IMG/VR virus record: IMGVR_UViG_3300013120_000738
Location: 62,001-126,000 of that record
Strand: one strand, 5' to 3'
Length of the DNA: 64,000 nucleotides
Shown here: piece after piece, positions 1 through 64,000 of the stretch
How the letters are laid out: every line of letters starts with the position of its first letter
Numbering within the stretch: position 1 is the stretch's first letter
The notes under the pieces: model-generated
Database searches by the model: none
Told to the model about the DNA's origin: nothing
What the model saw: the letters and a program-made list of their open reading frames with translations, nothing else
Translations under genes and position numbers: made by a program

Positions 1-626
1 CGTATACCCTGCCCCATCAACTGTGCTTGAGCACCTATTTGCTTATCACCAATCTCACCAGCAAGTTCTGCTTTTGGAATGAGTGCCGCCACCGAGTCAA
101 CAACTATAATATCGACTAGACCACTTTTGGCCATTATTTCAGCGATTTGAAGGGCTTCTTCGCCAGAATTCGGTTGTGATAGTAACAATTGATCTACATC
201 TACACCGATCCTCTCAGCCCATGTTATATCCAGAGCATTTTCTACATCTATAAACGCTGCTGTACCTTGTCGTGGTTGGGAAACAAATTTCGATGCCAAA
301 GTATCTTGTATTGTTGCACGAGTTTGGCCTTTAGGTTCGTCCTTAAAATGGTCCTTGCTTACAAAGGTCTTGCCTTGACATGCGGCTATAAAGTGCAATG
401 CTGTAGTAGTCTTTCCACTACCTTCTGCACCATATAATTCTATCATTCTGCCTCTAGGTATACCACCACATCCGAATGCCATATCTATAGTAATAATGCC
501 AGTACTATATGCCTCAACTGGTTTTACAGAACCGCGTCCCTGCATCACGGCACCGTCACCAAATTGCTTATTGATTATGCTCTTTACTTGATCCAGGCCT
601 GTCTTCGATTCTTTTGTCTTTGCCAT
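1..626 (-). CDS. recA: Recombinase RecA, 5' part (runs off the window start)
   Basis: Manual translation from ATG at 626: MAKTKESK...GGIPRGRMIELYGAEGSGKTT (Walker A)...AAFIDVENALD...LLLSQPNSGEEAL...IIVVDSVAALIPKAEL.GEIGD..IG.QA.LM; canonical RecA motifs. Absent from the ORF track because it is truncated. Confidence 0.97.
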   Translation of the reverse strand, partial: MAKTKESKTGLDQVKSIINKQFGDGAVMQGRGSVKPVEAYSTGIITIDMAFGCGGIPRGRMIELYGAEGSGKTTTALHFIAACQGKTFVSKDHFKDEPKGQTRATIQDTLASKFVSQPRQGTAAFIDVENALDITWAERIGVDVDQLLLSQPNSGEEALQIAEIMAKSGLVDIIVVDSVAALIPKAELAGEIGDKQIGAQAQLMGQGI

Positions 627-876
627 GGGATAATTTTCCTAGTCTTGATATAAGCTCAGACAGATCATACTCCGCTATCTTCAACACATCACTTGCTGGT
701 ATCTTAATAACAGCATTATTCTTGGCCAATAACAGCTTTCCATCCTCAACGGTGGCTACTACAGACCATATTCCTTTAGGGGATGCCGTCTCACCAGACG
801 GGACAGATAAATATGATACGTTCTTAGTAGATAACAAGCGAACTTGATCGAATCTTCCAAAAGTAGTAGATTCCAC
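568..876 (-). CDS. Hypothetical protein
   Basis: 102-aa ORF overlapping the recA start on the same strand. Confidence 0.55.
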   Translation of the reverse strand: MESTTFGRFDQVRLLSTKNVSYLSVPSGETASPKGIWSVVATVEDGKLLLAKNNAVIKIPASDVLKIAEYDLSELISRLGKLSHGKDKRIEDRPGSSKEHNQ

Positions 877-923
877 AATTTATTACCACTCAAAATTACA
901 ATTGAACATACAAGGAGATTGTC

Positions 924-1484
924 ATGACCCTCAATAAAGATGAAAAATTGTTGTGCGAAGCTATCGATTCGATGCTTCAACAAGATGCTAAACTCGGGCT
1001 AGCTATGCACGACAAAGAGCATGAAAAAACAGGGTCAGCCGAACGAGGTTATGAATATCTACATGGTCAAATAGACGAAATGTTTGCCGTCAAAGCGGCC
1101 GAATTAGACCATGCTGATGGGGTATGTCAAGCATTCAAGAAAGTACACAACTACAAATATGTTGACGACCCAACATTCAAGACAGCCATGGAAAAAGAGA
1201 TGGTCGCACAAGCTATACCGGAAGCAGATAGAAGTAAAGCACTAGAATTCGTACCAGCAATAATTAACGAACTCAAGAAAGAACAATCAGAATGGGCAGA
1301 GAAGGATAGTGGTTTCAACCCGGCTCTCGACGAGATAAGAGAAGCAAGCCAACCAGAACAACCACTAGACTTCCAAATCGAGGATGTAGATGGCTGGCCT
1401 AAAGACGCCAACGTCGAATGGGATGAAGGCGACGCCAGTCCAGGAAAGACCCCATCCGATTCAGAACACTCGATGCCAAAATGA
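924..1484 (+). CDS. Hypothetical protein with acidic C-terminus
   Basis: 186-aa ORF preceded by AAGGAG Shine-Dalgarno. Confidence 0.8.
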   Translation: MTLNKDEKLLCEAIDSMLQQDAKLGLAMHDKEHEKTGSAERGYEYLHGQIDEMFAVKAAELDHADGVCQAFKKVHNYKYVDDPTFKTAMEKEMVAQAIPEADRSKALEFVPAIINELKKEQSEWAEKDSGFNPALDEIREASQPEQPLDFQIEDVDGWPKDANVEWDEGDASPGKTPSDSEHSMPK

Positions 1485-1720
1485 AGCTAAAACAGATAAA
1501 TGAAAATCTGGTGATGCAACAGCTTCGCGGGCAATTAATGACATCAGGACCATATTTCGCCCGCCCTAATCTCCATCTACAAGGTACTACACAAGCATCA
1601 GGACATGATTCAGGAAGCAGATCAGCCGGACTAACATTCCTACCAACAGCTATACCACATAAACCAAGATATAGAAATTATCTAGGATTCGAGAAAAGAC
1701 CTGGTACTATCAGACTCTAA
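1481..1720 (+). CDS. Hypothetical protein
   Basis: ATGA overlap with the upstream gene; MKLKQINE-type start. Confidence 0.65.
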   Translation: MKLKQINENLVMQQLRGQLMTSGPYFARPNLHLQGTTQASGHDSGSRSAGLTFLPTAIPHKPRYRNYLGFEKRPGTIRL

Positions 1721-2481
1721 TATACTGATATCTGCCCAGCACCTTTGCACTTCGGGCAAGTATCACCATTCACTTCACAATCGCCCCTACATACAGGACA
1801 ATTAGTCATTGTCTTAGCATATCCTTGCCTAGCAAAATCAGGAGTTCTATCCTGCATAGAATCATCAGCCATCCTCTTAAATCTATCCTGTAACTTCCTA
1901 TCATCCTCAGACTTTATAATTGCAACACGAGTAGTGCCTGTACCATCTACCCGTTTCCTCTGAATAGCCAACGGTTGTCCCTCTCTGCCCTCTACGACGC
2001 CCATTTGTACAGCACCATCACGGACATCATCCGGTAACTTATCCTGCAAATCAGAACTCTGTAGACTCTGATGAGATTCTACAGGACCCAAATCAGTAGC
2101 CCCGCCTACACTGACCATTCCAGGAGCACCATCTATCCTTGATGTCGATATTACATCTGGCGAATTAGGGTCTAATGCATCAGGTGCCTTCTTGGATTCA
2201 GTCACTGGTGGCTTTTGCTGTGGAGTAAGTGCAGATGGTTGAACCACAGCTACACCACCAGGAGTATCACTAACAGATAGCCCAAGTTTTTTGGCCATCT
2301 CCATAACTTCCTTGATCTTCTCCTGCTTGGCCTCATATGCCTCCCTAGCACTCTTAATAGTGGCTTCCTCTGCATGTTCGTCACAAATGTCAACAGTGAC
2401 CTTAGTACCATCCTCTAAGGTTACACTTAATGATGTGTTCAGATTTTCTGAACTCTCGCAATACACGCATTGTTTAGACAT
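1717..2481 (-). CDS. Zinc-finger protein (N-terminal CxxC..CxxH, C-terminal DnaJ-like CxxCxG repeats)
   Basis: CVYC...CDEH; CPVCRG...CPKCKGAG. Confidence 0.75.
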   Translation of the reverse strand: MSKQCVYCESSENLNTSLSVTLEDGTKVTVDICDEHAEEATIKSAREAYEAKQEKIKEVMEMAKKLGLSVSDTPGGVAVVQPSALTPQQKPPVTESKKAPDALDPNSPDVISTSRIDGAPGMVSVGGATDLGPVESHQSLQSSDLQDKLPDDVRDGAVQMGVVEGREGQPLAIQRKRVDGTGTTRVAIIKSEDDRKLQDRFKRMADDSMQDRTPDFARQGYAKTMTNCPVCRGDCEVNGDTCPKCKGAGQISVY

Positions 2482-3025
2482 CTTTAAATTCCTTCAAGAT
2501 TGTTTTTATTTCATCTAGACTATGATTACTCTTTGCGAAATTAACCCATTTACAAACCAATTGTATATTACCTTTTATATATCCTTTCTCAGAATCAATT
2601 CGATCAATACTCATACTCCTAAGATCACGCGTCTTATGGCTCATAGGCATATTAGTTATAGCACATCTACCATCTTGTAACTGCCACAGAGATCTTAAAA
2701 ATTCAACATCAATATTATGAATTTTTCCTCTTTTGGTTGCAGATCTTTTTGATCTATTAACAAGTTCTGCTAAAAAGAAGTTTAACGTCTCGCGATACTT
2801 CCTCCTCTTTTGTTTATTATTTCTAGCGTATTCTCTATGATAGGTACGTTCAGCTTTTTTGTCTACCTTACCTTCTTTACGCCTCCTACGTCTAGCAGCA
2901 AGAATTTTGTCTTTATTCTTATGATATCTATCATTAGTATACTTGCGAAAACATTCAGGACACAAATGAGTAGACTTGTGCTTAGGTACATATTGTACAC
3001 CACATTTACACGTTTTAGTTCCCAT
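2474..3025 (-). CDS. Free-standing HNH-superfamily homing endonuclease-like protein
   Basis: QDGRCAIT...SIDRIDSEKGYIKGNIQLVCKWVNFAK motif of phage homing endonucleases; basic Zn-binding N-terminus. Confidence 0.8.
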   Translation of the reverse strand: MGTKTCKCGVQYVPKHKSTHLCPECFRKYTNDRYHKNKDKILAARRRRRKEGKVDKKAERTYHREYARNNKQKRRKYRETLNFFLAELVNRSKRSATKRGKIHNIDVEFLRSLWQLQDGRCAITNMPMSHKTRDLRSMSIDRIDSEKGYIKGNIQLVCKWVNFAKSNHSLDEIKTILKEFKDV

Positions 3026-3051
3026 AAATTAAATTTGACAACAAAATTTAG

Positions 3052-3468
3052 GTGATCAGGATGACAAAAGTATCTATCATAGAAATTGATTTAGGCGTTT
3101 CTATAGATGATTTGATCGACGGCGACGTAACAGAACTATCCAAGGGTGCTCAAGAAGAATTAGATAACGCAATCCAGGCACAAAAGAAAGTTCAAGAACT
3201 AAAGGAGAAGAAAGAAAAAGAATCTAAAGAGGCTCAAGATAAAGTAACTGTAGTCATAGCAATAGCATATGATAAATTAGTGGAAGCGGGCGACAATGGC
3301 GTACCCGTAGAAGACATAAAAGACATAATTGGTACAGCAATATCCACTACTTCTGCATTCACTATCAGAATGAAAACATTCTTACGCAAGAAAGGTAATA
3401 AATACACTATATCTAGATCTAAGAAAGGTGGTAAAGCGATATATAAATTTACTCTATTTAACGGATAG
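3052..3468 (+). CDS. Hypothetical protein (coiled coil, possible C-terminal winged helix)
   Basis: 138-aa ORF; charged helical middle and basic C-terminus. Confidence 0.7.
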   Translation: MIRMTKVSIIEIDLGVSIDDLIDGDVTELSKGAQEELDNAIQAQKKVQELKEKKEKESKEAQDKVTVVIAIAYDKLVEAGDNGVPVEDIKDIIGTAISTTSAFTIRMKTFLRKKGNKYTISRSKKGGKAIYKFTLFNG

Positions 3469-3889
3469 TCCCACGTCTGAATTTCCCATCGTATTCTAGA
3501 AGATCTGAGTATTTCTCTACGCGGAGCTTAATACCAACCCTAGCACATACTATTGCACATCGATATATATATCTCTCATCTTTATCTTCCTTCGTGACTA
3601 GTATTATACCGGGCCTTCTCCCTGTGACTTCGGCATAATATAAACTCTGTCCGATAGCTTGTGCCCACTTCCCATTATCAGCCCAATCCACTTCCCATAC
3701 ATAATTATTCTCAGTATCGAGCATATCTACCCTAGTACCATCCCATAACCTATACTCGACACGGACTGGTGGGATACCATATTTAGGTGCTATCTTTTGT
3801 GCAACCAATTCTGGTTCACTAAGATCAGCACCAGATGTTGTCTCTAAACACCCAGAAAAGAGAACAGACGCAAGTAATAGTATTCTCAT
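3458..3889 (-). CDS. PD-(D/E)XK-fold protein with lipoprotein-type signal
   Basis: MRILLLASVLFSGC lipobox-like start; EYRLWDGTRVD...EVDW...AIGQSLYY restriction-endonuclease-fold pattern. Confidence 0.65.
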   Translation of the reverse strand: MRILLLASVLFSGCLETTSGADLSEPELVAQKIAPKYGIPPVRVEYRLWDGTRVDMLDTENNYVWEVDWADNGKWAQAIGQSLYYAEVTGRRPGIILVTKEDKDERYIYRCAIVCARVGIKLRVEKYSDLLEYDGKFRRGTIR

Positions 3890-4200
3890 TTCTCGTAAAA
3901 TCCTAATCTACGCAATATATCGAAGATCAAATCGACGCTCTTCTCACCAAAATTCGGGATTGCTTCCAAATCTTTTTTCTTAGCATGCAATAAGTCATAT
4001 AATGTATAAATACCTCTCCCCTCCAAGGCATTAATTATACGTTGTGTAAACCCATTATATCCAAGTATTGGATGAGACCTTTTAGCTTTTGATTTAGTGT
4101 CTGTCACATATTCAGATAGATGAGTATCTAATAATCTATCTAATTCGAATTGGGATAATTCTGAATAATGCTTAGCTTTCTTTCTGTATCGTTTAACCAT
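3886..4200 (-). CDS. Stand-alone RNA polymerase alpha-subunit C-terminal-domain-like protein
   Basis: RIINALEGRGIYTLYDLL..KKDLEAIPNFGEKSV..I...L..LG matches the alphaCTD consensus (R..N.L....I..I.DL......L..IPNFG.KS..EI). Confidence 0.85.
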   Translation of the reverse strand: MVKRYRKKAKHYSELSQFELDRLLDTHLSEYVTDTKSKAKRSHPILGYNGFTQRIINALEGRGIYTLYDLLHAKKKDLEAIPNFGEKSVDLIFDILRRLGFYEK

Positions 4201-4963
4201 GTCTCTTCTTCAAAGCCTTTACCAGTGAACACATAGTCTTGATCTGCTTTTCGAACGACGTTCTTCTTGACGGATCTCTAAAGTTCACTGGTGATGGGTG
4301 GTAGATGGGGAATACTGATATATTAAATTTACTACTCTTAGTAATAGTCCCAAGCGATTTTGCAAATGGTGTACCTGGGCATAATATATCAAAAGCAACA
4401 GCTCCTAAAGCAATGACAATGTGAGGCTTAATAAGGTTCAGTTCCATCCTCAAGAAAGGCTCACATCTCTCTACAATCCTTGCATCAGGTTTGGTATTGC
4501 CCTTAGTCCAACATCTTACAGCATTACATATATAGAACCATGTGCGATCTAGCCCATGCTTGGCTATTTCATCATCAAAATTCTTGCCAGCGGCTCCAAC
4601 AAATGGTTCACGTTTCTCAAGCTCGTCCCATCCAGGATTTTGTCCAACTACAACAAACCTTACAGGATTCATATTGCTCAATACATGTGGATCTCTAACA
4701 GTATTGCGCATTTCAGCACCCTGCTTACCGAGATTGCACATAGAACATGCCGTACAAGTACTATTCAACTGTTTCAACATACGAAATTTGCGATCATATG
4801 GTGATTCACCTTTTACACTTAGTACACTTATATAATCTGGCATGTATACTTTCTCCGGTGCGGTAGAGGTAAAATTGAACCAATCAAATTCTTCTAACTC
4901 ACGCAGATCCTCAGGTACTTCATCACGCTTTCTTGGATGCTTGGCGTAAGCAGAAACCGTCAT
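4193..4963 (-). CDS. udg: Uracil-DNA glycosylase family 4 (Fe-S type)
   Basis: CTAC..C, VVGQNPG..E....PFVG.AG, NAVRC, C.PFL..EL..IKP, IALG..A, YHPS. Confidence 0.92.
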   Translation of the reverse strand: MTVSAYAKHPRKRDEVPEDLRELEEFDWFNFTSTAPEKVYMPDYISVLSVKGESPYDRKFRMLKQLNSTCTACSMCNLGKQGAEMRNTVRDPHVLSNMNPVRFVVVGQNPGWDELEKREPFVGAAGKNFDDEIAKHGLDRTWFYICNAVRCWTKGNTKPDARIVERCEPFLRMELNLIKPHIVIALGAVAFDILCPGTPFAKSLGTITKSSKFNISVFPIYHPSPVNFRDPSRRTSFEKQIKTMCSLVKALKKRHG

Positions 4964-5624
4964 ATTCTTCTCTAGTGTCTATTCCGGCGGTTTCGATATG
5001 TCTAATACAGACTTTTATACGAAAACCAGATTGTAACCAATTAAGTTGCTCTAGCCTCTCGCATGCATACTGGTCTATTTCAAGACTAGGGAATGCTAGC
5101 AAGAATTCTCTTCTAAATGCATAAATACCTATATGTTTTAATGCGACCGATTGGCCATTATGTGGTATCGGACATCTACTAAAGTACATCGCTATATTCT
5201 CATGAGTCACCACTACTTTAACAACATCTGGTGAATTATACTCTTCTGGAGTAGCACGCGCAGCAAGAGTGACAATATCTATATTAGGATCATCAAAATC
5301 TACTAGCATATCTTGGACATACTGGCCGTCCAATTCTGGTTCATCACCCTGCCAATTTACAAGCACGCCCCAATCATATGTTGCAGCAATTGCTGCTATT
5401 CTAGCCGTTCCAGAATCGTACTTGCCAGTTAATACTACATCAATGTATTTATGACACGCTTCATAAATCTCTTTATCTTCCGTAGCAACTACCACATTAT
5501 CAAAATATTTCTTAGCAGCATCTACAGTATGCAATATAAGTGGTTTACCAGTTTCTTCTAGCAATAATTTATTTGGAAGCCGAACAGATTCTAATCTAGC
5601 TGGAATAATAACAATATTATTCAT
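4923..5624 (-). CDS. kdsB: 3-deoxy-manno-octulosonate cytidylyltransferase (CMP-Kdo synthetase)
   Basis: IIPARLESVRLPNK.L, SGTARI, VNWQGDEP, VKVV, AMYFSRCPIP, HIGIYAFR, ERLEQL, GIDT. Confidence 0.93.
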   Translation of the reverse strand: MNNIVIIPARLESVRLPNKLLLEETGKPLILHTVDAAKKYFDNVVVATEDKEIYEACHKYIDVVLTGKYDSGTARIAAIAATYDWGVLVNWQGDEPELDGQYVQDMLVDFDDPNIDIVTLAARATPEEYNSPDVVKVVVTHENIAMYFSRCPIPHNGQSVALKHIGIYAFRREFLLAFPSLEIDQYACERLEQLNWLQSGFRIKVCIRHIETAGIDTREEYDGFCLRQASKKA

Positions 5625-6564
5625 TAAGCTTTATTTCTTTAGGCTTGGCAGGAACAAGGCCTCTATTAGCATACTTCAATAGTCTAAGTATGCAACTGCC
5701 CACATCCATACACCAATCCCATTGGGCATAGCCACCAACACAAAACACATCTTCCTCCTCCAAATTCCTAAGATCTGGAATTTCACCGGCAGGCAATGCA
5801 TTCTCGAGTGACGTCCCATCGATAATATCAAATGATTCTATAACCCGCATCAAGTATATGCCAACATCCTTAAGCTCTTCAGTCCAATATATCAAATATC
5901 TGTTTGGTGCTATATTAGTCACTTTGAAAAATAATATCCCAGGATCAACCACTAGTAATTGGTTGTTACCCTCGAAGTCCAAAGATTCACTATGAATATG
6001 TAAGAAATATAATGAACTAGTTGGTAAATCTATCGATGCACTTCTCAAACCACATAGAACGTCTAACGGGATAGTACTAATAGCCTTATCAAATTCCTCA
6101 GTAACCCCATTCCTAGTAAAACTATGATTTCCTATAGCCGTTACTTCACCTTTCTCAGCCTCCTCTTTTAATTCGGTCATATATCGACTTACCAAGGACT
6201 TATATAATTCGTTTATCTGTACGTCATAAACGAACGTGACTAATTTCTTATAATATGCTACGCTTTGGGTCGGTACCTTAGTACCGAATATTTTGGACAA
6301 CCAGTCATTACAGATGCCATCATTTGAATCAGTTATGATCTGCCCACCAATAGACCAGGCTCTTTTATATGGGTAAATTGTCTTTTTACCGCACAATCCA
6401 TCAATAAATGGATCTAACTCATCATTCCTAGTCAGGAAATTATCGGCGATTGCTGGGTTAAATGAGTATAGTCGGCTCTTGTAGAATGGAATTACTTTCC
6501 AAGAGCTGCCAAGTATTTCTCTGGCTAATAGGCCGACTATGCCTGATCCGAATATTACATTCAT
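5617..6564 (-). CDS. FAD/NAD(P)-binding oxidoreductase-like protein (possibly sugar mutase-like)
   Basis: N-terminal VIFGSGIVGLLA Rossmann motif, ISTIPL, C-terminal VG.YAQW. Confidence 0.65.
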   Translation of the reverse strand: MNVIFGSGIVGLLAREILGSSWKVIPFYKSRLYSFNPAIADNFLTRNDELDPFIDGLCGKKTIYPYKRAWSIGGQIITDSNDGICNDWLSKIFGTKVPTQSVAYYKKLVTFVYDVQINELYKSLVSRYMTELKEEAEKGEVTAIGNHSFTRNGVTEEFDKAISTIPLDVLCGLRSASIDLPTSSLYFLHIHSESLDFEGNNQLLVVDPGILFFKVTNIAPNRYLIYWTEELKDVGIYLMRVIESFDIIDGTSLENALPAGEIPDLRNLEEEDVFCVGGYAQWDWCMDVGSCILRLLKYANRGLVPAKPKEIKLNE

Positions 6565-7139
6565 TCCGGCTCTACTAATTCTGCGTCATCAAATTGGGCT
6601 TCCTTGGCCTCTCCCTTGCTCTCTTTTGCACTTTCGTCGGATACGGCCTCTGATGTCTTTTCTTTTTCTGCGCAACTCCCCGTGTCCTCCGTGGCCTCCT
6701 TTGGGGTCTCCCCTTCATCTAATATGTTCACAAGTTCTTCGGATATTGTTTCTGATTCGTCCTCGGATAATCTTTCAGCAACCGATCCAGTATCTTGTTC
6801 AATATTTGGATCATACAATAGTGGGTCCAGTTCAGTCTCTGGAACTCGTCCAGTTTCTACCGGATTTGTGAAGGGGTCTGGTACAGGTTCTTGATCTGGA
6901 TAACAATAATAGCATTTGCAGTGGATTATCTCAAATGGTGGGTCAGACAGGATTACATCAAACTCAAGTCCAGCACCACAATCTGGACATGTAGCTGATA
7001 ATTTCGATGGTTTCACCGGAAATCCAAAAGCATTGGTACTATCCTTGTGGTTGGCAATCTCAGAATCAAATTCTATTGGCCTAGTGTACATGTTTTGGCC
7101 GTTGACTGTTATTTCCACAGGATCGAATGGATTGTACAT
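6561..7139 (-). CDS. Zinc-ribbon protein with acidic tail
   Basis: CPDCG...CYYC; E/D-rich C-terminus; coupled to neighbours. Confidence 0.7.
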   Translation of the reverse strand: MYNPFDPVEITVNGQNMYTRPIEFDSEIANHKDSTNAFGFPVKPSKLSATCPDCGAGLEFDVILSDPPFEIIHCKCYYCYPDQEPVPDPFTNPVETGRVPETELDPLLYDPNIEQDTGSVAERLSEDESETISEELVNILDEGETPKEATEDTGSCAEKEKTSEAVSDESAKESKGEAKEAQFDDAELVEPE

Positions 7140-7141
7140 TG

Positions 7142-7702
7142 TTATGCACCTTTACTGGACCATTGTGATGCCACTTTACGGACTTGTTCTGCTTGTTTTC
7201 TCAATTGCGTAAAAGCGTCTTCGCATATAGTAACCTCCAAAAACCGCTCGTCTGTATTCATTTGGGCCGGTCGTATAAATTTCGTACTTTGACATTTAGC
7301 ACATGGTTTGTCATCGTCCCACGTCGAAGTATGACATTCAACACAAACGTTTGGTTGCCCAGTTATTTTGACATTGACTCTGGTTACAACTATATAGTAA
7401 TAACAATAAGTACCAGCAAGTATATTACCAGTCATTTCACAAATTTGTTTTACACCCACGCTCCTCTTCTTAGACATTACTTTCTTATAATTATCAACCA
7501 CTTTCTGACTTAATTTACTAAAGCAATGCTCACAAATATCTAACGAAAATGTTACAGAGCTTCTGAGAATTGCATCAATAGCTGGTCGTCTATTATTTTC
7601 TACAGAAGCACTATGAAAATCGAATGAATAATATATAAAATCATTCTCATATATCGTGCCACAATGATCACACGCTATGCCACTTCTATCACTTGTCTGC
7701 AT
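7142..7702 (-). CDS. Cys-rich multi-zinc-finger hypothetical protein
   Basis: CDHC, CEHC, CVEC, CAKC motifs. Confidence 0.7.
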   Translation of the reverse strand: MQTSDRSGIACDHCGTIYENDFIYYSFDFHSASVENNRRPAIDAILRSSVTFSLDICEHCFSKLSQKVVDNYKKVMSKKRSVGVKQICEMTGNILAGTYCYYYIVVTRVNVKITGQPNVCVECHTSTWDDDKPCAKCQSTKFIRPAQMNTDERFLEVTICEDAFTQLRKQAEQVRKVASQWSSKGA

Positions 7703-8279
7703 TTTTCATTCTCTTGCACGACGCACATTTACCACAACGTCGCCCATCTTTTCTAGGAAGTTCACAATACCAAACATGCTCAAATAAGCCTTCAAGCTTT
7801 AATTTAGTTACTATCTCTCCCTTATCCATCCATTCTAATGGGAAAACAAGATCACACGATTTCATATTAATAGCTAATAAATATGTAAACGCATATTTAT
7901 ACCATTCCATGTAGTGCCAAATATCATCGCCACGAATATATGCGACTGCTAACTCTTCACCATCATTTAGGTAACCAGTACCAGCAAATAACCAGATATT
8001 TGGCTGTGCGAGCCCATGCGCACCATCACCAAGCGTGATACCACGCTGTGCCGCCTTAATAGTCATCTCACAATGAGGAAATTTATACCCACGAGCACGA
8101 AACTCTTTAATCAACCGCCTCCTAGCACGTTTTTCATATGGACATGCTAGAACTTGATCATGATTGACAGCAATAGTTCTTACATCCTTGCCAGATACAA
8201 GACTGTCAAATAAAAGAAGAGTAGAGTCGCACCCACCGGACCATAAAATTAATCTAGGCTTCTCAGGAGTCCCATCCAC
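7689..8279 (-). CDS. queC: QueC-like (7-cyano-7-deazaguanine synthase family) PP-loop ATPase
   Basis: LWSGGCDST PP-loop; PL....K.EI; C-terminal WYC-x8-CGKCASC..R Zn site typical of QueC. Confidence 0.8.
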   Translation of the reverse strand: MDGTPEKPRLILWSGGCDSTLLLFDSLVSGKDVRTIAVNHDQVLACPYEKRARRRLIKEFRARGYKFPHCEMTIKAAQRGITLGDGAHGLAQPNIWLFAGTGYLNDGEELAVAYIRGDDIWHYMEWYKYAFTYLLAINMKSCDLVFPLEWMDKGEIVTKLKLEGLFEHVWYCELPRKDGRRCGKCASCKRMKNADK

Positions 8280-10968
8280 GCTGCAACAACCTTATAATTA
8301 TCTCGCCGCGAGCAAGGGTAAAAGTACCTCTCTTCTCATCGTATTCAACGATCATCTGAACGCCACTACCAGGTACCAGATTGTTCTCATCCTGAATCCC
8401 AAGCTCTCTGGAAAATATCAGAACCAAAGCATTTTGGATACCATCGCTCACGAAAACTCTCGCATATGGTTTCTTATTGCGAGAAATCGAGAATTCTAGA
8501 TCGGTGATCACAACCTCAAGCTTCGGCTCTCCACCATTCTTAGCTACCAACTTTGCATCTTCTATCGTACAATTACCTTCTATAGCATACAGGTCTAGCG
8601 GGGAATGTAAGTAATAGCCAAGATATTTCTTCTCAAATTCTAGCACTTCCTGTAGTGTAAAATCCTCTTCATATAATGCCATCACCTTTTCTGACGAATC
8701 ATCAGGTTTTGGATTCCATTTTTCTAGTTTAGGAGGAATTTTCCTACGTTTCGGGTAGAGTTTCTTATATTCATCAATCTGCCTCTGCCTCTCCTCTTGG
8801 ACAGCTTCTTCTGTCCATCCTTCTTTATTCAGCAGTTTCTGCTTTATCTCACGTTTCAATTGCGTGATATCCTTGCCCGTACAATACTTATACCTATAGT
8901 ATTCCCATGTAGCCCTAGCATTTCTATAGCCCTCGAACCGTCTGAACGCCCCAAGCTTTATAAAGGCTTCCATTACGGTCTTTTTCTTGCCCTTTTCTGC
9001 AATAAATTCATCCAGTGTTGTAAACGTACTACGACCTTCCCACAATGGTGCGGTAGTATCACCTATTCCCTTAATACCGATCAGTCCTTGATTCACCACA
9101 TCGCCGGTAACGGTAAAATCGGCCGTAAGATTTTCTACGTTAGTCGTCTCGAATTTTACACCCCTAACTTTCTTCTTGGGAGGCTGTGTACCAGCGTATG
9201 TGGTAGATGTAGGTTTCCACCCTTCTGAACGTGCTACCCCCATATACCGAACTAGTTTGTCAGGATGACATTCACTCATTACAGAAGCCCACCACTCGGG
9301 TGCGAAATGAGCCTTCAACCAAAGACAGCGATGGGCTACAAGACAATAACTAACAGCATGACTACGATTGAACGCATACCGCCCAAACGTCTTCATCTTC
9401 TCCCACCACTCCCTAGCTTCAGCTTCCCCAAGCACCTTCGAGGCACCAATCACCCATTTCTTCTCTACCGGCTTAAGCTTATCTGCCCATTTCTTAGCGA
9501 CTGCTTTTCGGGCATCTTGAGCTTCTGGTGCTGTAAAATATGCGATCTTCTGCCAAATAGCTTGTAATTGTTCCTGATAAACTATAACACCATGAGTATC
9601 ATTCAAAACCTCCAATATATCAGGATGCAATTTCTTCCGCCATCTACCCCTAGAATCATCACGATTTGCTACTGCCTCTGGGATAGAAGCCATAGGACCA
9701 GGGTGACCCATAGCATTAAACAACATCAAATCCTCGAAATTCCGCACACCATTAGCTAATATACTCTTAGCAAGATCTGTGTCGAATTGAAAAACTCCAT
9801 CTGTCTTCATCTCATTTGCAAGGCGAAGCACATGTTTATCATTGAGGTCGATATAAACCTTTTTACCTTTCCTATCAAAGAAATATCCCGCCCTGTTCTT
9901 AGTTGGGTCTATATCATCCCAACCGTCCATACTCTTACCAAATGATATCCCTCTATTCTGCTCAATAAGCTGACAACAAGTATAAATATACTTGAGTGTC
10001 TTCAGTCCTAGCAAATCCCACTTCTGATATCCGAATTTAGATAACTGAGTATTGCGACCTTCCGTCCACATACTGATCCAATATCCCTTGTTGCTACTCT
10101 TAGCCATAGGGATATTGCCATATAATGGTCTATCAGTAATAATGAGTGCACCAGCATGCATGCCCATATTTCTGATTCGACCAACCAATCTCGTAGCAAG
10201 ACTAATAACCTTCGGATAACTCCTAGCAAATTCTCGTAACTTCTCATGCTCTTTCAGCAATTGACCAATGGTTGGATTTTCTGTATCGGTAGATCCACAA
10301 TTAGGACATTTTGTACCATCATGGGATGTTCTACATTCAACCTTCTCACCAGTCTTCTCATCTATAGTATGCCCTTTACAGACTGACTTGCCGCCGTCTT
10401 TTACATCATCGACATCTTCAGGCAAATTAGTTGTTAATTCATACGCTTCTGTCTTGTCGACAAGTCCTGTCGCATCACAGACATCGATTATAGCTGATTT
10501 GAATTTGTATGTTGTCCAGGTACCAACACTGCAGACAGAACCATAACCATCACTTACATCAGTACCATATTGTGATATAGCATATTCCTTAATAGGATCA
10601 CGTGCCTCAGGAAGACAATCCACATCTACATCAGGCATGTCTGGGTCTTTGCGAAGATCTGACGGAACAAAGCCATGTTCAGTCTTAAACTTCGCTACCT
10701 CAGCGGCCTTTACTGTATTAAGTATAGGCTCTTTTCGGCCTGCTAGAGGATCGTCAGAAACAAGACCTAACAACCAAAGGAAAAGTAGATTATTTCCATC
10801 CGATTGAAATCTCTTACCTTCATTATAATATTGGTTGAATTTAGCTATAGCACCTTGCTTCTCAACCTCAGTCAATTCAAATTTCAATCGTCGGCTATAT
10901 TCCTCTGGCAAGCCTACAACTTTCGAGGTAGCCAACTCCTTCATTTCTTCCCAAGTGATATCAGCCAT
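8263..10968 (-). CDS. dnaE: DNA polymerase III alpha (DnaE), C-terminal/catalytic half
   Basis: MPDVDVD, GMHAGA, KWDLLGLKTL, GVFQF, IVYQEQ, YAFNRSHAVSY, IKGIG (HhH), EKKYLGYY.HSPLD, C-terminal OB fold; no PHP domain. Confidence 0.95.
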   Translation of the reverse strand: MADITWEEMKELATSKVVGLPEEYSRRLKFELTEVEKQGAIAKFNQYYNEGKRFQSDGNNLLFLWLLGLVSDDPLAGRKEPILNTVKAAEVAKFKTEHGFVPSDLRKDPDMPDVDVDCLPEARDPIKEYAISQYGTDVSDGYGSVCSVGTWTTYKFKSAIIDVCDATGLVDKTEAYELTTNLPEDVDDVKDGGKSVCKGHTIDEKTGEKVECRTSHDGTKCPNCGSTDTENPTIGQLLKEHEKLREFARSYPKVISLATRLVGRIRNMGMHAGALIITDRPLYGNIPMAKSSNKGYWISMWTEGRNTQLSKFGYQKWDLLGLKTLKYIYTCCQLIEQNRGISFGKSMDGWDDIDPTKNRAGYFFDRKGKKVYIDLNDKHVLRLANEMKTDGVFQFDTDLAKSILANGVRNFEDLMLFNAMGHPGPMASIPEAVANRDDSRGRWRKKLHPDILEVLNDTHGVIVYQEQLQAIWQKIAYFTAPEAQDARKAVAKKWADKLKPVEKKWVIGASKVLGEAEAREWWEKMKTFGRYAFNRSHAVSYCLVAHRCLWLKAHFAPEWWASVMSECHPDKLVRYMGVARSEGWKPTSTTYAGTQPPKKKVRGVKFETTNVENLTADFTVTGDVVNQGLIGIKGIGDTTAPLWEGRSTFTTLDEFIAEKGKKKTVMEAFIKLGAFRRFEGYRNARATWEYYRYKYCTGKDITQLKREIKQKLLNKEGWTEEAVQEERQRQIDEYKKLYPKRRKIPPKLEKWNPKPDDSSEKVMALYEEDFTLQEVLEFEKKYLGYYLHSPLDLYAIEGNCTIEDAKLVAKNGGEPKLEVVITDLEFSISRNKKPYARVFVSDGIQNALVLIFSRELGIQDENNLVPGSGVQMIVEYDEKRGTFTLARGEIIIRLLQRGWDS

Positions 10969-11324
10969 GCTTGATACTCTTCCAATCTATCCGGATGGTG
11001 ACCTTTCACATGCAAAGTCCTGCCGGGAGTACTACGTAATTCCTTACCACAGAATGGGCATTCTAATTCATTGATTGGTTCTAATTCTGGCTCTTTTTCC
11101 ACTATCTCTGGCACTGAATCCCAATCCAAGACCCACGGCTCCTTGATAAGGTATTTGCCGTCTCTGGCTTCGGCGGGCGCATAATACAAATAATAACCAT
11201 TTTCTTTGGCTTTTCGAAGCAAGCTCTGATGTTCTTTTTTACTTTTTGGTAGATGAGATGATATTATTTTGCTTGGCGCTTTCACAAGCACAAATGCAGT
11301 TCTTTTATATGTGATATCTGACAT
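10941..11324 (-). CDS. C2H2 zinc-finger protein
   Basis: CPFCGKELRSTPGRTLHVKGHH. Confidence 0.75.
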   Translation of the reverse strand: MSDITYKRTAFVLVKAPSKIISSHLPKSKKEHQSLLRKAKENGYYLYYAPAEARDGKYLIKEPWVLDWDSVPEIVEKEPELEPINELECPFCGKELRSTPGRTLHVKGHHPDRLEEYQAWLISLGKK

Positions 11325-11330
11325 ACATTC

Positions 11331-11750
11331 TTAACACGGCAGATCATCAATAGTGCCACTATCATAGTTTTCTTGATCTTTCAACGCACGTTCTGCGGCT
11401 GACTTAGCAACTAACATATAATTATTTAATTCATCTATAATTTCAATAGATATATCCTTATAATAAGTATACCACCTTAAAGCTTTAGGACGAGAACTTA
11501 TCATAGCCTCTATCTCGGGATGGCATATATAAAGACATGCCGGAAGCCCTCTAAAACCTGGCAGAACTGCCGATAAACCCAATACCACACTACGAAACAT
11601 AGCTTCTTCTTCAGATGAACTACCAAGAGTATATCCATATATTCTATGGCGGTATCTTCCATCTCCAACGACCAACAAAACACCACAACTAGATGACCGT
11701 AGAGCATCAGAATCTTCTGTTATACTATAACAATATATATCAATTTTCAT
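11331..11750 (-). CDS. Degenerate RNase H-fold protein
   Basis: IDIY...GVLL...TLG.SS.EEA...V.LGL resembles the RNase HI N-terminus, but the catalytic acidic residues are not conserved. Confidence 0.5.
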   Translation of the reverse strand: MKIDIYCYSITEDSDALRSSSCGVLLVVGDGRYRHRIYGYTLGSSSEEEAMFRSVVLGLSAVLPGFRGLPACLYICHPEIEAMISSRPKALRWYTYYKDISIEIIDELNNYMLVAKSAAERALKDQENYDSGTIDDLPC

Positions 11751-12265
11751 AGAACATTACCAGCAGAATCTCGCAAATCAGGATACGTTGCCTTAGTAAA
11801 AGTACTAAGAGCTCTCAATGTATCTGCCATCCCTTTAAGAACAGCATTTTTGGCAGCTATTTTATCTGGTAATCCCCTACTCTTTCCCAGCATTACTAAT
11901 ATCTCGTCACCTTTTTGCCGGATATTCTCCGGAAATTCCAATCCCTGATTATTAGCTTTGGCTTTTCTCTCATCAACAGATCGCTGGATGAATAAGGCCA
12001 ATGCTTCTACAATGCTGAAAGCTAAACTACTTATCTCCGTTTCCAACTTTTCCAGTTCTTCCTTGGCCTTATCGGGCGTCATCGCCAATATTAAATATAA
12101 TTTATCTATAAAATCTATCGACTTCAATCCGTATATGCATAATTGATTGTTAGGGCCTTGATACATCATCAAGTGCAATTGCATTGAATGCTTCAATTCC
12201 TTCAATGCCTGGCTATTAGAATTTATATTAATTGTAAGTTCAGGAGTATCTCTTTTCTTGGCCAT
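11747..12265 (-). CDS. Hypothetical protein
   Basis: 172-aa ORF with ATGA coupling to the downstream gene. Confidence 0.7.
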   Translation of the reverse strand: MAKKRDTPELTININSNSQALKELKHSMQLHLMMYQGPNNQLCIYGLKSIDFIDKLYLILAMTPDKAKEELEKLETEISSLAFSIVEALALFIQRSVDERKAKANNQGLEFPENIRQKGDEILVMLGKSRGLPDKIAAKNAVLKGMADTLRALSTFTKATYPDLRDSAGNVL

Positions 12266-12313
12266 AGTTGAACTCTCTTACTGGTAGTTATTGACAAGAC
12301 TTATTATAAATAC

Positions 12314-13747
12314 TCATTCAACTATCTCTTTCGGTACTGATAAATCCAGCATATATCCACCACGACTAGAAGCTAAGAATCTATCGAACGATAATCCCCA
12401 TAGCATAGGATCAAGGACATGAATACCGATCAGGAAGCACACTAACGACCCACCAGCACTTCCTCTAGGACTAAATGGCCAGCCGTGTTGTTTCCCAAAT
12501 CTTATCAAATCGCGTGTAATTAAAAAGTAACTAGCAAAACCCTTATCGATAAATCTCTTTAGTTCTATACGAGCTTGATCTATATATGTCACTTCATTAC
12601 CATCAATGAAAAACTTCCGCTTATCCTTATCAAGTCCTCGTTTCTTCAACTCTATTGCTACAATTTCTTTTAGTTTTTTATTAGCATCAGGAATTTCTGG
12701 GATTTTCGGTGCTGTATCAACGGTAAATGGTTCGCATTTATCTGCTATTTGAAGCGTGTTATCACACATCGCCTCGAATATTCTATCATCTACCCCATCA
12801 CTGTACTTGCCATTTTTAAATGTAGCCCATAGCTCTGCTCTAGACTTCATAAATTGTTCATCACTATTCACATGGAATAGATCTGGAGAATCTATAGTTG
12901 TTCCCTGTTCGACAGCCATCATTACTTTCTGTAATATAAAATCTTCTCGACGAAGATAATGGCAATCGTTGGTCAAAGTAAGTGGCAGTCCGAGATGATC
13001 TGCGACAGCAACTAACGTTCTAAACGTCTTATAATCATCCGGAATCCCAGGCATTTGTGTTTCTATATAAAAATCCTCTCCAAAAACTTTACGGAACTTT
13101 CTTACCCAAGCTAATGCAGCGTCTGTACGTTGTTTCCCAGTCCTCTCGAATACAACCTCGTCTTCTTTATTCTTCAATTCTCTATATCGCAATTCATGAC
13201 ACACTGGACCATTAAGGCACCCAGACAGAACTATGAGTCCTTCCTTGAATTCACACAATTTATCAAACCATATACGATTATATTGGGTTTTGCCCATCCC
13301 GAACAAACCCGTATCGTAGGCTTGTGTCGTTAATTTTATTAGATTATCGAATCCTGTTTGGTTCTTACATAGGACTGTCAGGTGTCTGTTTCGGCCGATA
13401 CGATATGATAAATCAGGGTTGGCGTCTCGCCATTCTTTGGATCGTATCTTAAAGCCTCTAGCTACTAAGTCCTGTCGTTGTGGTTCAAAATCATTGAAGT
13501 ATATCTCACAACCTGGAATATACTTCAACCCGTGCTTTTTGAATGCGAGATACATGTCTGGCACTGAAGCCATATGACCATGCTCTGTAGCACTCATTGC
13601 GGGATAACCACGCTTTGCACATTGCTCAGCATATTGCTCTGGCGTGGCTACACCATCTAGCGCAGAAAAGACTGTATGATTATGAAGGTATACAAATTCA
13701 CTTGGGCCTTGATAATCTTTTGGATCGTATTCGTTCGACATTTTCAA
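12314..13747 (-). CDS. dnaE: DNA polymerase III alpha (DnaE), N-terminal half: PHP domain plus start of palm
   Basis: FVYLHNHT.FS.LDG, TEHG, GCEIY, HLTVL.KN..G..NL, LSGCL.G, TNDCHY, GFASYFL, RGSAGGSLV.FLIGI...DP, FDRFL; stops just before the PDID motif. Confidence 0.95.
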   Translation of the reverse strand: MKMSNEYDPKDYQGPSEFVYLHNHTVFSALDGVATPEQYAEQCAKRGYPAMSATEHGHMASVPDMYLAFKKHGLKYIPGCEIYFNDFEPQRQDLVARGFKIRSKEWRDANPDLSYRIGRNRHLTVLCKNQTGFDNLIKLTTQAYDTGLFGMGKTQYNRIWFDKLCEFKEGLIVLSGCLNGPVCHELRYRELKNKEDEVVFERTGKQRTDAALAWVRKFRKVFGEDFYIETQMPGIPDDYKTFRTLVAVADHLGLPLTLTNDCHYLRREDFILQKVMMAVEQGTTIDSPDLFHVNSDEQFMKSRAELWATFKNGKYSDGVDDRIFEAMCDNTLQIADKCEPFTVDTAPKIPEIPDANKKLKEIVAIELKKRGLDKDKRKFFIDGNEVTYIDQARIELKRFIDKGFASYFLITRDLIRFGKQHGWPFSPRGSAGGSLVCFLIGIHVLDPMLWGLSFDRFLASSRGGYMLDLSVPKEIVE

Positions 13748-14441
13748 GCATCTCTTTGGACACGATTGGCCTATCTTCTAATACTGACCGCACAACCTGT
13801 GTAACAAGGACATTATCCAGATCTTCAACATCAGGATATGATGGTGACGCTGGTGTTTTACCAAGTCGTTGCATAAACTTTTCGAACACAAACATAGCGT
13901 TCTGTTTATGATTAGTGCATACTTGCCAGCACCTACATAAATAATTGTATAATTGGTCCGCATCTAAACGATTAAGAAGCTTCTCAAAATTTTTACCTAT
14001 ATTACGCCCAAATGTAGTTTCTATCCTTGATGGATTAGCCACCTCTATAAAATATCGCGAACCATACTGATTCGAAAGTGAAGATTCAAAAATCGCCTTC
14101 CTAGTCCTTTTTACAGTCTCAATAACGATCGCCCTTACATCATCCGCTGTAAAGCCCTTCTTAATTCCTTCATCAAATGCAATAGCCAAATCGCACAACC
14201 CTTGATATGATATCCTTTGCTGGGTTTCTGCCTGTAACCAGCTATCAATATTGGCGACAGCCATTCTAGAGCATCTATTATTATACAGCCATCTTAGATG
14301 TTGATCTAGATAATATGTCTTATCATCTATAGAGAAGACTATTATGTCACCTGATACATATGTAATAGACAAAGGCAAGCTCATGATTCTGCTAAACGAA
14401 AAAAGGACTACCAGTGTAGTAATAACATGTGCTGGGTACAC
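13698..14441 (-). CDS. Hypothetical protein
   Basis: 247-aa ORF; true start probably downstream of the annotated one because it overlaps the divergent gene. Confidence 0.65.
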   Translation of the reverse strand: MYPAHVITTLVVLFSFSRIMSLPLSITYVSGDIIVFSIDDKTYYLDQHLRWLYNNRCSRMAVANIDSWLQAETQQRISYQGLCDLAIAFDEGIKKGFTADDVRAIVIETVKRTRKAIFESSLSNQYGSRYFIEVANPSRIETTFGRNIGKNFEKLLNRLDADQLYNYLCRCWQVCTNHKQNAMFVFEKFMQRLGKTPASPSYPDVEDLDNVLVTQVVRSVLEDRPIVSKEMLENVERIRSKRLSRPK

Positions 14442-15429
14442 ACATTATCTGAAACAAGCTATAGATAGCCTAAAACGACAAATCATTGGGCCAGACGAAA
14501 TAATAGTAGTATTTGATAACACTTCATTACCGCCACAACAAGACGGTATAAAATATCTACGGGTAAATTATGGAAGCCCATTTCTAAGCAGAAAAAGAGG
14601 TTTTGAAGAGGCACGATCTGAAGTTATTATTTTTCTAGACGCAGATGACTATCTTAGCGATGACTACATAGCCCAGGGATTATCTATAAAAACTGATAAT
14701 AATATAATTTATTCAGATATGCAATTATTCGGGGATTTGGATAAGTTAGTTGAATACCCTTCATTTATTCCATCTAAACGAATTTCACAAGTCAACTTTC
14801 TACATATTGGATGCTTAGTAAGTGCTGACACTATTCGACAAAGTAAAGCATTTTCTAGCCTTCCGCCCCCAACATGTCATGAAGATTGGGTGTTTTGGCG
14901 CAGGCTCGTCAGATATGGATACCAATACCAAAAACAAAGTGGGATCTACTACGCTAGACAACATGATAATAATAGATCTTGCGATATCGAATCCGGCCCA
15001 TATTATGAAGCAAAGGGGATAGCAGCTGACATCATCGCATTTATAAAGATTGATGGTGGACAACACGCAAGAGCTGTAATAGACCAATGGCCGGATAAGC
15101 AAAGACAATTGGTATGTAATGAGTATCAGGATTTTGTATGCGAGAGGATGATAATATATAATGGTAACCCAATAGAAGCAGTGAGAAGCCTAACAGCTGA
15201 TTATGTCTACTTCTATGATTCAAACTCCACTCACATAGATATCCAACAATTGCTGAGAGAATTCAATCATGACGTAGCCGCCGTTCATTGTCAAAAACAT
15301 GAATTTTGGCATGCTACTATGGCAGTGATAGATATTATTAAAGAAAGGCCAACTGGGGGTCCATTATGCTCAAAGAAGAACGAACAGATACTACTGCTAA
15401 AGACCACTTCTGTACCATCATCACTTTAA
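14344..15429 (+). CDS. Glycosyltransferase family 2
   Basis: SVVIT...YL.QAIDSL..Q....EIIVV.D, FLDADD, EDW.FW. Confidence 0.9.
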   Translation: MSPDTYVIDKGKLMILLNEKRTTSVVITCAGYTHYLKQAIDSLKRQIIGPDEIIVVFDNTSLPPQQDGIKYLRVNYGSPFLSRKRGFEEARSEVIIFLDADDYLSDDYIAQGLSIKTDNNIIYSDMQLFGDLDKLVEYPSFIPSKRISQVNFLHIGCLVSADTIRQSKAFSSLPPPTCHEDWVFWRRLVRYGYQYQKQSGIYYARQHDNNRSCDIESGPYYEAKGIAADIIAFIKIDGGQHARAVIDQWPDKQRQLVCNEYQDFVCERMIIYNGNPIEAVRSLTADYVYFYDSNSTHIDIQQLLREFNHDVAAVHCQKHEFWHATMAVIDIIKERPTGGPLCSKKNEQILLLKTTSVPSSL

Positions 15430-16316
15430 ATCATCTAGATAAAGCTCTTGCATTATTAAAATCACTGCAAAAGCATGGACAAGTAATATTACATATTCTG
15501 ATTATAAACAGCCATCAAACCACACTAAAAAGACTTGGTGACGTCAAAGAAATTTCCGACGTACGACTATATTCCCCAGAAATGCTCGAGGAAAGTACTG
15601 TCGGATTGTTAGCAAGACTAATATTTGGCAAGTATATGGGGCAAGACGATGAAATCCGGTGGGCACTCAAACCACTATTTGTTCAATTCTTAGTTGAACA
15701 CCATATACCAATATGCTATTGTGATTGTGATTTATTCTTCTACGACAGCTATAAATTCCTCGTAGAAAAATTGCGTCTAAAAGGCAGCACAAGAGGTAAA
15801 TCAATAGTAATCACTCCGCACTTCAGAGAAATAAGACGCATTAAGAATAATGAATATAGATTCAACTATAAACATGGTCTATACAATGCTGGATTTATAG
15901 GATTCGGCGATGAATGCCAAGAGATGTTGGAATGGTGGTCTGAAATGTGCGCCACAGAATGCACTAGAGAAGAGAGCGCGTGGACATATGTAGATCAGAA
16001 ATATCTAGATTTAGTACCAATCTATTTCGAAAATGTTGAAGTCCTAAAACATTATGGTTGCAATGTCGCCGGTTGGAATACATATTACTTGAAAAGGACC
16101 GTTGGTGAAGACGGAAAAGTCCTAGTAAACGGTCAAGAAATCGTCTTTATTCATTTCTCCCCAGCAACACTAACTGGCATCGAAGAAGGCCACGACCAAC
16201 TCCTATTTGATCATTACACAGAATACCAGAAGACATTACAAGAACTGAGAAAGATGCTACTAAGAGCACATCTCAGAAATTGTATTTCTGGCACAATCGA
16301 AGGTCAAGTCATATGA
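15366..16316 (+). CDS. GT-A fold glycosyltransferase
   Basis: FCTI, WALKP, YCDCD (DxD), G.YNAGF.GF, WW...C, DQKYLD, NVA.WN, FIHFS. Confidence 0.85.
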   Translation: MLKEERTDTTAKDHFCTIITLNHLDKALALLKSLQKHGQVILHILIINSHQTTLKRLGDVKEISDVRLYSPEMLEESTVGLLARLIFGKYMGQDDEIRWALKPLFVQFLVEHHIPICYCDCDLFFYDSYKFLVEKLRLKGSTRGKSIVITPHFREIRRIKNNEYRFNYKHGLYNAGFIGFGDECQEMLEWWSEMCATECTREESAWTYVDQKYLDLVPIYFENVEVLKHYGCNVAGWNTYYLKRTVGEDGKVLVNGQEIVFIHFSPATLTGIEEGHDQLLFDHYTEYQKTLQELRKMLLRAHLRNCISGTIEGQVI

Positions 16317-17383
16317 CAGAAAAACCAGACATCAACGTCTGTTATATGGGAACTACCCGATTCTTCTATAACCATATGACACAATTGATGCTGAGACTCA
16401 GTAAATGGTTAAAGAGCCATCAGCATATCGAATTAACTGATATACATAGAGCCGATATGATATGGGTAGCCACCAACGAATTTAGCCCAAAAATGCTTGA
16501 TATAGGGCTACCAATAATCTTAGAGGATAAACATCAATCACCAGAAATCCTGCAAGAAGTCAGAGAAGTTCTACCACATCCCAATATATTTTGTTTACTC
16601 AAACAAGCCGTCCCTCTCGATAGAGCAGTCTATAATAGAAGACTAACCTCATCAATCATCCATATGGATATTATTGCAAGAGCAATGGATCTAAAAGATG
16701 AGAAATATCAACAATATCCGGAAATGACACCTAAAATGTTCGATAAGATCCGTGTAGGATGGAACTATATCGGATGGGGCGATTTTGTGCCACAAACAAG
16801 ATACGAAGCACACAATCACCCAGAAGTAAGCCAAGTATACGCACATAAAATTAATAACCAAAGAAAAATCGATGTCAATTTTGTTTGTAATGTAGACTGT
16901 TTTGACCCACCGGCCCCAATATTACAAGCACATAGGATGGCAGCACTCGAAGCACTACAAGGACTGGAAGGGGTAAATGCTAAGATAATAAGAGCAAAAC
17001 ACCATAGCGAAGAATATACTAGAATTGATTGGACAGAGTATTATGATATATTATTTAATTCTAAAATAACAATCTCCCCATGGGGATGGGAACCAGTAAC
17101 TGTACGCGACATAGAAGCAGCCCTAGCCGGTAGTCTAATAATCAAACCAGATACTAGCTTCTTAAAAACATGGCCTGAATTCCCATACGTTTCCTGTAAG
17201 CCAGACTTCTCCGATCTAGTACCAACCATTCATAATATTCTCAAGAAATGGAAAGAGTATACAGAAACTCGTAGAAAAGCAAAATATGATACTGTAGCAG
17301 CGATAGACAATATAGGATATCGTATCGCGGAGCTAGTACGAGAATGTTATTACCAAGCAAACCAAGTATCACCTTTACCATAA
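16280..17383 (+). CDS. Glycosyltransferase (GT-B/Glyco_trans_1_2-like C-terminus)
   Basis: Y...L..SKI.ISPWG......RDIEA..AG.LIIKPD; likely start ATG at 16313. Confidence 0.75.
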   Translation: MYFWHNRRSSHMTEKPDINVCYMGTTRFFYNHMTQLMLRLSKWLKSHQHIELTDIHRADMIWVATNEFSPKMLDIGLPIILEDKHQSPEILQEVREVLPHPNIFCLLKQAVPLDRAVYNRRLTSSIIHMDIIARAMDLKDEKYQQYPEMTPKMFDKIRVGWNYIGWGDFVPQTRYEAHNHPEVSQVYAHKINNQRKIDVNFVCNVDCFDPPAPILQAHRMAALEALQGLEGVNAKIIRAKHHSEEYTRIDWTEYYDILFNSKITISPWGWEPVTVRDIEAALAGSLIIKPDTSFLKTWPEFPYVSCKPDFSDLVPTIHNILKKWKEYTETRRKAKYDTVAAIDNIGYRIAELVRECYYQANQVSPLP

Positions 17384-18024
17384 CAACCTGTAGAAGACTT
17401 CAATATTTTCTACAGACTATGGAATCATTCTATGATAAATGCGCTGACCACTTCCTAATAGACAGAATGATATGTAGTGACGATTCATCATCTGAGGAAG
17501 ACAAACAAGAAATGCAAGGGAGATTCCCTAAGATGGAATTTCTCTGGCACGATAATGTAGGTCATGCAGAATCAGTAAAAAGACTATTTGCGGTTGTGGA
17601 TACTGAATTCTTGCTACACTGGGAAGATGATTGGCTCACCGTCTACCAAATGAACTTAATAACATATTGTCTAGATATATTAGCCGATGGCTTTGATACT
17701 ATAGCACTAACACCATGGAGACACGGCAGAAAAAACCAAGTAGACGTATCAAGATGCAAAACAACTAGCGGTCATGAATATGATTATATAACATCAGAAT
17801 ACGATTACCAGAGAGGAAGTTGGCCTGGGTTTACACTAAATCCTGCATTACATCGCACTGCGTCAGTACATGCTACCGGCGAATATGGCGTATGCAAATT
17901 CCATGAATTCAATTTCTCTAAGAGATATCTAGAAGCTGGTTTTAAAACAGTAAATGCCCCAAGATACATGGTAAATCATATAGGTGAAGAATCGGCATAC
18001 GATCTAAACATTCCGGACCGATAA
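17344..18024 (+). CDS. Glycosyltransferase family 2-like
   Basis: TITTCRR, DDSS, HWEDDW, GFTLNP, HIG. Confidence 0.82.
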   Translation: MLLPSKPSITFTITTCRRLQYFLQTMESFYDKCADHFLIDRMICSDDSSSEEDKQEMQGRFPKMEFLWHDNVGHAESVKRLFAVVDTEFLLHWEDDWLTVYQMNLITYCLDILADGFDTIALTPWRHGRKNQVDVSRCKTTSGHEYDYITSEYDYQRGSWPGFTLNPALHRTASVHATGEYGVCKFHEFNFSKRYLEAGFKTVNAPRYMVNHIGEESAYDLNIPDR

Positions 18025-18067
18025 AACAAACCGCCTCATCTACAAAGATATCAGAGGGTCCAAATCC

Positions 18068-19949
18068 ATGCGATATTACATATTATTTCTATTACTGTTA
18101 GCCGGTTGCCAACCAGCTATTTCGGTAGATCTAAAAATAAACGGCGATACTGCCAACACACCGCCAGGACCAGAAATAAATGTCGGGGCTAAGTATAAAT
18201 TACAATGCTATGTTGATAATACAGGACAAACTGCAGTCTCCGATATCAATCACACAATAGAATTAGATCCCGGCACAGCCCCAATCCAACTAACACTTAA
18301 AGAAGGCGATAAAGACAAAGACTACATCCTAGATCTTGACGAGACATGGCTGTTCGAGGGCGAAGAAACATCAAAACCTGGAGAACACAGAACAATAGCC
18401 ACAGTAACAGGTAGAGGTGTAGAAGATACAGACATACTACACAGGAAAAGAAGTAATAACTGCATCAATATCTGGTCATAAATGGAATGATCTAAATAAC
18501 AATGGAAAATGGGATTCTGGAGAACCAGGAATAAGTGGCTGGAAAATCTTCTTAGACGGTCAGACAACTATTACCGACAATAACGGCAGATACTCATTTA
18601 TTGAATTGCCTCCTGGGGTATACAGAATATCTGAAGAAATTAAAAATGAATGGGTGAACTCATATGATGGTAGTGCAGCACTAGAAGTTGAAGCAGGAAA
18701 ACACTACGCTGGAAAATTCGGATATACAGAACAACTAAACTTCGGAAACTCTAAAAAATCACCCGAACAAATCAATATAGCAGCAACAATTAATGGACAC
18801 TCACCAGAATCACCCGGTCCAACAATATTCATAGGATCTGGGTGGATACAATGTAAAGTCTCTTCAGATATAGACGTCGGAAAAGTCAATATCAAAGACT
18901 TGGTATACCTATCTGGAGATGAGAACACCAACAACAAACTTGAAAAAGACGAGACCTGGATCTTAGAAGGCAAAGCCGAACCACTACTAGGCCAACAAGA
19001 ACTTACGCTAGTAGCAACATCTGATGACGGTAAGCAAGGCACTACTACCATCCATTATATAGGGCGGGCCATAAAATCATATAACATAACACCATATGCT
19101 ACTACACATTGGCTATCATATACTGAGATAGTCAATCTAATGAAACAATGGGAGCAAGATGCACCAGAAATATGTGAATTCTTCACTTACGGTAAAAGCT
19201 CTGACGGAAAAGACTTAACAGGCCTTCGTGTTGGTAATAACACTGCCCCAGCTATATTATTAGAATCAACTATACATGGTAATGAAGTACGGAGTACAGC
19301 TGCAACCTTATGGATGTTAGAGAAATATCTTAATGATTTCGGCCGCGATGACGAAATAACAGATCTATTACTACAGCGGAATACCTGTTGGGTACCAGTT
19401 CTTAACCCAGATAGTTATCCTAATAATAGATGGGTTGATGGTGTAGATCCTAATAGAAATTTCCCATATCCTGGGCGTATAAACCAACCTATCCCGCCAA
19501 TCCAGGCTATAATGGACTTGCACCTAGAATATGACTTTTATGGTGTCCAATGCGGTCACACATACGGTAGAGATTACTTCTATCAAACATTCGGTCCTAG
19601 CGAGGATAAACAAACAGTATTAAACTTCGGTAGGCGAATGGACGCCCTAACCGGATATAGAACTAGCCAGGGTGGGTCACGCCCGAACGGATATGATCAT
19701 GACTGGTTCTATTGGTATGGTGCAGTATCGTATGTCGTCGAATTTGGTAGCGGTCGAAGTACGCCACCAAATGTGGCAATAGATGAAGGCCGGAAAAACT
19801 ATCCGGCCTATATCATGTTTATAGAAGAAACACCAACAATAGCTAAAACACTCAACCCACCAGCAACAGACTTCATGTATGCTCAAGAAGATGTTGAATC
19901 GCTTATTGGTAAGCCCGTGGGTGAAGTTACAGAGCTAGTTGACGAGTAA
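18068..19949 (+). pseudogene. Frameshifted lipoprotein: Ig-like + SdrD B-like domains + M14 zinc carboxypeptidase
   Basis: ORF 18068-18481 has an LAGC lipobox. After ...EDTD at about 18433 the +1 frame reads YYTG...SISGHKWNDLNNNGKWDSGEPGISGWKIFLD...TTITDNNGRYSF.ELPPG.Y (SdrD-B) and continues into ORF 18606-19949 with HGNE, NPD, GVDPNRNF, HTYG, VEFG (M14). Confidence 0.85.
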
Positions 19950-21047
19950 TCAATCTGCGATTCCCTTTTCGGCGGCCTCTAAACATCCTGTAGCAACACA
20001 GAATAAAGGCCTATCCGACTTGGTCACAGTTCCAATATCAAATGGTGGGCCTATCTCGTCAAACTTCTTGGCGACACGCTTAGTAAAGCCCTCAGGGGAA
20101 CTACTGCCGCCAGCCATATAAACATTTATAGCACCCTCTAGTCGTGCTTCCGACTCGTGCTCCTCAAAGCCCTTGATAATACCGTCAATCACGGTGCTGA
20201 TAAGGACATCATAGTGTAGTACGACATCCATACCTACACGATCATCTGGTTCACTACCAGGTGTGAGATTTACATCCTGTTTTCTCTTTGATACTGTGGT
20301 AGGTGTCTCTTTTGCTACTTTCCTACGGGTCTTCAAGGCTTGGGGGTTATAACCATGACGCATTGCTACTTGTTCATCTATCCAGTCGCCTGCGCCTACC
20401 CAGCAGAAAGAATATATCTCAAGGCCATATTTCACGTAGCTGACAGTAACAGTACCAGCACCCCATGAGATCCCAATACCTGTACCATCTTCGCTCATAT
20501 CGATTACGATAGCATGGGATTCTTTTATCGCGTTATGTGTTATCTTAGCGTCGGTTTCATATCCTTCAATAATAATGTTGACTACACGTTCATGATAATC
20601 AACATTTAATTCCTTATTGAGTGATGGAGCGGTGGTGCAGTAACAAACCTGTACCTCGTCACCAAATTTTCCAATCTCCTTTTCAGCCATCTCCATTAGG
20701 CCTTGGACAATCGTTCCTAGGATTGTGATGGCTTCTTCGTCAGCAGATATTCCACCTTCTGCCATTGGTCTACGTAGTGTGTCGTTCTTGGCGTATGCAA
20801 ATTCTTCTGCATCTTCTCCAAGTACGATGGCTTCTCCTGTTTCGGGCATTTCTACCCATTTTGCAGGTCTTTTTGTACCGTCTGCCCTCATTTTGCTAGG
20901 ATCGTCTAGCATGTTCCGAATGAATGGCGTTGCTCTTTCAAATGGCCAATACCCATTGATTTCTGAGATGTAGTTGACCTTTTCATTATCCGTGCGGTAA
21001 GCAAGGACTACTGTTCTTGTGCCAACATCGATACCCAAGTGTCTCAT
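19950..21047 (-). CDS. Actin-fold ATPase (MamK/ParM/MreB superfamily)
   Basis: GIDVGT (phosphate 1), RRPM..G, GISWGAGT (phosphate 2), GAGDWID, MAGGSS (adenosine); GGAG SD before ATG 21047 (ORF track extends in frame to 21479). Confidence 0.85.
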   Translation of the reverse strand: MRHLGIDVGTRTVVLAYRTDNEKVNYISEINGYWPFERATPFIRNMLDDPSKMRADGTKRPAKWVEMPETGEAIVLGEDAEEFAYAKNDTLRRPMAEGGISADEEAITILGTIVQGLMEMAEKEIGKFGDEVQVCYCTTAPSLNKELNVDYHERVVNIIIEGYETDAKITHNAIKESHAIVIDMSEDGTGIGISWGAGTVTVSYVKYGLEIYSFCWVGAGDWIDEQVAMRHGYNPQALKTRRKVAKETPTTVSKRKQDVNLTPGSEPDDRVGMDVVLHYDVLISTVIDGIIKGFEEHESEARLEGAINVYMAGGSSSPEGFTKRVAKKFDEIGPPFDIGTVTKSDRPLFCVATGCLEAAEKGIAD

Positions 21048-21174
21048 GAGTACTCTCCTACCTTTATGGACGTCACCCAACTTATATACACTATAATCGG
21101 ATGAAGGTTTCGGTTCTAGAATTGAAATACGTTTGGTTTGCCCCTCAGACCGAGGGACGTCTTTTGCGCGGTGG

Positions 21175-21519
21175 TCACCCTTTTCGGAGTGAACAGGCTT
21201 TGATTTTGCGGGCGGTGGGATTACTTTGGGAACCGGAGTCGGTATCTTTTTGTTTGAGGTCTTTTCGTTTGATTTTGTAGTAGGTTTTTGGTCCGATTCG
21301 CGGGAAGGTGGCACGTTGATCGGTTTCGGTCGTTTCGGAAGTGACGTCACCCTTTGATCCACCACCCTCGGTTTCACTTCCATCTCTGCTAGAAATTGAT
21401 AAATCATCGATAGGGGAAGCCTCACTACCTCGCGAAGTCTTTTCAGCACTTCCGATCGTTGGGCTTTCTTCGGATCCACAGAACAGTTGCCTTAATAAAT
21501 TAATTACTTTCTTCATCAT
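21175..21519 (-). CDS. Low-complexity hypothetical protein (frame uncertain)
   Basis: 114-aa ORF overlapping in another frame the long open 5' extension of the actin-like ORF. Confidence 0.4.
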   Translation of the reverse strand: MMKKVINLLRQLFCGSEESPTIGSAEKTSRGSEASPIDDLSISSRDGSETEGGGSKGDVTSETTETDQRATFPRIGPKTYYKIKRKDLKQKDTDSGSQSNPTARKIKACSLRKG

Positions 21520-21790
21520 CGAGATCTACTTTCAATCCAAACCCACCCTTAGCTCTCGGCGGCTTCTTAATGTGTGGAGCTACAATTTCCGGGGGAAGAT
21601 CTCCAACAATCCTCTCCTGGATACTTTTATCTTCATCATGTTGTGCAACACTTAGACCAACATGATTTGAGCTCTTAGACATATTTTCAAAAGCAATAAC
21701 AAGTCTTCGGAACAAACAAAGAAATATTATGCTATAAATACCTATCCCTAGCCCCACACACGCATATACAAACCATATTAACCATATCAT
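21500..21790 (-). CDS. Small membrane protein
   Basis: Hydrophobic N-terminal 27 aa; ATGA coupling. Confidence 0.7.
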   Translation of the reverse strand: MIWLIWFVYACVGLGIGIYSIIFLCLFRRLVIAFENMSKSSNHVGLSVAQHDEDKSIQERIVGDLPPEIVAPHIKKPPRAKGGFGLKVDLDDEESN

Positions 21791-23181
21791 ATATGAGCTA
21801 CTCGTAATAGCGGGATATTAGCACTCTGGGCCATCTTGCCAAGCTGTATTAGGCCGCCCTCATATAGTGCTAATCTTTTTTGGGTGGCTTCCGTATCTGG
21901 CCAAATCTGGCCATCACGGTAATAACTTATCTTCGATGTGTGACTTCTACCACTAATTATTCTATTATCACAGCCAAACAATGTTATAGATCTAGGGTTC
22001 AAGAATAAAGCAAAATTCACGGCAGTCAAAACCGAAGACTCGAAATTACAAAAAGGAGGATTAACAGTCTCGCCAATCATACCAAATTCATATTGATCAA
22101 ATTGGATAGAATCAGGAATAAGCTCAGCAGCGGCTACATATTGACCAGCAACACCCTGAAACAACGCAAAAGCCACCACAAATCGCTTAGCAGGATATTT
22201 ATCACGCAATTCTAATACAACTTGAGCAGAACTAGTAACCAAATAATCACACCGATACAGTTCACCAACGTAATCTATACCAATAATTATATCATGTCTT
22301 TCAATATCCGATGGTTTAATATAATCTAATGATGGGCCATTTCCAATCACCGCAACAGTCTTACCAGTCGCAACATTCTTTAAAGAAAACACGTTTAATA
22401 ACTCTGGTTGTATATTCTGTAGCCACCAATTTATATCTCTTTCGGTCTTAAAGGTATCCAGCCTCCCAGGTTTTATATTATTAGGGTTTATACTCCTAGA
22501 TTGATAAAAATATGTCGAATACTTGGGCATCCACCTCTCAACCAACCTAGTCATATTAACTGCACTTTTACCACTCTCTTGCTCGACAAAAGCCGCTATC
22601 TTACTATCATCAACAACTAAAACTTGACCACCAAATAACCAATTCTTAATACTGATATCTATATCTTCACCAGGACCCGCTTTCATCCCATTGTCAAAAC
22701 CACCTATTTCATCAAATCTTGCCTTTTCTATAGTGATACAGTATGATGACGCAACAGGTGATTTATTACCACCAATGTACCGACGATTGTGGATGGACAT
22801 ATCCCAATGTATACCAAATCTACGCCATCTCAATCGATCGATTGCCCATAAATTAAGATCTAAAGAATGAATGACAGGACTTACAATAGTCTTCTCATCA
22901 AGATTCTTTAGTAAGGGCTCGAGCCAGTCTTTACCGAATTTGGTAGTTTGTCTTAAGAATATAAGGACTTTAGATTTTGCTTGTTTTGCGGCTGCATTCC
23001 AGGCCTTTGCGCGGCCGACATTCTCTGTCTTAAGTATAGTAACATCGTCTAGATCTACTCCTCCCCCGTCATCACATACTATGAGCTCCTCAATGAGCTC
23101 TGGCGGGGTTTTATCCCGGAGGTCATTTATAGTTTGTGAGAGATTAGTCTTATCTGTACAGTAGAATATGAAGCTAGGCAT
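21787..23181 (-). CDS. GT2 domain fused to Maf/DUF115 (MptE-like) domain
   Basis: ELIVCDDG, G.A.A.N, IGGFD..M...PGED; then VAVIGNGPSL...SITLFGCD. Confidence 0.8.
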   Translation of the reverse strand: MPSFIFYCTDKTNLSQTINDLRDKTPPELIEELIVCDDGGGVDLDDVTILKTENVGRAKAWNAAAKQAKSKVLIFLRQTTKFGKDWLEPLLKNLDEKTIVSPVIHSLDLNLWAIDRLRWRRFGIHWDMSIHNRRYIGGNKSPVASSYCITIEKARFDEIGGFDNGMKAGPGEDIDISIKNWLFGGQVLVVDDSKIAAFVEQESGKSAVNMTRLVERWMPKYSTYFYQSRSINPNNIKPGRLDTFKTERDINWWLQNIQPELLNVFSLKNVATGKTVAVIGNGPSLDYIKPSDIERHDIIIGIDYVGELYRCDYLVTSSAQVVLELRDKYPAKRFVVAFALFQGVAGQYVAAAELIPDSIQFDQYEFGMIGETVNPPFCNFESSVLTAVNFALFLNPRSITLFGCDNRIISGRSHTSKISYYRDGQIWPDTEATQKRLALYEGGLIQLGKMAQSANIPLLRVAHI

Positions 23182-23197
23182 GCATTATATACAAGTT

Positions 23198-24895
23198 TTA
23201 TATCTTTACATTCCATCGGCGTGCACCGAAAGAAATCTCATCAGCTTTTCTATTGCCATTTGATCTCATTGCATGTATATCTCTTACATTAGTCGCCGCT
23301 GCCGCCGATGGCGACCCGACTTGAACATTGCAGTAGAAAAAGTCTTCTTCACAGCACTCGGCATCATCCGGTTCTAGTGCTTTAACAAGATCCCACGGGT
23401 ATTTCCCCGGCCTCGCATCATCTGGGCTGTACCATGTCCCAAGTACATCGCAGGGAGGTATATCCGTCTCAGGAACCCAATCAAATTTGTGTCTGTCATA
23501 ATGCCTCTTTGTAAAACACCCAGGTTGAGGATCCCAATGAACTAACTCCAATTCCGGTATTTCATCCTCTTTTAATTCAACCTCATACCGGTTAATATAC
23601 TTGCATTCATCTAAAATGACTTGTGCTGCCGCAAAAACACTATCAAGAACTGAAGTATTTGCCAATGTGTCAGAATCAGGCAGTAGACTTACCAGACTAA
23701 CACATACCTCCTCAAGAACATCAGCACACAATGAATAGATAGTATCCTGATCACAATCCATCCTGGCATTGATCATCGGACAACTGGCCGTGATATTCGA
23801 TGAATCGATAGTACATTCAACTATTTGTACCATACAATCACCAGGCAAACCCCTAATGCCATCAGGTCCTCGCTGACGACACTTTACACAAAATAAATCA
23901 GCGATATCCTCCCAATTGTTTCCTGGCTCTAAGAATATAGACCCACAAGTAATGCCAGTCTCAGGGTCAAACTTGATAGTGTTTAAAGTACTAACTTCAT
24001 CTATAGGTAAATCACTAGCAATAGTAATATCTTCAGGATCTACAGGACTTATATCAACGGTAACTATTGGAGTACCAAGAGTACCAGTATATGCTCCAAG
24101 TACATTACTAAGCGCTATACCACATAAATTCTCGTCAACAGTTTGCCCTAGAGCTCTCTTGACGAATTTATCCATAGTGCTCTGAAATCTAGTTGCCTCC
24201 ATCCCAGTCTTATCACTCTTATGCAACCAGGCGGGCATGTATTCCAATTGATCAATCGTAGAAGATGTAACAGCACCTTCCGGTGGAATAATAGGACAAA
24301 TCCTAACTGCAATATTAGGTATATGGTCATTAGACAACGTAATAGACCCACCCGCTAGCAAAGGGGTAGGAGTGTATATTGCAAAATCGAGTTGCCGATC
24401 ATGTAAATCAGACGGCTCAAAACATGTCTCATCAGCACCCGGCCGTCCATCAAGCCCCTGATCACCCCTATCTCCTCTCGGACCAGGAAGTCCTGGGCAG
24501 ACTTCTTTCATAAGTATTTGAAATAGTCTTGCCTTATCAATTTCAATACGTAATGCTGATGGGCCTTCAGGAACAAACCTGATGCACTTATCGCTAGATC
24601 TAAAATAATACCAATAAGCATCTGTGCCGGGAGCCAACTTCAAGGGACGTAAATCGACGCCGGTACCAAGATATGTCCTTAATTTATTGAGCTTGCTATA
24701 GATATCTGGGGAAATAATTCCATCTTGGCTTTCACTAACGTATGTGGGCGCATGAACAACACCCTTTGTTAACCAAGCATCTTTATCACTAGAGTATTCC
24801 CACCTGTTGCCGTATTGGTCACATATTTCATCGCCATCAGACGGCTGTCGCGGCAACCTACCTGTAGCGGGCTCACTGTAACATGTAATTGCCAT
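23198..24895 (-). CDS. Cys-rich protein with short collagen (G-X-Y) repeats, probable virion component
   Basis: GLPGPRGDRGDQGLDGRPGAD and GPDGIRGLPGD; many Cys residues. Confidence 0.7.
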   Translation of the reverse strand: MAITCYSEPATGRLPRQPSDGDEICDQYGNRWEYSSDKDAWLTKGVVHAPTYVSESQDGIISPDIYSKLNKLRTYLGTGVDLRPLKLAPGTDAYWYYFRSSDKCIRFVPEGPSALRIEIDKARLFQILMKEVCPGLPGPRGDRGDQGLDGRPGADETCFEPSDLHDRQLDFAIYTPTPLLAGGSITLSNDHIPNIAVRICPIIPPEGAVTSSTIDQLEYMPAWLHKSDKTGMEATRFQSTMDKFVKRALGQTVDENLCGIALSNVLGAYTGTLGTPIVTVDISPVDPEDITIASDLPIDEVSTLNTIKFDPETGITCGSIFLEPGNNWEDIADLFCVKCRQRGPDGIRGLPGDCMVQIVECTIDSSNITASCPMINARMDCDQDTIYSLCADVLEEVCVSLVSLLPDSDTLANTSVLDSVFAAAQVILDECKYINRYEVELKEDEIPELELVHWDPQPGCFTKRHYDRHKFDWVPETDIPPCDVLGTWYSPDDARPGKYPWDLVKALEPDDAECCEEDFFYCNVQVGSPSAAAATNVRDIHAMRSNGNRKADEISFGARRWNVKI

Positions 24896-24950
24896 AGTTG
24901 TTTTCCCTATTATATTTTAATTACAAAGGCGGCACAACCAAAGATATAAT

Positions 24951-26561
24951 ATGTTCATGTTTGACGACATCCTAGATAGAATACTAAATCTCATGGAAGG
25001 GATAGAGGAGAAAGCTATTCCCCTAGCCCAACGTCTATTAAGTAAGAAATCAAAATGGACTGGTAAGAATAGATGGAGCGAAGAAGAAACCACAGAATTC
25101 GTCAAATCTCTCGGCCGCGAAGAAAGGCACCCAGGTTTCGCATTTCAATATTATTGTGATCCAACCGGAGAACGGGGAAAGTACACTCCGTATATCGTAA
25201 ATCAACTCGCAAAAGGCAATTTAATTATAGAACCCGATAGGGAAGAAGATGCCCCACGAATGTTGGCAGCCCTAAAATTTTTCCACGAAAATTCCAAAAA
25301 ACCAGGGTGGAATTATCCAAAAGATATAAATCAATTCAAGAACTGGCGGCAGTTGGAAGATATCGCCGAAAAAGAAAGTGATAAAATCTTCCAAAGCAAT
25401 AGACAACAAAGAAAAGAAATTTCTGCTGGTTCCAAGCTAGTATCAGAAATCACCGTGCCTAATAAAGAAAAAACTACATATCAATTATATATGATAACAG
25501 AACCAGAAACGCTGGTAATGATGGGAACAGGAACAAGATGGTGCACCACAGGATTATCAAAACAATCAGGTATTGGTGCTCATGGGCCTCATGGCGGACG
25601 GCAAACCAAAGACGACCAAAATGCCCCATACATGCATTATGGTAAAAATCATCCAAAAGAAGGAACCGGAAGACTCCTAAAATTCATGAAAGTGGGAGGA
25701 TATGAAGGATTTCCGCTCACAGCAGCCAGATATCTCGGAATGGGCTGGGGAAAACTTGACCCCGCTCGAACACAATCATATAGTGCTAGATTTACACCAA
25801 TTTATATAATATTTCAAAAAGACGGTAAGAACGAACACGAAGAAATAGAAGGAATACGTGTTGGACAAGTAGGTAGAAGTGGACAAATTGCACAACTATC
25901 TGAAGATGGACAAGAATGTAAAGACCCAACTGACAGAGAAATTACTATTGTCAGCCCTGCCTTAGCATATGCCGCTAAACAATGGCTTGATGAAAACAAT
26001 TTAGCAATTGGGCGTGTAATACTTAAAAGAGTAAGAAAAGAAAACATAGATGATATTGATAATGCGATAAATTTTGTAGGATTTCCAAATGCACCTGAAA
26101 TATCAAAAGGCGAAATATTATATCTAGATGATGGCGGAGATGACCCTTATTATCAATATCACGCCCGCCCACCTAGAGAAACTAAAGCCCGTGCAGAACT
26201 TACATTCGGTTGGGATAATTGGTCAGTTCACTATATAAAAGTACCAGCCAGAAATGAACATGATGAGGATTGGAGTGGCTGGATACTAGATGATGGGCAA
26301 TTGCTTGAAGACATTTACGTCGATGCCGCAATCGAAATCGCAAAATCTACAGGACTAATACTAGATGTTGATGACATTATAGAAGAACTGAAAGACAAAC
26401 AAGAAAAAAGGCGAATTTATCCATCTACACCACCTGATCCAATCACTCCTGATTCGTACGTGTTCCAAGACCTGATCCAACATACTAGAGCAACAGAGCT
26501 CAAGACAACAGATACTTTTCTAACTAATTTCATGAATATGTTAGAGGAGTTATATGAATGA
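24951..26561 (+). CDS. Large-phage hypothetical protein (GKY..Y, KDINQ, GTRWCT motifs)
   Basis: 536-aa ORF with motifs recurrent in large-phage proteins of unknown function. Confidence 0.75.
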   Translation: MFMFDDILDRILNLMEGIEEKAIPLAQRLLSKKSKWTGKNRWSEEETTEFVKSLGREERHPGFAFQYYCDPTGERGKYTPYIVNQLAKGNLIIEPDREEDAPRMLAALKFFHENSKKPGWNYPKDINQFKNWRQLEDIAEKESDKIFQSNRQQRKEISAGSKLVSEITVPNKEKTTYQLYMITEPETLVMMGTGTRWCTTGLSKQSGIGAHGPHGGRQTKDDQNAPYMHYGKNHPKEGTGRLLKFMKVGGYEGFPLTAARYLGMGWGKLDPARTQSYSARFTPIYIIFQKDGKNEHEEIEGIRVGQVGRSGQIAQLSEDGQECKDPTDREITIVSPALAYAAKQWLDENNLAIGRVILKRVRKENIDDIDNAINFVGFPNAPEISKGEILYLDDGGDDPYYQYHARPPRETKARAELTFGWDNWSVHYIKVPARNEHDEDWSGWILDDGQLLEDIYVDAAIEIAKSTGLILDVDDIIEELKDKQEKRRIYPSTPPDPITPDSYVFQDLIQHTRATELKTTDTFLTNFMNMLEELYE

Positions 26562-26761
26562 GATTTAAATATGACCCAAATGAACCACCAGCCCACGTAA
26601 AAGCTGCTATTCGAAAAAGACATCTGAGGGTTAAAGCACGCAAAGATATGGAGATGATAGAAGCTAATAATCGCCGTAAATTCAATATGGACCCTGTAGT
26701 AAAGCTTATGAAACCCGATGGTTGGGACTGGCGGCGAGATAAAGAACCAGGACTGATCTAG
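26558..26761 (+). CDS. Hypothetical protein
   Basis: ATGA coupling and upstream GAGGAG. Confidence 0.65.
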   Translation: MRFKYDPNEPPAHVKAAIRKRHLRVKARKDMEMIEANNRRKFNMDPVVKLMKPDGWDWRRDKEPGLI

Positions 26762-26796
26762 TAAATAAGATATCAACACCCCTTAGGAGTTATATC

Positions 26797-27075
26797 ATGG
26801 CCACAAAAAAGAAGGCCGCCAAGAAGAGAGTCGCTAAGAAATCAACCAAGAAAGCTTCGCGGAAGAAAAAGCGACAACAAAGGCGAGCAAACCGACGCGC
26901 CAAAATCCAACTAGTCACCAACTATGTCGAAGACTTCAGGGAAGCGAATCCCAACGGCACAAAAGAACAGTGCTTCTCGGCCGTTGGTGCACAGCTCCGA
27001 AAGGATTTCAAGGGCAATCCTTTCATAGACATCTTGATCACTATCTTGAAGATGCTGCTTGATATCTACTTCTAG
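26797..27075 (+). CDS. Small protein with histone-H1-like basic N-terminus
   Basis: MATKKKAAKKRVAKKSTKKASRKKKR; AGGAG SD; amphipathic C-terminal helix. Confidence 0.8.
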   Translation: MATKKKAAKKRVAKKSTKKASRKKKRQQRRANRRAKIQLVTNYVEDFREANPNGTKEQCFSAVGAQLRKDFKGNPFIDILITILKMLLDIYF

Positions 27076-27263
27076 AAATACCCCGGTATTTCATTAGCAG
27101 CTCTATCTCTACCTGACCAGCCTCTCTTTAGGCAATCCTTAACAGAAGGTACGAGCCATTCGTATAGTTCTGTAAAGGAATCAATATGTAAATCCATGTG
27201 AAATTCTTCAGTGGGAACATACCATTTAGCATATGTCATTATTTGGCATAAGTGTTGTGTCAT
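27072..27263 (-). CDS. Small hypothetical protein
   Basis: 63-aa ORF filling the gap. Confidence 0.4.
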   Translation of the reverse strand: MTQHLCQIMTYAKWYVPTEEFHMDLHIDSFTELYEWLVPSVKDCLKRGWSGRDRAANEIPGYF

Positions 27264-27411
27264 ATAACTCGAATAGTATTAGTACATATCTTCTATCATT
27301 TCTTTGGCTAACTGTTATATCTCCATCGCTGTATAATACCGCCTGGTTAGATTTAAACCTGTCTTTGACTTCTTCGTAAATTCCTTTAATTATTGCTTGA
27401 AGAATTTTCAT
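27226..27411 (-). CDS. Small hypothetical protein
   Basis: 61-aa ORF; N-terminus resembles that of 28974-29240. Confidence 0.45.
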   Translation of the reverse strand: MKILQAIIKGIYEEVKDRFKSNQAVLYSDGDITVSQRNDRRYVLILFELYDTTLMPNNDIC

Positions 27412-27459
27412 TCAAAATTAAGGTAGGTTATTTCTACCTTACCCCACCTTCAAGGTATT

Positions 27460-27915
27460 ATGACAACACAAACTAAATTCTGCCGCACATGTCAGACAGA
27501 AAAACCTATTGAAGAATTCGATAAACTCTACAACAAAAAATACCCTCATTATAGGAGAAGTAAATGTAAAAAATGCTACAGAGAAAAGCCAAGTTTCAAA
27601 AAATATGACCGTCGCAAACACAATAGGAGAAGAATTCGAAAGCAAGTCGCAATGAAAATACGAGCTATCGAATATTTAGGTGGTAAATGCCAAGGCGAAT
27701 CATGTCCATTACCACAAGGTTACAAAATTCCATATTGTGCATTTGATTTTCACCATCGAGATCCTAAAATGAAGTCGTTTTACATCAACAATTTTATTAG
27801 AAAAAAGAATGCTGCAGAATCTTGTTGGGAAGAATTACGAACTGAACTAGATAAATGTGATTTATTATGTTGTATATGTCATAGAATAGTACATCAAAAC
27901 AATGTTGATTTATAG
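27460..27915 (+). CDS. HNH endonuclease with N-terminal zinc finger
   Basis: CRTC..EKP..EF...CKKC; LGGKC; FDFHHRDP..K; ELDKCDLLCCICHR..H. Confidence 0.88.
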   Translation: MTTQTKFCRTCQTEKPIEEFDKLYNKKYPHYRRSKCKKCYREKPSFKKYDRRKHNRRRIRKQVAMKIRAIEYLGGKCQGESCPLPQGYKIPYCAFDFHHRDPKMKSFYINNFIRKKNAAESCWEELRTELDKCDLLCCICHRIVHQNNVDL

Positions 27916-28683
27916 TTAGGCTCCCCCCTACCTTTATATCTTTAAAGAATTTTTAAAGTTTAAGTAGGATTTAGCGATCTTGTCACTAAAGAATCACAGA
28001 TAAGCACCATCATCTAATGCCAAGGGGAAGCCATGCGATGGTCGAAATCTGTGTCCACTCTCCCGCCACCGTCATCTCCCTCCCAGGAGACCGGCCGCTC
28101 TATCAGTCTTTGGTGCCTCGGGAGCTTCGAGTTACTTTATTCTCTCATTAAATAGGAAGTCTTGATTAGGCAGATGGGTAGCAACGGGTTCTCCATCTTG
28201 GCTATAGCCTTCACCCTGATTGTTCGTGGCGCATACACGTGGTCGCCGTGCCAAAGCCCGTTGGTCCGGCCCCCGTCAATCATTTATCAAGACCTCCAAG
28301 ACTGCCAGTGTTTCCAAGTCATGCTCTGTCAACATTTCATTTTCAGCGATTCAATAATTCATTTTCAGCGATTTCAACTACCTCGTGAGCACTTTCTTGT
28401 CGGTACACTGGTTAACGTTGGTAAAGAGATTAAAGCCTACGGTCACTCGATCGGTGGCTGAGAGGTTCCACCCCTCATAAACCAGGTGTTCCTTTTAGAT
28501 CGTACATCATGTACTACGGCTAGGGCAGGGGACGCACCTTCGGTGACACCCAGACACAAGGTCATAAAAACACCCTCAAAGAACCTAAATGCTCTAGCCA
28601 ATCGAGCTTAATAGAATACGAACTGTGGCAAATAGGGCCACTATGTTTGGCAAATGCCAAAGCAGTACCAACACTGCCGAGAA
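27916..28683. ncRNA. Candidate large structured non-coding RNA or structured DNA element (unclassified)
   Basis: Longest intergenic gap in the window, visibly GC-richer than the flanks, with many nested complementary pairs (28155-28166/28286-28297, 27995-28001/28047-28053, 28417-28423/28666-28672, 28446-28464/28592-28606). Confidence 0.55.
28336..28373 (+). repeat. Tandem 16-bp direct repeat TTCATTTTCAGCGATT x2
   Basis: Copies at 28336-28351 and 28358-28373 (22-bp period). Confidence 0.9.
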
Positions 28684-28902
28684 CTAAATACGAAGGGCCG
28701 AATCCGACTCAAAAGTGCTATTATCACAGATAGCACAATCACCATTCGGATAACGTGCACAATCAGGGTGAAAAATAACCCTTGGTGTGTTAGTCTTCTG
28801 TAGTTCTACTTCGATCTTTTCCCACATCTCATCGATCGAGATATGGCAGCGGATGAACTCACTTACAAGATAATCAACGAATGTCATTTCTGGATCTTTC
28901 AA
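28684..28902 (-). CDS. Small hypothetical protein
   Basis: 72-aa ORF with HPDC...CAIC. Confidence 0.45.
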   Translation of the reverse strand: MKDPEMTFVDYLVSEFIRCHISIDEMWEKIEVELQKTNTPRVIFHPDCARYPNGDCAICDNSTFESDSALRI

Positions 28903-28973
28903 ATAGCTTCTCTACATGTATTTTCTTATGCTAGCACAATGTACGAAAATAGCATATGTAAAGCACAACAACG

Positions 28974-29240
28974 CTATGGAACGATACACCCATCACATAT
29001 ATGAAGAATCCTGTCCATAAAATCCTCGTCATGTATCGAAATATTATAATGCATTACTCTTTTAGCAGTATCTAGACGGATAATATCTGAATCATCTCGT
29101 ATAGTAATACCAAACATTTCATGGTCCTCATCAATGCCAAATCTAATTATTCGACCATCTACACATTTTATAGCCTTAACAGCAAATATCCAAGGCGTAT
29201 CATAAAGTGCTGCAAAGATAGCTTTAATTATATCATCCAT
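28974..29240 (-). CDS. Hypothetical protein
   Basis: Starts immediately after the sbcD-like stop. Confidence 0.65.
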   Translation of the reverse strand: MDDIIKAIFAALYDTPWIFAVKAIKCVDGRIIRFGIDEDHEMFGITIRDDSDIIRLDTAKRVMHYNISIHDEDFMDRILHICDGCIVP

Positions 29241-30341
29241 TTATACTTCTGCCTCTTCCAAGGCATATATTTCATCAGCTTCTTGAATAACATCTGTATG
29301 TGCAGTAACCAAGACCTTCTCATCTAAATCCTTGGCACCCTTCTCCTTATCCTTCTCATACCAAGACCTGAATATATCCTTTGACGTATCCTGTTGTTCT
29401 TTCTGTACTACCTCCTGGTCTCTCTTCTGGAAAAGACTCATCCAACGAACACCAACAGCTCCCATTCCGGTTAATTGCTGATGGATACTCCGTTTTTCAT
29501 CCGTTGTATAATCACGTTGAATAGCAACCCTGACAACATTTCCACTTATATCTTCTTGTGCCTTTTCCGGCAACAAATCATCAAGTAATGTACAGAATTG
29601 TGGGGCTGGGGCCTCATCCGGCAATAACTTAGCTCCGGCTTTCCATATGTTGATAAATTTGTGATCCCCAGATTCCAAATCAAGACAATAAAAACCATGA
29701 GCTATATCACCCTCATCGAATTTGAAGGGGATTAGTGAACCCGGATAGAAAGTATTATCCCCAATCTGCTGCCTGTTATGGAAATGCCCTGTATAAATCC
29801 TCCTAAAAGGTGAATCATCAAAATTGATTATTGACCAATTCTGAAGGAGAAAGCAAGTATTCATTTTAGCATTACAAACACCCACATGGGTAAAGAGATA
29901 ATCACCATCCTCAGCCCGTTTATTCATCCTTGATAGGACTTTCCTGTAGGATTTCTCGAAGCTGATAAATGGTAATACCCAAAAACGGGTATCATCTAGT
30001 TGAAGTATTTTCAAGTCCTCTATTACTGTAAGGTGCTTTCTAAGTATTTGTAAACTATTGATTTTCCATGAGTACCTGAGGAACATGTCGTGGTTGCCGG
30101 GGAAGACTATCCATTGTTGATTGTATGGATCTTCTGAGACCTCTTCAAAGAACCTTGCAATATGCGAAAGTGTCTCTATATCTAGGGCCTTACGATCATG
30201 AAACAAATCACCAAGGACCACAACAGTGTCAATAGAAGCTACTTTACAGTATTCTCGCAGTACTTTGCAGGCCCATAGAATGTCTCGCAACCTTCCAGGT
30301 ACACCAAAATGAATATCAGCCGTAATAGCGATTTTTGACAT
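29241..30341 (-). CDS. sbcD: Mre11/SbcD-like nuclease (gp47-like)
   Basis: ADIH, LGDLFH, GNHD, FTH, GHFH, YPGS metallophosphoesterase motifs. Confidence 0.92.
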   Translation of the reverse strand: MSKIAITADIHFGVPGRLRDILWACKVLREYCKVASIDTVVVLGDLFHDRKALDIETLSHIARFFEEVSEDPYNQQWIVFPGNHDMFLRYSWKINSLQILRKHLTVIEDLKILQLDDTRFWVLPFISFEKSYRKVLSRMNKRAEDGDYLFTHVGVCNAKMNTCFLLQNWSIINFDDSPFRRIYTGHFHNRQQIGDNTFYPGSLIPFKFDEGDIAHGFYCLDLESGDHKFINIWKAGAKLLPDEAPAPQFCTLLDDLLPEKAQEDISGNVVRVAIQRDYTTDEKRSIHQQLTGMGAVGVRWMSLFQKRDQEVVQKEQQDTSKDIFRSWYEKDKEKGAKDLDEKVLVTAHTDVIQEADEIYALEEAEV

Positions 30342-30388
30342 ATTTCACATCCTAAATAGGGTTCGTAACATATCTACTGGGTTAATAC

Positions 30389-31363
30389 ATGATGAGAGCG
30401 AGAGAAAGAATATCACCGAAAGAAAAGAAAAAGCCTCGGACAAGGTACGTCGAGGACCGTAGGCCCTATATATCTTATTTGAAACCTGGATGGAAAACTG
30501 GTAGAGGTGCTTGTCGTAGATGGGCTGTGGAACCACGATGGATTAGACATGATGAAAAAGACGCAGAATCTGGGCCAGTACCAATATTCCTCGAATACCC
30601 AAATGGCAAACCAAAAAGAGATCCACCAAAGTGGAGTCATCAGGATATATTAATCCTTATTGATTTCTATGCCAGCATAAGCTGGGGTATAGGTAGTAAC
30701 CGCCACCAGGATATGTTAGGACACTGGAGGGAATTCAAAAGGGCTTATATTAGACAAGAGGGTAAATGTGCTATCACCCAATTACCAATATTTGGTGGTC
30801 CTAGTTTAGGTCCTAATGGAATAGGTATAGATTTTATAAGTTATAAAAGAGGGGCTAAAAAGAATGTTAGGTTGACAACCCCTACGATAGCACTAACACG
30901 GTATCGTCGCCCAGTCGTACGAGAACCTAATTATGGTTTCCCGTTTGAAGAAAGAGATTTTGAAGGACAACCAATAACTTATATAATATTCAAGACTTTT
31001 CAACGAGAGATTATAAAGCAAAATCCACTATGTCATTTACCAATAGTAGCATTCATCAGCACATTTGATGAGAAGTATAATGAATTAAATTTCGAATATG
31101 TTCTACTAGAAACTAAGACAAGGGATAAACCATCAATAGATGATTTCAAAAGCCTAAAAACCGAGCACAATACTTTTTGTAGATTTCGTATTCAAGATGA
31201 TAAATTATATCTCACTAAGTGGAAAGTACCATTTCATCGCCCAACGTTCTATCCAAATGATAAGGAAGAAACTAGAATTATTAGATTGGCTGACCCGATT
31301 GATATTATTGCCGAGATGTATAAATGGCTTGTAGAAGCAGCATCTTCAGCAATTGTGGCATAA
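30389..31363 (+). CDS. Hypothetical protein with degenerate HNH-like segment
   Basis: QEGKCAIT.LP...GID...NVRL resembles 2474-3025 but lacks several motif residues. Confidence 0.6.
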   Translation: MMRARERISPKEKKKPRTRYVEDRRPYISYLKPGWKTGRGACRRWAVEPRWIRHDEKDAESGPVPIFLEYPNGKPKRDPPKWSHQDILILIDFYASISWGIGSNRHQDMLGHWREFKRAYIRQEGKCAITQLPIFGGPSLGPNGIGIDFISYKRGAKKNVRLTTPTIALTRYRRPVVREPNYGFPFEERDFEGQPITYIIFKTFQREIIKQNPLCHLPIVAFISTFDEKYNELNFEYVLLETKTRDKPSIDDFKSLKTEHNTFCRFRIQDDKLYLTKWKVPFHRPTFYPNDKEETRIIRLADPIDIIAEMYKWLVEAASSAIVA

Positions 31364-31922
31364 TCGCTCCAAAAATATATTGGAGGATACCATGTTCCAA
31401 GTAGAATTATTATCAATGGGCGATGGACAATCATACGAACATGCTACCGTCTGCGAAGAAGAGGACTTAGATAGGCTTAATATACCAAAACCATTTGAAA
31501 AATGGACAGCATGTTTCTTCGCTAATGGTAAATGTATTGTTTGTCATCACTATAAAATAGCAGTGCTCCACCTCGACAGGCATCAGAGATCTGGCCCAGG
31601 ATGTGTCCATGTCGAGAGGGTATTATTTGCTGGCGATATTAGTTATGCACCAGCACTAATCTTACCAGTAGAGGTCTGGCGATCACATGGCGTACCAGAA
31701 TATTTTGTGAAGGAATATGGATTTGAGGGGCAATTTGTTATCAGTTGTCAACAAGGGACTATAATTACTGCCGACCAGAATGTAGCTAGTATAATCGTAC
31801 AATACCCTAAACACCAAGGTATAACCAGAAGTAAGCACGTTCAAGAATCAGTCGGGAAGACAGTTAAACAAACTGCTGTACCAAACACAGTTCACAGCAA
31901 GATAGAACGGCGTAAGAGATAA
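31353..31922 (+). CDS. Hypothetical protein
   Basis: Likely start ATG 31392 after GGAGG. Confidence 0.7.
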   Translation: MWHNRSKNILEDTMFQVELLSMGDGQSYEHATVCEEEDLDRLNIPKPFEKWTACFFANGKCIVCHHYKIAVLHLDRHQRSGPGCVHVERVLFAGDISYAPALILPVEVWRSHGVPEYFVKEYGFEGQFVISCQQGTIITADQNVASIIVQYPKHQGITRSKHVQESVGKTVKQTAVPNTVHSKIERRKR

Positions 31923-32395
31923 TGCCATATTATAGACGCCCTGAAAAACGACGAGGAACTTGCTTATGGGGTCGTGCAATTGCACTTGATAGACACGGTG
32001 TATATGATGTTGATATGAATACTGAATCAGATGAAGATAATTGGTATCTTAATGATACTGATACTGACTATCCAGACCCGTATTTAGAATCCTTGCAAGT
32101 TCTCGCTCCTATTCTACAACAGAATGATGCTACTGATGCAGAAATAATACTTACATATGAAGTTTATGGAACTGGCCCAGGAGAACCACTTGATTATCAA
32201 TTAGAAGATTATCGTCTTAACATATATCGCCAAGATAAAGCCCAAATGTGCTACAGATTATCAAAAGATGTTGCTGAAGATATAGCAGGCGAATTTGATG
32301 ATGAAATATATGATTCAATAAGAGATACAGAATTACATTATGAAGATATACTTAAGATAGCAGCAATTGTTACGGAAGATCCAAATGCCACATGA
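31922..32395 (+). CDS. Acidic hypothetical protein, tandem paralog A
   Basis: Shares KRRGT..W, HGVY, WYL.D.DTDYPDPY..SLQ.LAPI, LHYEDILK.AA.VTED with the next gene. Confidence 0.85.
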   Translation: MPYYRRPEKRRGTCLWGRAIALDRHGVYDVDMNTESDEDNWYLNDTDTDYPDPYLESLQVLAPILQQNDATDAEIILTYEVYGTGPGEPLDYQLEDYRLNIYRQDKAQMCYRLSKDVAEDIAGEFDDEIYDSIRDTELHYEDILKIAAIVTEDPNAT

Positions 32396-32912
32396 ACGCT
32401 CAGGAAAACGAAGAGGAACCGCCATATGGGCTCTTTATATTGGGCTTGATGAACATGGCGTATACATGAAGATGGATACTGAGCAAGCAGAAAACAGCTG
32501 GTACCTTGATGACGCCGACACAGACTACCCAGATCCATATTATGATTCTTTACAAGCCCTCGCCCCTATTATGCGACGAAACGAAACTCAAGATGCACAA
32601 TTAACACTCACATTTGAGGTTGAAGGGAAACACCCACTGCCTAATCCAAGAGAACCACTCCATTATGAATTAGAAGAATATTGTCTCTTCGACATAGGAG
32701 TTGATCCCCGGTCATATGATGTCCCCGTGAGATCAGATGGTAGTATCCCCGACGATCTCTTAGAAGATGAGGAGATCCCAATCCCTAGAGAAATAGCTGA
32801 AATTATAGCAGATGAATTTGCAGAAGAGATATATGATATAGTAAAAGATACACACCTACATTATGAAGATATACTTAAGGTAGCAGCAACTGTTACGGAA
32901 GACCTCATCTAA
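32385..32912 (+). CDS. Acidic hypothetical protein, tandem paralog B
   Basis: As above; start MPHER inferred from the paralog. Confidence 0.85.
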   Translation: MPHERSGKRRGTAIWALYIGLDEHGVYMKMDTEQAENSWYLDDADTDYPDPYYDSLQALAPIMRRNETQDAQLTLTFEVEGKHPLPNPREPLHYELEEYCLFDIGVDPRSYDVPVRSDGSIPDDLLEDEEIPIPREIAEIIADEFAEEIYDIVKDTHLHYEDILKVAATVTEDLI

Positions 32913-32940
32913 ACTATCGACATATAATCCCCCACCGTAT

Positions 32941-34788
32941 TTGAAGCGTGGAGGTATGCATATGAAATCAAATCCAATAACAGTAGAACCAGACCTACCT
33001 GAAGATGATGGCTTCTCAGTCCACGCCTGGATGCATCTCGACACAGACACAATCGACGAAAGCTTCCCTATGGAATCGTATAGGGAAGGTCAAAAAGATG
33101 CTATCGAATTTGCCGTGGAAGAATTCAATAAAGGAAAACGAATAGTAGTCCTAGAAGCACCGACAGGTAGTGGCAAATCCGCTATTGCTATGACAATAGC
33201 CGAAATGGTACACGACTCATACTACCTAACCATCACCAAACAATTACAAGACCAACTAACGCGCGACTTCAGCGACGTCGTAGAATTGAAGGGTAGAAAT
33301 GCATATCCCTGCACATACTATGGACGCGAAGGACAGAAGTTAGTCGATAGAAAACTACTAAGCACGGAAGAACTCAATGAGTTGAAAGAACAATATCCGA
33401 ATTGTGCTACAGGATTCTGCAAAACCAAACTAAACAGGACTTCCCCCACACAAAAGGCCTATAGGTGTGTACGGTGCTTCACAGTAGAAGGACCACTCAA
33501 GGACGGGAAAATGAGTGGGGAATTAGAAGTATTACCACCTGGATATCAATATAGTGCTTGTCCATATTACGAACAAGTGTATAAAGCACTTGCGGCTCGA
33601 AAAATCACAATGAACTTTTCGAGTTTCCTCTTCCAAACCACCATGACCAAGAGATTTGATAGGGGTGCACGAGATTTACTAATCATTGATGAAGCACATA
33701 ATATTGAATCTCAAATCCTTGACTTCGTATCCTTCTCCATAAGTGACTTGCACTTGCAGAGATATGGAGTATTCATACCAGAACTTGCTACACCGTTTGA
33801 TTATTATATCTGGTTTGAAGAAGCAAAAGTAGCCAAATTGCTTGAAGATGCTATAAAACAGAGCAGAAAAGATGAGAAGCCCAAGCTCGAAGATGAATTG
33901 ATGCGGATATCTAATAAATTCATCATATTTATGAAGCGCATTAGGGCTGCTGGTACCGATACCGCAAACAAGGAATGGGTGTCGGAATATGGTGAGAAGG
34001 GACGTACCACAACACATAGATCAGTCACTATCAAACCTATCTTCGCCCACGAATTCACAGAAGGACTGTTACTCAAGCATGGTGTAAGAATACTCTTGAT
34101 GAGTGCCACTATATTAGATGTAAATGTATTAGCCGGATCTCTTGGTATAGACAAGTCCGAAATCGCTGCCTATAGAATGAAAAATCGCTTCCCCGTCAAG
34201 AATAGACCGATATATTTGGATACTGTGGCGAAAATGACGGGCGGCAAGGGTAATATGGTTAATTGGGCACCCCAGTTGGTAGACGGTGTTAATGGTATAG
34301 TCAGGAATCATGAGGGGGAGAAAGGGATAATACATACGCATAATTTCGCTATTATGGACCATCTCCTAACCAGATGTGATCCAGACGTCTCCGATAGGAT
34401 GCTATGCCAAAGAGACTTCAGAAACAAGACCTTAATGTTGGAGGAACATGCTAATAGGGATGATACAATAATTGTTGCTCCAGCTATGCATGAGGGTATA
34501 GACCTCACAGATGAACTTAGTAGGTTCCAGATTATATGTAAGGTCCCATACGCGAATTTCTTCGAGAGTCCTCAATTAGCGCGTAGGGTTGAGCTAGATA
34601 GACGTTACTATACGTGGATGACAGCACTTAAACTGGTCCAGAGTTATGGTCGCAGTATTCGAAGTGAGAATGATCATGCTGTGACATACATTCTAGATGA
34701 GGCTATATATCGCTTCCTTAGAGAAGCAGACGGCATGCTGCCAGGATGGTTTAAAGAAGCTATCAAAGATTCTCAGACTGATAAATAG
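32941..34788 (+). CDS. DinG/XPD-family SF2 helicase
   Basis: Q motif (REGQ), EAPTGSGKS, LKGRNAYPC, ACPYY, IIDEAH, MSAT, EGID, KVPY, QSYGRSIR..D; likely start 32962. Confidence 0.93.
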   Translation: MKRGGMHMKSNPITVEPDLPEDDGFSVHAWMHLDTDTIDESFPMESYREGQKDAIEFAVEEFNKGKRIVVLEAPTGSGKSAIAMTIAEMVHDSYYLTITKQLQDQLTRDFSDVVELKGRNAYPCTYYGREGQKLVDRKLLSTEELNELKEQYPNCATGFCKTKLNRTSPTQKAYRCVRCFTVEGPLKDGKMSGELEVLPPGYQYSACPYYEQVYKALAARKITMNFSSFLFQTTMTKRFDRGARDLLIIDEAHNIESQILDFVSFSISDLHLQRYGVFIPELATPFDYYIWFEEAKVAKLLEDAIKQSRKDEKPKLEDELMRISNKFIIFMKRIRAAGTDTANKEWVSEYGEKGRTTTHRSVTIKPIFAHEFTEGLLLKHGVRILLMSATILDVNVLAGSLGIDKSEIAAYRMKNRFPVKNRPIYLDTVAKMTGGKGNMVNWAPQLVDGVNGIVRNHEGEKGIIHTHNFAIMDHLLTRCDPDVSDRMLCQRDFRNKTLMLEEHANRDDTIIVAPAMHEGIDLTDELSRFQIICKVPYANFFESPQLARRVELDRRYYTWMTALKLVQSYGRSIRSENDHAVTYILDEAIYRFLREADGMLPGWFKEAIKDSQTDK

Positions 34789-34839
34789 GTTGATCGCCAA
34801 CTATTTTGATCACCGTATTACGAGTCTGGGGAATCTTAT

Positions 34840-36657
34840 ATGTTAGAACTCAAATCCGTCGAGTGGCGTAATTTCTTATCATACGGCGACTACGACACCC
34901 GCCTAGATCTAAGTAGTCTTGGCCAATGCTTGATTACTGGCGAGGTCATAGATGATAGTAAAGACATCTATGATGACGCCAACCCTATGTCTATCCGCAA
35001 ATCAAATGGGGCAGGGAAGTCAACCATACCCAGTGTAATCCAATGGGTGCTATTCGGACGGACAATGCACTCAGCAAACCCCGGCTCGAGAATAGTAAAT
35101 TGGTTCACCGGCAAGGACTGCAGAGCCCGTGTGGAATTCAAAAGTGGTGATAGTATTACCAGGATACGGACTACCACGGGCAACACAGAGTTGATATATG
35201 TCAAGGATGGTAACGAAGAGAAAACCACTGCAAACACCCTATCAACGGCCGTCAACCAACAAGCCCAACTAGCTAGACACTTCAATCTGGATTGGGATTT
35301 CTTCTGCGGCTCCGCATTCTTCAACCAGTATAGCAAACCATGGCTAGAAATGGCCGACCAATCACGGCGAAAGGCCATAGAGAGGGCACTACATGTTGAT
35401 AGGTATCTCTATAGGGCTAAGGTAGCAAAAGGGAAGCATACTGCACTAGAATCAACAATCGAGACAGATAAACAGCGTATTGCCAATATTGAAATAGAAA
35501 TCACTAGATTAGAATCAGTCATAGAAAGACTGAAAGTATCCTCCAGCGAATTTGAACAGGGTAGACAGAAGCGAAAGCAAGAACTTCTGTTACTAGCCGT
35601 AGAAGAGAAGAAAAAGAGAGATGCGATAAAGGTACCAGATCGTGACGCACTACGTAAGAAATGGGCCGTAGTAGAGCAAATCCAAGGAAAACTCAATGAA
35701 CTAGAATCCCAAGAACTGCAACTCTTCAGGGCCATCAGTAAGCTAGAGGGTGACGCCAGATCAGTCCAAGAAAGGATTAATAAATGGGAACAGAAATCTG
35801 GCAAGATGTGTACTAATTGTGAACAGACTATTGCAACAGATCATGTCTCAGCAAGGGTTGAACCACTTCAAACACGATTAGCCCAGATAATGCACCAGAT
35901 AGAGGAATCGAACGAGGAGAGAACTAAATTAAAGAGTACTATCGAACATGTAAAACAAGCTGTGGCAGAGAAGAAACCAGAACACACTGTCAAAGAGGCA
36001 ATAAGAATACATGATGAGTATTGCAGACATGATAGGGAGATGAAACGTCTAAAGACCGAAGCAACTAAAGAAGAGAAAAACCCTCATAAGAGATCCCTAC
36101 AAGAAGCTGAAGAAGGTCTTAAAAAGCAAGAAAAGCTCTTAGTAGGACTACGAGAGAAAGTTGAACAAGACAATTTCTTAGCCCGCCATTATTTCTATAT
36201 CTATAAGGCCTACAATGATCGGAATAAGATCAAGAGTTTTGCCTTCCAGGATCATATTCCCTTTATCAATACTAGGTTAAAGCATTATCTCGATGTTTTT
36301 GGCCTCGATATTGAGGTTTCATTGACATCAACACTTGGTATATCTAGTAATCTATGGGGATATGAATTTGAGTCTGGCGGGGAGCGGAAGAGGACTGATG
36401 TGGCGTTTATGTTGGCGATGTTTGATTTTCATGAGCATATGTATGGTCGCCAGTGTAACGTATTAGTTCTTGATGAGGTTGATGGTCGCTTAGATGATGA
36501 TGGTATAGATTCTCTGATTAATATAATTAAGAGCGATCTTGCTTCTAGGGCTGAATCAATCCTGATCATTTCTCATAAGGATCATATGCAGGATACGTTC
36601 CCGCGTGAGATTAGGGTTGTGAGGACTGAGAGGCTTTCCCATCTGAAGGCGGCATGA
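34840..36657 (+). CDS. sbcC: Rad50/SbcC-like ATPase (gp46-like)
   Basis: NFLSYG, NGAGKST, coiled coils with CTNC zinc hook, SGGE signature, LVLDE, ISH. Confidence 0.94.
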   Translation: MLELKSVEWRNFLSYGDYDTRLDLSSLGQCLITGEVIDDSKDIYDDANPMSIRKSNGAGKSTIPSVIQWVLFGRTMHSANPGSRIVNWFTGKDCRARVEFKSGDSITRIRTTTGNTELIYVKDGNEEKTTANTLSTAVNQQAQLARHFNLDWDFFCGSAFFNQYSKPWLEMADQSRRKAIERALHVDRYLYRAKVAKGKHTALESTIETDKQRIANIEIEITRLESVIERLKVSSSEFEQGRQKRKQELLLLAVEEKKKRDAIKVPDRDALRKKWAVVEQIQGKLNELESQELQLFRAISKLEGDARSVQERINKWEQKSGKMCTNCEQTIATDHVSARVEPLQTRLAQIMHQIEESNEERTKLKSTIEHVKQAVAEKKPEHTVKEAIRIHDEYCRHDREMKRLKTEATKEEKNPHKRSLQEAEEGLKKQEKLLVGLREKVEQDNFLARHYFYIYKAYNDRNKIKSFAFQDHIPFINTRLKHYLDVFGLDIEVSLTSTLGISSNLWGYEFESGGERKRTDVAFMLAMFDFHEHMYGRQCNVLVLDEVDGRLDDDGIDSLINIIKSDLASRAESILIISHKDHMQDTFPREIRVVRTERLSHLKAA

Positions 36658-37085
36658 TGTCTGGACCTCTTTTCAAGTTTGAAAGAATTTGTATCCCGAA
36701 AATAAAGAGACCATTTCCACCGTTAGATATTCGTGAGCTGTTTGGAATGAATCGTGAAAATCATGAGGAAATTCTGAGGGCGGTCTTGCAGATCTTAGCT
36801 AACAGTACTCATAGGTTTAGGTGGGTGCGTGGATGGTTTCATGATCATGCATTGATCTTAGAGGTAAATTCGAATCCTGATAAGTTTTGTGATAGGAGAT
36901 ATAGACTTATAATAAGGGACGGTATGATACTTTGTACCCATAGGCGATTAGATCAATATGGCAGCTTTACTAAAGAGATTGTTGATTGTTTTGAACTTGC
37001 CAACCCGAATAGTTTGGTATCTCTAGAGAAGATTATATTTAGTCACCTATCTAACAACTGGTGTGCCGCAGAAACCAGCACATAG
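36654..37085 (+). CDS. Hypothetical protein
   Basis: ATGA coupling to sbcC; C-terminal ELANPNS motif similar to other small ORFs in the window. Confidence 0.65.
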   Translation: MMSGPLFKFERICIPKIKRPFPPLDIRELFGMNRENHEEILRAVLQILANSTHRFRWVRGWFHDHALILEVNSNPDKFCDRRYRLIIRDGMILCTHRRLDQYGSFTKEIVDCFELANPNSLVSLEKIIFSHLSNNWCAAETST

Positions 37086-37093
37086 AAGATTCT

Positions 37094-37129
37094 TAGGGTT
37101 TGAAAAGCGACTAGGGACCATCAGACTCT
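37094..37129 (+). repeat. 36-bp direct repeat, copy 1
   Basis: TAGGGTTTGAAAAGCGACTAGGGACCATCAGACTCT, identical to 37761-37796. Confidence 0.95.
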
Positions 37130-37711
37130 AATAATACGCACAAGTTCTGAGGGCTCAACAGGCCTCAATAATAAAGCAACTTGTGACCATTTATTTTTAA
37201 GATATTGTGATAAACGCTGGCAAAGCACTACACAATCAATAGTAACTGGTCCATCGCAATGGTGGATAAGATCTCCATACTCACTTAACAAACTCGCATT
37301 AACTTCCCCACTCTTTGAAGATTTAACTCGTTGTAAGAAACACTTGAGATATTGTTCAGCAAATTTAGCCGGTATACCATGCTTACTCAATACTTTTCCC
37401 ACATGCTCAATAGTAGACGATGGAGTTATACCACAATCGGCACCATACTCTTCTGTTTGCCAGTCTAGTAGCGTGGTAATAATAGGTACATTCTCAGCTA
37501 CTAATTCTTCGTGTGGTATATTAAATTCAAGAATATAATTATGACTACCAGCATAGGCGGTGGCTGCAGCACGATCTCCATACGTGAAATATCTGCCCCA
37601 GTAATCGCCGGATTTTATGGCTTCTACGACCTCTACTTCAGTAGCAGTAGTGGTTTCGCCTCGATATAAGTGAGTCGAAGAATCTGACTCTGTGATAGAC
37701 CATAATCGCAT
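37121..37711 (-). CDS. ADP-ribosyltransferase-fold-like protein
   Basis: LYRG...GRYFT....AATAYA....ILEF.IP pattern seen in ART-fold phage proteins. Confidence 0.5.
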   Translation of the reverse strand: MRLWSITESDSSTHLYRGETTTATEVEVVEAIKSGDYWGRYFTYGDRAAATAYAGSHNYILEFNIPHEELVAENVPIITTLLDWQTEEYGADCGITPSSTIEHVGKVLSKHGIPAKFAEQYLKCFLQRVKSSKSGEVNASLLSEYGDLIHHCDGPVTIDCVVLCQRLSQYLKNKWSQVALLLRPVEPSELVRIIRV

Positions 37712-37731
37712 ATCATATGTTTTCGCTGACG

Positions 37732-37796
37732 TTGAAAAGCGACTTAGTACAATCAGACTCTAGGGTTTGAAAAGCGACTAGGGACCATCAGACTCT
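37732..37796 (+). repeat. Degenerate repeat copy (37732-37760) abutting exact copy 2 (37761-37796)
   Basis: TTGAAAAGCGACTtagtacaATCAGACTC (4 mismatches in 29 bp) directly followed by the exact 36-mer. Confidence 0.93.
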
Positions 37797-37960
37797 GAGA
37801 TTATTGCTGTCATACCATCCATCAGAGATCTGCCAGCATCCATATCACCCGTCAATTCAAGAGCATACCATGGGTCCATTCCTCTAGAAACCAAATCTTG
37901 GTATGATGCTTCCCTAACATTCTTGGATTTACAGGCAACACAGGTCCCATATTCCGCCAT
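37778..37960 (-). CDS. Small hypothetical protein, possibly truncated by the repeat
   Basis: CVAC motif; TAG stop lies inside the repeat. Confidence 0.5.
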   Translation of the reverse strand: MAEYGTCVACKSKNVREASYQDLVSRGMDPWYALELTGDMDAGRSLMDGMTAIISESDGP

Positions 37961-37971
37961 TTGGTCGCAGT

Positions 37972-38243
37972 CTAGACATATTCGCCGCCGCTAAGTCTAT
38001 TAAGTTTTCTTTCAGTACATCTTGGTTTAATATCGATACCATGTATAGTTGCTTCAGGGCCAAAATATCTCTGCCATAATAGCAAAGAACCACCAAATTT
38101 GACACCAATTTCTAGGACATGTATTGGTTTGCCACGAAAACGACTAAAATGCCGATCATATATTTCGAAATAATGTTTCCATTTATTACTTCTGTTTCTA
38201 CGATCTCAATTTTCGTAGAAGAATTTTTCTATATCATTAGCAT
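37972..38243 (-). pseudogene. Truncated class I SAM methyltransferase
   Basis: Manual translation NDIEKFFYEN*DRRNRSNKWKHYFEIYDRHFSRFRGKPIHVLEIGVKFGGSLLLWQRYFGPEATIHGIDI; in-frame TGA at 38206-38208, out-of-frame ATG, C-terminal half missing. Confidence 0.85.
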
Positions 38244-38257
38244 ATTTTCTAGGTTTT

Positions 38258-38797
38258 CTAGGTGCCATATCCAGATCTCGTGAAGAATTGTTGTGGCATG
38301 CCCATCATAGAATTCCGAACTGCCATTGGTTCTTCAAAGGATCTGGCGACAGATGGTCTGAGGTCGATATATCCGGCATCATGTTGAGATAGTACTCTAG
38401 TTATGAATGTAATGATTTTTCTAGGTGTCGTTTGTCTTCTAGCGTTTGAATAACTCTCTGGTATTACTACTACTCCATTACTTATCTGTCTAGCAAGATC
38501 CTTCAAATCATTATGGAATGTATCACCAAGATACATCCTCTGATTGCCAAGTACGAATAGGTTCCACCCTAGTGCCGCTTTGCTCTGCATCAAGTCCAAA
38601 TCTTCGACATATGGAACTATTTCTACTTTATTTACAAGGGGTGGAATAAATAGAGGTAGATCCTGAACTAGGGCTGGATATAATTGGCGGTCGAAACTTT
38701 CTACAAAGCCCTTTTCCAGAAAGTACTTAATGAGAAGTCGCCTGACCACCTCTGTATTAGAGGCATGTTTGATGGCGTCGATAGTGTGTGAGTCCAT
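38258..38797 (-). CDS. Hypothetical protein
   Basis: 179-aa ORF with GAGG SD. Confidence 0.75.
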   Translation of the reverse strand: MDSHTIDAIKHASNTEVVRRLLIKYFLEKGFVESFDRQLYPALVQDLPLFIPPLVNKVEIVPYVEDLDLMQSKAALGWNLFVLGNQRMYLGDTFHNDLKDLARQISNGVVVIPESYSNARRQTTPRKIITFITRVLSQHDAGYIDLRPSVARSFEEPMAVRNSMMGMPQQFFTRSGYGT

Positions 38798-38822
38798 GAA
38801 TCTACCTCATTAGTATATTTTC

Positions 38823-39008
38823 ATGATGGGTACCACAATGAAAGTTGAGAAAAAAGGCAAGAAATTAGTGATAGAGGTTGACTTAAAAGAAGCAACCCCA
38901 TCCAAATCTGGAAAAACATTAATTATCGCCCATGAGTCAGGAAAAACTCCAATAAAGGTGGATGGCAAACCAGTTAGTATTAACGTGATTGCTACTATAC
39001 CAAAATGA
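38823..39008 (+). CDS. Small hypothetical protein (PSKSGKT motif)
   Basis: LVIEVDL....PSKSGKT.IIA...G. Confidence 0.75.
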   Translation: MMGTTMKVEKKGKKLVIEVDLKEATPSKSGKTLIIAHESGKTPIKVDGKPVSINVIATIPK

Positions 39009-39688
39009 CACGTGGAATTATATATTTCGCCTATAAATGTAGATACCTCAAAGAGTGCCACGTATCTATTAGCACTGTGCGTCGTCTAACTGATCTCCCT
39101 ATTACAGTATTCACTCCAACTCCTGATAAATTTCCACAGATAGACGGGGTTGATATAAGTCAGGCCAACCACCGTGGATTGTATGCACAGACTTATGCAT
39201 GTGCCAATAGTCCATACGATGAGACATTATATTTAGATGTTGATACAATAATTATAGATAATGAAGCATTTCTGCCCTTCGAAATGTTACAAAATTTTGA
39301 TGTAGCAGCAGTGCATGCACCATTCAAAGGCTATGTCAAAATGCCAGAACTTCCAGATTGCTTCCCACAATTTAATTGTGGAGTTATATTCTTCAACTCG
39401 AAGGTACAACCAACAATGGAGAGGTGGTTCGAGTACCAACATGGAAAAGATAGAAACCAACCATCCTTTGCATCACTTATGTATGCTTCATCCTGCCGTA
39501 TTGCTACTTTACCGACAGAATGGAATTATCGCGGATTCAAGCACCAATTCATAGAGAATTTCAAGCAAGTCCATATCGCACATAATAGAAGGTTTCACAG
39601 GTTCGTAAAACCAGACGGCTCAGTACGTCATAAAGCAATAATGAGGCACTGGGCTAAGGTACAGAGAGGTTACTTGCTAAAGCAGTAA
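39005..39688 (+). CDS. GT8-like glycosyltransferase
   Basis: RGIIY.A, SPYDETLYLDVD, FNCGVIFF, NQPSF, LP.EWN.R. Confidence 0.85.
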   Translation: MTRGIIYFAYKCRYLKECHVSISTVRRLTDLPITVFTPTPDKFPQIDGVDISQANHRGLYAQTYACANSPYDETLYLDVDTIIIDNEAFLPFEMLQNFDVAAVHAPFKGYVKMPELPDCFPQFNCGVIFFNSKVQPTMERWFEYQHGKDRNQPSFASLMYASSCRIATLPTEWNYRGFKHQFIENFKQVHIAHNRRFHRFVKPDGSVRHKAIMRHWAKVQRGYLLKQ

Positions 39689-40067
39689 ATGCTTTGAAGC
39701 ATTTTTGATATACAATATTATTCTTTACTAATTTACCAAATATAGCAAATGTTCCCATAGGGAAACCAATACAATATATTTCGTCACTATCTTCTTCCAT
39801 CACTAAAAACATCTCATGGGTGATCCGGTCAAACATCCACCCTTTAATCTTTTGATAATCTTGGCTAGCTAGAAATTCTGCATGGCGGAAAAAATGCGTA
39901 CTATCAATTATGGCTACCAAATAGATTTTTGTCCCAGGAGCTTCCGGATTCTCATGTGGTACAAAAACCTCGTCTCCAGGTTCACCAATAAATGGTTTAG
40001 GTTTCCAATTAAATTCGCCATACGTTGGCAGATATGGTTTTACAACCTCGCCTAATTGCTCATACAT
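39654..40067 (-). CDS. Hypothetical protein
   Basis: 137-aa ORF. Confidence 0.65.
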   Translation of the reverse strand: MYEQLGEVVKPYLPTYGEFNWKPKPFIGEPGDEVFVPHENPEAPGTKIYLVAIIDSTHFFRHAEFLASQDYQKIKGWMFDRITHEMFLVMEEDSDEIYCIGFPMGTFAIFGKLVKNNIVYQKCFKAFTALASNLSVP

Positions 40068-40474
40068 TCTTCATCCTTTAGTAGGGCTTCTTTAACTAAG
40101 CTACGTATCCATTCTTCTAGTGTATCGATAGAGTTTATATCATTGAGGTCTAGACAGATACCAGGCCGTTTAGATGCAATCAAACTCCCACGAACACCTA
40201 TACGGGCCTGGACGAAAATCCTTTCTGCTATTTCCACTCCACGCTTATTCCTACCAGGATAGATGTATAATAATATACTATCCTTCGTTTCTTGCTTCTT
40301 AAATAATAGTGTAGGAGATGGTCCTGGATGTCCTTCTATTCTGAGTTCTGGGAACTCTTTACGGAAAGAGTCTGCTAGGCCTTTAACCATGATTTGGTAG
40401 ATGTTCTTTTTCATGGCTAAATCCTTATAAACAATGAGGCCCCGCCAACTTTTGATCGGCGGGGCCTCGGCCAC
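40052..40474 (-). CDS. Hypothetical protein (start probably ATG 40414)
   Basis: AAGGA SD before MKKNIY; the annotated 5' extension covers a hairpin. Confidence 0.6.
   Translation of the reverse strand: MAEAPPIKSWRGLIVYKDLAMKKNIYQIMVKGLADSFRKEFPELRIEGHPGPSPTLLFKKQETKDSILLYIYPGRNKRGVEIAERIFVQARIGVRGSLIASKRPGICLDLNDINSIDTLEEWIRSLVKEALLKDEECMSN
40436..40468 (-). terminator. Strong GC hairpin, possible intrinsic terminator
   Basis: GAGGCCCCGCC-N11-GGCGGGGCCTC perfect 11-bp stem; weak U-tract (ATTGTTT) on the minus strand. Confidence 0.55.
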
Positions 40475-40508
40475 GTTCTTTGTAAATCTTAATTTTCCAT
40501 TTTTAATA

Positions 40509-40578
40509 AGCGGCTCGGACCCTATCCCGGCATCCCCTCGCTCAGTTACGAGGTGTCTTGGGCTTAGACCACAAAGTT
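40509..40578 (-). other. tRNA-like remnant (D arm + anticodon arm only)
   Basis: Minus strand TG-GTCT-aagccca-AGAC-A-CCTCG-taactgag-CGAGG-ggat; no TTCGA T-loop and no acceptor pairing. Confidence 0.3.
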
Positions 40579-40701
40579 AAATGTAATCATTTAACCACTA
40601 TCAAACCACATTCTTCTCATTACTAACATTTTCTGCATCTCTCATTTCATGTGTCGACTGTAAGTTCTTTCGTATACTCGATCTTTGACTTAAATACATT
40701 T

Positions 40702-42069
40702 TTAGCCAGGAACCATATTATGTATCAGGCATTGTCCCCTGATGTTATCCCTGTGTAAGCCAATTTGTCGAGTAGTAGTTCCTAAGAATTGAGCAATATG
40801 TGTTTTCTTAGGTTTTTTGTCACCGAACATCTCAGAGAATGCAGTATAATGCGGTCCGGTCTGAGAGTCGATGTCAAAAACTACTTGGCAATCGCCATCT
40901 GGTAAAGCACAGCGTATTGCCGTCATCACGTCACTCGATTCAACGCATTGTACATGGTCTTCTTGGTCCATATTAACTCCCTCCATCGTCCGGTAATGAA
41001 CCTGCTGTATGGTGAATACGTTGTCGTCCCCATCCTGGACACCCTCTTCCTGCATAAGCACATGCTCCGCTAGTGAAATTGTGGATTCCAACAATGGAGC
41101 ACTTGCATCCCGTAATACACAAATCCGGTCGTCGTGAGCCTCAATAGTAATTCCAGCATCTAACGCGCGTTGCTGCAATAAGAGGTATTCGACGGTAAAT
41201 TCTGGAGGTGTCAAATTACCCTGGAGATAAACGACGTATTGTCGGTCGTCGTTAAAATAATCATCAACAGAATGGTCAAGCCGCATCTTTTTGCAAAGCA
41301 TGATGAGTTCTTTATACATGATCTCATCAGCAGGTGCGGTGATCTTGACTTTCTTTTTGTTGTGTTCTTTGCGTTGATTCTCAGCGAGCTGTTGGCGGAA
41401 ATAATTCCACACATATTCACCAAAGAATCTTACCATTTGTTGGACACTATCGAGGATCTTCCAGGGATTGTCATGGGCGAAATCACCTGGAATGTAGTCG
41501 ATTGGAGATGAGCAGGTTGGTATATTCTGTTCGACCCACCCGTATTCACCCTGAGGCTTGAAAGGCACTTGGTTGTCACAAATGTCCTTATATTGGGCCT
41601 TGGTGATGTACGTTCCTGGAACGAGTTCCGTGTCTCCAGGAGTCTCTACCCGCATCTGCTTGCAATTGGGGCAACTCTCGTATTGCCTATCAATTGGCTT
41701 GGGCAGTCCACGCTCAGTCATCCAATGACTGGAACCACATGCACGACAGTGGAAGTCGTACTTTTTGTGGTATATGATGCCCACAACTCCTCTCCAGATG
41801 GCAATCGCGTATTCATTGTCAGCGATTAGCCGGTCGTCTCTGTAGTCGGCACCAATTGTAGCAGCAAGCTCTCTAGCGAACGCGTGTCGCTTTGCTTGCA
41901 TTTCGGGGTGATTAATGATCTGTTCAGTAATTTCCCCAGCTTTGCGACGTTCCGCGTCGCTAAGACTCGCCATAGTGACATTGGCGATGCTGCCTCGAAT
42001 CAGCAATTCGGGCAATTGTCGTAGTAAAGGCATGGCACATCCTTTGAGAAAAAACCGTTGCACAAACAA
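40702..42069 (-). CDS. Divergent sigma70-like factor with zinc-ribbon insertion
   Basis: Region-2-like helices (..AIWRGV / FFGEYVWNYFRQ) split by CRAC...CPNC; C-terminal LP....VF...HIAQFLGTTTRQIGLHRDNIR region-4-like HTH. Confidence 0.55.
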   Translation of the reverse strand: MFVQRFFLKGCAMPLLRQLPELLIRGSIANVTMASLSDAERRKAGEITEQIINHPEMQAKRHAFARELAATIGADYRDDRLIADNEYAIAIWRGVVGIIYHKKYDFHCRACGSSHWMTERGLPKPIDRQYESCPNCKQMRVETPGDTELVPGTYITKAQYKDICDNQVPFKPQGEYGWVEQNIPTCSSPIDYIPGDFAHDNPWKILDSVQQMVRFFGEYVWNYFRQQLAENQRKEHNKKKVKITAPADEIMYKELIMLCKKMRLDHSVDDYFNDDRQYVVYLQGNLTPPEFTVEYLLLQQRALDAGITIEAHDDRICVLRDASAPLLESTISLAEHVLMQEEGVQDGDDNVFTIQQVHYRTMEGVNMDQEDHVQCVESSDVMTAIRCALPDGDCQVVFDIDSQTGPHYTAFSEMFGDKKPKKTHIAQFLGTTTRQIGLHRDNIRGQCLIHNMVPG

Positions 42070-42159
42070 GATAGGCTAATCGCGCTTTATCGGGGTACCA
42101 CTGTATTGTGGCGCACGAGAAGCCAACGTTAAATCGCTCCATCGGGAGGTCAAAAAACA

Positions 42160-42912
42160 ATGTACTGTGACAGTGACGAACTCGAGAGAAACTGGTTCCA
42201 TTGGATACTTGGAACAGCGTCTCCTGACCTAGAGCTCTATCGAAAAAATGGGTTATTGTGGACGAAAATAATCGGAGTTGCAAAACACAGCGGCGAAACA
42301 ATCCTGAAGAGGGGTAAGCCTTTACCAGACCCTTCATATCCTGAAAGATTGCATTGCCTAGCATTTGCTGATCCGATCTACTTTAAAACCGATGATGGTG
42401 ATCCCCAAGACGTCGATTGGGACGCGATCTTGGAAATTCTCGTTTCACAAGCATTTAGTCTAGAATCTGACTCTAGATTACACCTTCTGGACAATCCATT
42501 CGAGCAACTTCTTAATGTGATCCCACATCTAGAAGAAGAGGGATATATTAGGGAACAACCAACCGAAAGTTCGTGGCATGCTATGCTACGAGACGTTCGG
42601 AATATTTGTGATGGTATTTCGACAAGGTTTAATCTGCCGAATGAAGATGAGCAACAAGAATTGGCTAGCAAAGCCTTTGTCCAGGTCTTAGAGAAATTAG
42701 TATCTGGTCGCTTAATATATATGCCCGGTAGAGCACCTGTATTTAATCTCCTGACCACTACCACATATAGGGTAATGTACAGCATCCTAAATAAGCAAAC
42801 GCACCAGCGGCAAGGGATACGCCAGCTTTTGGATGACGCGGCGGCTGGGGTTCTACCCAGTAATGCAGGACGGTCCATCCGTGTCCCACAACTTCCCAAG
42901 AGAGCTATTTAA
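42160..42912 (+). CDS. T4 gp55-like late sigma factor candidate
   Basis: ICDGISTRFN...EQQEL...AF...L......Y..GRAPVFNLLTT...R.MYSILNK resembles gp55 region 2; no region-4 HTH. Confidence 0.55.
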   Translation: MYCDSDELERNWFHWILGTASPDLELYRKNGLLWTKIIGVAKHSGETILKRGKPLPDPSYPERLHCLAFADPIYFKTDDGDPQDVDWDAILEILVSQAFSLESDSRLHLLDNPFEQLLNVIPHLEEEGYIREQPTESSWHAMLRDVRNICDGISTRFNLPNEDEQQELASKAFVQVLEKLVSGRLIYMPGRAPVFNLLTTTTYRVMYSILNKQTHQRQGIRQLLDDAAAGVLPSNAGRSIRVPQLPKRAI

Positions 42913-43022
42913 TAGAGTACCACCCTGAGTACTCCTTCGTATCGTTCCTTATTAGAACACAAAAAGCCTCTTCTGTCAATATATCAAATACGTATCCGAA
43001 AGATGAAACTATTATATACATA

Positions 43023-43319
43023 TTGCTAGCATGTATTGGAAAAAAGGGTATTCCTCCTTTACAGGGTGGTCATATGAAAACTAAACCATACAACACCGAC
43101 ATTCCGCCAGAGTTAAAACAACTTATTGCTGACCACCAAGAAGCAATAGTAATACTTGTCGACAAGAGTGACAAAGAAGACTATGATACAAAAGTGTCAG
43201 CATTCGTGAAAATGTTAGATAAAGATAGCAAACTTGCCAACTTACTTGCTGACATATTAGAGAATCTACATGCACAGGAACGTCGTTGCATCCAGAGTGA
43301 AACCGTTGGTAGTCCGTAA
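43023..43319 (+). CDS. Hypothetical protein (start probably 43074)
   Basis: Helical ORF coupled to the downstream gene. Confidence 0.6.
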   Translation: MLACIGKKGIPPLQGGHMKTKPYNTDIPPELKQLIADHQEAIVILVDKSDKEDYDTKVSAFVKMLDKDSKLANLLADILENLHAQERRCIQSETVGSP

Positions 43320-44217
43320 ACGGTCTGCGATTAACGTTCCCAAGACTGTCAAAATAGTTGCAAAGCCAAAAGCCGAAAAAGTACTAGATTTAAAAGACAT
43401 TCGGCGAATAGAACCACGCAAGGCAGTACGCACACCTCCCGCCGCTTCCGTCGCCCAATCCAAAATTCTAAGGCGACATCGCAATATCAGGCGCAAGACC
43501 CAAGTCCGATACGAGACAAGAGAGCCATCCTATGGGTCGATCGAAAAAATAAAAGCCCTACAAGGAATAGGTTGTGGGAATATACTAATAATATTAGGGA
43601 ATGGCCCATCATTATTAGAAGTATCAGATATCGACCTTAAGAATATTAAAGAACACGATAAGATCCATACCCTAACAGTCAATAAACCAGACGAGCGAAT
43701 TTGGCCGACAACATATTGGGCATTCTTCGATTATTCACAACTAAGACGCCATGAGGACTTATGGAATTCCTATCATGGCACTATGTTTAATTCTACAGCT
43801 ATACGAAAACAAAAACAATCTTCTATGCAATTTAAGAATCATAGAGGGCAAGGCTGGAGTAAAGACCCAAGCAAAGGGATTTATATCGGACGATCATCAG
43901 TTTATGCTTCAATGCAGATAGCAGCATGGATGAATTATGATCATATTTATATATTAGGCTGCGATATGAATCCTAGCGGAATAGATGGTAAATTACATTT
44001 TTATGGCGTCAATCCAGATGTCGAACCAGAATTACGGGCTAAAAGATTTGCAAAAGAAGCAGAATGGTATGATACAGCAGCAGTAGTATTAAGCCCAGAA
44101 GAAAGAACTAGATTTACTTTTGTGACCGACTACAATCCTTGGGACTTTGTTAAGAAATTCGGGAATATAACGCATAGAGACTTAACACCCATAATAGAAC
44201 ACGCTAATCGACTCTGA
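43270..44217 (+). CDS. Maf/DUF115 (MptE-like) domain protein, putative CMP-sugar transferase
   Basis: IILGNGPSL, SS.YA.MQ.A.WM.Y..IYILGCDM, HFYG. Confidence 0.75.
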   Translation: MHRNVVASRVKPLVVRKRSAINVPKTVKIVAKPKAEKVLDLKDIRRIEPRKAVRTPPAASVAQSKILRRHRNIRRKTQVRYETREPSYGSIEKIKALQGIGCGNILIILGNGPSLLEVSDIDLKNIKEHDKIHTLTVNKPDERIWPTTYWAFFDYSQLRRHEDLWNSYHGTMFNSTAIRKQKQSSMQFKNHRGQGWSKDPSKGIYIGRSSVYASMQIAAWMNYDHIYILGCDMNPSGIDGKLHFYGVNPDVEPELRAKRFAKEAEWYDTAAVVLSPEERTRFTFVTDYNPWDFVKKFGNITHRDLTPIIEHANRL

Positions 44218-44231
44218 CGTATTATGGAGGC

Positions 44232-44765
44232 ATGAGTAAGCCTCTAAAATCTCTAAAGAAAAGAAGCCAATTACCAGAGCTACTTAACGAACTAGGTTTA
44301 ACGGGTTTTGGTATCGAGCTAGGCGTCGCTGCCGGTCTTTTTTCATCTCTGATTTTAAAGAAAAGTCAACTACAATTATTATTCTCCGTGGATCTCTGGG
44401 GTACTCGTTGCCACGATGATGAGCAATATAAAGCAGTAGTTGATAAATTATCTGAATTTGGTCAAAGAAACGCAATCTTAAGATTAAGCTTTAGCGAAGC
44501 TGCTCGTCTTTTCCGAAATGATCTGTTTGATTTTATCTATGTTGACGGGAATGCCAGAAAAGGCCAGGAAGGCGGAAAGACGCTTCACGAATGGTGGCCC
44601 AAATTAAAAAGTGGCGGGATCTTCGCTGGTCACGATTATGATAAAGAACACTGGCCATATAATGTTGAAATGATAGATGCCTTCGTAGAAGAGCATCATT
44701 TAACACCAGAAGACAGATTTTCCTCATGGTATTGCCAAAAAGGACTTGATCGGAGAATAATATGA
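44232..44765 (+). CDS. Class I SAM methyltransferase (Methyltransf_24-like)
   Basis: GIELGV..G.FS, VDLW, FDFIYVDG, WWPKLK.GGI.AGHDY. Confidence 0.88.
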   Translation: MSKPLKSLKKRSQLPELLNELGLTGFGIELGVAAGLFSSLILKKSQLQLLFSVDLWGTRCHDDEQYKAVVDKLSEFGQRNAILRLSFSEAARLFRNDLFDFIYVDGNARKGQEGGKTLHEWWPKLKSGGIFAGHDYDKEHWPYNVEMIDAFVEEHHLTPEDRFSSWYCQKGLDRRII

Positions 44766-45148
44766 ATAAGGTTTATATTGCGACGAGATTACATAATGCG
44801 GCTAGAGCACAAGAAATAAAGGAGAAACTCTACGCATTAGGTATTGAGATCACTTACGACTGGACCAAGCATGGACAAGTATATAGTGAGGAGGAATTAA
44901 GAGCCTTCGGTGAAGAGGAAGAAAACGGAGTAAGGACGTGTGATGTCCTTCTGATGATATTTCCAGGTGGATGCGGTAGTCATTGGGAAGCAGGCTTAGC
45001 CAGAGGTCTTAATATACCTATCGTACTTCTAATGGAGAAAGAAGTAGAACAAAAAACCTTTTATTATCTTGATGGTGTGCATCAAACAAAAACAGAAGAT
45101 GAAGCCATCAAGAAAGTGCTCACATTGTTAGGGAGATCCGATGTTTAA
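44762..45148 (+). CDS. Nucleoside 2-deoxyribosyltransferase / dNMP N-glycosidase family protein
   Basis: KVYIA, YDWT, V..CDVL, GGCGSHWEAGLA (catalytic Glu). Confidence 0.8.
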   Translation: MNKVYIATRLHNAARAQEIKEKLYALGIEITYDWTKHGQVYSEEELRAFGEEEENGVRTCDVLLMIFPGGCGSHWEAGLARGLNIPIVLLMEKEVEQKTFYYLDGVHQTKTEDEAIKKVLTLLGRSDV

Positions 45149-45839
45149 CAAATTAGAACTTGATGTAATGCAAGCCAATGAATTAATCGAAGCAGCTAAT
45201 CTAGCAGCTAAGTATAAATTCCCAGCGATTGTGGTTCACCCAGCTATTACGTCAGAAGCTATGATGGCACGTGGTAGAGCTGGCGGGCAATATAAAATTA
45301 TTACACCAGTAGACTGCCCAAAAGGTGAAGTCTTCGGCATGACAAAATTTAGGGGCCTATCAACAGATGCCTTAGATGCTGATGGTTTTGAAATTATGTT
45401 GACTGCCGGGAAAACAGTCACAGATACAAGAAATGAAGCCAAATCTCTAACTGACTTTATCAAACAACATCTCACAGAACTAACAGAAGTAAGATTTGTG
45501 TTTGGTGTTTTCTCGAGAACCGAAGAAGATATAGCCACATTATGTGAAGCTTTGTTGGACGTCCGGATGCCAGCGATGATCAGGACTGACCATCAACTTA
45601 AATTACAAATAAGCAAAGCCAACGCAGATACACACAATCAAGTAATAGATAAAATCCTCGAGAAAGTAAAGGTTCCTATCAAATTATCAGCAAATATCAA
45701 TAGTGTGCGTACAATCACTTCTTGCGATAGAGCATCTAGGTTTGCTGTTAATGTATTACAAGCAAAGGCAATAATTAAGGAATTCCAGAACCAACCACAA
45801 GAGTTAAGAGGAATGCTCGAAAGTGGATCTCCTCAGTAA
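45141..45839 (+). CDS. DeoC (deoxyribose-phosphate aldolase)-like TIM barrel, probably catalytically altered
   Basis: A.KY.F.AIVV.P, KI.T.V..P.G....K, ADG.E, IKLS, A.R follow the DeoC pattern; Schiff-base KTS appears as RTD. Confidence 0.6.
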   Translation: MFNKLELDVMQANELIEAANLAAKYKFPAIVVHPAITSEAMMARGRAGGQYKIITPVDCPKGEVFGMTKFRGLSTDALDADGFEIMLTAGKTVTDTRNEAKSLTDFIKQHLTELTEVRFVFGVFSRTEEDIATLCEALLDVRMPAMIRTDHQLKLQISKANADTHNQVIDKILEKVKVPIKLSANINSVRTITSCDRASRFAVNVLQAKAIIKEFQNQPQELRGMLESGSPQ

Positions 45840-46179
45840 TGTAACATGTCCTGATTGTGGTTTAAAGCATAGTTATACCTATTCTGATACTTATTGTGAA
45901 CCTAATAGAGTATATGTTGATTGTATATATTGTGGAACCAAAATTCAAGTAGCAGCGTCAGAAGAAGTAACAGAAAGAAAACCAATAGAAGAAGAGATCC
46001 CTGTATTAGAAACAGGGACGGTTGTACGAGTAACAAACGAACAACACGTTTGGCATAACCAAATAGGCATAATAAAAGACAAGAAACACAAACACTACAG
46101 AATAGAGATATTTGGGGCACTTCTGTGGGTTCCATCTGATTGGGTAGAAGAACATGAGCTTAATGATGCTAATCCATGA
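45823..46179 (+). CDS. Zinc-ribbon + KOW/SH3-like protein
   Basis: CPDC...CIYC; GTVVRV......QIGII. Confidence 0.65.
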   Translation: MDLLSNVTCPDCGLKHSYTYSDTYCEPNRVYVDCIYCGTKIQVAASEEVTERKPIEEEIPVLETGTVVRVTNEQHVWHNQIGIIKDKKHKHYRIEIFGALLWVPSDWVEEHELNDANP

Positions 46180-46534
46180 GCTTGGCGATGATGCCGACCT
46201 CTTAGTAAGGCAAGACTCTTGGCTGGAGCAACAACGGAGAGAAACAGCCACCAAATTAGATAGACTGACAAGTGAATTGCGGTCTATAATATTAGCACAA
46301 CGTATCAAAAGCACACTACAACAAAGAAATATGGTCGCCGTCTTAGATGACGAACGCGATCAACAGGGTGAAATAGCATGTCTAAGTGTCCTCATCAAGA
46401 ATCTCCCAGATGCCCTAAAAGACTTTGACAGATCAAGACATGACCCCAATAAAAGACTTAGTGCCGGTGCCCAAATAGCAGGGTGGAAAGCTGATGGACA
46501 CGACGTAGAAGCATCAAGAGCACTAAGAGATTAA
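46154..46534 (+). CDS. Hypothetical protein
   Basis: 126-aa ORF within the operon. Confidence 0.65.
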   Translation: MSLMMLIHELGDDADLLVRQDSWLEQQRRETATKLDRLTSELRSIILAQRIKSTLQQRNMVAVLDDERDQQGEIACLSVLIKNLPDALKDFDRSRHDPNKRLSAGAQIAGWKADGHDVEASRALRD

Positions 46535-47328
46535 CACATACAATCCCTACATAATTCTATATCACATCTCTGTGATTGAAGGTGCTTCTGGCGTATCTCA
46601 TTATATCGTGTATTATACCAGATGTCATATATTGGTGTAACATGTGTATTCCCCACAACTTCCTTACCTTCAATATCAGCATGGCATAACGCAACATCAC
46701 CATTTACTAATATTGTCATATTAGTCCATAAACGAGAACATACATCTGTAGATAATTTCCCCCTTGTTGCTATAGATATATCAGCCCAATTATGAAACTT
46801 TGCAAATTTGACACCAGGAAATAATTTCACAGTCCTTCTTTGATCATCAGTATTACAACATCGTATCCTCACATTGACTGGTGATCCTAATTTTCTATTT
46901 AATGCAATAAAATTATAAATATTATCAAATACTCGACCATACTCTAACGGATATCTAATCCTCTCAAATTCCTCTATACTAGACCCATCAACGCTAAAAG
47001 TTATCTGCTCTAATCCAGCCTCAATCAAAGCTTGTGCATATTCATTATTAAGTAATGATGCATTGGTAAAAAGTCTAGGTTTGATACCACACTTTGCCAC
47101 ATATATTACCTTCTCTATTAATGTATCATCTAAAAGAGGTTCCCCAAAATTATGAAGATGTATAGCCCTGCATTTTCGCCTGCACTGATCAACTAGAGTA
47201 ATAAAGAATTGATAATCCATGTATTGTACTTTACGTTGCATCTTCCTATGAGCACACATTATACATTGTGCATTACAAGCATTTGTCACCTCGATTCGAA
47301 CTGTTGGTGGGAAATTTGGTAATTTCAT
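46531..47328 (-). CDS. Radical SAM/SPASM-domain protein
   Basis: CNAQCIMC, GEPLL, TNASLL, SVDG, C..LW....I..NG.V.LC..D......GN, C..C. Confidence 0.93.
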   Translation of the reverse strand: MKLPNFPPTVRIEVTNACNAQCIMCAHRKMQRKVQYMDYQFFITLVDQCRRKCRAIHLHNFGEPLLDDTLIEKVIYVAKCGIKPRLFTNASLLNNEYAQALIEAGLEQITFSVDGSSIEEFERIRYPLEYGRVFDNIYNFIALNRKLGSPVNVRIRCCNTDDQRRTVKLFPGVKFAKFHNWADISIATRGKLSTDVCSRLWTNMTILVNGDVALCHADIEGKEVVGNTHVTPIYDIWYNTRYNEIRQKHLQSQRCDIELCRDCMC

Positions 47329-47412
47329 GATGTGTTACTAGTTATATCTTGACTACCATAGCTATTTCCGTATTTAATCAATAACATCCCACCTTACATA
47401 AAGGCAAAAACA

Positions 47413-48579
47413 ATGCAATCTGGAACGTTCAATGTAGTTACCGATGGACAATGGGGCTCCTGTGGAAAAGGTTTGATATCAACAGCAATCGCCGACAGAT
47501 ATCGACCAAGCGTCATATCAACGACCAATATGGCAAATGCGGGGCATACCGCAGTCGATAGTGATGGAGCCACATTCATAGCTAAGGCCCTACCAGCCCC
47601 AGCAATTCTTGGAAAATGGCGAACTGATTATCTTCCATATATCGTAATAGGACCAACAGCCGCATTTCATGCCAAGCAAATGGCAAAGGAAGTCGCCGAA
47701 ACCGAATGTGCTCCAAGGCTCGTGATACATCCAAGAGCGGGCATAATCACAGAGCAACACCAAGAAATCGAGAATCAACTCAAAGGTGGGACAAAACACG
47801 TCGCTAGTACCATGCAAGGTTGTGGGGCATTCCTTGCCGACAAGATTATGAGGCGGCCAGATTTGAAGCTTGCAGGCGATACAGAATTCACCCAATACTC
47901 AGGGTATACTCTCGAAAAAGCACTCGCGGCATGTTTACGTGGTACAAAATGGCAAAGCCTCTGCGTAGACTTATCGATACCACGCATATTACAAATGTTC
48001 ATGGAGGTGGGCAATACTATCCTACATGAAGGATCTCAAGGATTCAGCCTGGATATTAACCACGGCTCACATTATCCTCAGTGCACCAGCAGAAGCACGA
48101 CGGCTATGCAAAACATGGCCGACATGGGTATTACTCATCATCACATGGGTAGAGTAATATTGGTCATCAGGCCAGCGCCTATTCGCGTCGGTAATGTAGT
48201 TGAAGGTGGTAAAACTGTAGGATATTCTGGCGATTGTTATCCTGACCATACAGAAACAACTTGGGAAGCTATTGGTGAGGCTTGTGGAGCACCACAAGAA
48301 ACGTTTAAAGGTGAATTAACTACAGTCACAAAAAGATTACGACGGGTTTTCACGTTCTCCGATATCCAATTTAAGGAAGCTGTTGCGATTAATGGAGCGA
48401 CCGAGATTGCTCTTAATTTCGCAAACTATATTGATTGGAAGTGTTATGGAACTAATAACCCAAACAATCTTCCTCCCAAAGTCACCGATTTCATAAAGAA
48501 ATTAGAAGATCTAGGTGGCGTCAAAGTCACTATAGTTGGCACTGGTCCAAGAAACGACCATGTTTGTTTCTTAGACTAA
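47413..48579 (+). CDS. purZ: PurZ, N6-succinyl-2-amino-dAMP synthetase (adenylosuccinate synthetase-like, 2-aminoadenine pathway)
   Basis: DGQWGSCGKGL (Ser at the PurA Asp13 position), NMANAGHT, EGSQGFSL, YPQCTSR, R..PIRVG, SGDCYPD, ELTTVTKR.RRVFTFS..Q, LNFANY (replaces PurA TKLD). Confidence 0.9.
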   Translation: MQSGTFNVVTDGQWGSCGKGLISTAIADRYRPSVISTTNMANAGHTAVDSDGATFIAKALPAPAILGKWRTDYLPYIVIGPTAAFHAKQMAKEVAETECAPRLVIHPRAGIITEQHQEIENQLKGGTKHVASTMQGCGAFLADKIMRRPDLKLAGDTEFTQYSGYTLEKALAACLRGTKWQSLCVDLSIPRILQMFMEVGNTILHEGSQGFSLDINHGSHYPQCTSRSTTAMQNMADMGITHHHMGRVILVIRPAPIRVGNVVEGGKTVGYSGDCYPDHTETTWEAIGEACGAPQETFKGELTTVTKRLRRVFTFSDIQFKEAVAINGATEIALNFANYIDWKCYGTNNPNNLPPKVTDFIKKLEDLGGVKVTIVGTGPRNDHVCFLD

Positions 48580-49065
48580 TTGCGATCAAATCTACATCAT
48601 TTCCACACGTACCTATTTTGGATGGGAATGATGAATCGCAAAAAGAATGATGCTAACTATAGAAATAATCTCCGGAAAGCAGCTAAGGCTGCCGGAATGT
48701 CTTTTAAAGCATATAGAGCTTCTAGGTGGGAATCAGTAGGATGGACATATGCTGTGGAGACAGTAAGAAAAAGATGTAAAAGACGCGGTATTGAGTGTAC
48801 TATAACACCAGCTATAGTAAAAAACTTATGGGATAAACAAAATGGAATTTGTCCGATAACAGGCTGGAAAATGGAATTGCGTAAAAGTGGGATTGGATTA
48901 GTTCCAACCACAGTTACAATCGATAGAATAGATCAAAGTGTTGGTTACACACAAAATAATATTCGTCTTATTTGTTTCACTGCTAATAATGCAAGGCACA
49001 CGGGATCAGACGAAGATTTGCTTAAATTCTGTAAGGCAGTAGTCAATCATGCTCGAAGCGTTTAA
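48580..49065 (+). CDS. Free-standing HNH-superfamily homing endonuclease-like protein
   Basis: LW.KQNGICPITG..M...TIDRID...GY...NI.LIC..AN; same family as 2474-3025. Confidence 0.8.
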   Translation: MRSNLHHFHTYLFWMGMMNRKKNDANYRNNLRKAAKAAGMSFKAYRASRWESVGWTYAVETVRKRCKRRGIECTITPAIVKNLWDKQNGICPITGWKMELRKSGIGLVPTTVTIDRIDQSVGYTQNNIRLICFTANNARHTGSDEDLLKFCKAVVNHARSV

Positions 49066-49894
49066 AGTCGCTGCATATCTAGACGAAGCCGGGGAAGACC
49101 CGGCTACGGCCTGCAAAGTCCTGAAGGAATTGAATATCCATTATGCAGTCTTGCGTAGAGCATGGGTCAATAATATTCTAGAACTAAGCGACCGTGGATG
49201 CAAGAAGTTAAGAGATATATTAGAAGAATATGAAGTAACACCTATAGCATTAATAACTACATTGGGAGAAGTCCCAGCTCCAAGTCTTGTGTCCTTAGAC
49301 CAAGAATATATTCAAAGAGCATTCAATTTAGCGTCATATTTCAAGACGCCGATTGTAAGAATCCAGATAGGTACTAAGGTCAAATCAGATGTTACTGCCG
49401 AAGTTGATTGGTGGATGGAGTATATTAAGCAACAATCAATTGCACATAATATATCACCGGTATTCGAGATAACTCCAGATTCTATCTATATAAGGCCTAC
49501 AGATATAGCCGCACTACTTGCCAAGCATAGGAAATGGCAATTATTATATGATCCCGTACAACTTATACTAAAACAAAAACAAGACCCATTTGTCCGCTTT
49601 TGGTCCTTACTGAAGAATAGAACTGCTGCTATAGATGTGCGGGATCATAAGATAGGTAGAGGATTTAAACCTGTTGGCTTTGGTGATTCTAATATATTGT
49701 TAACACTAGTCGACGTGATAAATACACAATACAAGGGATGGTTATTTCTAGAACCAAATCTTGGGAGGCGACACGGATCACACAACACCAAAGAAGATGT
49801 CTTCAAAATGAGTGTTGAAGCCATTAAATTTGGATTACAATCAAAGTTAGGGGTGAATGATGATAAACCTAAACGAAGCGATCCAAAGGATTAA
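49049..49894 (+). CDS. Sugar-phosphate isomerase/epimerase (xylose isomerase-like TIM barrel), partly degenerate
   Basis: DEA..D, LR, IVRI, FE, YDP, IDVRD (His lost), G.GD, Y.GW..LEP. Confidence 0.7.
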   Translation: MLEAFKVAAYLDEAGEDPATACKVLKELNIHYAVLRRAWVNNILELSDRGCKKLRDILEEYEVTPIALITTLGEVPAPSLVSLDQEYIQRAFNLASYFKTPIVRIQIGTKVKSDVTAEVDWWMEYIKQQSIAHNISPVFEITPDSIYIRPTDIAALLAKHRKWQLLYDPVQLILKQKQDPFVRFWSLLKNRTAAIDVRDHKIGRGFKPVGFGDSNILLTLVDVINTQYKGWLFLEPNLGRRHGSHNTKEDVFKMSVEAIKFGLQSKLGVNDDKPKRSDPKD

Positions 49895-50069
49895 GAAGGC
49901 AGGTAGCACAAACGTTCGTGCAGTACCAATGCCAGGTAAAAATGTAAATGAAGATCATCAAATTGAGATAAAAGAAGGGAACACGTGGCTTCCGATAGTA
50001 GACGGAATACCCAGAAGCGCTGCGATGGATATCATTAACCAAGCCACAAATAGAACAATTCTGGGTTGA
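49857..50069 (+). CDS. Small hypothetical protein
   Basis: 70-aa ORF within the operon. Confidence 0.65.
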   Translation: MMINLNEAIQRIKKAGSTNVRAVPMPGKNVNEDHQIEIKEGNTWLPIVDGIPRSAAMDIINQATNRTILG

Positions 50070-50500
50070 TGAACAAGAAGATTACTTCAGTATTAGAATT
50101 ATCAAGATACAAAGTCGGTCACAAGGCCTGGTGGGTTGTGCTGCGCTACTCATCACCAATCCCACAATTAAATAGTGATGAAGAATGGATGCTTCATACA
50201 CACCCAAAAACAATCTATTCAGGCCCATATAAAAATACTTGGCAATCTAAAGCTAAGCTACCTAGACTACATCATTCAGACTTCAATATTGTTGTTTCAC
50301 TATTATCCTCTGAACTAGTAGTAGAACCATTCGTGATTAATAGAATCACCAGAAGCAATCAGACTGGTGAATTTTATTATGCTAATGCGGATGACGAATG
50401 GATGCCAGAATCTTGCCTTTGCGACTCTCAAGCAGCCGCCGTAAAGGAAAGAAGCAGAATACTAAGATTAATGAATAAATGGCTTGCCGAAGCTAAATAG
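50066..50500 (+). CDS. Hypothetical protein
   Basis: 144-aa ORF, coupled to the upstream gene. Confidence 0.7.
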   Translation: MMNKKITSVLELSRYKVGHKAWWVVLRYSSPIPQLNSDEEWMLHTHPKTIYSGPYKNTWQSKAKLPRLHHSDFNIVVSLLSSELVVEPFVINRITRSNQTGEFYYANADDEWMPESCLCDSQAAAVKERSRILRLMNKWLAEAK

Positions 50501-50576
50501 ATTATCTGCTCTGGTAATTAAGATATACATGGTCGCGGAAATCGATCGTGAAACCATCAATAATTAGGATATATCC

Positions 50577-51020
50577 ATGGCCAAGAGAAAGAAAGAAAAA
50601 CACCCTACGTTCTTTTGCTTAGAAGGTGCTATACGGTGCTATGAAGAAGGCACGATGCTCGAGCTACAATCACAAATTACCCCAGAAGAATGGGAACATA
50701 TAATAGTTGAAACAATAAAGTATAAAGCATTCCTAGACTGCTTAAAAGAAATAGCATGTCCAATATTAGAAGAAACCTGGGGTAAAGAGGACGAATACTT
50801 TATCTTCCAACTAGATGTAGCAATATCTAGAATGAGAAATATTGATGCTCTTCTAGTAGCAAAACATAATGCCGAAAAAATCAAGAAATCATACTCTAAA
50901 TGGATGAAAGAGAATGCAGTTGAAGCTAAGAAAGCGATAGAGGAGATACGACAGGCCCACCGCAAAGCCTTGGGCCAGTACTTCGAAGGTGATGATACAA
51001 TGGAGGTGTCGGATTTATAG
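50577..51020 (+). CDS. Hypothetical protein
   Basis: 147-aa ORF with AGGA SD. Confidence 0.7.
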   Translation: MAKRKKEKHPTFFCLEGAIRCYEEGTMLELQSQITPEEWEHIIVETIKYKAFLDCLKEIACPILEETWGKEDEYFIFQLDVAISRMRNIDALLVAKHNAEKIKKSYSKWMKENAVEAKKAIEEIRQAHRKALGQYFEGDDTMEVSDL

Positions 51021-51061
51021 TACTCAAATCTACGATAGATTCCTACGATATAGAGAATGCC

Positions 51062-54000
51062 ATGTCTACAGATGCCTTCGATGACGTAAAAAGACCTATT
51101 AAAGGTCAAATGCGCGAGATCTCACAAGCTACCCACGTAGAAGTAATTTCTGCTCAACAAGAAATTATAACCCCAGCATTTGGATTACCATCGCCAAATG
51201 TCGAAGTAGCTATGCGCGGTTTAGCGTATGGGAAAACTCAAAGAGTCACATCACCTCAAGAAGTAGGCTCAATCACCCCAATTCCACCTCCTTCAGGCTC
51301 ATTAAGTTCAAGTGTTGTAACAGCATCTGCTTATGGCCTAACCGGAGATGGGGCGACAGCGTTCAAAAAGACTGCAGCCGGTTTACGTTATGCTAAAGAG
51401 AGTTCGAAATTACGAACGGCATTAACCAATACTGCGTTTGGTGTTGTTAAACAAGACATATTCTATTCAGGATCTCCAGATCCGTGTTCGGAAGATCCTG
51501 CAGATAACTGTAAAGTAGATCTAGCAGTTGTCTTGGATGATACTGGTAGTATGGGTGGTACTATCAACGGTGTCAAAAGTGGTATCCAAGGAGTTGCTGA
51601 TTTAGTCGAATTAGCTGTTGGTCAGAATTACCGTTTTAGTTTAACAACATTCAAAGACAGCGTCACAACTAGATTACCTTTTAGCAATCTATGCGGATCA
51701 GCATCGCTAACTGCATTTAAAAGTGCCGTTAACGGAGTAGGTGCTAGTGGTGGTGGTGACGGTCCAGAATGGTCAGCAGCAGCCGTAAAACATGCGGCAG
51801 AAGGTAGAGCTGGAAGCTGGCGGGAAGGTAATATTGTACGAGTACTAATAGTACTAACTGATAATATAAATAATTATGGGGTTGGATCAAGTGTAGATTC
51901 CGGAGTATCAGTCAATGCGGCGGCTTCAGCATGTGCGGCTATGAATATCAGAGTCATTTTTGCTGGTACACCTATGTGGGGTACTATGCTAAATGAAGCC
52001 GATACCTATATCAGCATGACCGGCGGGGTTATGATCCAGACTGCTAGGGATGGTCTGGGCGTTGATACTCTATTAACAAGTTACATCTTCGCCCTCTGTG
52101 GTGCTGGTGAGCCGCTTTCCCCAGAATGTGAAGGCGGTATCGATAAGATAGTAAACGGTAAATTCGATACTGGTATAGAAGGGTGGATAGACAAGACGAC
52201 TCTATCGGGGCGATCAATAGCCTGGTATGATACCGATGAACGTAAAGCACTTGAATTGGACGGTGCTGCCGGACAAACAGCGACAGGTATGGAAGGTGGA
52301 GACCTAGTCGTACTTGGATTAGATGTCTTAACCGAGGTTGTTCCACCTACCTCTTCTGCGGCCACAGATCTCCGATCACAGGCGGCGCTTGAACTCCCAG
52401 AAGGATATTCTATAATAGAACATGCACTATGGGATACAGGTGCATTATTACCAGGCCCTAATAATACTGGTGCCACACTTGGTTGGGTAGGTCTTGGTGC
52501 TCATGTCGTAGATCATCCGCCACTCGAGAAAAGATTACAATTGACAGGGTATAATGATGGGTTTTCTACTAGTACTTTCGATGACAAATACGTAGCAGCT
52601 ACGGCCGATGGGGATATTAATATATATGACACGGATGGGACATACGAATCTACACTACTAGCAACGTCTGATCATATAATCAACGTAGAAATTGATATGG
52701 TTCGCGGCCATGTCTTCTACCTTATAAATGGCCAAGAAATTTACAGAATGAATTATGATGGTACTGGGTCACCAATACTTATCGCGTCTCATGTCCCAAT
52801 AGGTGGACAAATATATGCATTCGATATTGACCCAATCAATAATGTTCTAGTACACAGTTCAGTCCGTGGCACTACCTATGAGATATTAATCAACAATTTA
52901 GATAATCACGTCAATCCAGGAACACCAACTGGGTACCGCGTAGCCAGGACAACAACCGATGAGGTAACACATATAAAAATAGATACCAATTCCGGACATA
53001 TTTATTGGATAGAAGAAGGCGTCGGAACAGCGTCATTAAAGAGAGCCTCTTACGACGGAGATGTACAAAATATTGTAACTGATTTATGGGGTGGGTCAGG
53101 GACCGGCAGTGAAAGAGTTTCTGGCATAGATATAGGATTCGATCCAGCCAATCCTATAGAGACTACTATTTATTTGAGTTTGATAAATGTTTCAACCGCA
53201 TCAATCGCTAAAGTAAGAATTGAAACACTTGCTGATAATACAATATCATCAGTCACATATACTGAGACCTTTATTGATTGTGGGGGTGCTCCTCCGCAAG
53301 ATGTCCTATTCGACCCGATTGCTGGTAGAATTGTAGCACCACAAGGCCCAATAGAAGATGCGGGCCAAGTAGCACAATATCTATTAGGCGGTAGAAGTAC
53401 ATCACCAACATATTTCCAGCCATCACCAACCAAAACACCAAGAAGTGTTAAAAGAATCATCACAAACGGGGCGGCGATAGCCCAAACATTTGCGGTCGCT
53501 ACTGATGATCTTTTCGCATTTTCAGCCAATATCGATACAGTAACAGACGGTTCAGTTATTATCCAACTAGTAGATGGTGACACAGTACTAAATGAAGCAT
53601 ATTATAATCCAGGTGCCACATCATTTGCCGCCGTCCCAGATATTCCCGCAGTTGTTATTAACGGAGAAACAGAAAATACATTTACCAGATTTCGCCCGCA
53701 AGTCCTTGGTGGGACTGTACTAGATCGCAGTGAATACCCTGTTGTTGTGAAATGTGGGCATGGAGGAGTGCCATATTTTGGTAGTGGTGTGCTAATAACA
53801 GATAGGCATGTTTTAACTGCAGCTCATGTTACTTATCGCGCTAGTGGTACTGCATTAGCCGACAATGAACAAATAGTACAAGTCTATACTGGGGGTTCAC
53901 CGCCAGAAGTGAATATGCTCTCCAGAAAGATTTATAGACATCCTGACTGGAATCCAGCCGCACTTTCTGATCCTAGTCTATTAGGTCTAGACACCACAAA

Positions 54001-57000
54001 TGATATAGCAATAATCGAACTTGCCGGAGGTATACAAGGCCTTAGTCACGGTGACGCGGGACCACCTGGGTCACCAGTTATGGGGCATCCATTAATTTCA
54101 TCAGACTTATGGGGCGGTAGAGACGCTGACCCTGTGGTAGGCGATGATATAGATGTCTATGGTTATGGACCAGGAGAAGTACCATTTGATCCAGACGATT
54201 ACGGGATATTGAGGCGTGGTACTACTGAAGTTGAAGAAGTCACAAGTACTCTGATTAAATGGCAGTATATGCCAGGTGAAGAAACAACATTGCCTGGTGA
54301 TTCCGGTGGACCATTGATGGTTAATAAAAGTGGTCTGATCCATGTTGTTGGTGTTGTGTCTGGTGGTCCAGCGTCACCGGGGTTTGGCGGTGGGATTCAT
54401 TTTAATACCAAAGTTTCTGCATATGCAGAGTGGATATATGGTATTATAAATGGTCCGCAAATAACAGCAACCGTACCAGAAAGTGGGCAAGTAACCGCAG
54501 TTGTCAGATTGGTATCAAATAATGGTGTGCTAGGCGAAGCTGATATTGAAGCAGCATTGACAACATATCAGACTGGTGTACCATCAGGTCTTGGTAGACT
54601 GAGATACCAACTTAGAAACAGTAGTGAAGCTGTATTAGCTGGCGATAGTGTAACAATAGAAGACTTACAACCAGCTGGAGAATCAACAAGATTTAACATT
54701 TCTGCTGAAGTGCCGTCAGATGGCGAAGTAGAAGTGTTCTTCACTGCTGAGGATGGTGGTGCCGCAAAATTTATTGTCGATAATGTCTTGTTATGTCTGT
54801 CTAAAATAGATGATTGTGGCCCAGGCCAACGTAATGCCGTTCTCAATCCGAATTTTGAGAGAGGAGTTGAAAATTGGACTGATGGTACTGGTGTACCATT
54901 ACCAACGACAGATAGATTATATTGGGACCAAGATATTCAAGCTATTGTCACCAGCCTTGCTGGAGCTCCAGAAATACGGACCGCAATAACCGACCTAAGA
55001 CCAGATACTAATATGGTTCTGGACTTTGAAATCGCGGTTATGAGTCCGGCTACTATTCCTACTCTGACATTGGCATTCGGTGCCAGAAATATTTCTGGTG
55101 ATATTCTAGCATCTGACACGATAACGCTTGGTGATATAGAACCGCTACCAGCAAGAGTACAAGTAACATTCAGCGCACCCGCCGATGGCCAAGCCATCAT
55201 CTTTATGAAGAGTGGTGGTCTTTCAGGGCTTGAATATAGCGGTACCACAAAGATCCGCAATGTTTTGGTTTGTAATCAGGCTGGTAGATGTGAATCAGGG
55301 TATGATAGGATATCATACGACGATTTTGAACTTAGTAAAGGTACTTGGAGTGGTGGTACACTTAATGCAATAGATGGATCAGTAACATTAGGGGCTGCTT
55401 CCGGAGCGACTCCTGGCGAAACCTTATCACAAAGCTTTACCGACATCACTCCAGGCACCGAATTTCAATTAACGTTTAACAGTATAACTAATGCAAACGG
55501 TGTAGGAAGATATTTAGTATCATTCATCCACGGAAGTGTAACAGATCAGTTTACAACTGATGGTGCTGCTGGGATCAAGACCTATGAGATCGTAGCCCAA
55601 GCAGACATAATAACAGTGCGCATCCGTAATCTAGCAGAATACGATGCGGATCTCGATGACATATTAATATGCGAAAAAGCTCCACCACCTTGTGATGGTA
55701 GTATAGAAGGATTGAGAGGACATGTTGAATTTAAAGGTATCCCGCGACGGCCAATAAATGTGTTCAATGCTATCGCAAGATACACAATACGAGACCCAGA
55801 TGACCCATTTGACGTATCAGAAGTAACACATGCAGCAGAAACGGAAGGACATCTAGGTGCGGCCACGTGCGATTTATGGAAACAGCAAGGTGATGGAGGA
55901 TTTGCAAGAACTGATGTTCTAGGCTCTAACCTCACGTTGATAAATGATATAGATGATGGAGATTTAGTAACCATAACATCCAGACCAAATTGGCTGTGGT
56001 CTATACCACAAACTGGAGATCTTGGTCAGGATTCGCTTATTATTGAATTCCCAGATCCTCCGAGTGGGTTGATAGAATCTGTTGACATATACCTGTTAAT
56101 GAACCGTATCGAACCCAGCGGTTCAGACACAGCCCCAGTTTACCCACCTCCGCTAGATTGCCTACCAGACCCTGCAATCCAGCTCAATACACTTATATCA
56201 TTCACCAATAGCTTGGGATTGAATAAAGAATTCAGCGTGACTAAAGATTTGGCAGATTTGTTAGAAGAAGAAACGGATTATACTCCGGGTTTCGGACGTC
56301 CTCCTTGGGATACAGATACGCCTTTAGGACTTGGGTTTTCTGGCACTACAGCGAGATGGGAGAAATTCAGTTTCCCACTTGATTTGCCAGATGGTAAAGG
56401 TCTTGATCAATGCACGACCCCAATATTCTTTTCAGCTATCGGCACAGGCCAAATCAACTTTGGTGAATTTTATATATCGACTACAGGCGGTATTTTTGTT
56501 GACCCTTGTGAAGCTGTTATCGAAGTAGAAGAGATTGGTTCTGGATCGGCAACTAACGAAATCCAATCAATAAGAGTCCCCGCATCAACAGGTGGATCAT
56601 TCGATATCAGCCTCACATACAGTGGCACAACAGATACTGTTACTGTCCCATATGGGTCAACAGCAGCTGAATTAGCAGCAAAACTGGCCGAACTTAGTAA
56701 TATTGGTAATATTGCTAATGTTAGTGTAGGTGGCACAGGCTCAGATATTGACCCATACCTAGTAGAATTCACTGGCAGCCTAGCTGGTGTTGATATGCCA
56801 TACCTGATACCTGATGGTACCAACCTAGAAGGTGCGGCAAGTGCCTACGTTGTTACTGATTTCGATGGTACACCTAATGAACGAAAGACAGTTGCAAAGA
56901 AAATAACCACCACGAATGACTTCTTTATCACATTCGAAGGTGTCACATCAGTCCCATTTGCCCATAGCGAACCGATTGGTATCTTCGAGGCCAAATTGGA

Positions 57001-60000
57001 ACTGATGAGTACTATTGGGGCTGGAAATGTCAGAGTCACCGGAGACATAACTGATAGAGATGCTCTATATGAGGGACCATGGTATATTGAATTCATCAAC
57101 GTCTTAGGAAACCAAAACGTTGCAGAATTCACGATAGATCCAGCCACTGATTATTCAGTCGTAACGGATTGGACAGGCGGGCCAGGAGAAGGAAAAGACG
57201 AAACACAAACAGTCCACGTGAGTGCTTACGGTGGTACTTTTAAGCTCAATATTGCAAACCCTGATCACGAAGCTACTGATATAGAAATCGTAGAAGCTAG
57301 AAAAGGTAGTGCCGGAGGAGGAGCAACTGTAAATGAAGAACAATGGGTAATGGCAAGCATCGATAGCTCATGGACAGAATACTCCTTAACACCTAGTGGT
57401 ACAATTACTGGCGGAACATTCGACCTTACTATTGATGGTGTAACCAAAACAGCAATTCCCTATAATATTACAGCATATAATCTACACGAATTATTCTGGA
57501 GTAATTTCCCAAAATATGATTTCCATGTAGATGGTGGTGCGACTGGTGCAGATGCAGTATTATTAGCACATCAATACGGAGTTCACTTAAACTTCATTGG
57601 TAATGTCAGATACAATTCTCATACGATCACTGTTGATAGCACCAATTTAGTAGGTGGATCTTATAGTATCACAACCAATCTTGCAGGTGCAAGTTTGGGT
57701 ACTGATCCATGGGCTATAGCAGGAGCATTTAGATTACAATATGACCCAGGAGGTGGAGGTACTCCAGAAACCACAGGTGATATAGCAGTTGGTGCAACTG
57801 CTACAGAAGTGCGAACAGCACTAGAAGCATTACCAAGCATAGGTGCGGGAAATGTTGATGTTGCCTATAATAATGGTTCAGTAGCTGTTGAATTTATAGA
57901 TGCTCTTGCGGGAACTGATATAACAGGTACTCTCGAAATGAGCACTCTTCCCACCAATGCAATATCGTCCGTAGATCGTGTCGCACGAGCAGGATATGGT
58001 AGTGCGGCACAGAATGAAAGACAAAATATCTCATTCACTAGTCCACCTACCGGCGGGACATTCACATTATCATTCGATGGTGGGACAACTAGTGATATAG
58101 CTTATGATGCAAGTGCTATAGATGTCCAATCCGCATTGGAAGCACTTGGTTCAGCTATCGTATCAGTTGAGGAGACAATAAAAGGTGCCGAAACTGGTGC
58201 GTACGATATAACACGATGCAGCTATGACTCTATATCACACGCTTTTGCAGAAGATAATGCTGTACGTGGAATATTCTTTAAGCCAGATGGGCTCCAGATG
58301 TATGTTACTGGTGCTCAGAATGACAAGATTTACCAATATTACCTAATTGATTTCGCACCTCCAGGTGCTGGTATGCCAGATTGGCCGATGCCATGGAATG
58401 TATCATTTGCCGAGTTTGTGGGAGAATTTGATATTTCCTCGCTTGAAACTACTCCTACTGGTTTATTCTTTAGCCCTGATGGTAGAAAGGCCTATATATT
58501 AGGCCCCGATAGTAATACTGTCTGGCAGTTACCACTATCAAGTCCATGGGCTATTTCATCAGCTAGTGTTCCTCCCTCTGCGTCGCTTAATGTGTCTGGG
58601 GAAGATGCTACGATGACAGGTATCTTCTTTAAGCCTGATGGCAGTAAGATGTATCTTGTTGGTGGAACCGATGATAAGGTATACCAGTATTCATTATTAC
58701 CATGGGATATATCGACAGCGACATATGAAGCCAAGTCCTTTAGCGTTGTCCTTCAAGAACCATTCCCATATGATGTATGGTTCAATGCTGATGGTGACAA
58801 GATGTTAATCATCGGTAGTGCTTTCAATGTGATCAACCAATACGCACTGTCAACACCATGGGACGTATCAACAGCAAGTTTCGGTTCCAAACAATGTGAC
58901 GTCTCATCACTAGAGCCAGATCCCACAGGCATGGCCATAAGCCCCAGCAGCCATAAATTATATGTTGTTGGTTCTAATAGTACTGTCTACCAATTCTCAT
59001 TCATGATGCCAGCAGATGAAGTACAAACAATATCTGCAGTTGGAACACCAACATCTGGTACATTCTCACTAACATTTAATAGTGAAACAACCACTTCCAT
59101 CCAATATGATGCTGCAGCTGCAGACGTTCAAAGTGCATTAGAAGCCTTACCAAGTTTCAATGCTGGTGATGTAGTTTGTGGTGGTGGCCCACTTCCAGGT
59201 GATAATATCACTGTAACATTCCAGGCAGCATACGCTGGTACAGATGTTGACTTACTGATCGTTGGTGGCAATTTCACAGTAACCAAAGTCGGTGATGTTT
59301 GGACAGTGGAATTTAGTGGCACATATGGTAACCAAGATGTCGATCTAATGACCGCCGATACCTCCGGTATTACTGGTAGTGCAGCTACGGTATCTGTAGG
59401 TCCAGTAGATTTCGATATTGGACCAGAGCTCCTAAGGACTGAAATAATCAATGCAGCACCGTTTATAACAGGAGCTGATATCGCAGTCACACGAACGATC
59501 TACGATCCAGTAACAGGCAATTTTGAGTGGCAGATAATATTCGCTGGGCAACATACTCAGAAGGACATCGAACAAATAACACTAGACGATAGTGGTCTTA
59601 GTGGTGTAAGCATCGAAGTTATCGAAGAGGTTAAAGGTATCGGTGCCACAGAAGTACAAAATTTGTACATCAAATTGGCTACTGGTGGGACATTCAAATT
59701 AACCGTGACTGCGGCCGGAGTAACCGCCACCACCAGTTCTATTATATGGAACACCACAGCGGAAGGACTAGAAGCACAATTAAACGCGTTGCCTATGTTC
59801 GTCGATGTTGCTAATGCAGTGACAGTCACAGATCTCGGGGCTAGTGATGATCCAGATATAATAGCACAATTTAAAGTAGAGTTTTTACAAGCCTTCGGCG
59901 ATATCCCCGCTATGTTCTCGCCTGACGCTGCTGAAGCATTACTATGTAATCCTCTGGTATTACCACCAGTAGATGAAGGTCCTTACCCATACCCATTACC

Positions 60001-60448
60001 AGAATGTAGTGATGATGACTTATCGTGCCAATCAGGACCATTACTATGCCGTCCGGGTGAAGGTGATCTACCAGTAGAAATTGAACCATGCTGCACAGCA
60101 GAGACAGTAACGACGGCTGCAAACACAGCAACTAGGATAAAATTAGAACGCGATCTATATGATCCTAATAGGACAGCATGCTGCGGAGGTACATTAACAG
60201 CCAGAGAACTCGCAGTCCTTAAGGGTCTTAAAACATCGGAGTATACACCATATCTCCGAGATCTCAATGCTAATACACTATCACCAATAACATATGATCA
60301 AGAGGTGACAATAGGCCAGAGTATAGTTCTTATCGAGAGTAATATAGATTCTGTCGGTAGAAGAACAGATATACTACAACAAATCACACGTAAAGAAATT
60401 CTGCCAAGCAGAATGGTTTGGCCCGAATACGCATTTATAACAGAATAA
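51062..60448 (+). CDS. Giant multidomain virion (tail fibre/spike-like) protein: vWA + beta-propellers + trypsin-like protease + carbohydrate-binding-like and tail repeats
   Basis: VVLDDTGSMG/GGGD.PE/LTD (vWA MIDAS); LTAAH, NDIAII, GDSGGP (S1 triad); NGKF/NPNF..G...W modules; repeated E.Q....GG.F.L; G.FFKPDG..MY...VYQY.L..PWD.STA propeller. Confidence 0.88.
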   Translation: MSTDAFDDVKRPIKGQMREISQATHVEVISAQQEIITPAFGLPSPNVEVAMRGLAYGKTQRVTSPQEVGSITPIPPPSGSLSSSVVTASAYGLTGDGATAFKKTAAGLRYAKESSKLRTALTNTAFGVVKQDIFYSGSPDPCSEDPADNCKVDLAVVLDDTGSMGGTINGVKSGIQGVADLVELAVGQNYRFSLTTFKDSVTTRLPFSNLCGSASLTAFKSAVNGVGASGGGDGPEWSAAAVKHAAEGRAGSWREGNIVRVLIVLTDNINNYGVGSSVDSGVSVNAAASACAAMNIRVIFAGTPMWGTMLNEADTYISMTGGVMIQTARDGLGVDTLLTSYIFALCGAGEPLSPECEGGIDKIVNGKFDTGIEGWIDKTTLSGRSIAWYDTDERKALELDGAAGQTATGMEGGDLVVLGLDVLTEVVPPTSSAATDLRSQAALELPEGYSIIEHALWDTGALLPGPNNTGATLGWVGLGAHVVDHPPLEKRLQLTGYNDGFSTSTFDDKYVAATADGDINIYDTDGTYESTLLATSDHIINVEIDMVRGHVFYLINGQEIYRMNYDGTGSPILIASHVPIGGQIYAFDIDPINNVLVHSSVRGTTYEILINNLDNHVNPGTPTGYRVARTTTDEVTHIKIDTNSGHIYWIEEGVGTASLKRASYDGDVQNIVTDLWGGSGTGSERVSGIDIGFDPANPIETTIYLSLINVSTASIAKVRIETLADNTISSVTYTETFIDCGGAPPQDVLFDPIAGRIVAPQGPIEDAGQVAQYLLGGRSTSPTYFQPSPTKTPRSVKRIITNGAAIAQTFAVATDDLFAFSANIDTVTDGSVIIQLVDGDTVLNEAYYNPGATSFAAVPDIPAVVINGETENTFTRFRPQVLGGTVLDRSEYPVVVKCGHGGVPYFGSGVLITDRHVLTAAHVTYRASGTALADNEQIVQVYTGGSPPEVNMLSRKIYRHPDWNPAALSDPSLLGLDTTNDIAIIELAGGIQGLSHGDAGPPGSPVMGHPLISSDLWGGRDADPVVGDDIDVYGYGPGEVPFDPDDYGILRRGTTEVEEVTSTLIKWQYMPGEETTLPGDSGGPLMVNKSGLIHVVGVVSGGPASPGFGGGIHFNTKVSAYAEWIYGIINGPQITATVPESGQVTAVVRLVSNNGVLGEADIEAALTTYQTGVPSGLGRLRYQLRNSSEAVLAGDSVTIEDLQPAGESTRFNISAEVPSDGEVEVFFTAEDGGAAKFIVDNVLLCLSKIDDCGPGQRNAVLNPNFERGVENWTDGTGVPLPTTDRLYWDQDIQAIVTSLAGAPEIRTAITDLRPDTNMVLDFEIAVMSPATIPTLTLAFGARNISGDILASDTITLGDIEPLPARVQVTFSAPADGQAIIFMKSGGLSGLEYSGTTKIRNVLVCNQAGRCESGYDRISYDDFELSKGTWSGGTLNAIDGSVTLGAASGATPGETLSQSFTDITPGTEFQLTFNSITNANGVGRYLVSFIHGSVTDQFTTDGAAGIKTYEIVAQADIITVRIRNLAEYDADLDDILICEKAPPPCDGSIEGLRGHVEFKGIPRRPINVFNAIARYTIRDPDDPFDVSEVTHAAETEGHLGAATCDLWKQQGDGGFARTDVLGSNLTLINDIDDGDLVTITSRPNWLWSIPQTGDLGQDSLIIEFPDPPSGLIESVDIYLLMNRIEPSGSDTAPVYPPPLDCLPDPAIQLNTLISFTNSLGLNKEFSVTKDLADLLEEETDYTPGFGRPPWDTDTPLGLGFSGTTARWEKFSFPLDLPDGKGLDQCTTPIFFSAIGTGQINFGEFYISTTGGIFVDPCEAVIEVEEIGSGSATNEIQSIRVPASTGGSFDISLTYSGTTDTVTVPYGSTAAELAAKLAELSNIGNIANVSVGGTGSDIDPYLVEFTGSLAGVDMPYLIPDGTNLEGAASAYVVTDFDGTPNERKTVAKKITTTNDFFITFEGVTSVPFAHSEPIGIFEAKLELMSTIGAGNVRVTGDITDRDALYEGPWYIEFINVLGNQNVAEFTIDPATDYSVVTDWTGGPGEGKDETQTVHVSAYGGTFKLNIANPDHEATDIEIVEARKGSAGGGATVNEEQWVMASIDSSWTEYSLTPSGTITGGTFDLTIDGVTKTAIPYNITAYNLHELFWSNFPKYDFHVDGGATGADAVLLAHQYGVHLNFIGNVRYNSHTITVDSTNLVGGSYSITTNLAGASLGTDPWAIAGAFRLQYDPGGGGTPETTGDIAVGATATEVRTALEALPSIGAGNVDVAYNNGSVAVEFIDALAGTDITGTLEMSTLPTNAISSVDRVARAGYGSAAQNERQNISFTSPPTGGTFTLSFDGGTTSDIAYDASAIDVQSALEALGSAIVSVEETIKGAETGAYDITRCSYDSISHAFAEDNAVRGIFFKPDGLQMYVTGAQNDKIYQYYLIDFAPPGAGMPDWPMPWNVSFAEFVGEFDISSLETTPTGLFFSPDGRKAYILGPDSNTVWQLPLSSPWAISSASVPPSASLNVSGEDATMTGIFFKPDGSKMYLVGGTDDKVYQYSLLPWDISTATYEAKSFSVVLQEPFPYDVWFNADGDKMLIIGSAFNVINQYALSTPWDVSTASFGSKQCDVSSLEPDPTGMAISPSSHKLYVVGSNSTVYQFSFMMPADEVQTISAVGTPTSGTFSLTFNSETTTSIQYDAAAADVQSALEALPSFNAGDVVCGGGPLPGDNITVTFQAAYAGTDVDLLIVGGNFTVTKVGDVWTVEFSGTYGNQDVDLMTADTSGITGSAATVSVGPVDFDIGPELLRTEIINAAPFITGADIAVTRTIYDPVTGNFEWQIIFAGQHTQKDIEQITLDDSGLSGVSIEVIEEVKGIGATEVQNLYIKLATGGTFKLTVTAAGVTATTSSIIWNTTAEGLEAQLNALPMFVDVANAVTVTDLGASDDPDIIAQFKVEFLQAFGDIPAMFSPDAAEALLCNPLVLPPVDEGPYPYPLPECSDDDLSCQSGPLLCRPGEGDLPVEIEPCCTAETVTTAANTATRIKLERDLYDPNRTACCGGTLTARELAVLKGLKTSEYTPYLRDLNANTLSPITYDQEVTIGQSIVLIESNIDSVGRRTDILQQITRKEILPSRMVWPEYAFITE

Positions 60449-60474
60449 GCAAATTTACAACGGAGGGTAATAAA

Positions 60475-60726
60475 ATGTCGTTTGAAGATATCCGAATCCA
60501 CCGTGATATTCCGATTATTGATGGTCATATGGCAATACCACCAAATAATCCAAGGAATAATCAGAGTACCGACCCAAATACTTTTGTCAATGGAACGAGC
60601 CACGAAATAGTAAGGCTTACCGTAGGATCAGGAGCCCAAACAGGGGCAGATTTCGGTAACCAGGAATTTGTTAGGCTTGAGGGGATACGGCCTGATCAGT
60701 GGTATGACAGTGATCCACTAGCTTAG
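60475..60726 (+). CDS. Small hypothetical protein
   Basis: GGAGG SD before ATG 60475 (MSFEDIR). Confidence 0.7.
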   Translation: MSFEDIRIHRDIPIIDGHMAIPPNNPRNNQSTDPNTFVNGTSHEIVRLTVGSGAQTGADFGNQEFVRLEGIRPDQWYDSDPLA

Positions 60727-61150
60727 GAAACGCTATATCTGGTACATCAAGATCTAGATAAAAGCATAATGGTTCCCATTCATCGCTAGATAAATCAAGA
60801 ACTAATAATTTATCGCATTTCGCTCTAGCTTCACTTATTCTGGCTGAATAGATATTTTGCCATTCATACTCCGGATGTTGCCAGAATCCACCAAGACTCC
60901 TCTTCTTTAATTTGCTACATGCTTCATACCATATTTCTATATCCCTAATTGTCAGAATATACTGTGCATTAGGATACTTATCTTCTATCTCTTCTATTGG
61001 ACAATTGATACCAACAGCTGCATTATAGTCACGCAACTCATCAAGATTGCGGGATACTCGTAGCCCCAACAGCTCGAGCGCTTTACCCAGTTCCCGATTG
61101 CCGGTACAAGGCAACCCGACACCAATGACTTTCGAATCGTGCATTAACAT
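60671..61150 (-). CDS. Sulfotransferase-family P-loop-like protein
   Basis: KVIGVGLP.TG..L..AL..LG, YP.A..ILT.RD...W, LLV......WEPLC..L....P...FP. Confidence 0.75.
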   Translation of the reverse strand: MLMHDSKVIGVGLPCTGNRELGKALELLGLRVSRNLDELRDYNAAVGINCPIEEIEDKYPNAQYILTIRDIEIWYEACSKLKKRSLGGFWQHPEYEWQNIYSARISEARAKCDKLLVLDLSSDEWEPLCFYLDLDVPDIAFPKLVDHCHTTDQAVSPQA

Positions 61151-61165
61151 TTTGATATATAAACT

Positions 61166-61788
61166 ATGCTTTCTCCACTTATGTTATATATTAACTGTGA
61201 AGTCATATACGAAGGCAGAGCATGTTCTACACTGCCACGCGGTAATTACCTAATTCTAATCAAAGAAGATAATAGTGTCAGTATACACGCAAGTACTAAA
61301 ATAGCACCCCGTAATTGCCAACAAGCAGGATCTGAAATTATTAGGAATGGCAATAAATTAATATTTAGAAATAGAGGAGAAACTATAACAATTATAATTA
61401 ACAAAATACACTTTACAGAACGACCAAAGGACTGGAGTAAAGAAGAAATTACTATAACTAAAACAGAAAAAGAACTAGTCGATAAATTATTCTATAATTG
61501 GTGTGACTACTTCGATGGCGATTTTGAATTCATTTATACAGAATATGGTACAGAATTAGGTTCTATAGATCTACTTGGGATACGATCAGACCTAGTTTAC
61601 TATGTGGTAGAAGTGAAAAGACGTAGATGTACTATCAATAGTGTATCTCAAGTTAAGAGATATGTTGATGCACAAAAGAGCAAGGAAAAGATGTGAGAGG
61701 TTTTCTCGCCTCACCTAGTATAGGTAAAAACGCTATAAAGTATCTAGAGGAATTAGGCTTTGAATGGGTTCAAGTTGATTTTACTTGA
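61166..61788 (+). pseudogene. nucS: NucS/EndoMS mismatch endonuclease with frameshift near 61672
   Basis: C.V.YEGRA.S.L..G..LI.IK.D.SV.IH, EY.T..G.IDLL, VEVKR, Q..RY; the shifted frame continues KEQGKDVRGFLASPSI..NA..YL...GFE.V.VDFT* to 61788. Confidence 0.88.
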
Positions 61789-63211
61789 AGCGTGACGGCC
61801 GAGGTCTAACTGTACCACGTGTTCCAGGCCTTGGAGGTAGGATAGGAGGTCTCCCTCCTAGTCTTCTTTTATCTTCACCAGGATCTGGTTGATCCACCTT
61901 CTTATGTTGAAGTACTTCTTCTTCGGGAGTTTTAGGTTCTGTTGGTTCTTCTTGTTCTAGGTCTACATCAAATGGTGTGCCTTCTACAGCTCCTTGCATT
62001 AATTTATATGCGGTTTGTAGTCTTTTAGCTAGTTCGTTGAATGGTCCTATTTCATGCTTTCGTAGAACTTCTGATGGTTTTACATCTCCAAATCTCTTTT
62101 GGGCTGCTTGCCATGCTTTAACATCTCTAGCTATACTCTCTGGTGTCATACCAGCTTCTTTGAGCTTTTGACCGAATTGTTCACGGACCCTATCTGAGAG
62201 CACAGTAATTGCTAATTTAGCTATTCTTTCATTCTTAGCTGATTCAGTGTATTTTCCAAGTTTTTGTGCAGCGTATTTTGGATTGCTGACAAGTGTTCTA
62301 AGATTTCTACCAAGTCCTTTTAGGCGATCTCCTGCACCAGATAAACGACTTCTCGCACCACCCCACAAATTCCTAAGTTTATCTCTCAATCCTGCTTCGT
62401 TGATTATGATAGGTGTTCCTACCCTAGTAAACATAGATTCAACTATCAGTGGCAACTTTGTCTGAATAGTTGGATGGTCTAATAATATATCAGCTATAAA
62501 TGCTGCAGCCTCTTCTGCGTATTCCGGATCACCTGTTGATCGCTTGCGTGGTGTTGGAGGATTTCTTAATCTATCTAAGACATCCCCAAGATCTGTTTCA
62601 CCACGGACTCGGTCTCTTACATCTCTAGCTCTGCCACTCTCGCGACCTTCACGACCTCTTTCCAGTTCTCCTCTCAGTTCTCCGGTGAGGTTATCAAGAA
62701 AGCTACTTACTAAGCCAGGTTTCTTTTCTTGTTGTTCGCCCTCGTCACCTAGATCTCCACTTACAGCATCTGGTTTTGTTACTTGCCCTCTAATATTATC
62801 GAGCAATTCTTGCCGCTGTTCTGCGCCTATCGCAAATGTGTCGAATAATTCGTTCCACCATTTGGTATTATCAAATAGATTTACATCACTACTCTTTGCA
62901 GCATCAAGTAGTTGTTCTACCTTCTCTGTCCCACCTCGTCCAGGAGCTACGAATTGCAATAATGAATCAAGATTACTACTCATCCCTGGTGTGAGCGATG
63001 CATTCAGTCTAGCAAGACCAGCTTTGAATAAGGAAAGGATAGCACTTTTATCGGCTTCGGATAGAACATGATCTACTGATTCGATAAATAAATTAGGAAG
63101 CGAATGCTGTACACCAGCAGATTCATTAATAGTTATATCGCGTCCAGCTAAGTAACGTAGTTGATTACTTAGAAGACAACAATTGGTATCGGTTATCGTA
63201 GATAATCTCAT
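61781..63211 (-). CDS. Hypothetical protein (helical, possible internal virion protein)
   Basis: 476-aa ORF; MRLSTI start, INEAG motifs, Pro-rich tail. Confidence 0.75.
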   Translation of the reverse strand: MRLSTITDTNCCLLSNQLRYLAGRDITINESAGVQHSLPNLFIESVDHVLSEADKSAILSLFKAGLARLNASLTPGMSSNLDSLLQFVAPGRGGTEKVEQLLDAAKSSDVNLFDNTKWWNELFDTFAIGAEQRQELLDNIRGQVTKPDAVSGDLGDEGEQQEKKPGLVSSFLDNLTGELRGELERGREGRESGRARDVRDRVRGETDLGDVLDRLRNPPTPRKRSTGDPEYAEEAAAFIADILLDHPTIQTKLPLIVESMFTRVGTPIIINEAGLRDKLRNLWGGARSRLSGAGDRLKGLGRNLRTLVSNPKYAAQKLGKYTESAKNERIAKLAITVLSDRVREQFGQKLKEAGMTPESIARDVKAWQAAQKRFGDVKPSEVLRKHEIGPFNELAKRLQTAYKLMQGAVEGTPFDVDLEQEEPTEPKTPEEEVLQHKKVDQPDPGEDKRRLGGRPPILPPRPGTRGTVRPRPSRFK

Positions 63212-63233
63212 ATTCTATTTTTGAGGTAAAACA

Positions 63234-63623
63234 ATGAAGATGCCAATAATTGTAGTGTCATATGGGAATTTCGCCGACACCAAAAAACTATTCTCATATG
63301 AAGAATTTGGTGTGACAAACATGCCTGTGTTCACCAGACCAGTAATAGCTGCTCTCTTTGTAAGTTCTGCAAAAGTGGCGATGGGAGAAATCTTACAAGA
63401 TAAACCAAGATTGATGACACAATTGTGTTCGGAGGCTTCGTTTGCTATTGATATGTTTGAGACAATTGGTTCATTTCATCCTGAAATGAGGATTCAGCTA
63501 AATCCTAGACCACTAACTGAAGAAGCCTTACTAAAATTTCATAGTAGTGGTGAAGACGAAGATCCGGTCGCATATACTATAGAAGAAGCAATAGAAGCTG
63601 TTCAAGAATCAAATGGTCTATAA
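63234..63623 (+). CDS. Hypothetical protein
   Basis: GAGG SD; 129 aa. Confidence 0.7.
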   Translation: MKMPIIVVSYGNFADTKKLFSYEEFGVTNMPVFTRPVIAALFVSSAKVAMGEILQDKPRLMTQLCSEASFAIDMFETIGSFHPEMRIQLNPRPLTEEALLKFHSSGEDEDPVAYTIEEAIEAVQESNGL

Positions 63624-63644
63624 TCTTCGCTACACTCGTAATAT

Positions 63645-64000
63645 TCAGGAGTCACCTTTGTATTTATACCGATAGGTTGATCTTCCTCCACTTCTATCGG
63701 TATCTCCTCCTCTACTACTTCCAAGTGCTTCTTTTGTTTCTCTAATTGCTCTTTTGTATCTTTTGTGGCTCCAGGCATAGTATTCTATCTCTTTACTGTG
63801 GTTGGTAAATGAGAAATATAGATATTGATCATCGCTGGCAAGTGATGGATAAGATCCATAGGTTTCACCAATGATCTTAATTCTAGTAGGTCTTGGTGTT
63901 GTAGATTGCCATCTTATGCTTCCAATAGTTAATTTTGTTCTTCTAGGAGATCTAGAATCGTTCCAAACAGCTATCTCTTCTCCTTGCCAGTTAATAACGT
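63645..64000 (-). CDS. 3' end of a BNR/sialidase-like beta-propeller protein (runs off the window)
   Basis: Manual translation AVWNDS...R.KLT....W.......I.....SYPSL....YLYFSFT....IEY. Confidence 0.45.
   Translation of the reverse strand, partial: VINWQGEEIAVWNDSRSPRRTKLTIGSIRWQSTTPRPTRIKIIGETYGSYPSLASDDQYLYFSFTNHSKEIEYYAWSHKRYKRAIRETKEALGSSRGGDTDRSGGRSTYRYKYKGDS

Follow-up and report, generated by a model that had tools for sequence, protein, structure and literature searches.

A PurZ-type gene on the DnaE-encoding contig of a very large uncultured phage

The phages characterized so far as replacing adenine (A) with 2-aminoadenine (Z) in their DNA are siphoviruses or podoviruses with genomes of 38–83 kb, which fall into seven groups and use DatZ, MazZ, DUF550, DutZ, or DmtZ together with DpoZ or PrimPol (PMC12884076, PMC8342488). 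Z synthesis is started by PurZ, a homolog of adenylosuccinate synthetase (PurA), as in cyanophage S-2L (PDB 7odx), vibriophage phiVC8 (6fko/6fm1), and Acinetobacter phage SH-Ab 15497-like phages, whereas Arthrobacter phage Wayne and Gordonia phages use PurZ0 with DutZ, DmtZ, and DUF5664. Here, we examined a 64,000-nucleotide stretch (hereafter, the window; positions 62,001–126,000 of IMGVR_UViG_3300013120_000738) of the 289,811-bp uncultured phage contig Ga0117909_1000009, in which a first-pass annotation had proposed a PurZ lacking its usual partners in a jumbo phage encoding a family-C polymerase. Its observation was confirmed, with one correction concerning a family-A polymerase-like gene outside the window, whereas its interpretation, that a very large phage wholly or partly replaces A with Z using a different polymerase and possibly different dATP-removal chemistry, was only partly supported. 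Literature searches joining PurZ, 2-aminoadenine, or adenylosuccinate synthetase with jumbo, huge, or megaphage, or with DnaE, returned nothing relevant in a library that did not cover subscription-only papers.

The open reading frame (ORF) at 47413–48579 (+ strand, 388 aa, ATG start) is real and contains each of the motifs noted in the first-pass annotation: GQWGSCGKG at residues 12–20, SGDCYPD at 272–278, RRVF at 310–313, and LNFANY at 334–339. It matched Pfam Adenylsucc_synt (5.9e-34) and PHROG 1211, ‘2-aminooxy adenylosuccinate synthetase’ (3.8e-59), and the best solved structures were PurZ of S-2L (7odx, 2e-39) and phiVC8 (6fko, 4.5e-37), ahead of archaeal PurA (4e-31) and E. coli PurA (3e-17), which is far beyond chance. 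We judged the signature residues against published structural work (PMC8342488; bioRxiv 2025.10.22.683976). Ser16 stands where PurA has the catalytic Asp13, a replacement that accommodates the 2-NH2 of dGMP, and an aromatic residue lies two positions before it (Trp14, against Phe12 of VpPurZ). YPQCTSR, R258–V259, and TTVTK (in TTVTKRLRRVF) line the dGMP pocket, and a 12-residue insertion found only in PurZ follows IRVGN, as in S-2L and Acinetobacter PurZ. N335–F336–x–N338–Y339 corresponds to the ATP-type donor pocket, aligning with N305/F306/Q308 of S-2L and F295/N297/Y298 of phiVC8, whereas PurA, PurZ0, and 60+ cellular short PurA-like proteins keep an Asp at the N338 position. The first-pass annotation correctly noted SC in place of the usual ST in the P-loop: GS[CTE]GKG occurred in all 14 full-length clade members fetched from IMG/VR, and within the clade SC is the majority, with ST and SE also occurring. 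However, Ser at the Asp13 position is not by itself diagnostic, because many short PurA-like proteins of Planctomycetota, Acidobacteriota, Geobacteraceae, DPANN archaea, and CPR bacteria have GSEGKG or GGEGKG. These share the short archaeal-type architecture and the PIRVG and TTVT motifs, but they keep the Asp of the GTP-type pocket (x-L-x-x-x-D-Y), lack the PurZ insertion and SGxCYP, and form separate clades; thus, the ATP-type pocket and the insertion are what discriminate.

In phylogenetic trees with PurA, PurZ0, and PurZ references, a check that the first-pass annotation had itself set, the protein belonged to a monophyletic clade (support 100/99) found only on large uncultured phage contigs of up to 439 kb. 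In a careful IQ-TREE search, this huge-phage clade was sister to S-2L, phiVC8-like, and Acinetobacter PurZ (99/95; 95/91 with Bacillus phage PurZ), whereas PurZ0 lay elsewhere (100/100) and PurA was distant; a quick tree of 100 rows agreed. The best 120 homolog clusters were 55–66% identical, nine of them on contigs above 200 kb, and of 16 IMG/VR loci, 15 lay on contigs of 84–408 kb and one (L013) on a 19-kb contig. No relative above 37% identity was found in 185,579 species genomes and none above 40% in 50,697 phage records, against which a megablast of window positions 45–52 kb also gave no match. Relatives carry inteins in the NAGH|T and YPQ|CTSR active-site motifs, many representatives of 730–1200 aa matched in 2–3 stretches, and an HNH/EndoVII-like homing endonuclease (48580–49065, +, 161 aa; PHROG 3322 ‘endonuclease’, 5.9e-24, plus HNH and EndoVII families), found only here and in related locus L011, is inserted just after purZ. 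Such inteins and homing endonucleases mark these purZ genes as conserved and probably important.

Compared with PurZ of S-2L, phiVC8, and Acinetobacter phages, the protein has the same fold and family, the Ser replacement, the same dGMP-pocket residues (YPxCTSR, RV, TTVTK, SGxCYP), and the same ATP-type pocket (NFxN/QY), with the insertion after IRV(G/A)N shared with S-2L and Acinetobacter. However, it is only 31–37% identical to them, its P-loop differs, and it has extra insertions (about 5 aa after the KALP motif and about 13 aa after W-E-x-V-A) and a PurA-like C-terminal segment, shared only with PurZ of Bacillus phage vB_BpsS-140; moreover, the genomes are 150–440 kb instead of 38–67 kb, no adjacent datZ or mazZ and no DpoZ or PrimPol was seen, and a DnaE replicase is present. 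PurZ0 was considered and rejected on its different motifs and clade: identity was 25–27%, and the protein lacks GSEAKG and the GTP-type Asp. Against PurA, it shares the superfamily and catalytic scaffold (GKG P-loop, NAGH catalytic His, and QG and RR motifs) and is short like the archaeal form, but identity to Salmonella PurA was 25–27% and LNFANY replaces the GTP-specific TKLD. An ordinary PurA-like auxiliary metabolic gene boosting AMP, and so ATP/dATP, synthesis from IMP during infection might be suggested by the Pfam match and by source databases naming relatives ‘adenylosuccinate synthase’, and huge phages often carry nucleotide-biosynthesis genes. Nevertheless, this reading is very unlikely given the residues and the strongly supported placement within PurZ, and a published S-to-D mutation result shows that this position controls selectivity (bioRxiv 2025.10.22.683976).

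We next searched for the classical partners. Pfam scans of all window ORFs of at least 60 aa revealed no HD-domain or MazG-like gene. phmmer searches with 17 reference accessory proteins (MazZ, DatZ, DUF550–DUF5664, DmtZ–DutZ, Dut-like proteins, DpoZ, and others; DatZ, MazZ, and DUF550 from S-2L, phiVC8-like, and Acinetobacter phages) found nothing in the six-frame translation of the window or in 16 related loci, and a DatZ HMM plus HD and MazG regular expressions found nothing in the same DNA plus 46 kb of flanks, where precomputed Pfam annotations also showed none. These results cover 110 kb (38%) of the contig, and a DatZ or MazZ analog could lie in the remaining 180 kb or so (62%).

The family-C polymerase is real but split into two ORFs: 12314–13747 (−) holds PHP (Pfam 1.3e-33) and the start of the Pol III alpha core (DNA_pol3_alpha, 2.7e-19), and 8263–10968 (−) holds the C part (alpha, 4.7e-19; finger, 6.4e-28; HHH_6). 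They matched PHROG 405 at profile positions 42–439 and 440–1043, respectively, and are thus exactly contiguous; Rfam indicated no intron between them and no RNA family in the window. However, a small, divergent family-A polymerase-like gene (L096:4544–5737, 397 aa, in coordinates of flanking locus L096) lies about 5 kb beyond the left edge of the window on the same contig, and hence the ‘different polymerase’ of the first-pass annotation is not established. As the only family-A gene seen, it matched just the C-terminal palm region (Pfam 1.1e-11; Taq, E 0.002), gave no phmmer hit to three DpoZ references, and had no detectable exonuclease domain, unlike a DpoZ-type polymerase with its 3'-5' exonuclease domain. 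In addition, a DnaE replicase using dZTP would not be surprising: the S-2L Z-cluster expressed in E. coli put Z into chromosomal DNA, and most polymerases do not discriminate A from Z (PMC8342488). The chromosomal replicase of E. coli is the DnaE-type Pol III.

The most suggestive neighbor lies 2.3 kb upstream of purZ. The ORF at 44762–45148 (+, 128 aa) encodes an NDT-superfamily protein (PF05014, 5.3e-8) most like nucleotide (NMP) N-glycosidases: its family profile hit CMP N-glycosidase 4jen (1e-7), 5vto, and 4jem, including BlsM and MilB. Tyr5, Glu53, Asp61, Gly72, His74, and Glu76 (the last in G-[TS]-H-x-E-x-G, where the catalytic Glu is expected) were invariant or nearly so across 12 sequences, and the gene was upstream of purZ in 12 of 15 related loci. 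NDT-family enzymes are linked to Z synthesis biochemically through DmtZ (PMC12884076), and NDT and UDG domains are reported to be statistically associated with dZ-modified contigs (bioRxiv 10.1101/2025.10.22.683976); the window holds both, with a UDG-superfamily protein at 4193–4963 (−, 256 aa; PF03167, 4.2e-26). The PurZ0 systems likewise pair a PurZ-family synthetase with an NDT-superfamily protein rather than DatZ, the NDT member in both resembling nucleotide N-hydrolases (DNPH1/MilB-like; PMC12884076), although no Dut-like or DUF5664 gene was found in the DNA examined here. This conserved NDT-like gene makes a different dA-removal chemistry plausible, and its product is a candidate dAMP-removing enzyme; however, it has no detectable sequence similarity to DmtZ, and its closest solved relatives act on CMP, not dAMP.

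The adjacent ORF at 45141–45839 (+, 232 aa), conserved in 13 related loci, is predicted to form a (beta/alpha)8 barrel with the 2-deoxyribose-5-phosphate aldolase (DERA) fold (AF2 pLDDT 88, pTM 0.85); the top 50 Foldseek PDB hits were all DERA, the best at E 1.5e-11, with TM 0.72–0.78, whereas a BFVD fold search found no close viral counterpart. By strand order alone, the strand-6 Schiff-base Lys appears to be replaced by the invariant Arg148, while strand 7, which carries a relay Lys in class I aldolases, keeps Lys181, and hhalign against E. coli DeoC was not significant. Downstream of purZ, the ORF at 49049–49894 (+, 281 aa), conserved in nine loci, is a predicted xylose-isomerase-like TIM barrel resembling sugar-phosphate epimerases/isomerases (AF2 pLDDT 86): its top Foldseek hit was L-xylulose-5-P 3-epimerase UlaE (1.1e-10), followed by ketose epimerases. 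The protein also had a weak Pfam AP_endonuc_2 match. Endo IV was considered but rejected, as there are no conserved His ligands and Endo IV ranked only 47th. Other conserved neighbors without family hits were a 118-aa protein with a Cys-rich N-terminus (45823–46179, +; seven loci), a 126-aa protein immediately upstream of purZ in relatives (46154–46534, +; 11 loci), and two small genes of 70 and 144 aa (49857–50500, +; 9–11 loci). PHROGs gave no hit for eight of the ten conserved neighbors, and PDB profile searches were uninformative for the 232-aa, 455-aa, 250-aa, and 315-aa families. Conversely, a radical SAM + SPASM protein divergent from purZ (46531–47328, −, 265 aa; PF04055, 3.5e-13; PF13186, 2.3e-12) and a Methyltransf_24 methyltransferase (44232–44765, +, 177 aa; PF13578, 4.4e-10) are insertions specific to this genome, the former absent from this position in the related loci and the latter without a counterpart there. 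The conserved gene order also includes obviously unrelated genes and may thus reflect genome collinearity rather than functional coupling; in one clade member (L010), purZ lies beside portal genes with none of these neighbors.

Taken together, the identity of the gene, its signature residues, its phylogeny, its genomic context, and the absence of known helpers in the DNA examined rest on direct analysis, whereas catalysis and substrate specificity, the presence of Z in the DNA, the extent of replacement, and the roles of the neighbors are inferred. With moderate confidence, we consider that the enzyme condenses dGMP with aspartate, using ATP or dATP as phosphate donor, to give dSMP, which host adenylosuccinate lyase and nucleotide kinases would convert to dZTP for incorporation in place of some or all adenine. 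The gene belongs to a large, previously uncharacterized PurZ subclade confined to big uncultured phages, whose replication module is built around a split DnaE, together with DnaB, a gp32-like SSB, a FEN, an NAD-dependent ligase, and a small divergent PolA-like protein. The classical helpers were not found in the DNA examined, and exclusion of adenine, if it happens, must therefore work differently; the best candidate is the NDT-like protein, which could hydrolyze dAMP to adenine and deoxyribose-5-phosphate as DmtZ does, possibly assisted by the two barrels. No dATP-removing enzyme has been identified, however, and without one replacement might be partial or absent.

Indeed, a less likely alternative is that this genuine PurZ gives only partial or conditional replacement, or mainly drains dGMP, dATP, or ATP pools, leaving a mixed A/Z or mostly A polymer for want of a dATPase and a Z-selective polymerase. 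In E. coli, Z incorporation depended on the helper genes and was incomplete (PMC8342488; a bioRxiv preprint), and S-2L PurZ also works as a dATPase (PMC8342488), but strong conservation across a deep clade, the active-site inteins, and the conserved NDT-like candidate argue against it, and most of the contig lies outside the DNA examined. It is also unlikely that the protein has the PurZ architecture but a different physiological substrate or product, for example GMP or another 6-oxopurine nucleotide feeding a further base hypermodification or a non-DNA metabolite, with the N-glycosidase-like protein and the barrels belonging to that pathway. This would fit the low identity to characterized PurZ (at most 37%), the subclade’s own insertions and P-loop Cys, the solved NDT relatives being CMP hydrolases from nucleoside-antibiotic pathways, and a genome unusually rich in glycosyltransferases, sulfotransferases, epimerases, a CMP-sugar synthetase, a QueC-like protein, and radical SAM genes. 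Conversely, all residues contacting dGMP and ATP in the two PurZ crystal structures are conserved, including the Val and the insertion proposed to exclude the ribose 2'-OH, and no other known base-modification pathway was recognizable next to the gene.

A more speculative and doubtful possibility is that huge DnaE-replicating phages make Z-DNA with a third, undescribed accessory logic: instead of hydrolyzing dATP (DatZ, MazZ, DutZ), they would destroy deoxyadenylate at the monophosphate level through the N-glycosidase, channel the released deoxyribose-5-phosphate away through the DERA-fold and epimerase-like proteins, and copy a 200–440-kb genome with Z in place of A using a non-selective family-C replicase. 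A deep and abundant PurZ subclade on contigs of 150–440 kb would extend 2-aminoadenine DNA to huge phages, raise the largest putative Z-genome several-fold, show that a family-C replicase context is compatible with PurZ, and point to new helper enzymes, namely an N-glycosidase, a DERA-like barrel, and an epimerase-like barrel, of interest for nucleotide-pool engineering and for making Z-DNA in cells. Because Z-DNA resists many restriction enzymes and changes sequencing signals, such phages may also be under-sampled or mis-sampled in metagenomes. ARAGORN found no tRNA. A Metallophos protein (29241–30341) was considered as a possible dNTPase but rejected, as it is SbcD-like and an SbcC-like gene lies at 34840–36657.

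We first examined the ORF at 47413-48579 (+), which is real, begins with ATG and encodes 388 aa. Its translation contains each of the motifs reported in the first-pass annotation, namely GQWGSCGKG (residues 12-20), SGDCYPD (272-278), RRVF (310-313) and LNFANY (334-339), and the observation itself is thus confirmed. The protein matched Pfam Adenylsucc_synt (5.9e-34) and PHROG 1211, annotated as '2-aminooxy adenylosuccinate synthetase' (3.8e-59). Among solved structures, the two PurZ enzymes ranked first (S-2L PurZ, 7odx, E-value 2e-39; phiVC8 PurZ, 6fko, 4.5e-37), followed by archaeal PurA (4e-31), E. coli PurA (3e-17) and 7vf6, described as 'PurA-like' (2e-16).

We then aligned the protein with six clade relatives and seven references (S-2L, a phiVC8-like vibriophage (QH), an Acinetobacter phage, Bacillus phage vB_BpsS-140, the PurZ0 of Wayne and of Frizzle, and Salmonella PurA) and tabulated the functional motifs over 100 sequences. 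According to published structural work (PMC8342488; bioRxiv 10.1101/2025.10.22.683976), Y-C-T, R-V and a PurZ-specific insertion after that Val shape the dGMP pocket and disfavour a ribose 2'-OH, whereas N305, F306 and Q308 of S-2L (F295, N297 and Y298 of phiVC8) bind the adenine of ATP and would clash with guanine. The window protein has S16 where PurA has Asp13, the aromatic W14 two positions before it, YPQCTSR, R258-V259 followed by a 12-residue insertion, TTVTKRLRRVF, SGDCYPD and N335-F336-A-N338-Y339, and therefore carries all of these features. However, Ser at the Asp13 position is not sufficient by itself. A scan of 185,579 species genomes returned 72 short PurA-like genes from Planctomycetota, Acidobacteriota, Geobacteraceae, DPANN archaea, CPR bacteria and Mesorhizobium fusions, and nearly all of them have GSEGKG or GGEGKG, that is, Ser or Gly at this position; Mesorhizobium and Aminobacter versions are fused to an N-terminal domain of about 170 aa. 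These proteins, as well as PurZ0, keep an Asp at the column of N338, which is the GTP-type pocket, and lack both the insertion and SGxCYP. The ATP-type pocket together with the insertion is what sets PurZ and this protein apart.

The phylogeny was consistent with this assignment. In a quick tree of 100 rows rooted on Salmonella PurA, the huge-phage sequences were monophyletic (SH-aLRT 99), and in a careful tree of 56 rows their support was 100/99 (UFBoot/SH-aLRT). The careful tree joined this clade to one sequence from a short MAG contig (L024) at 97/87, a grouping not resolved in the quick tree, and then to classical PurZ (S-2L, phiVC8-like and Acinetobacter) at 99/95, a grouping that fell within a 34-row clade (92) in the quick tree. 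Addition of the Bacillus phage PurZ was supported at 95/91 in the careful tree and corresponded to the 34-row clade (SH-aLRT 99) in the quick tree. PurZ0 grouped elsewhere, with CPR proteins, in the quick tree and was separate (100/100) in the careful tree. Grouping with PurA, which had been named beforehand as an outcome that would overturn the PurZ reading, was thus not observed.

We next investigated how widespread the clade is. In a collection of 5.8 billion proteins, 2050 proteins matched at E<=1e-10; the best 120 clusters were all 55-66% identical to the window protein, and 15 of these were on contigs of at least 100 kb and nine on contigs above 200 kb, up to 438,712 bp. IMG/VR holds 16 loci, 15 on contigs of 84-408 kb and one (L013) on a 19-kb contig, and among 1.84 billion representatives at 50% identity, 322 matched at E<=1e-30. 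Conversely, all 198 tblastn hits in cultured phages were below 40% identity and were located in genomes of 38-83 kb, apart from one bacterial contig (Salmonella, 501 kb) filed in the phage collection, and nothing in the species genomes exceeded 37% identity. The closest cultured relative was the 55-kb Bacillus phage vB_BpsS-140 (36% identity, tblastn E 6e-59), whose purZ is followed by an HNH endonuclease with no annotated DatZ or MazZ within 6 kb, and which may be a tractable model for a DatZ-less PurZ phage. These results indicate a large, uncultured, phage-restricted PurZ subclade rather than a one-off, and we found no paper connecting PurZ, 2-aminoadenine or adenylosuccinate synthetase with jumbo, huge or megaphages, or with DnaE, in a library that does not cover paywalled work. 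In addition, intein-bearing PurZ genes seem common: in one relative (L015:6809-10504 (+), IMGVR_UViG_3300045256_000294), purZ is a single 1232-codon ORF carrying two intein-like inserts with LAGLIDADG motifs, one exactly at NAGH|T and the other at YPQ|CTSR, both active-site motifs, and many PurZ representatives of 730-1200 aa match in 2-3 stretches (further cases include the representatives P0121, P0122, P0125, P0131 and P0137).

The window is part of JGI contig Ga0117909_1000009 (289,811 bp), of which we saw positions 40.3-149.8 kb. The DnaE noted in the first-pass annotation is real but is encoded as two ORFs, 12314-13747 (-) and 8263-10968 (-), which match one phage DnaE profile (PHROG 405) at positions 42-439 and 440-1043, so that the split is clean. 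Three small ORFs (10941-12265), one with a C2H2-like zinc finger, lie between them, and an Rfam search detected no intron there; one related purZ locus (L011) has the same split. Beside DnaE lies a QueC-like protein at 7689-8279 (-) (PHROG 1550, 1.5e-28; C-terminal part only of Pfam QueC), but no QueD, QueE, FolE or DpdA was seen, so a 7-deazaguanine pathway is not evident. Other replication and repair genes included RecA, DnaB, a gp32-like SSB, a 5'-3' exonuclease, an NAD-dependent ligase, RNase H, UDG, SbcCD-like proteins, an XPD-like helicase and NucS. About 5 kb left of the window, we also found a family-A polymerase-like gene of 397 aa (L096:4544-5737 (-), on the flank of the same contig), which matches only the C-terminal palm region (Pfam 1.1e-11; Taq at E 0.002), has no detectable exonuclease domain, shows no similarity to three DpoZ references and recurs in related contigs, including that of purZ locus L005. 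None of DatZ/HD, MazZ/MazG, DUF550, DUF5664, a Dut-like protein or DmtZ was detectable by Pfam scans, single-sequence phmmer or a DatZ HMM, either in these 110 kb or in the 21-kb loci around purZ of the relatives.

In 9-13 of the 15 other loci, purZ sits in the same gene order: a 315-aa protein (faintly MptE/CstII-like), an NDT-like protein (128 aa), proteins of 232, 118 and 126 aa, purZ, proteins of 281, 70 and 144 aa, and a giant protein. The NDT-like family keeps the Tyr, Asp and Glu typical of the superfamily, and its profile hits nucleotide N-glycosidases best (CMP N-glycosidase 4jen at 1e-7, then BlsM and MilB). The 232-aa family is predicted with confidence (pLDDT 88) to fold into a TIM barrel whose 50 best PDB matches are all 2-deoxyribose-5-phosphate aldolases (E down to 1.5e-11, TM 0.72-0.78); however, by strand order, the Schiff-base lysine position holds the invariant Arg148, and the protein may therefore not be a canonical aldolase. 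The 281-aa family is a predicted xylose-isomerase-like barrel closest to L-xylulose-5-phosphate 3-epimerase. Three genes in this stretch are insertions specific to this genome, namely a methyltransferase (44232-44765), a radical SAM/SPASM gene (46531-47328, minus strand) and an HNH/EndoVII-like endonuclease (48580-49065). The giant ORF in the window (51062-60448 (+), 3128 aa) has VWA and trypsin-like protease domains and is conserved downstream of the purZ block in several relatives.

Two recent studies independently tie NDT-family enzymes to Z synthesis: one describes DmtZ, a dAMP hydrolase and dR5P transferase of PurZ0 phages (PMC12884076), and the other finds NDT and UDG domains statistically enriched on dZ-modified contigs and describes a dA-preferring NDT (bioRxiv 10.1101/2025.10.22.683976). 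The window has both an NDT and a UDG gene. At present, we cannot take the conserved gene order as proof of functional coupling, because it also includes unrelated genes and may be plain collinearity; one clade member (L010) has purZ next to portal genes and lacks these neighbours, and the NDT-like protein is not detectably similar to DmtZ.

Taken together, the interpretation given in the first-pass annotation is partly supported. PurZ identity is strong, and the claimed absence of DatZ and MazZ nearby holds for the 38% of the genome seen, whereas the use of a different polymerase is not established. What the sequence demonstrates is a PurZ-type active site; it is inferred that dGMP, Asp and (d)ATP would give dSMP, that host PurB and kinases would then give dZTP, and that the DnaE replicase would incorporate it, to an unspecified extent, in place of A. 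This aligns with the report that most polymerases do not discriminate A from Z and that E. coli chromosomal DNA took up Z when the Z-cluster was expressed (PMC8342488). PurZ-type activity is likely, and the presence of Z in the DNA, inferred from sequence alone, is somewhat more probable than not. That dA is excluded at the dAMP level by the NDT-like N-glycosidase, with the two sugar-phosphate barrels processing the deoxyribose-5-phosphate, remains speculative and is rather unlikely on present evidence. PurZ as such is already known; the new element is a PurZ subclade in huge phages with a non-canonical accessory set.

The genome is also unusually dense in glycosyltransferases, sulfotransferases, sugar epimerases, a CMP-sugar cytidylyltransferase and MptE/CstII-like proteins (window 4923-5624, 14344-15429, 21787-23181, 43270-44217 and 60671-61150; flanking segments L098, L116 and L117), suggesting an elaborate capacity for glycan (or DNA-sugar) modification. 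The NucS-type mismatch endonuclease (61166-61696 (+)) and a CsrA homologue (L099:15142-15351) are encoded near the purZ block. Furthermore, a 509-aa protein at 19950-21479 (-) matches Pfam Volactin, an actin-like family, at 2.2e-39, indicating that this large phage encodes an actin homologue.
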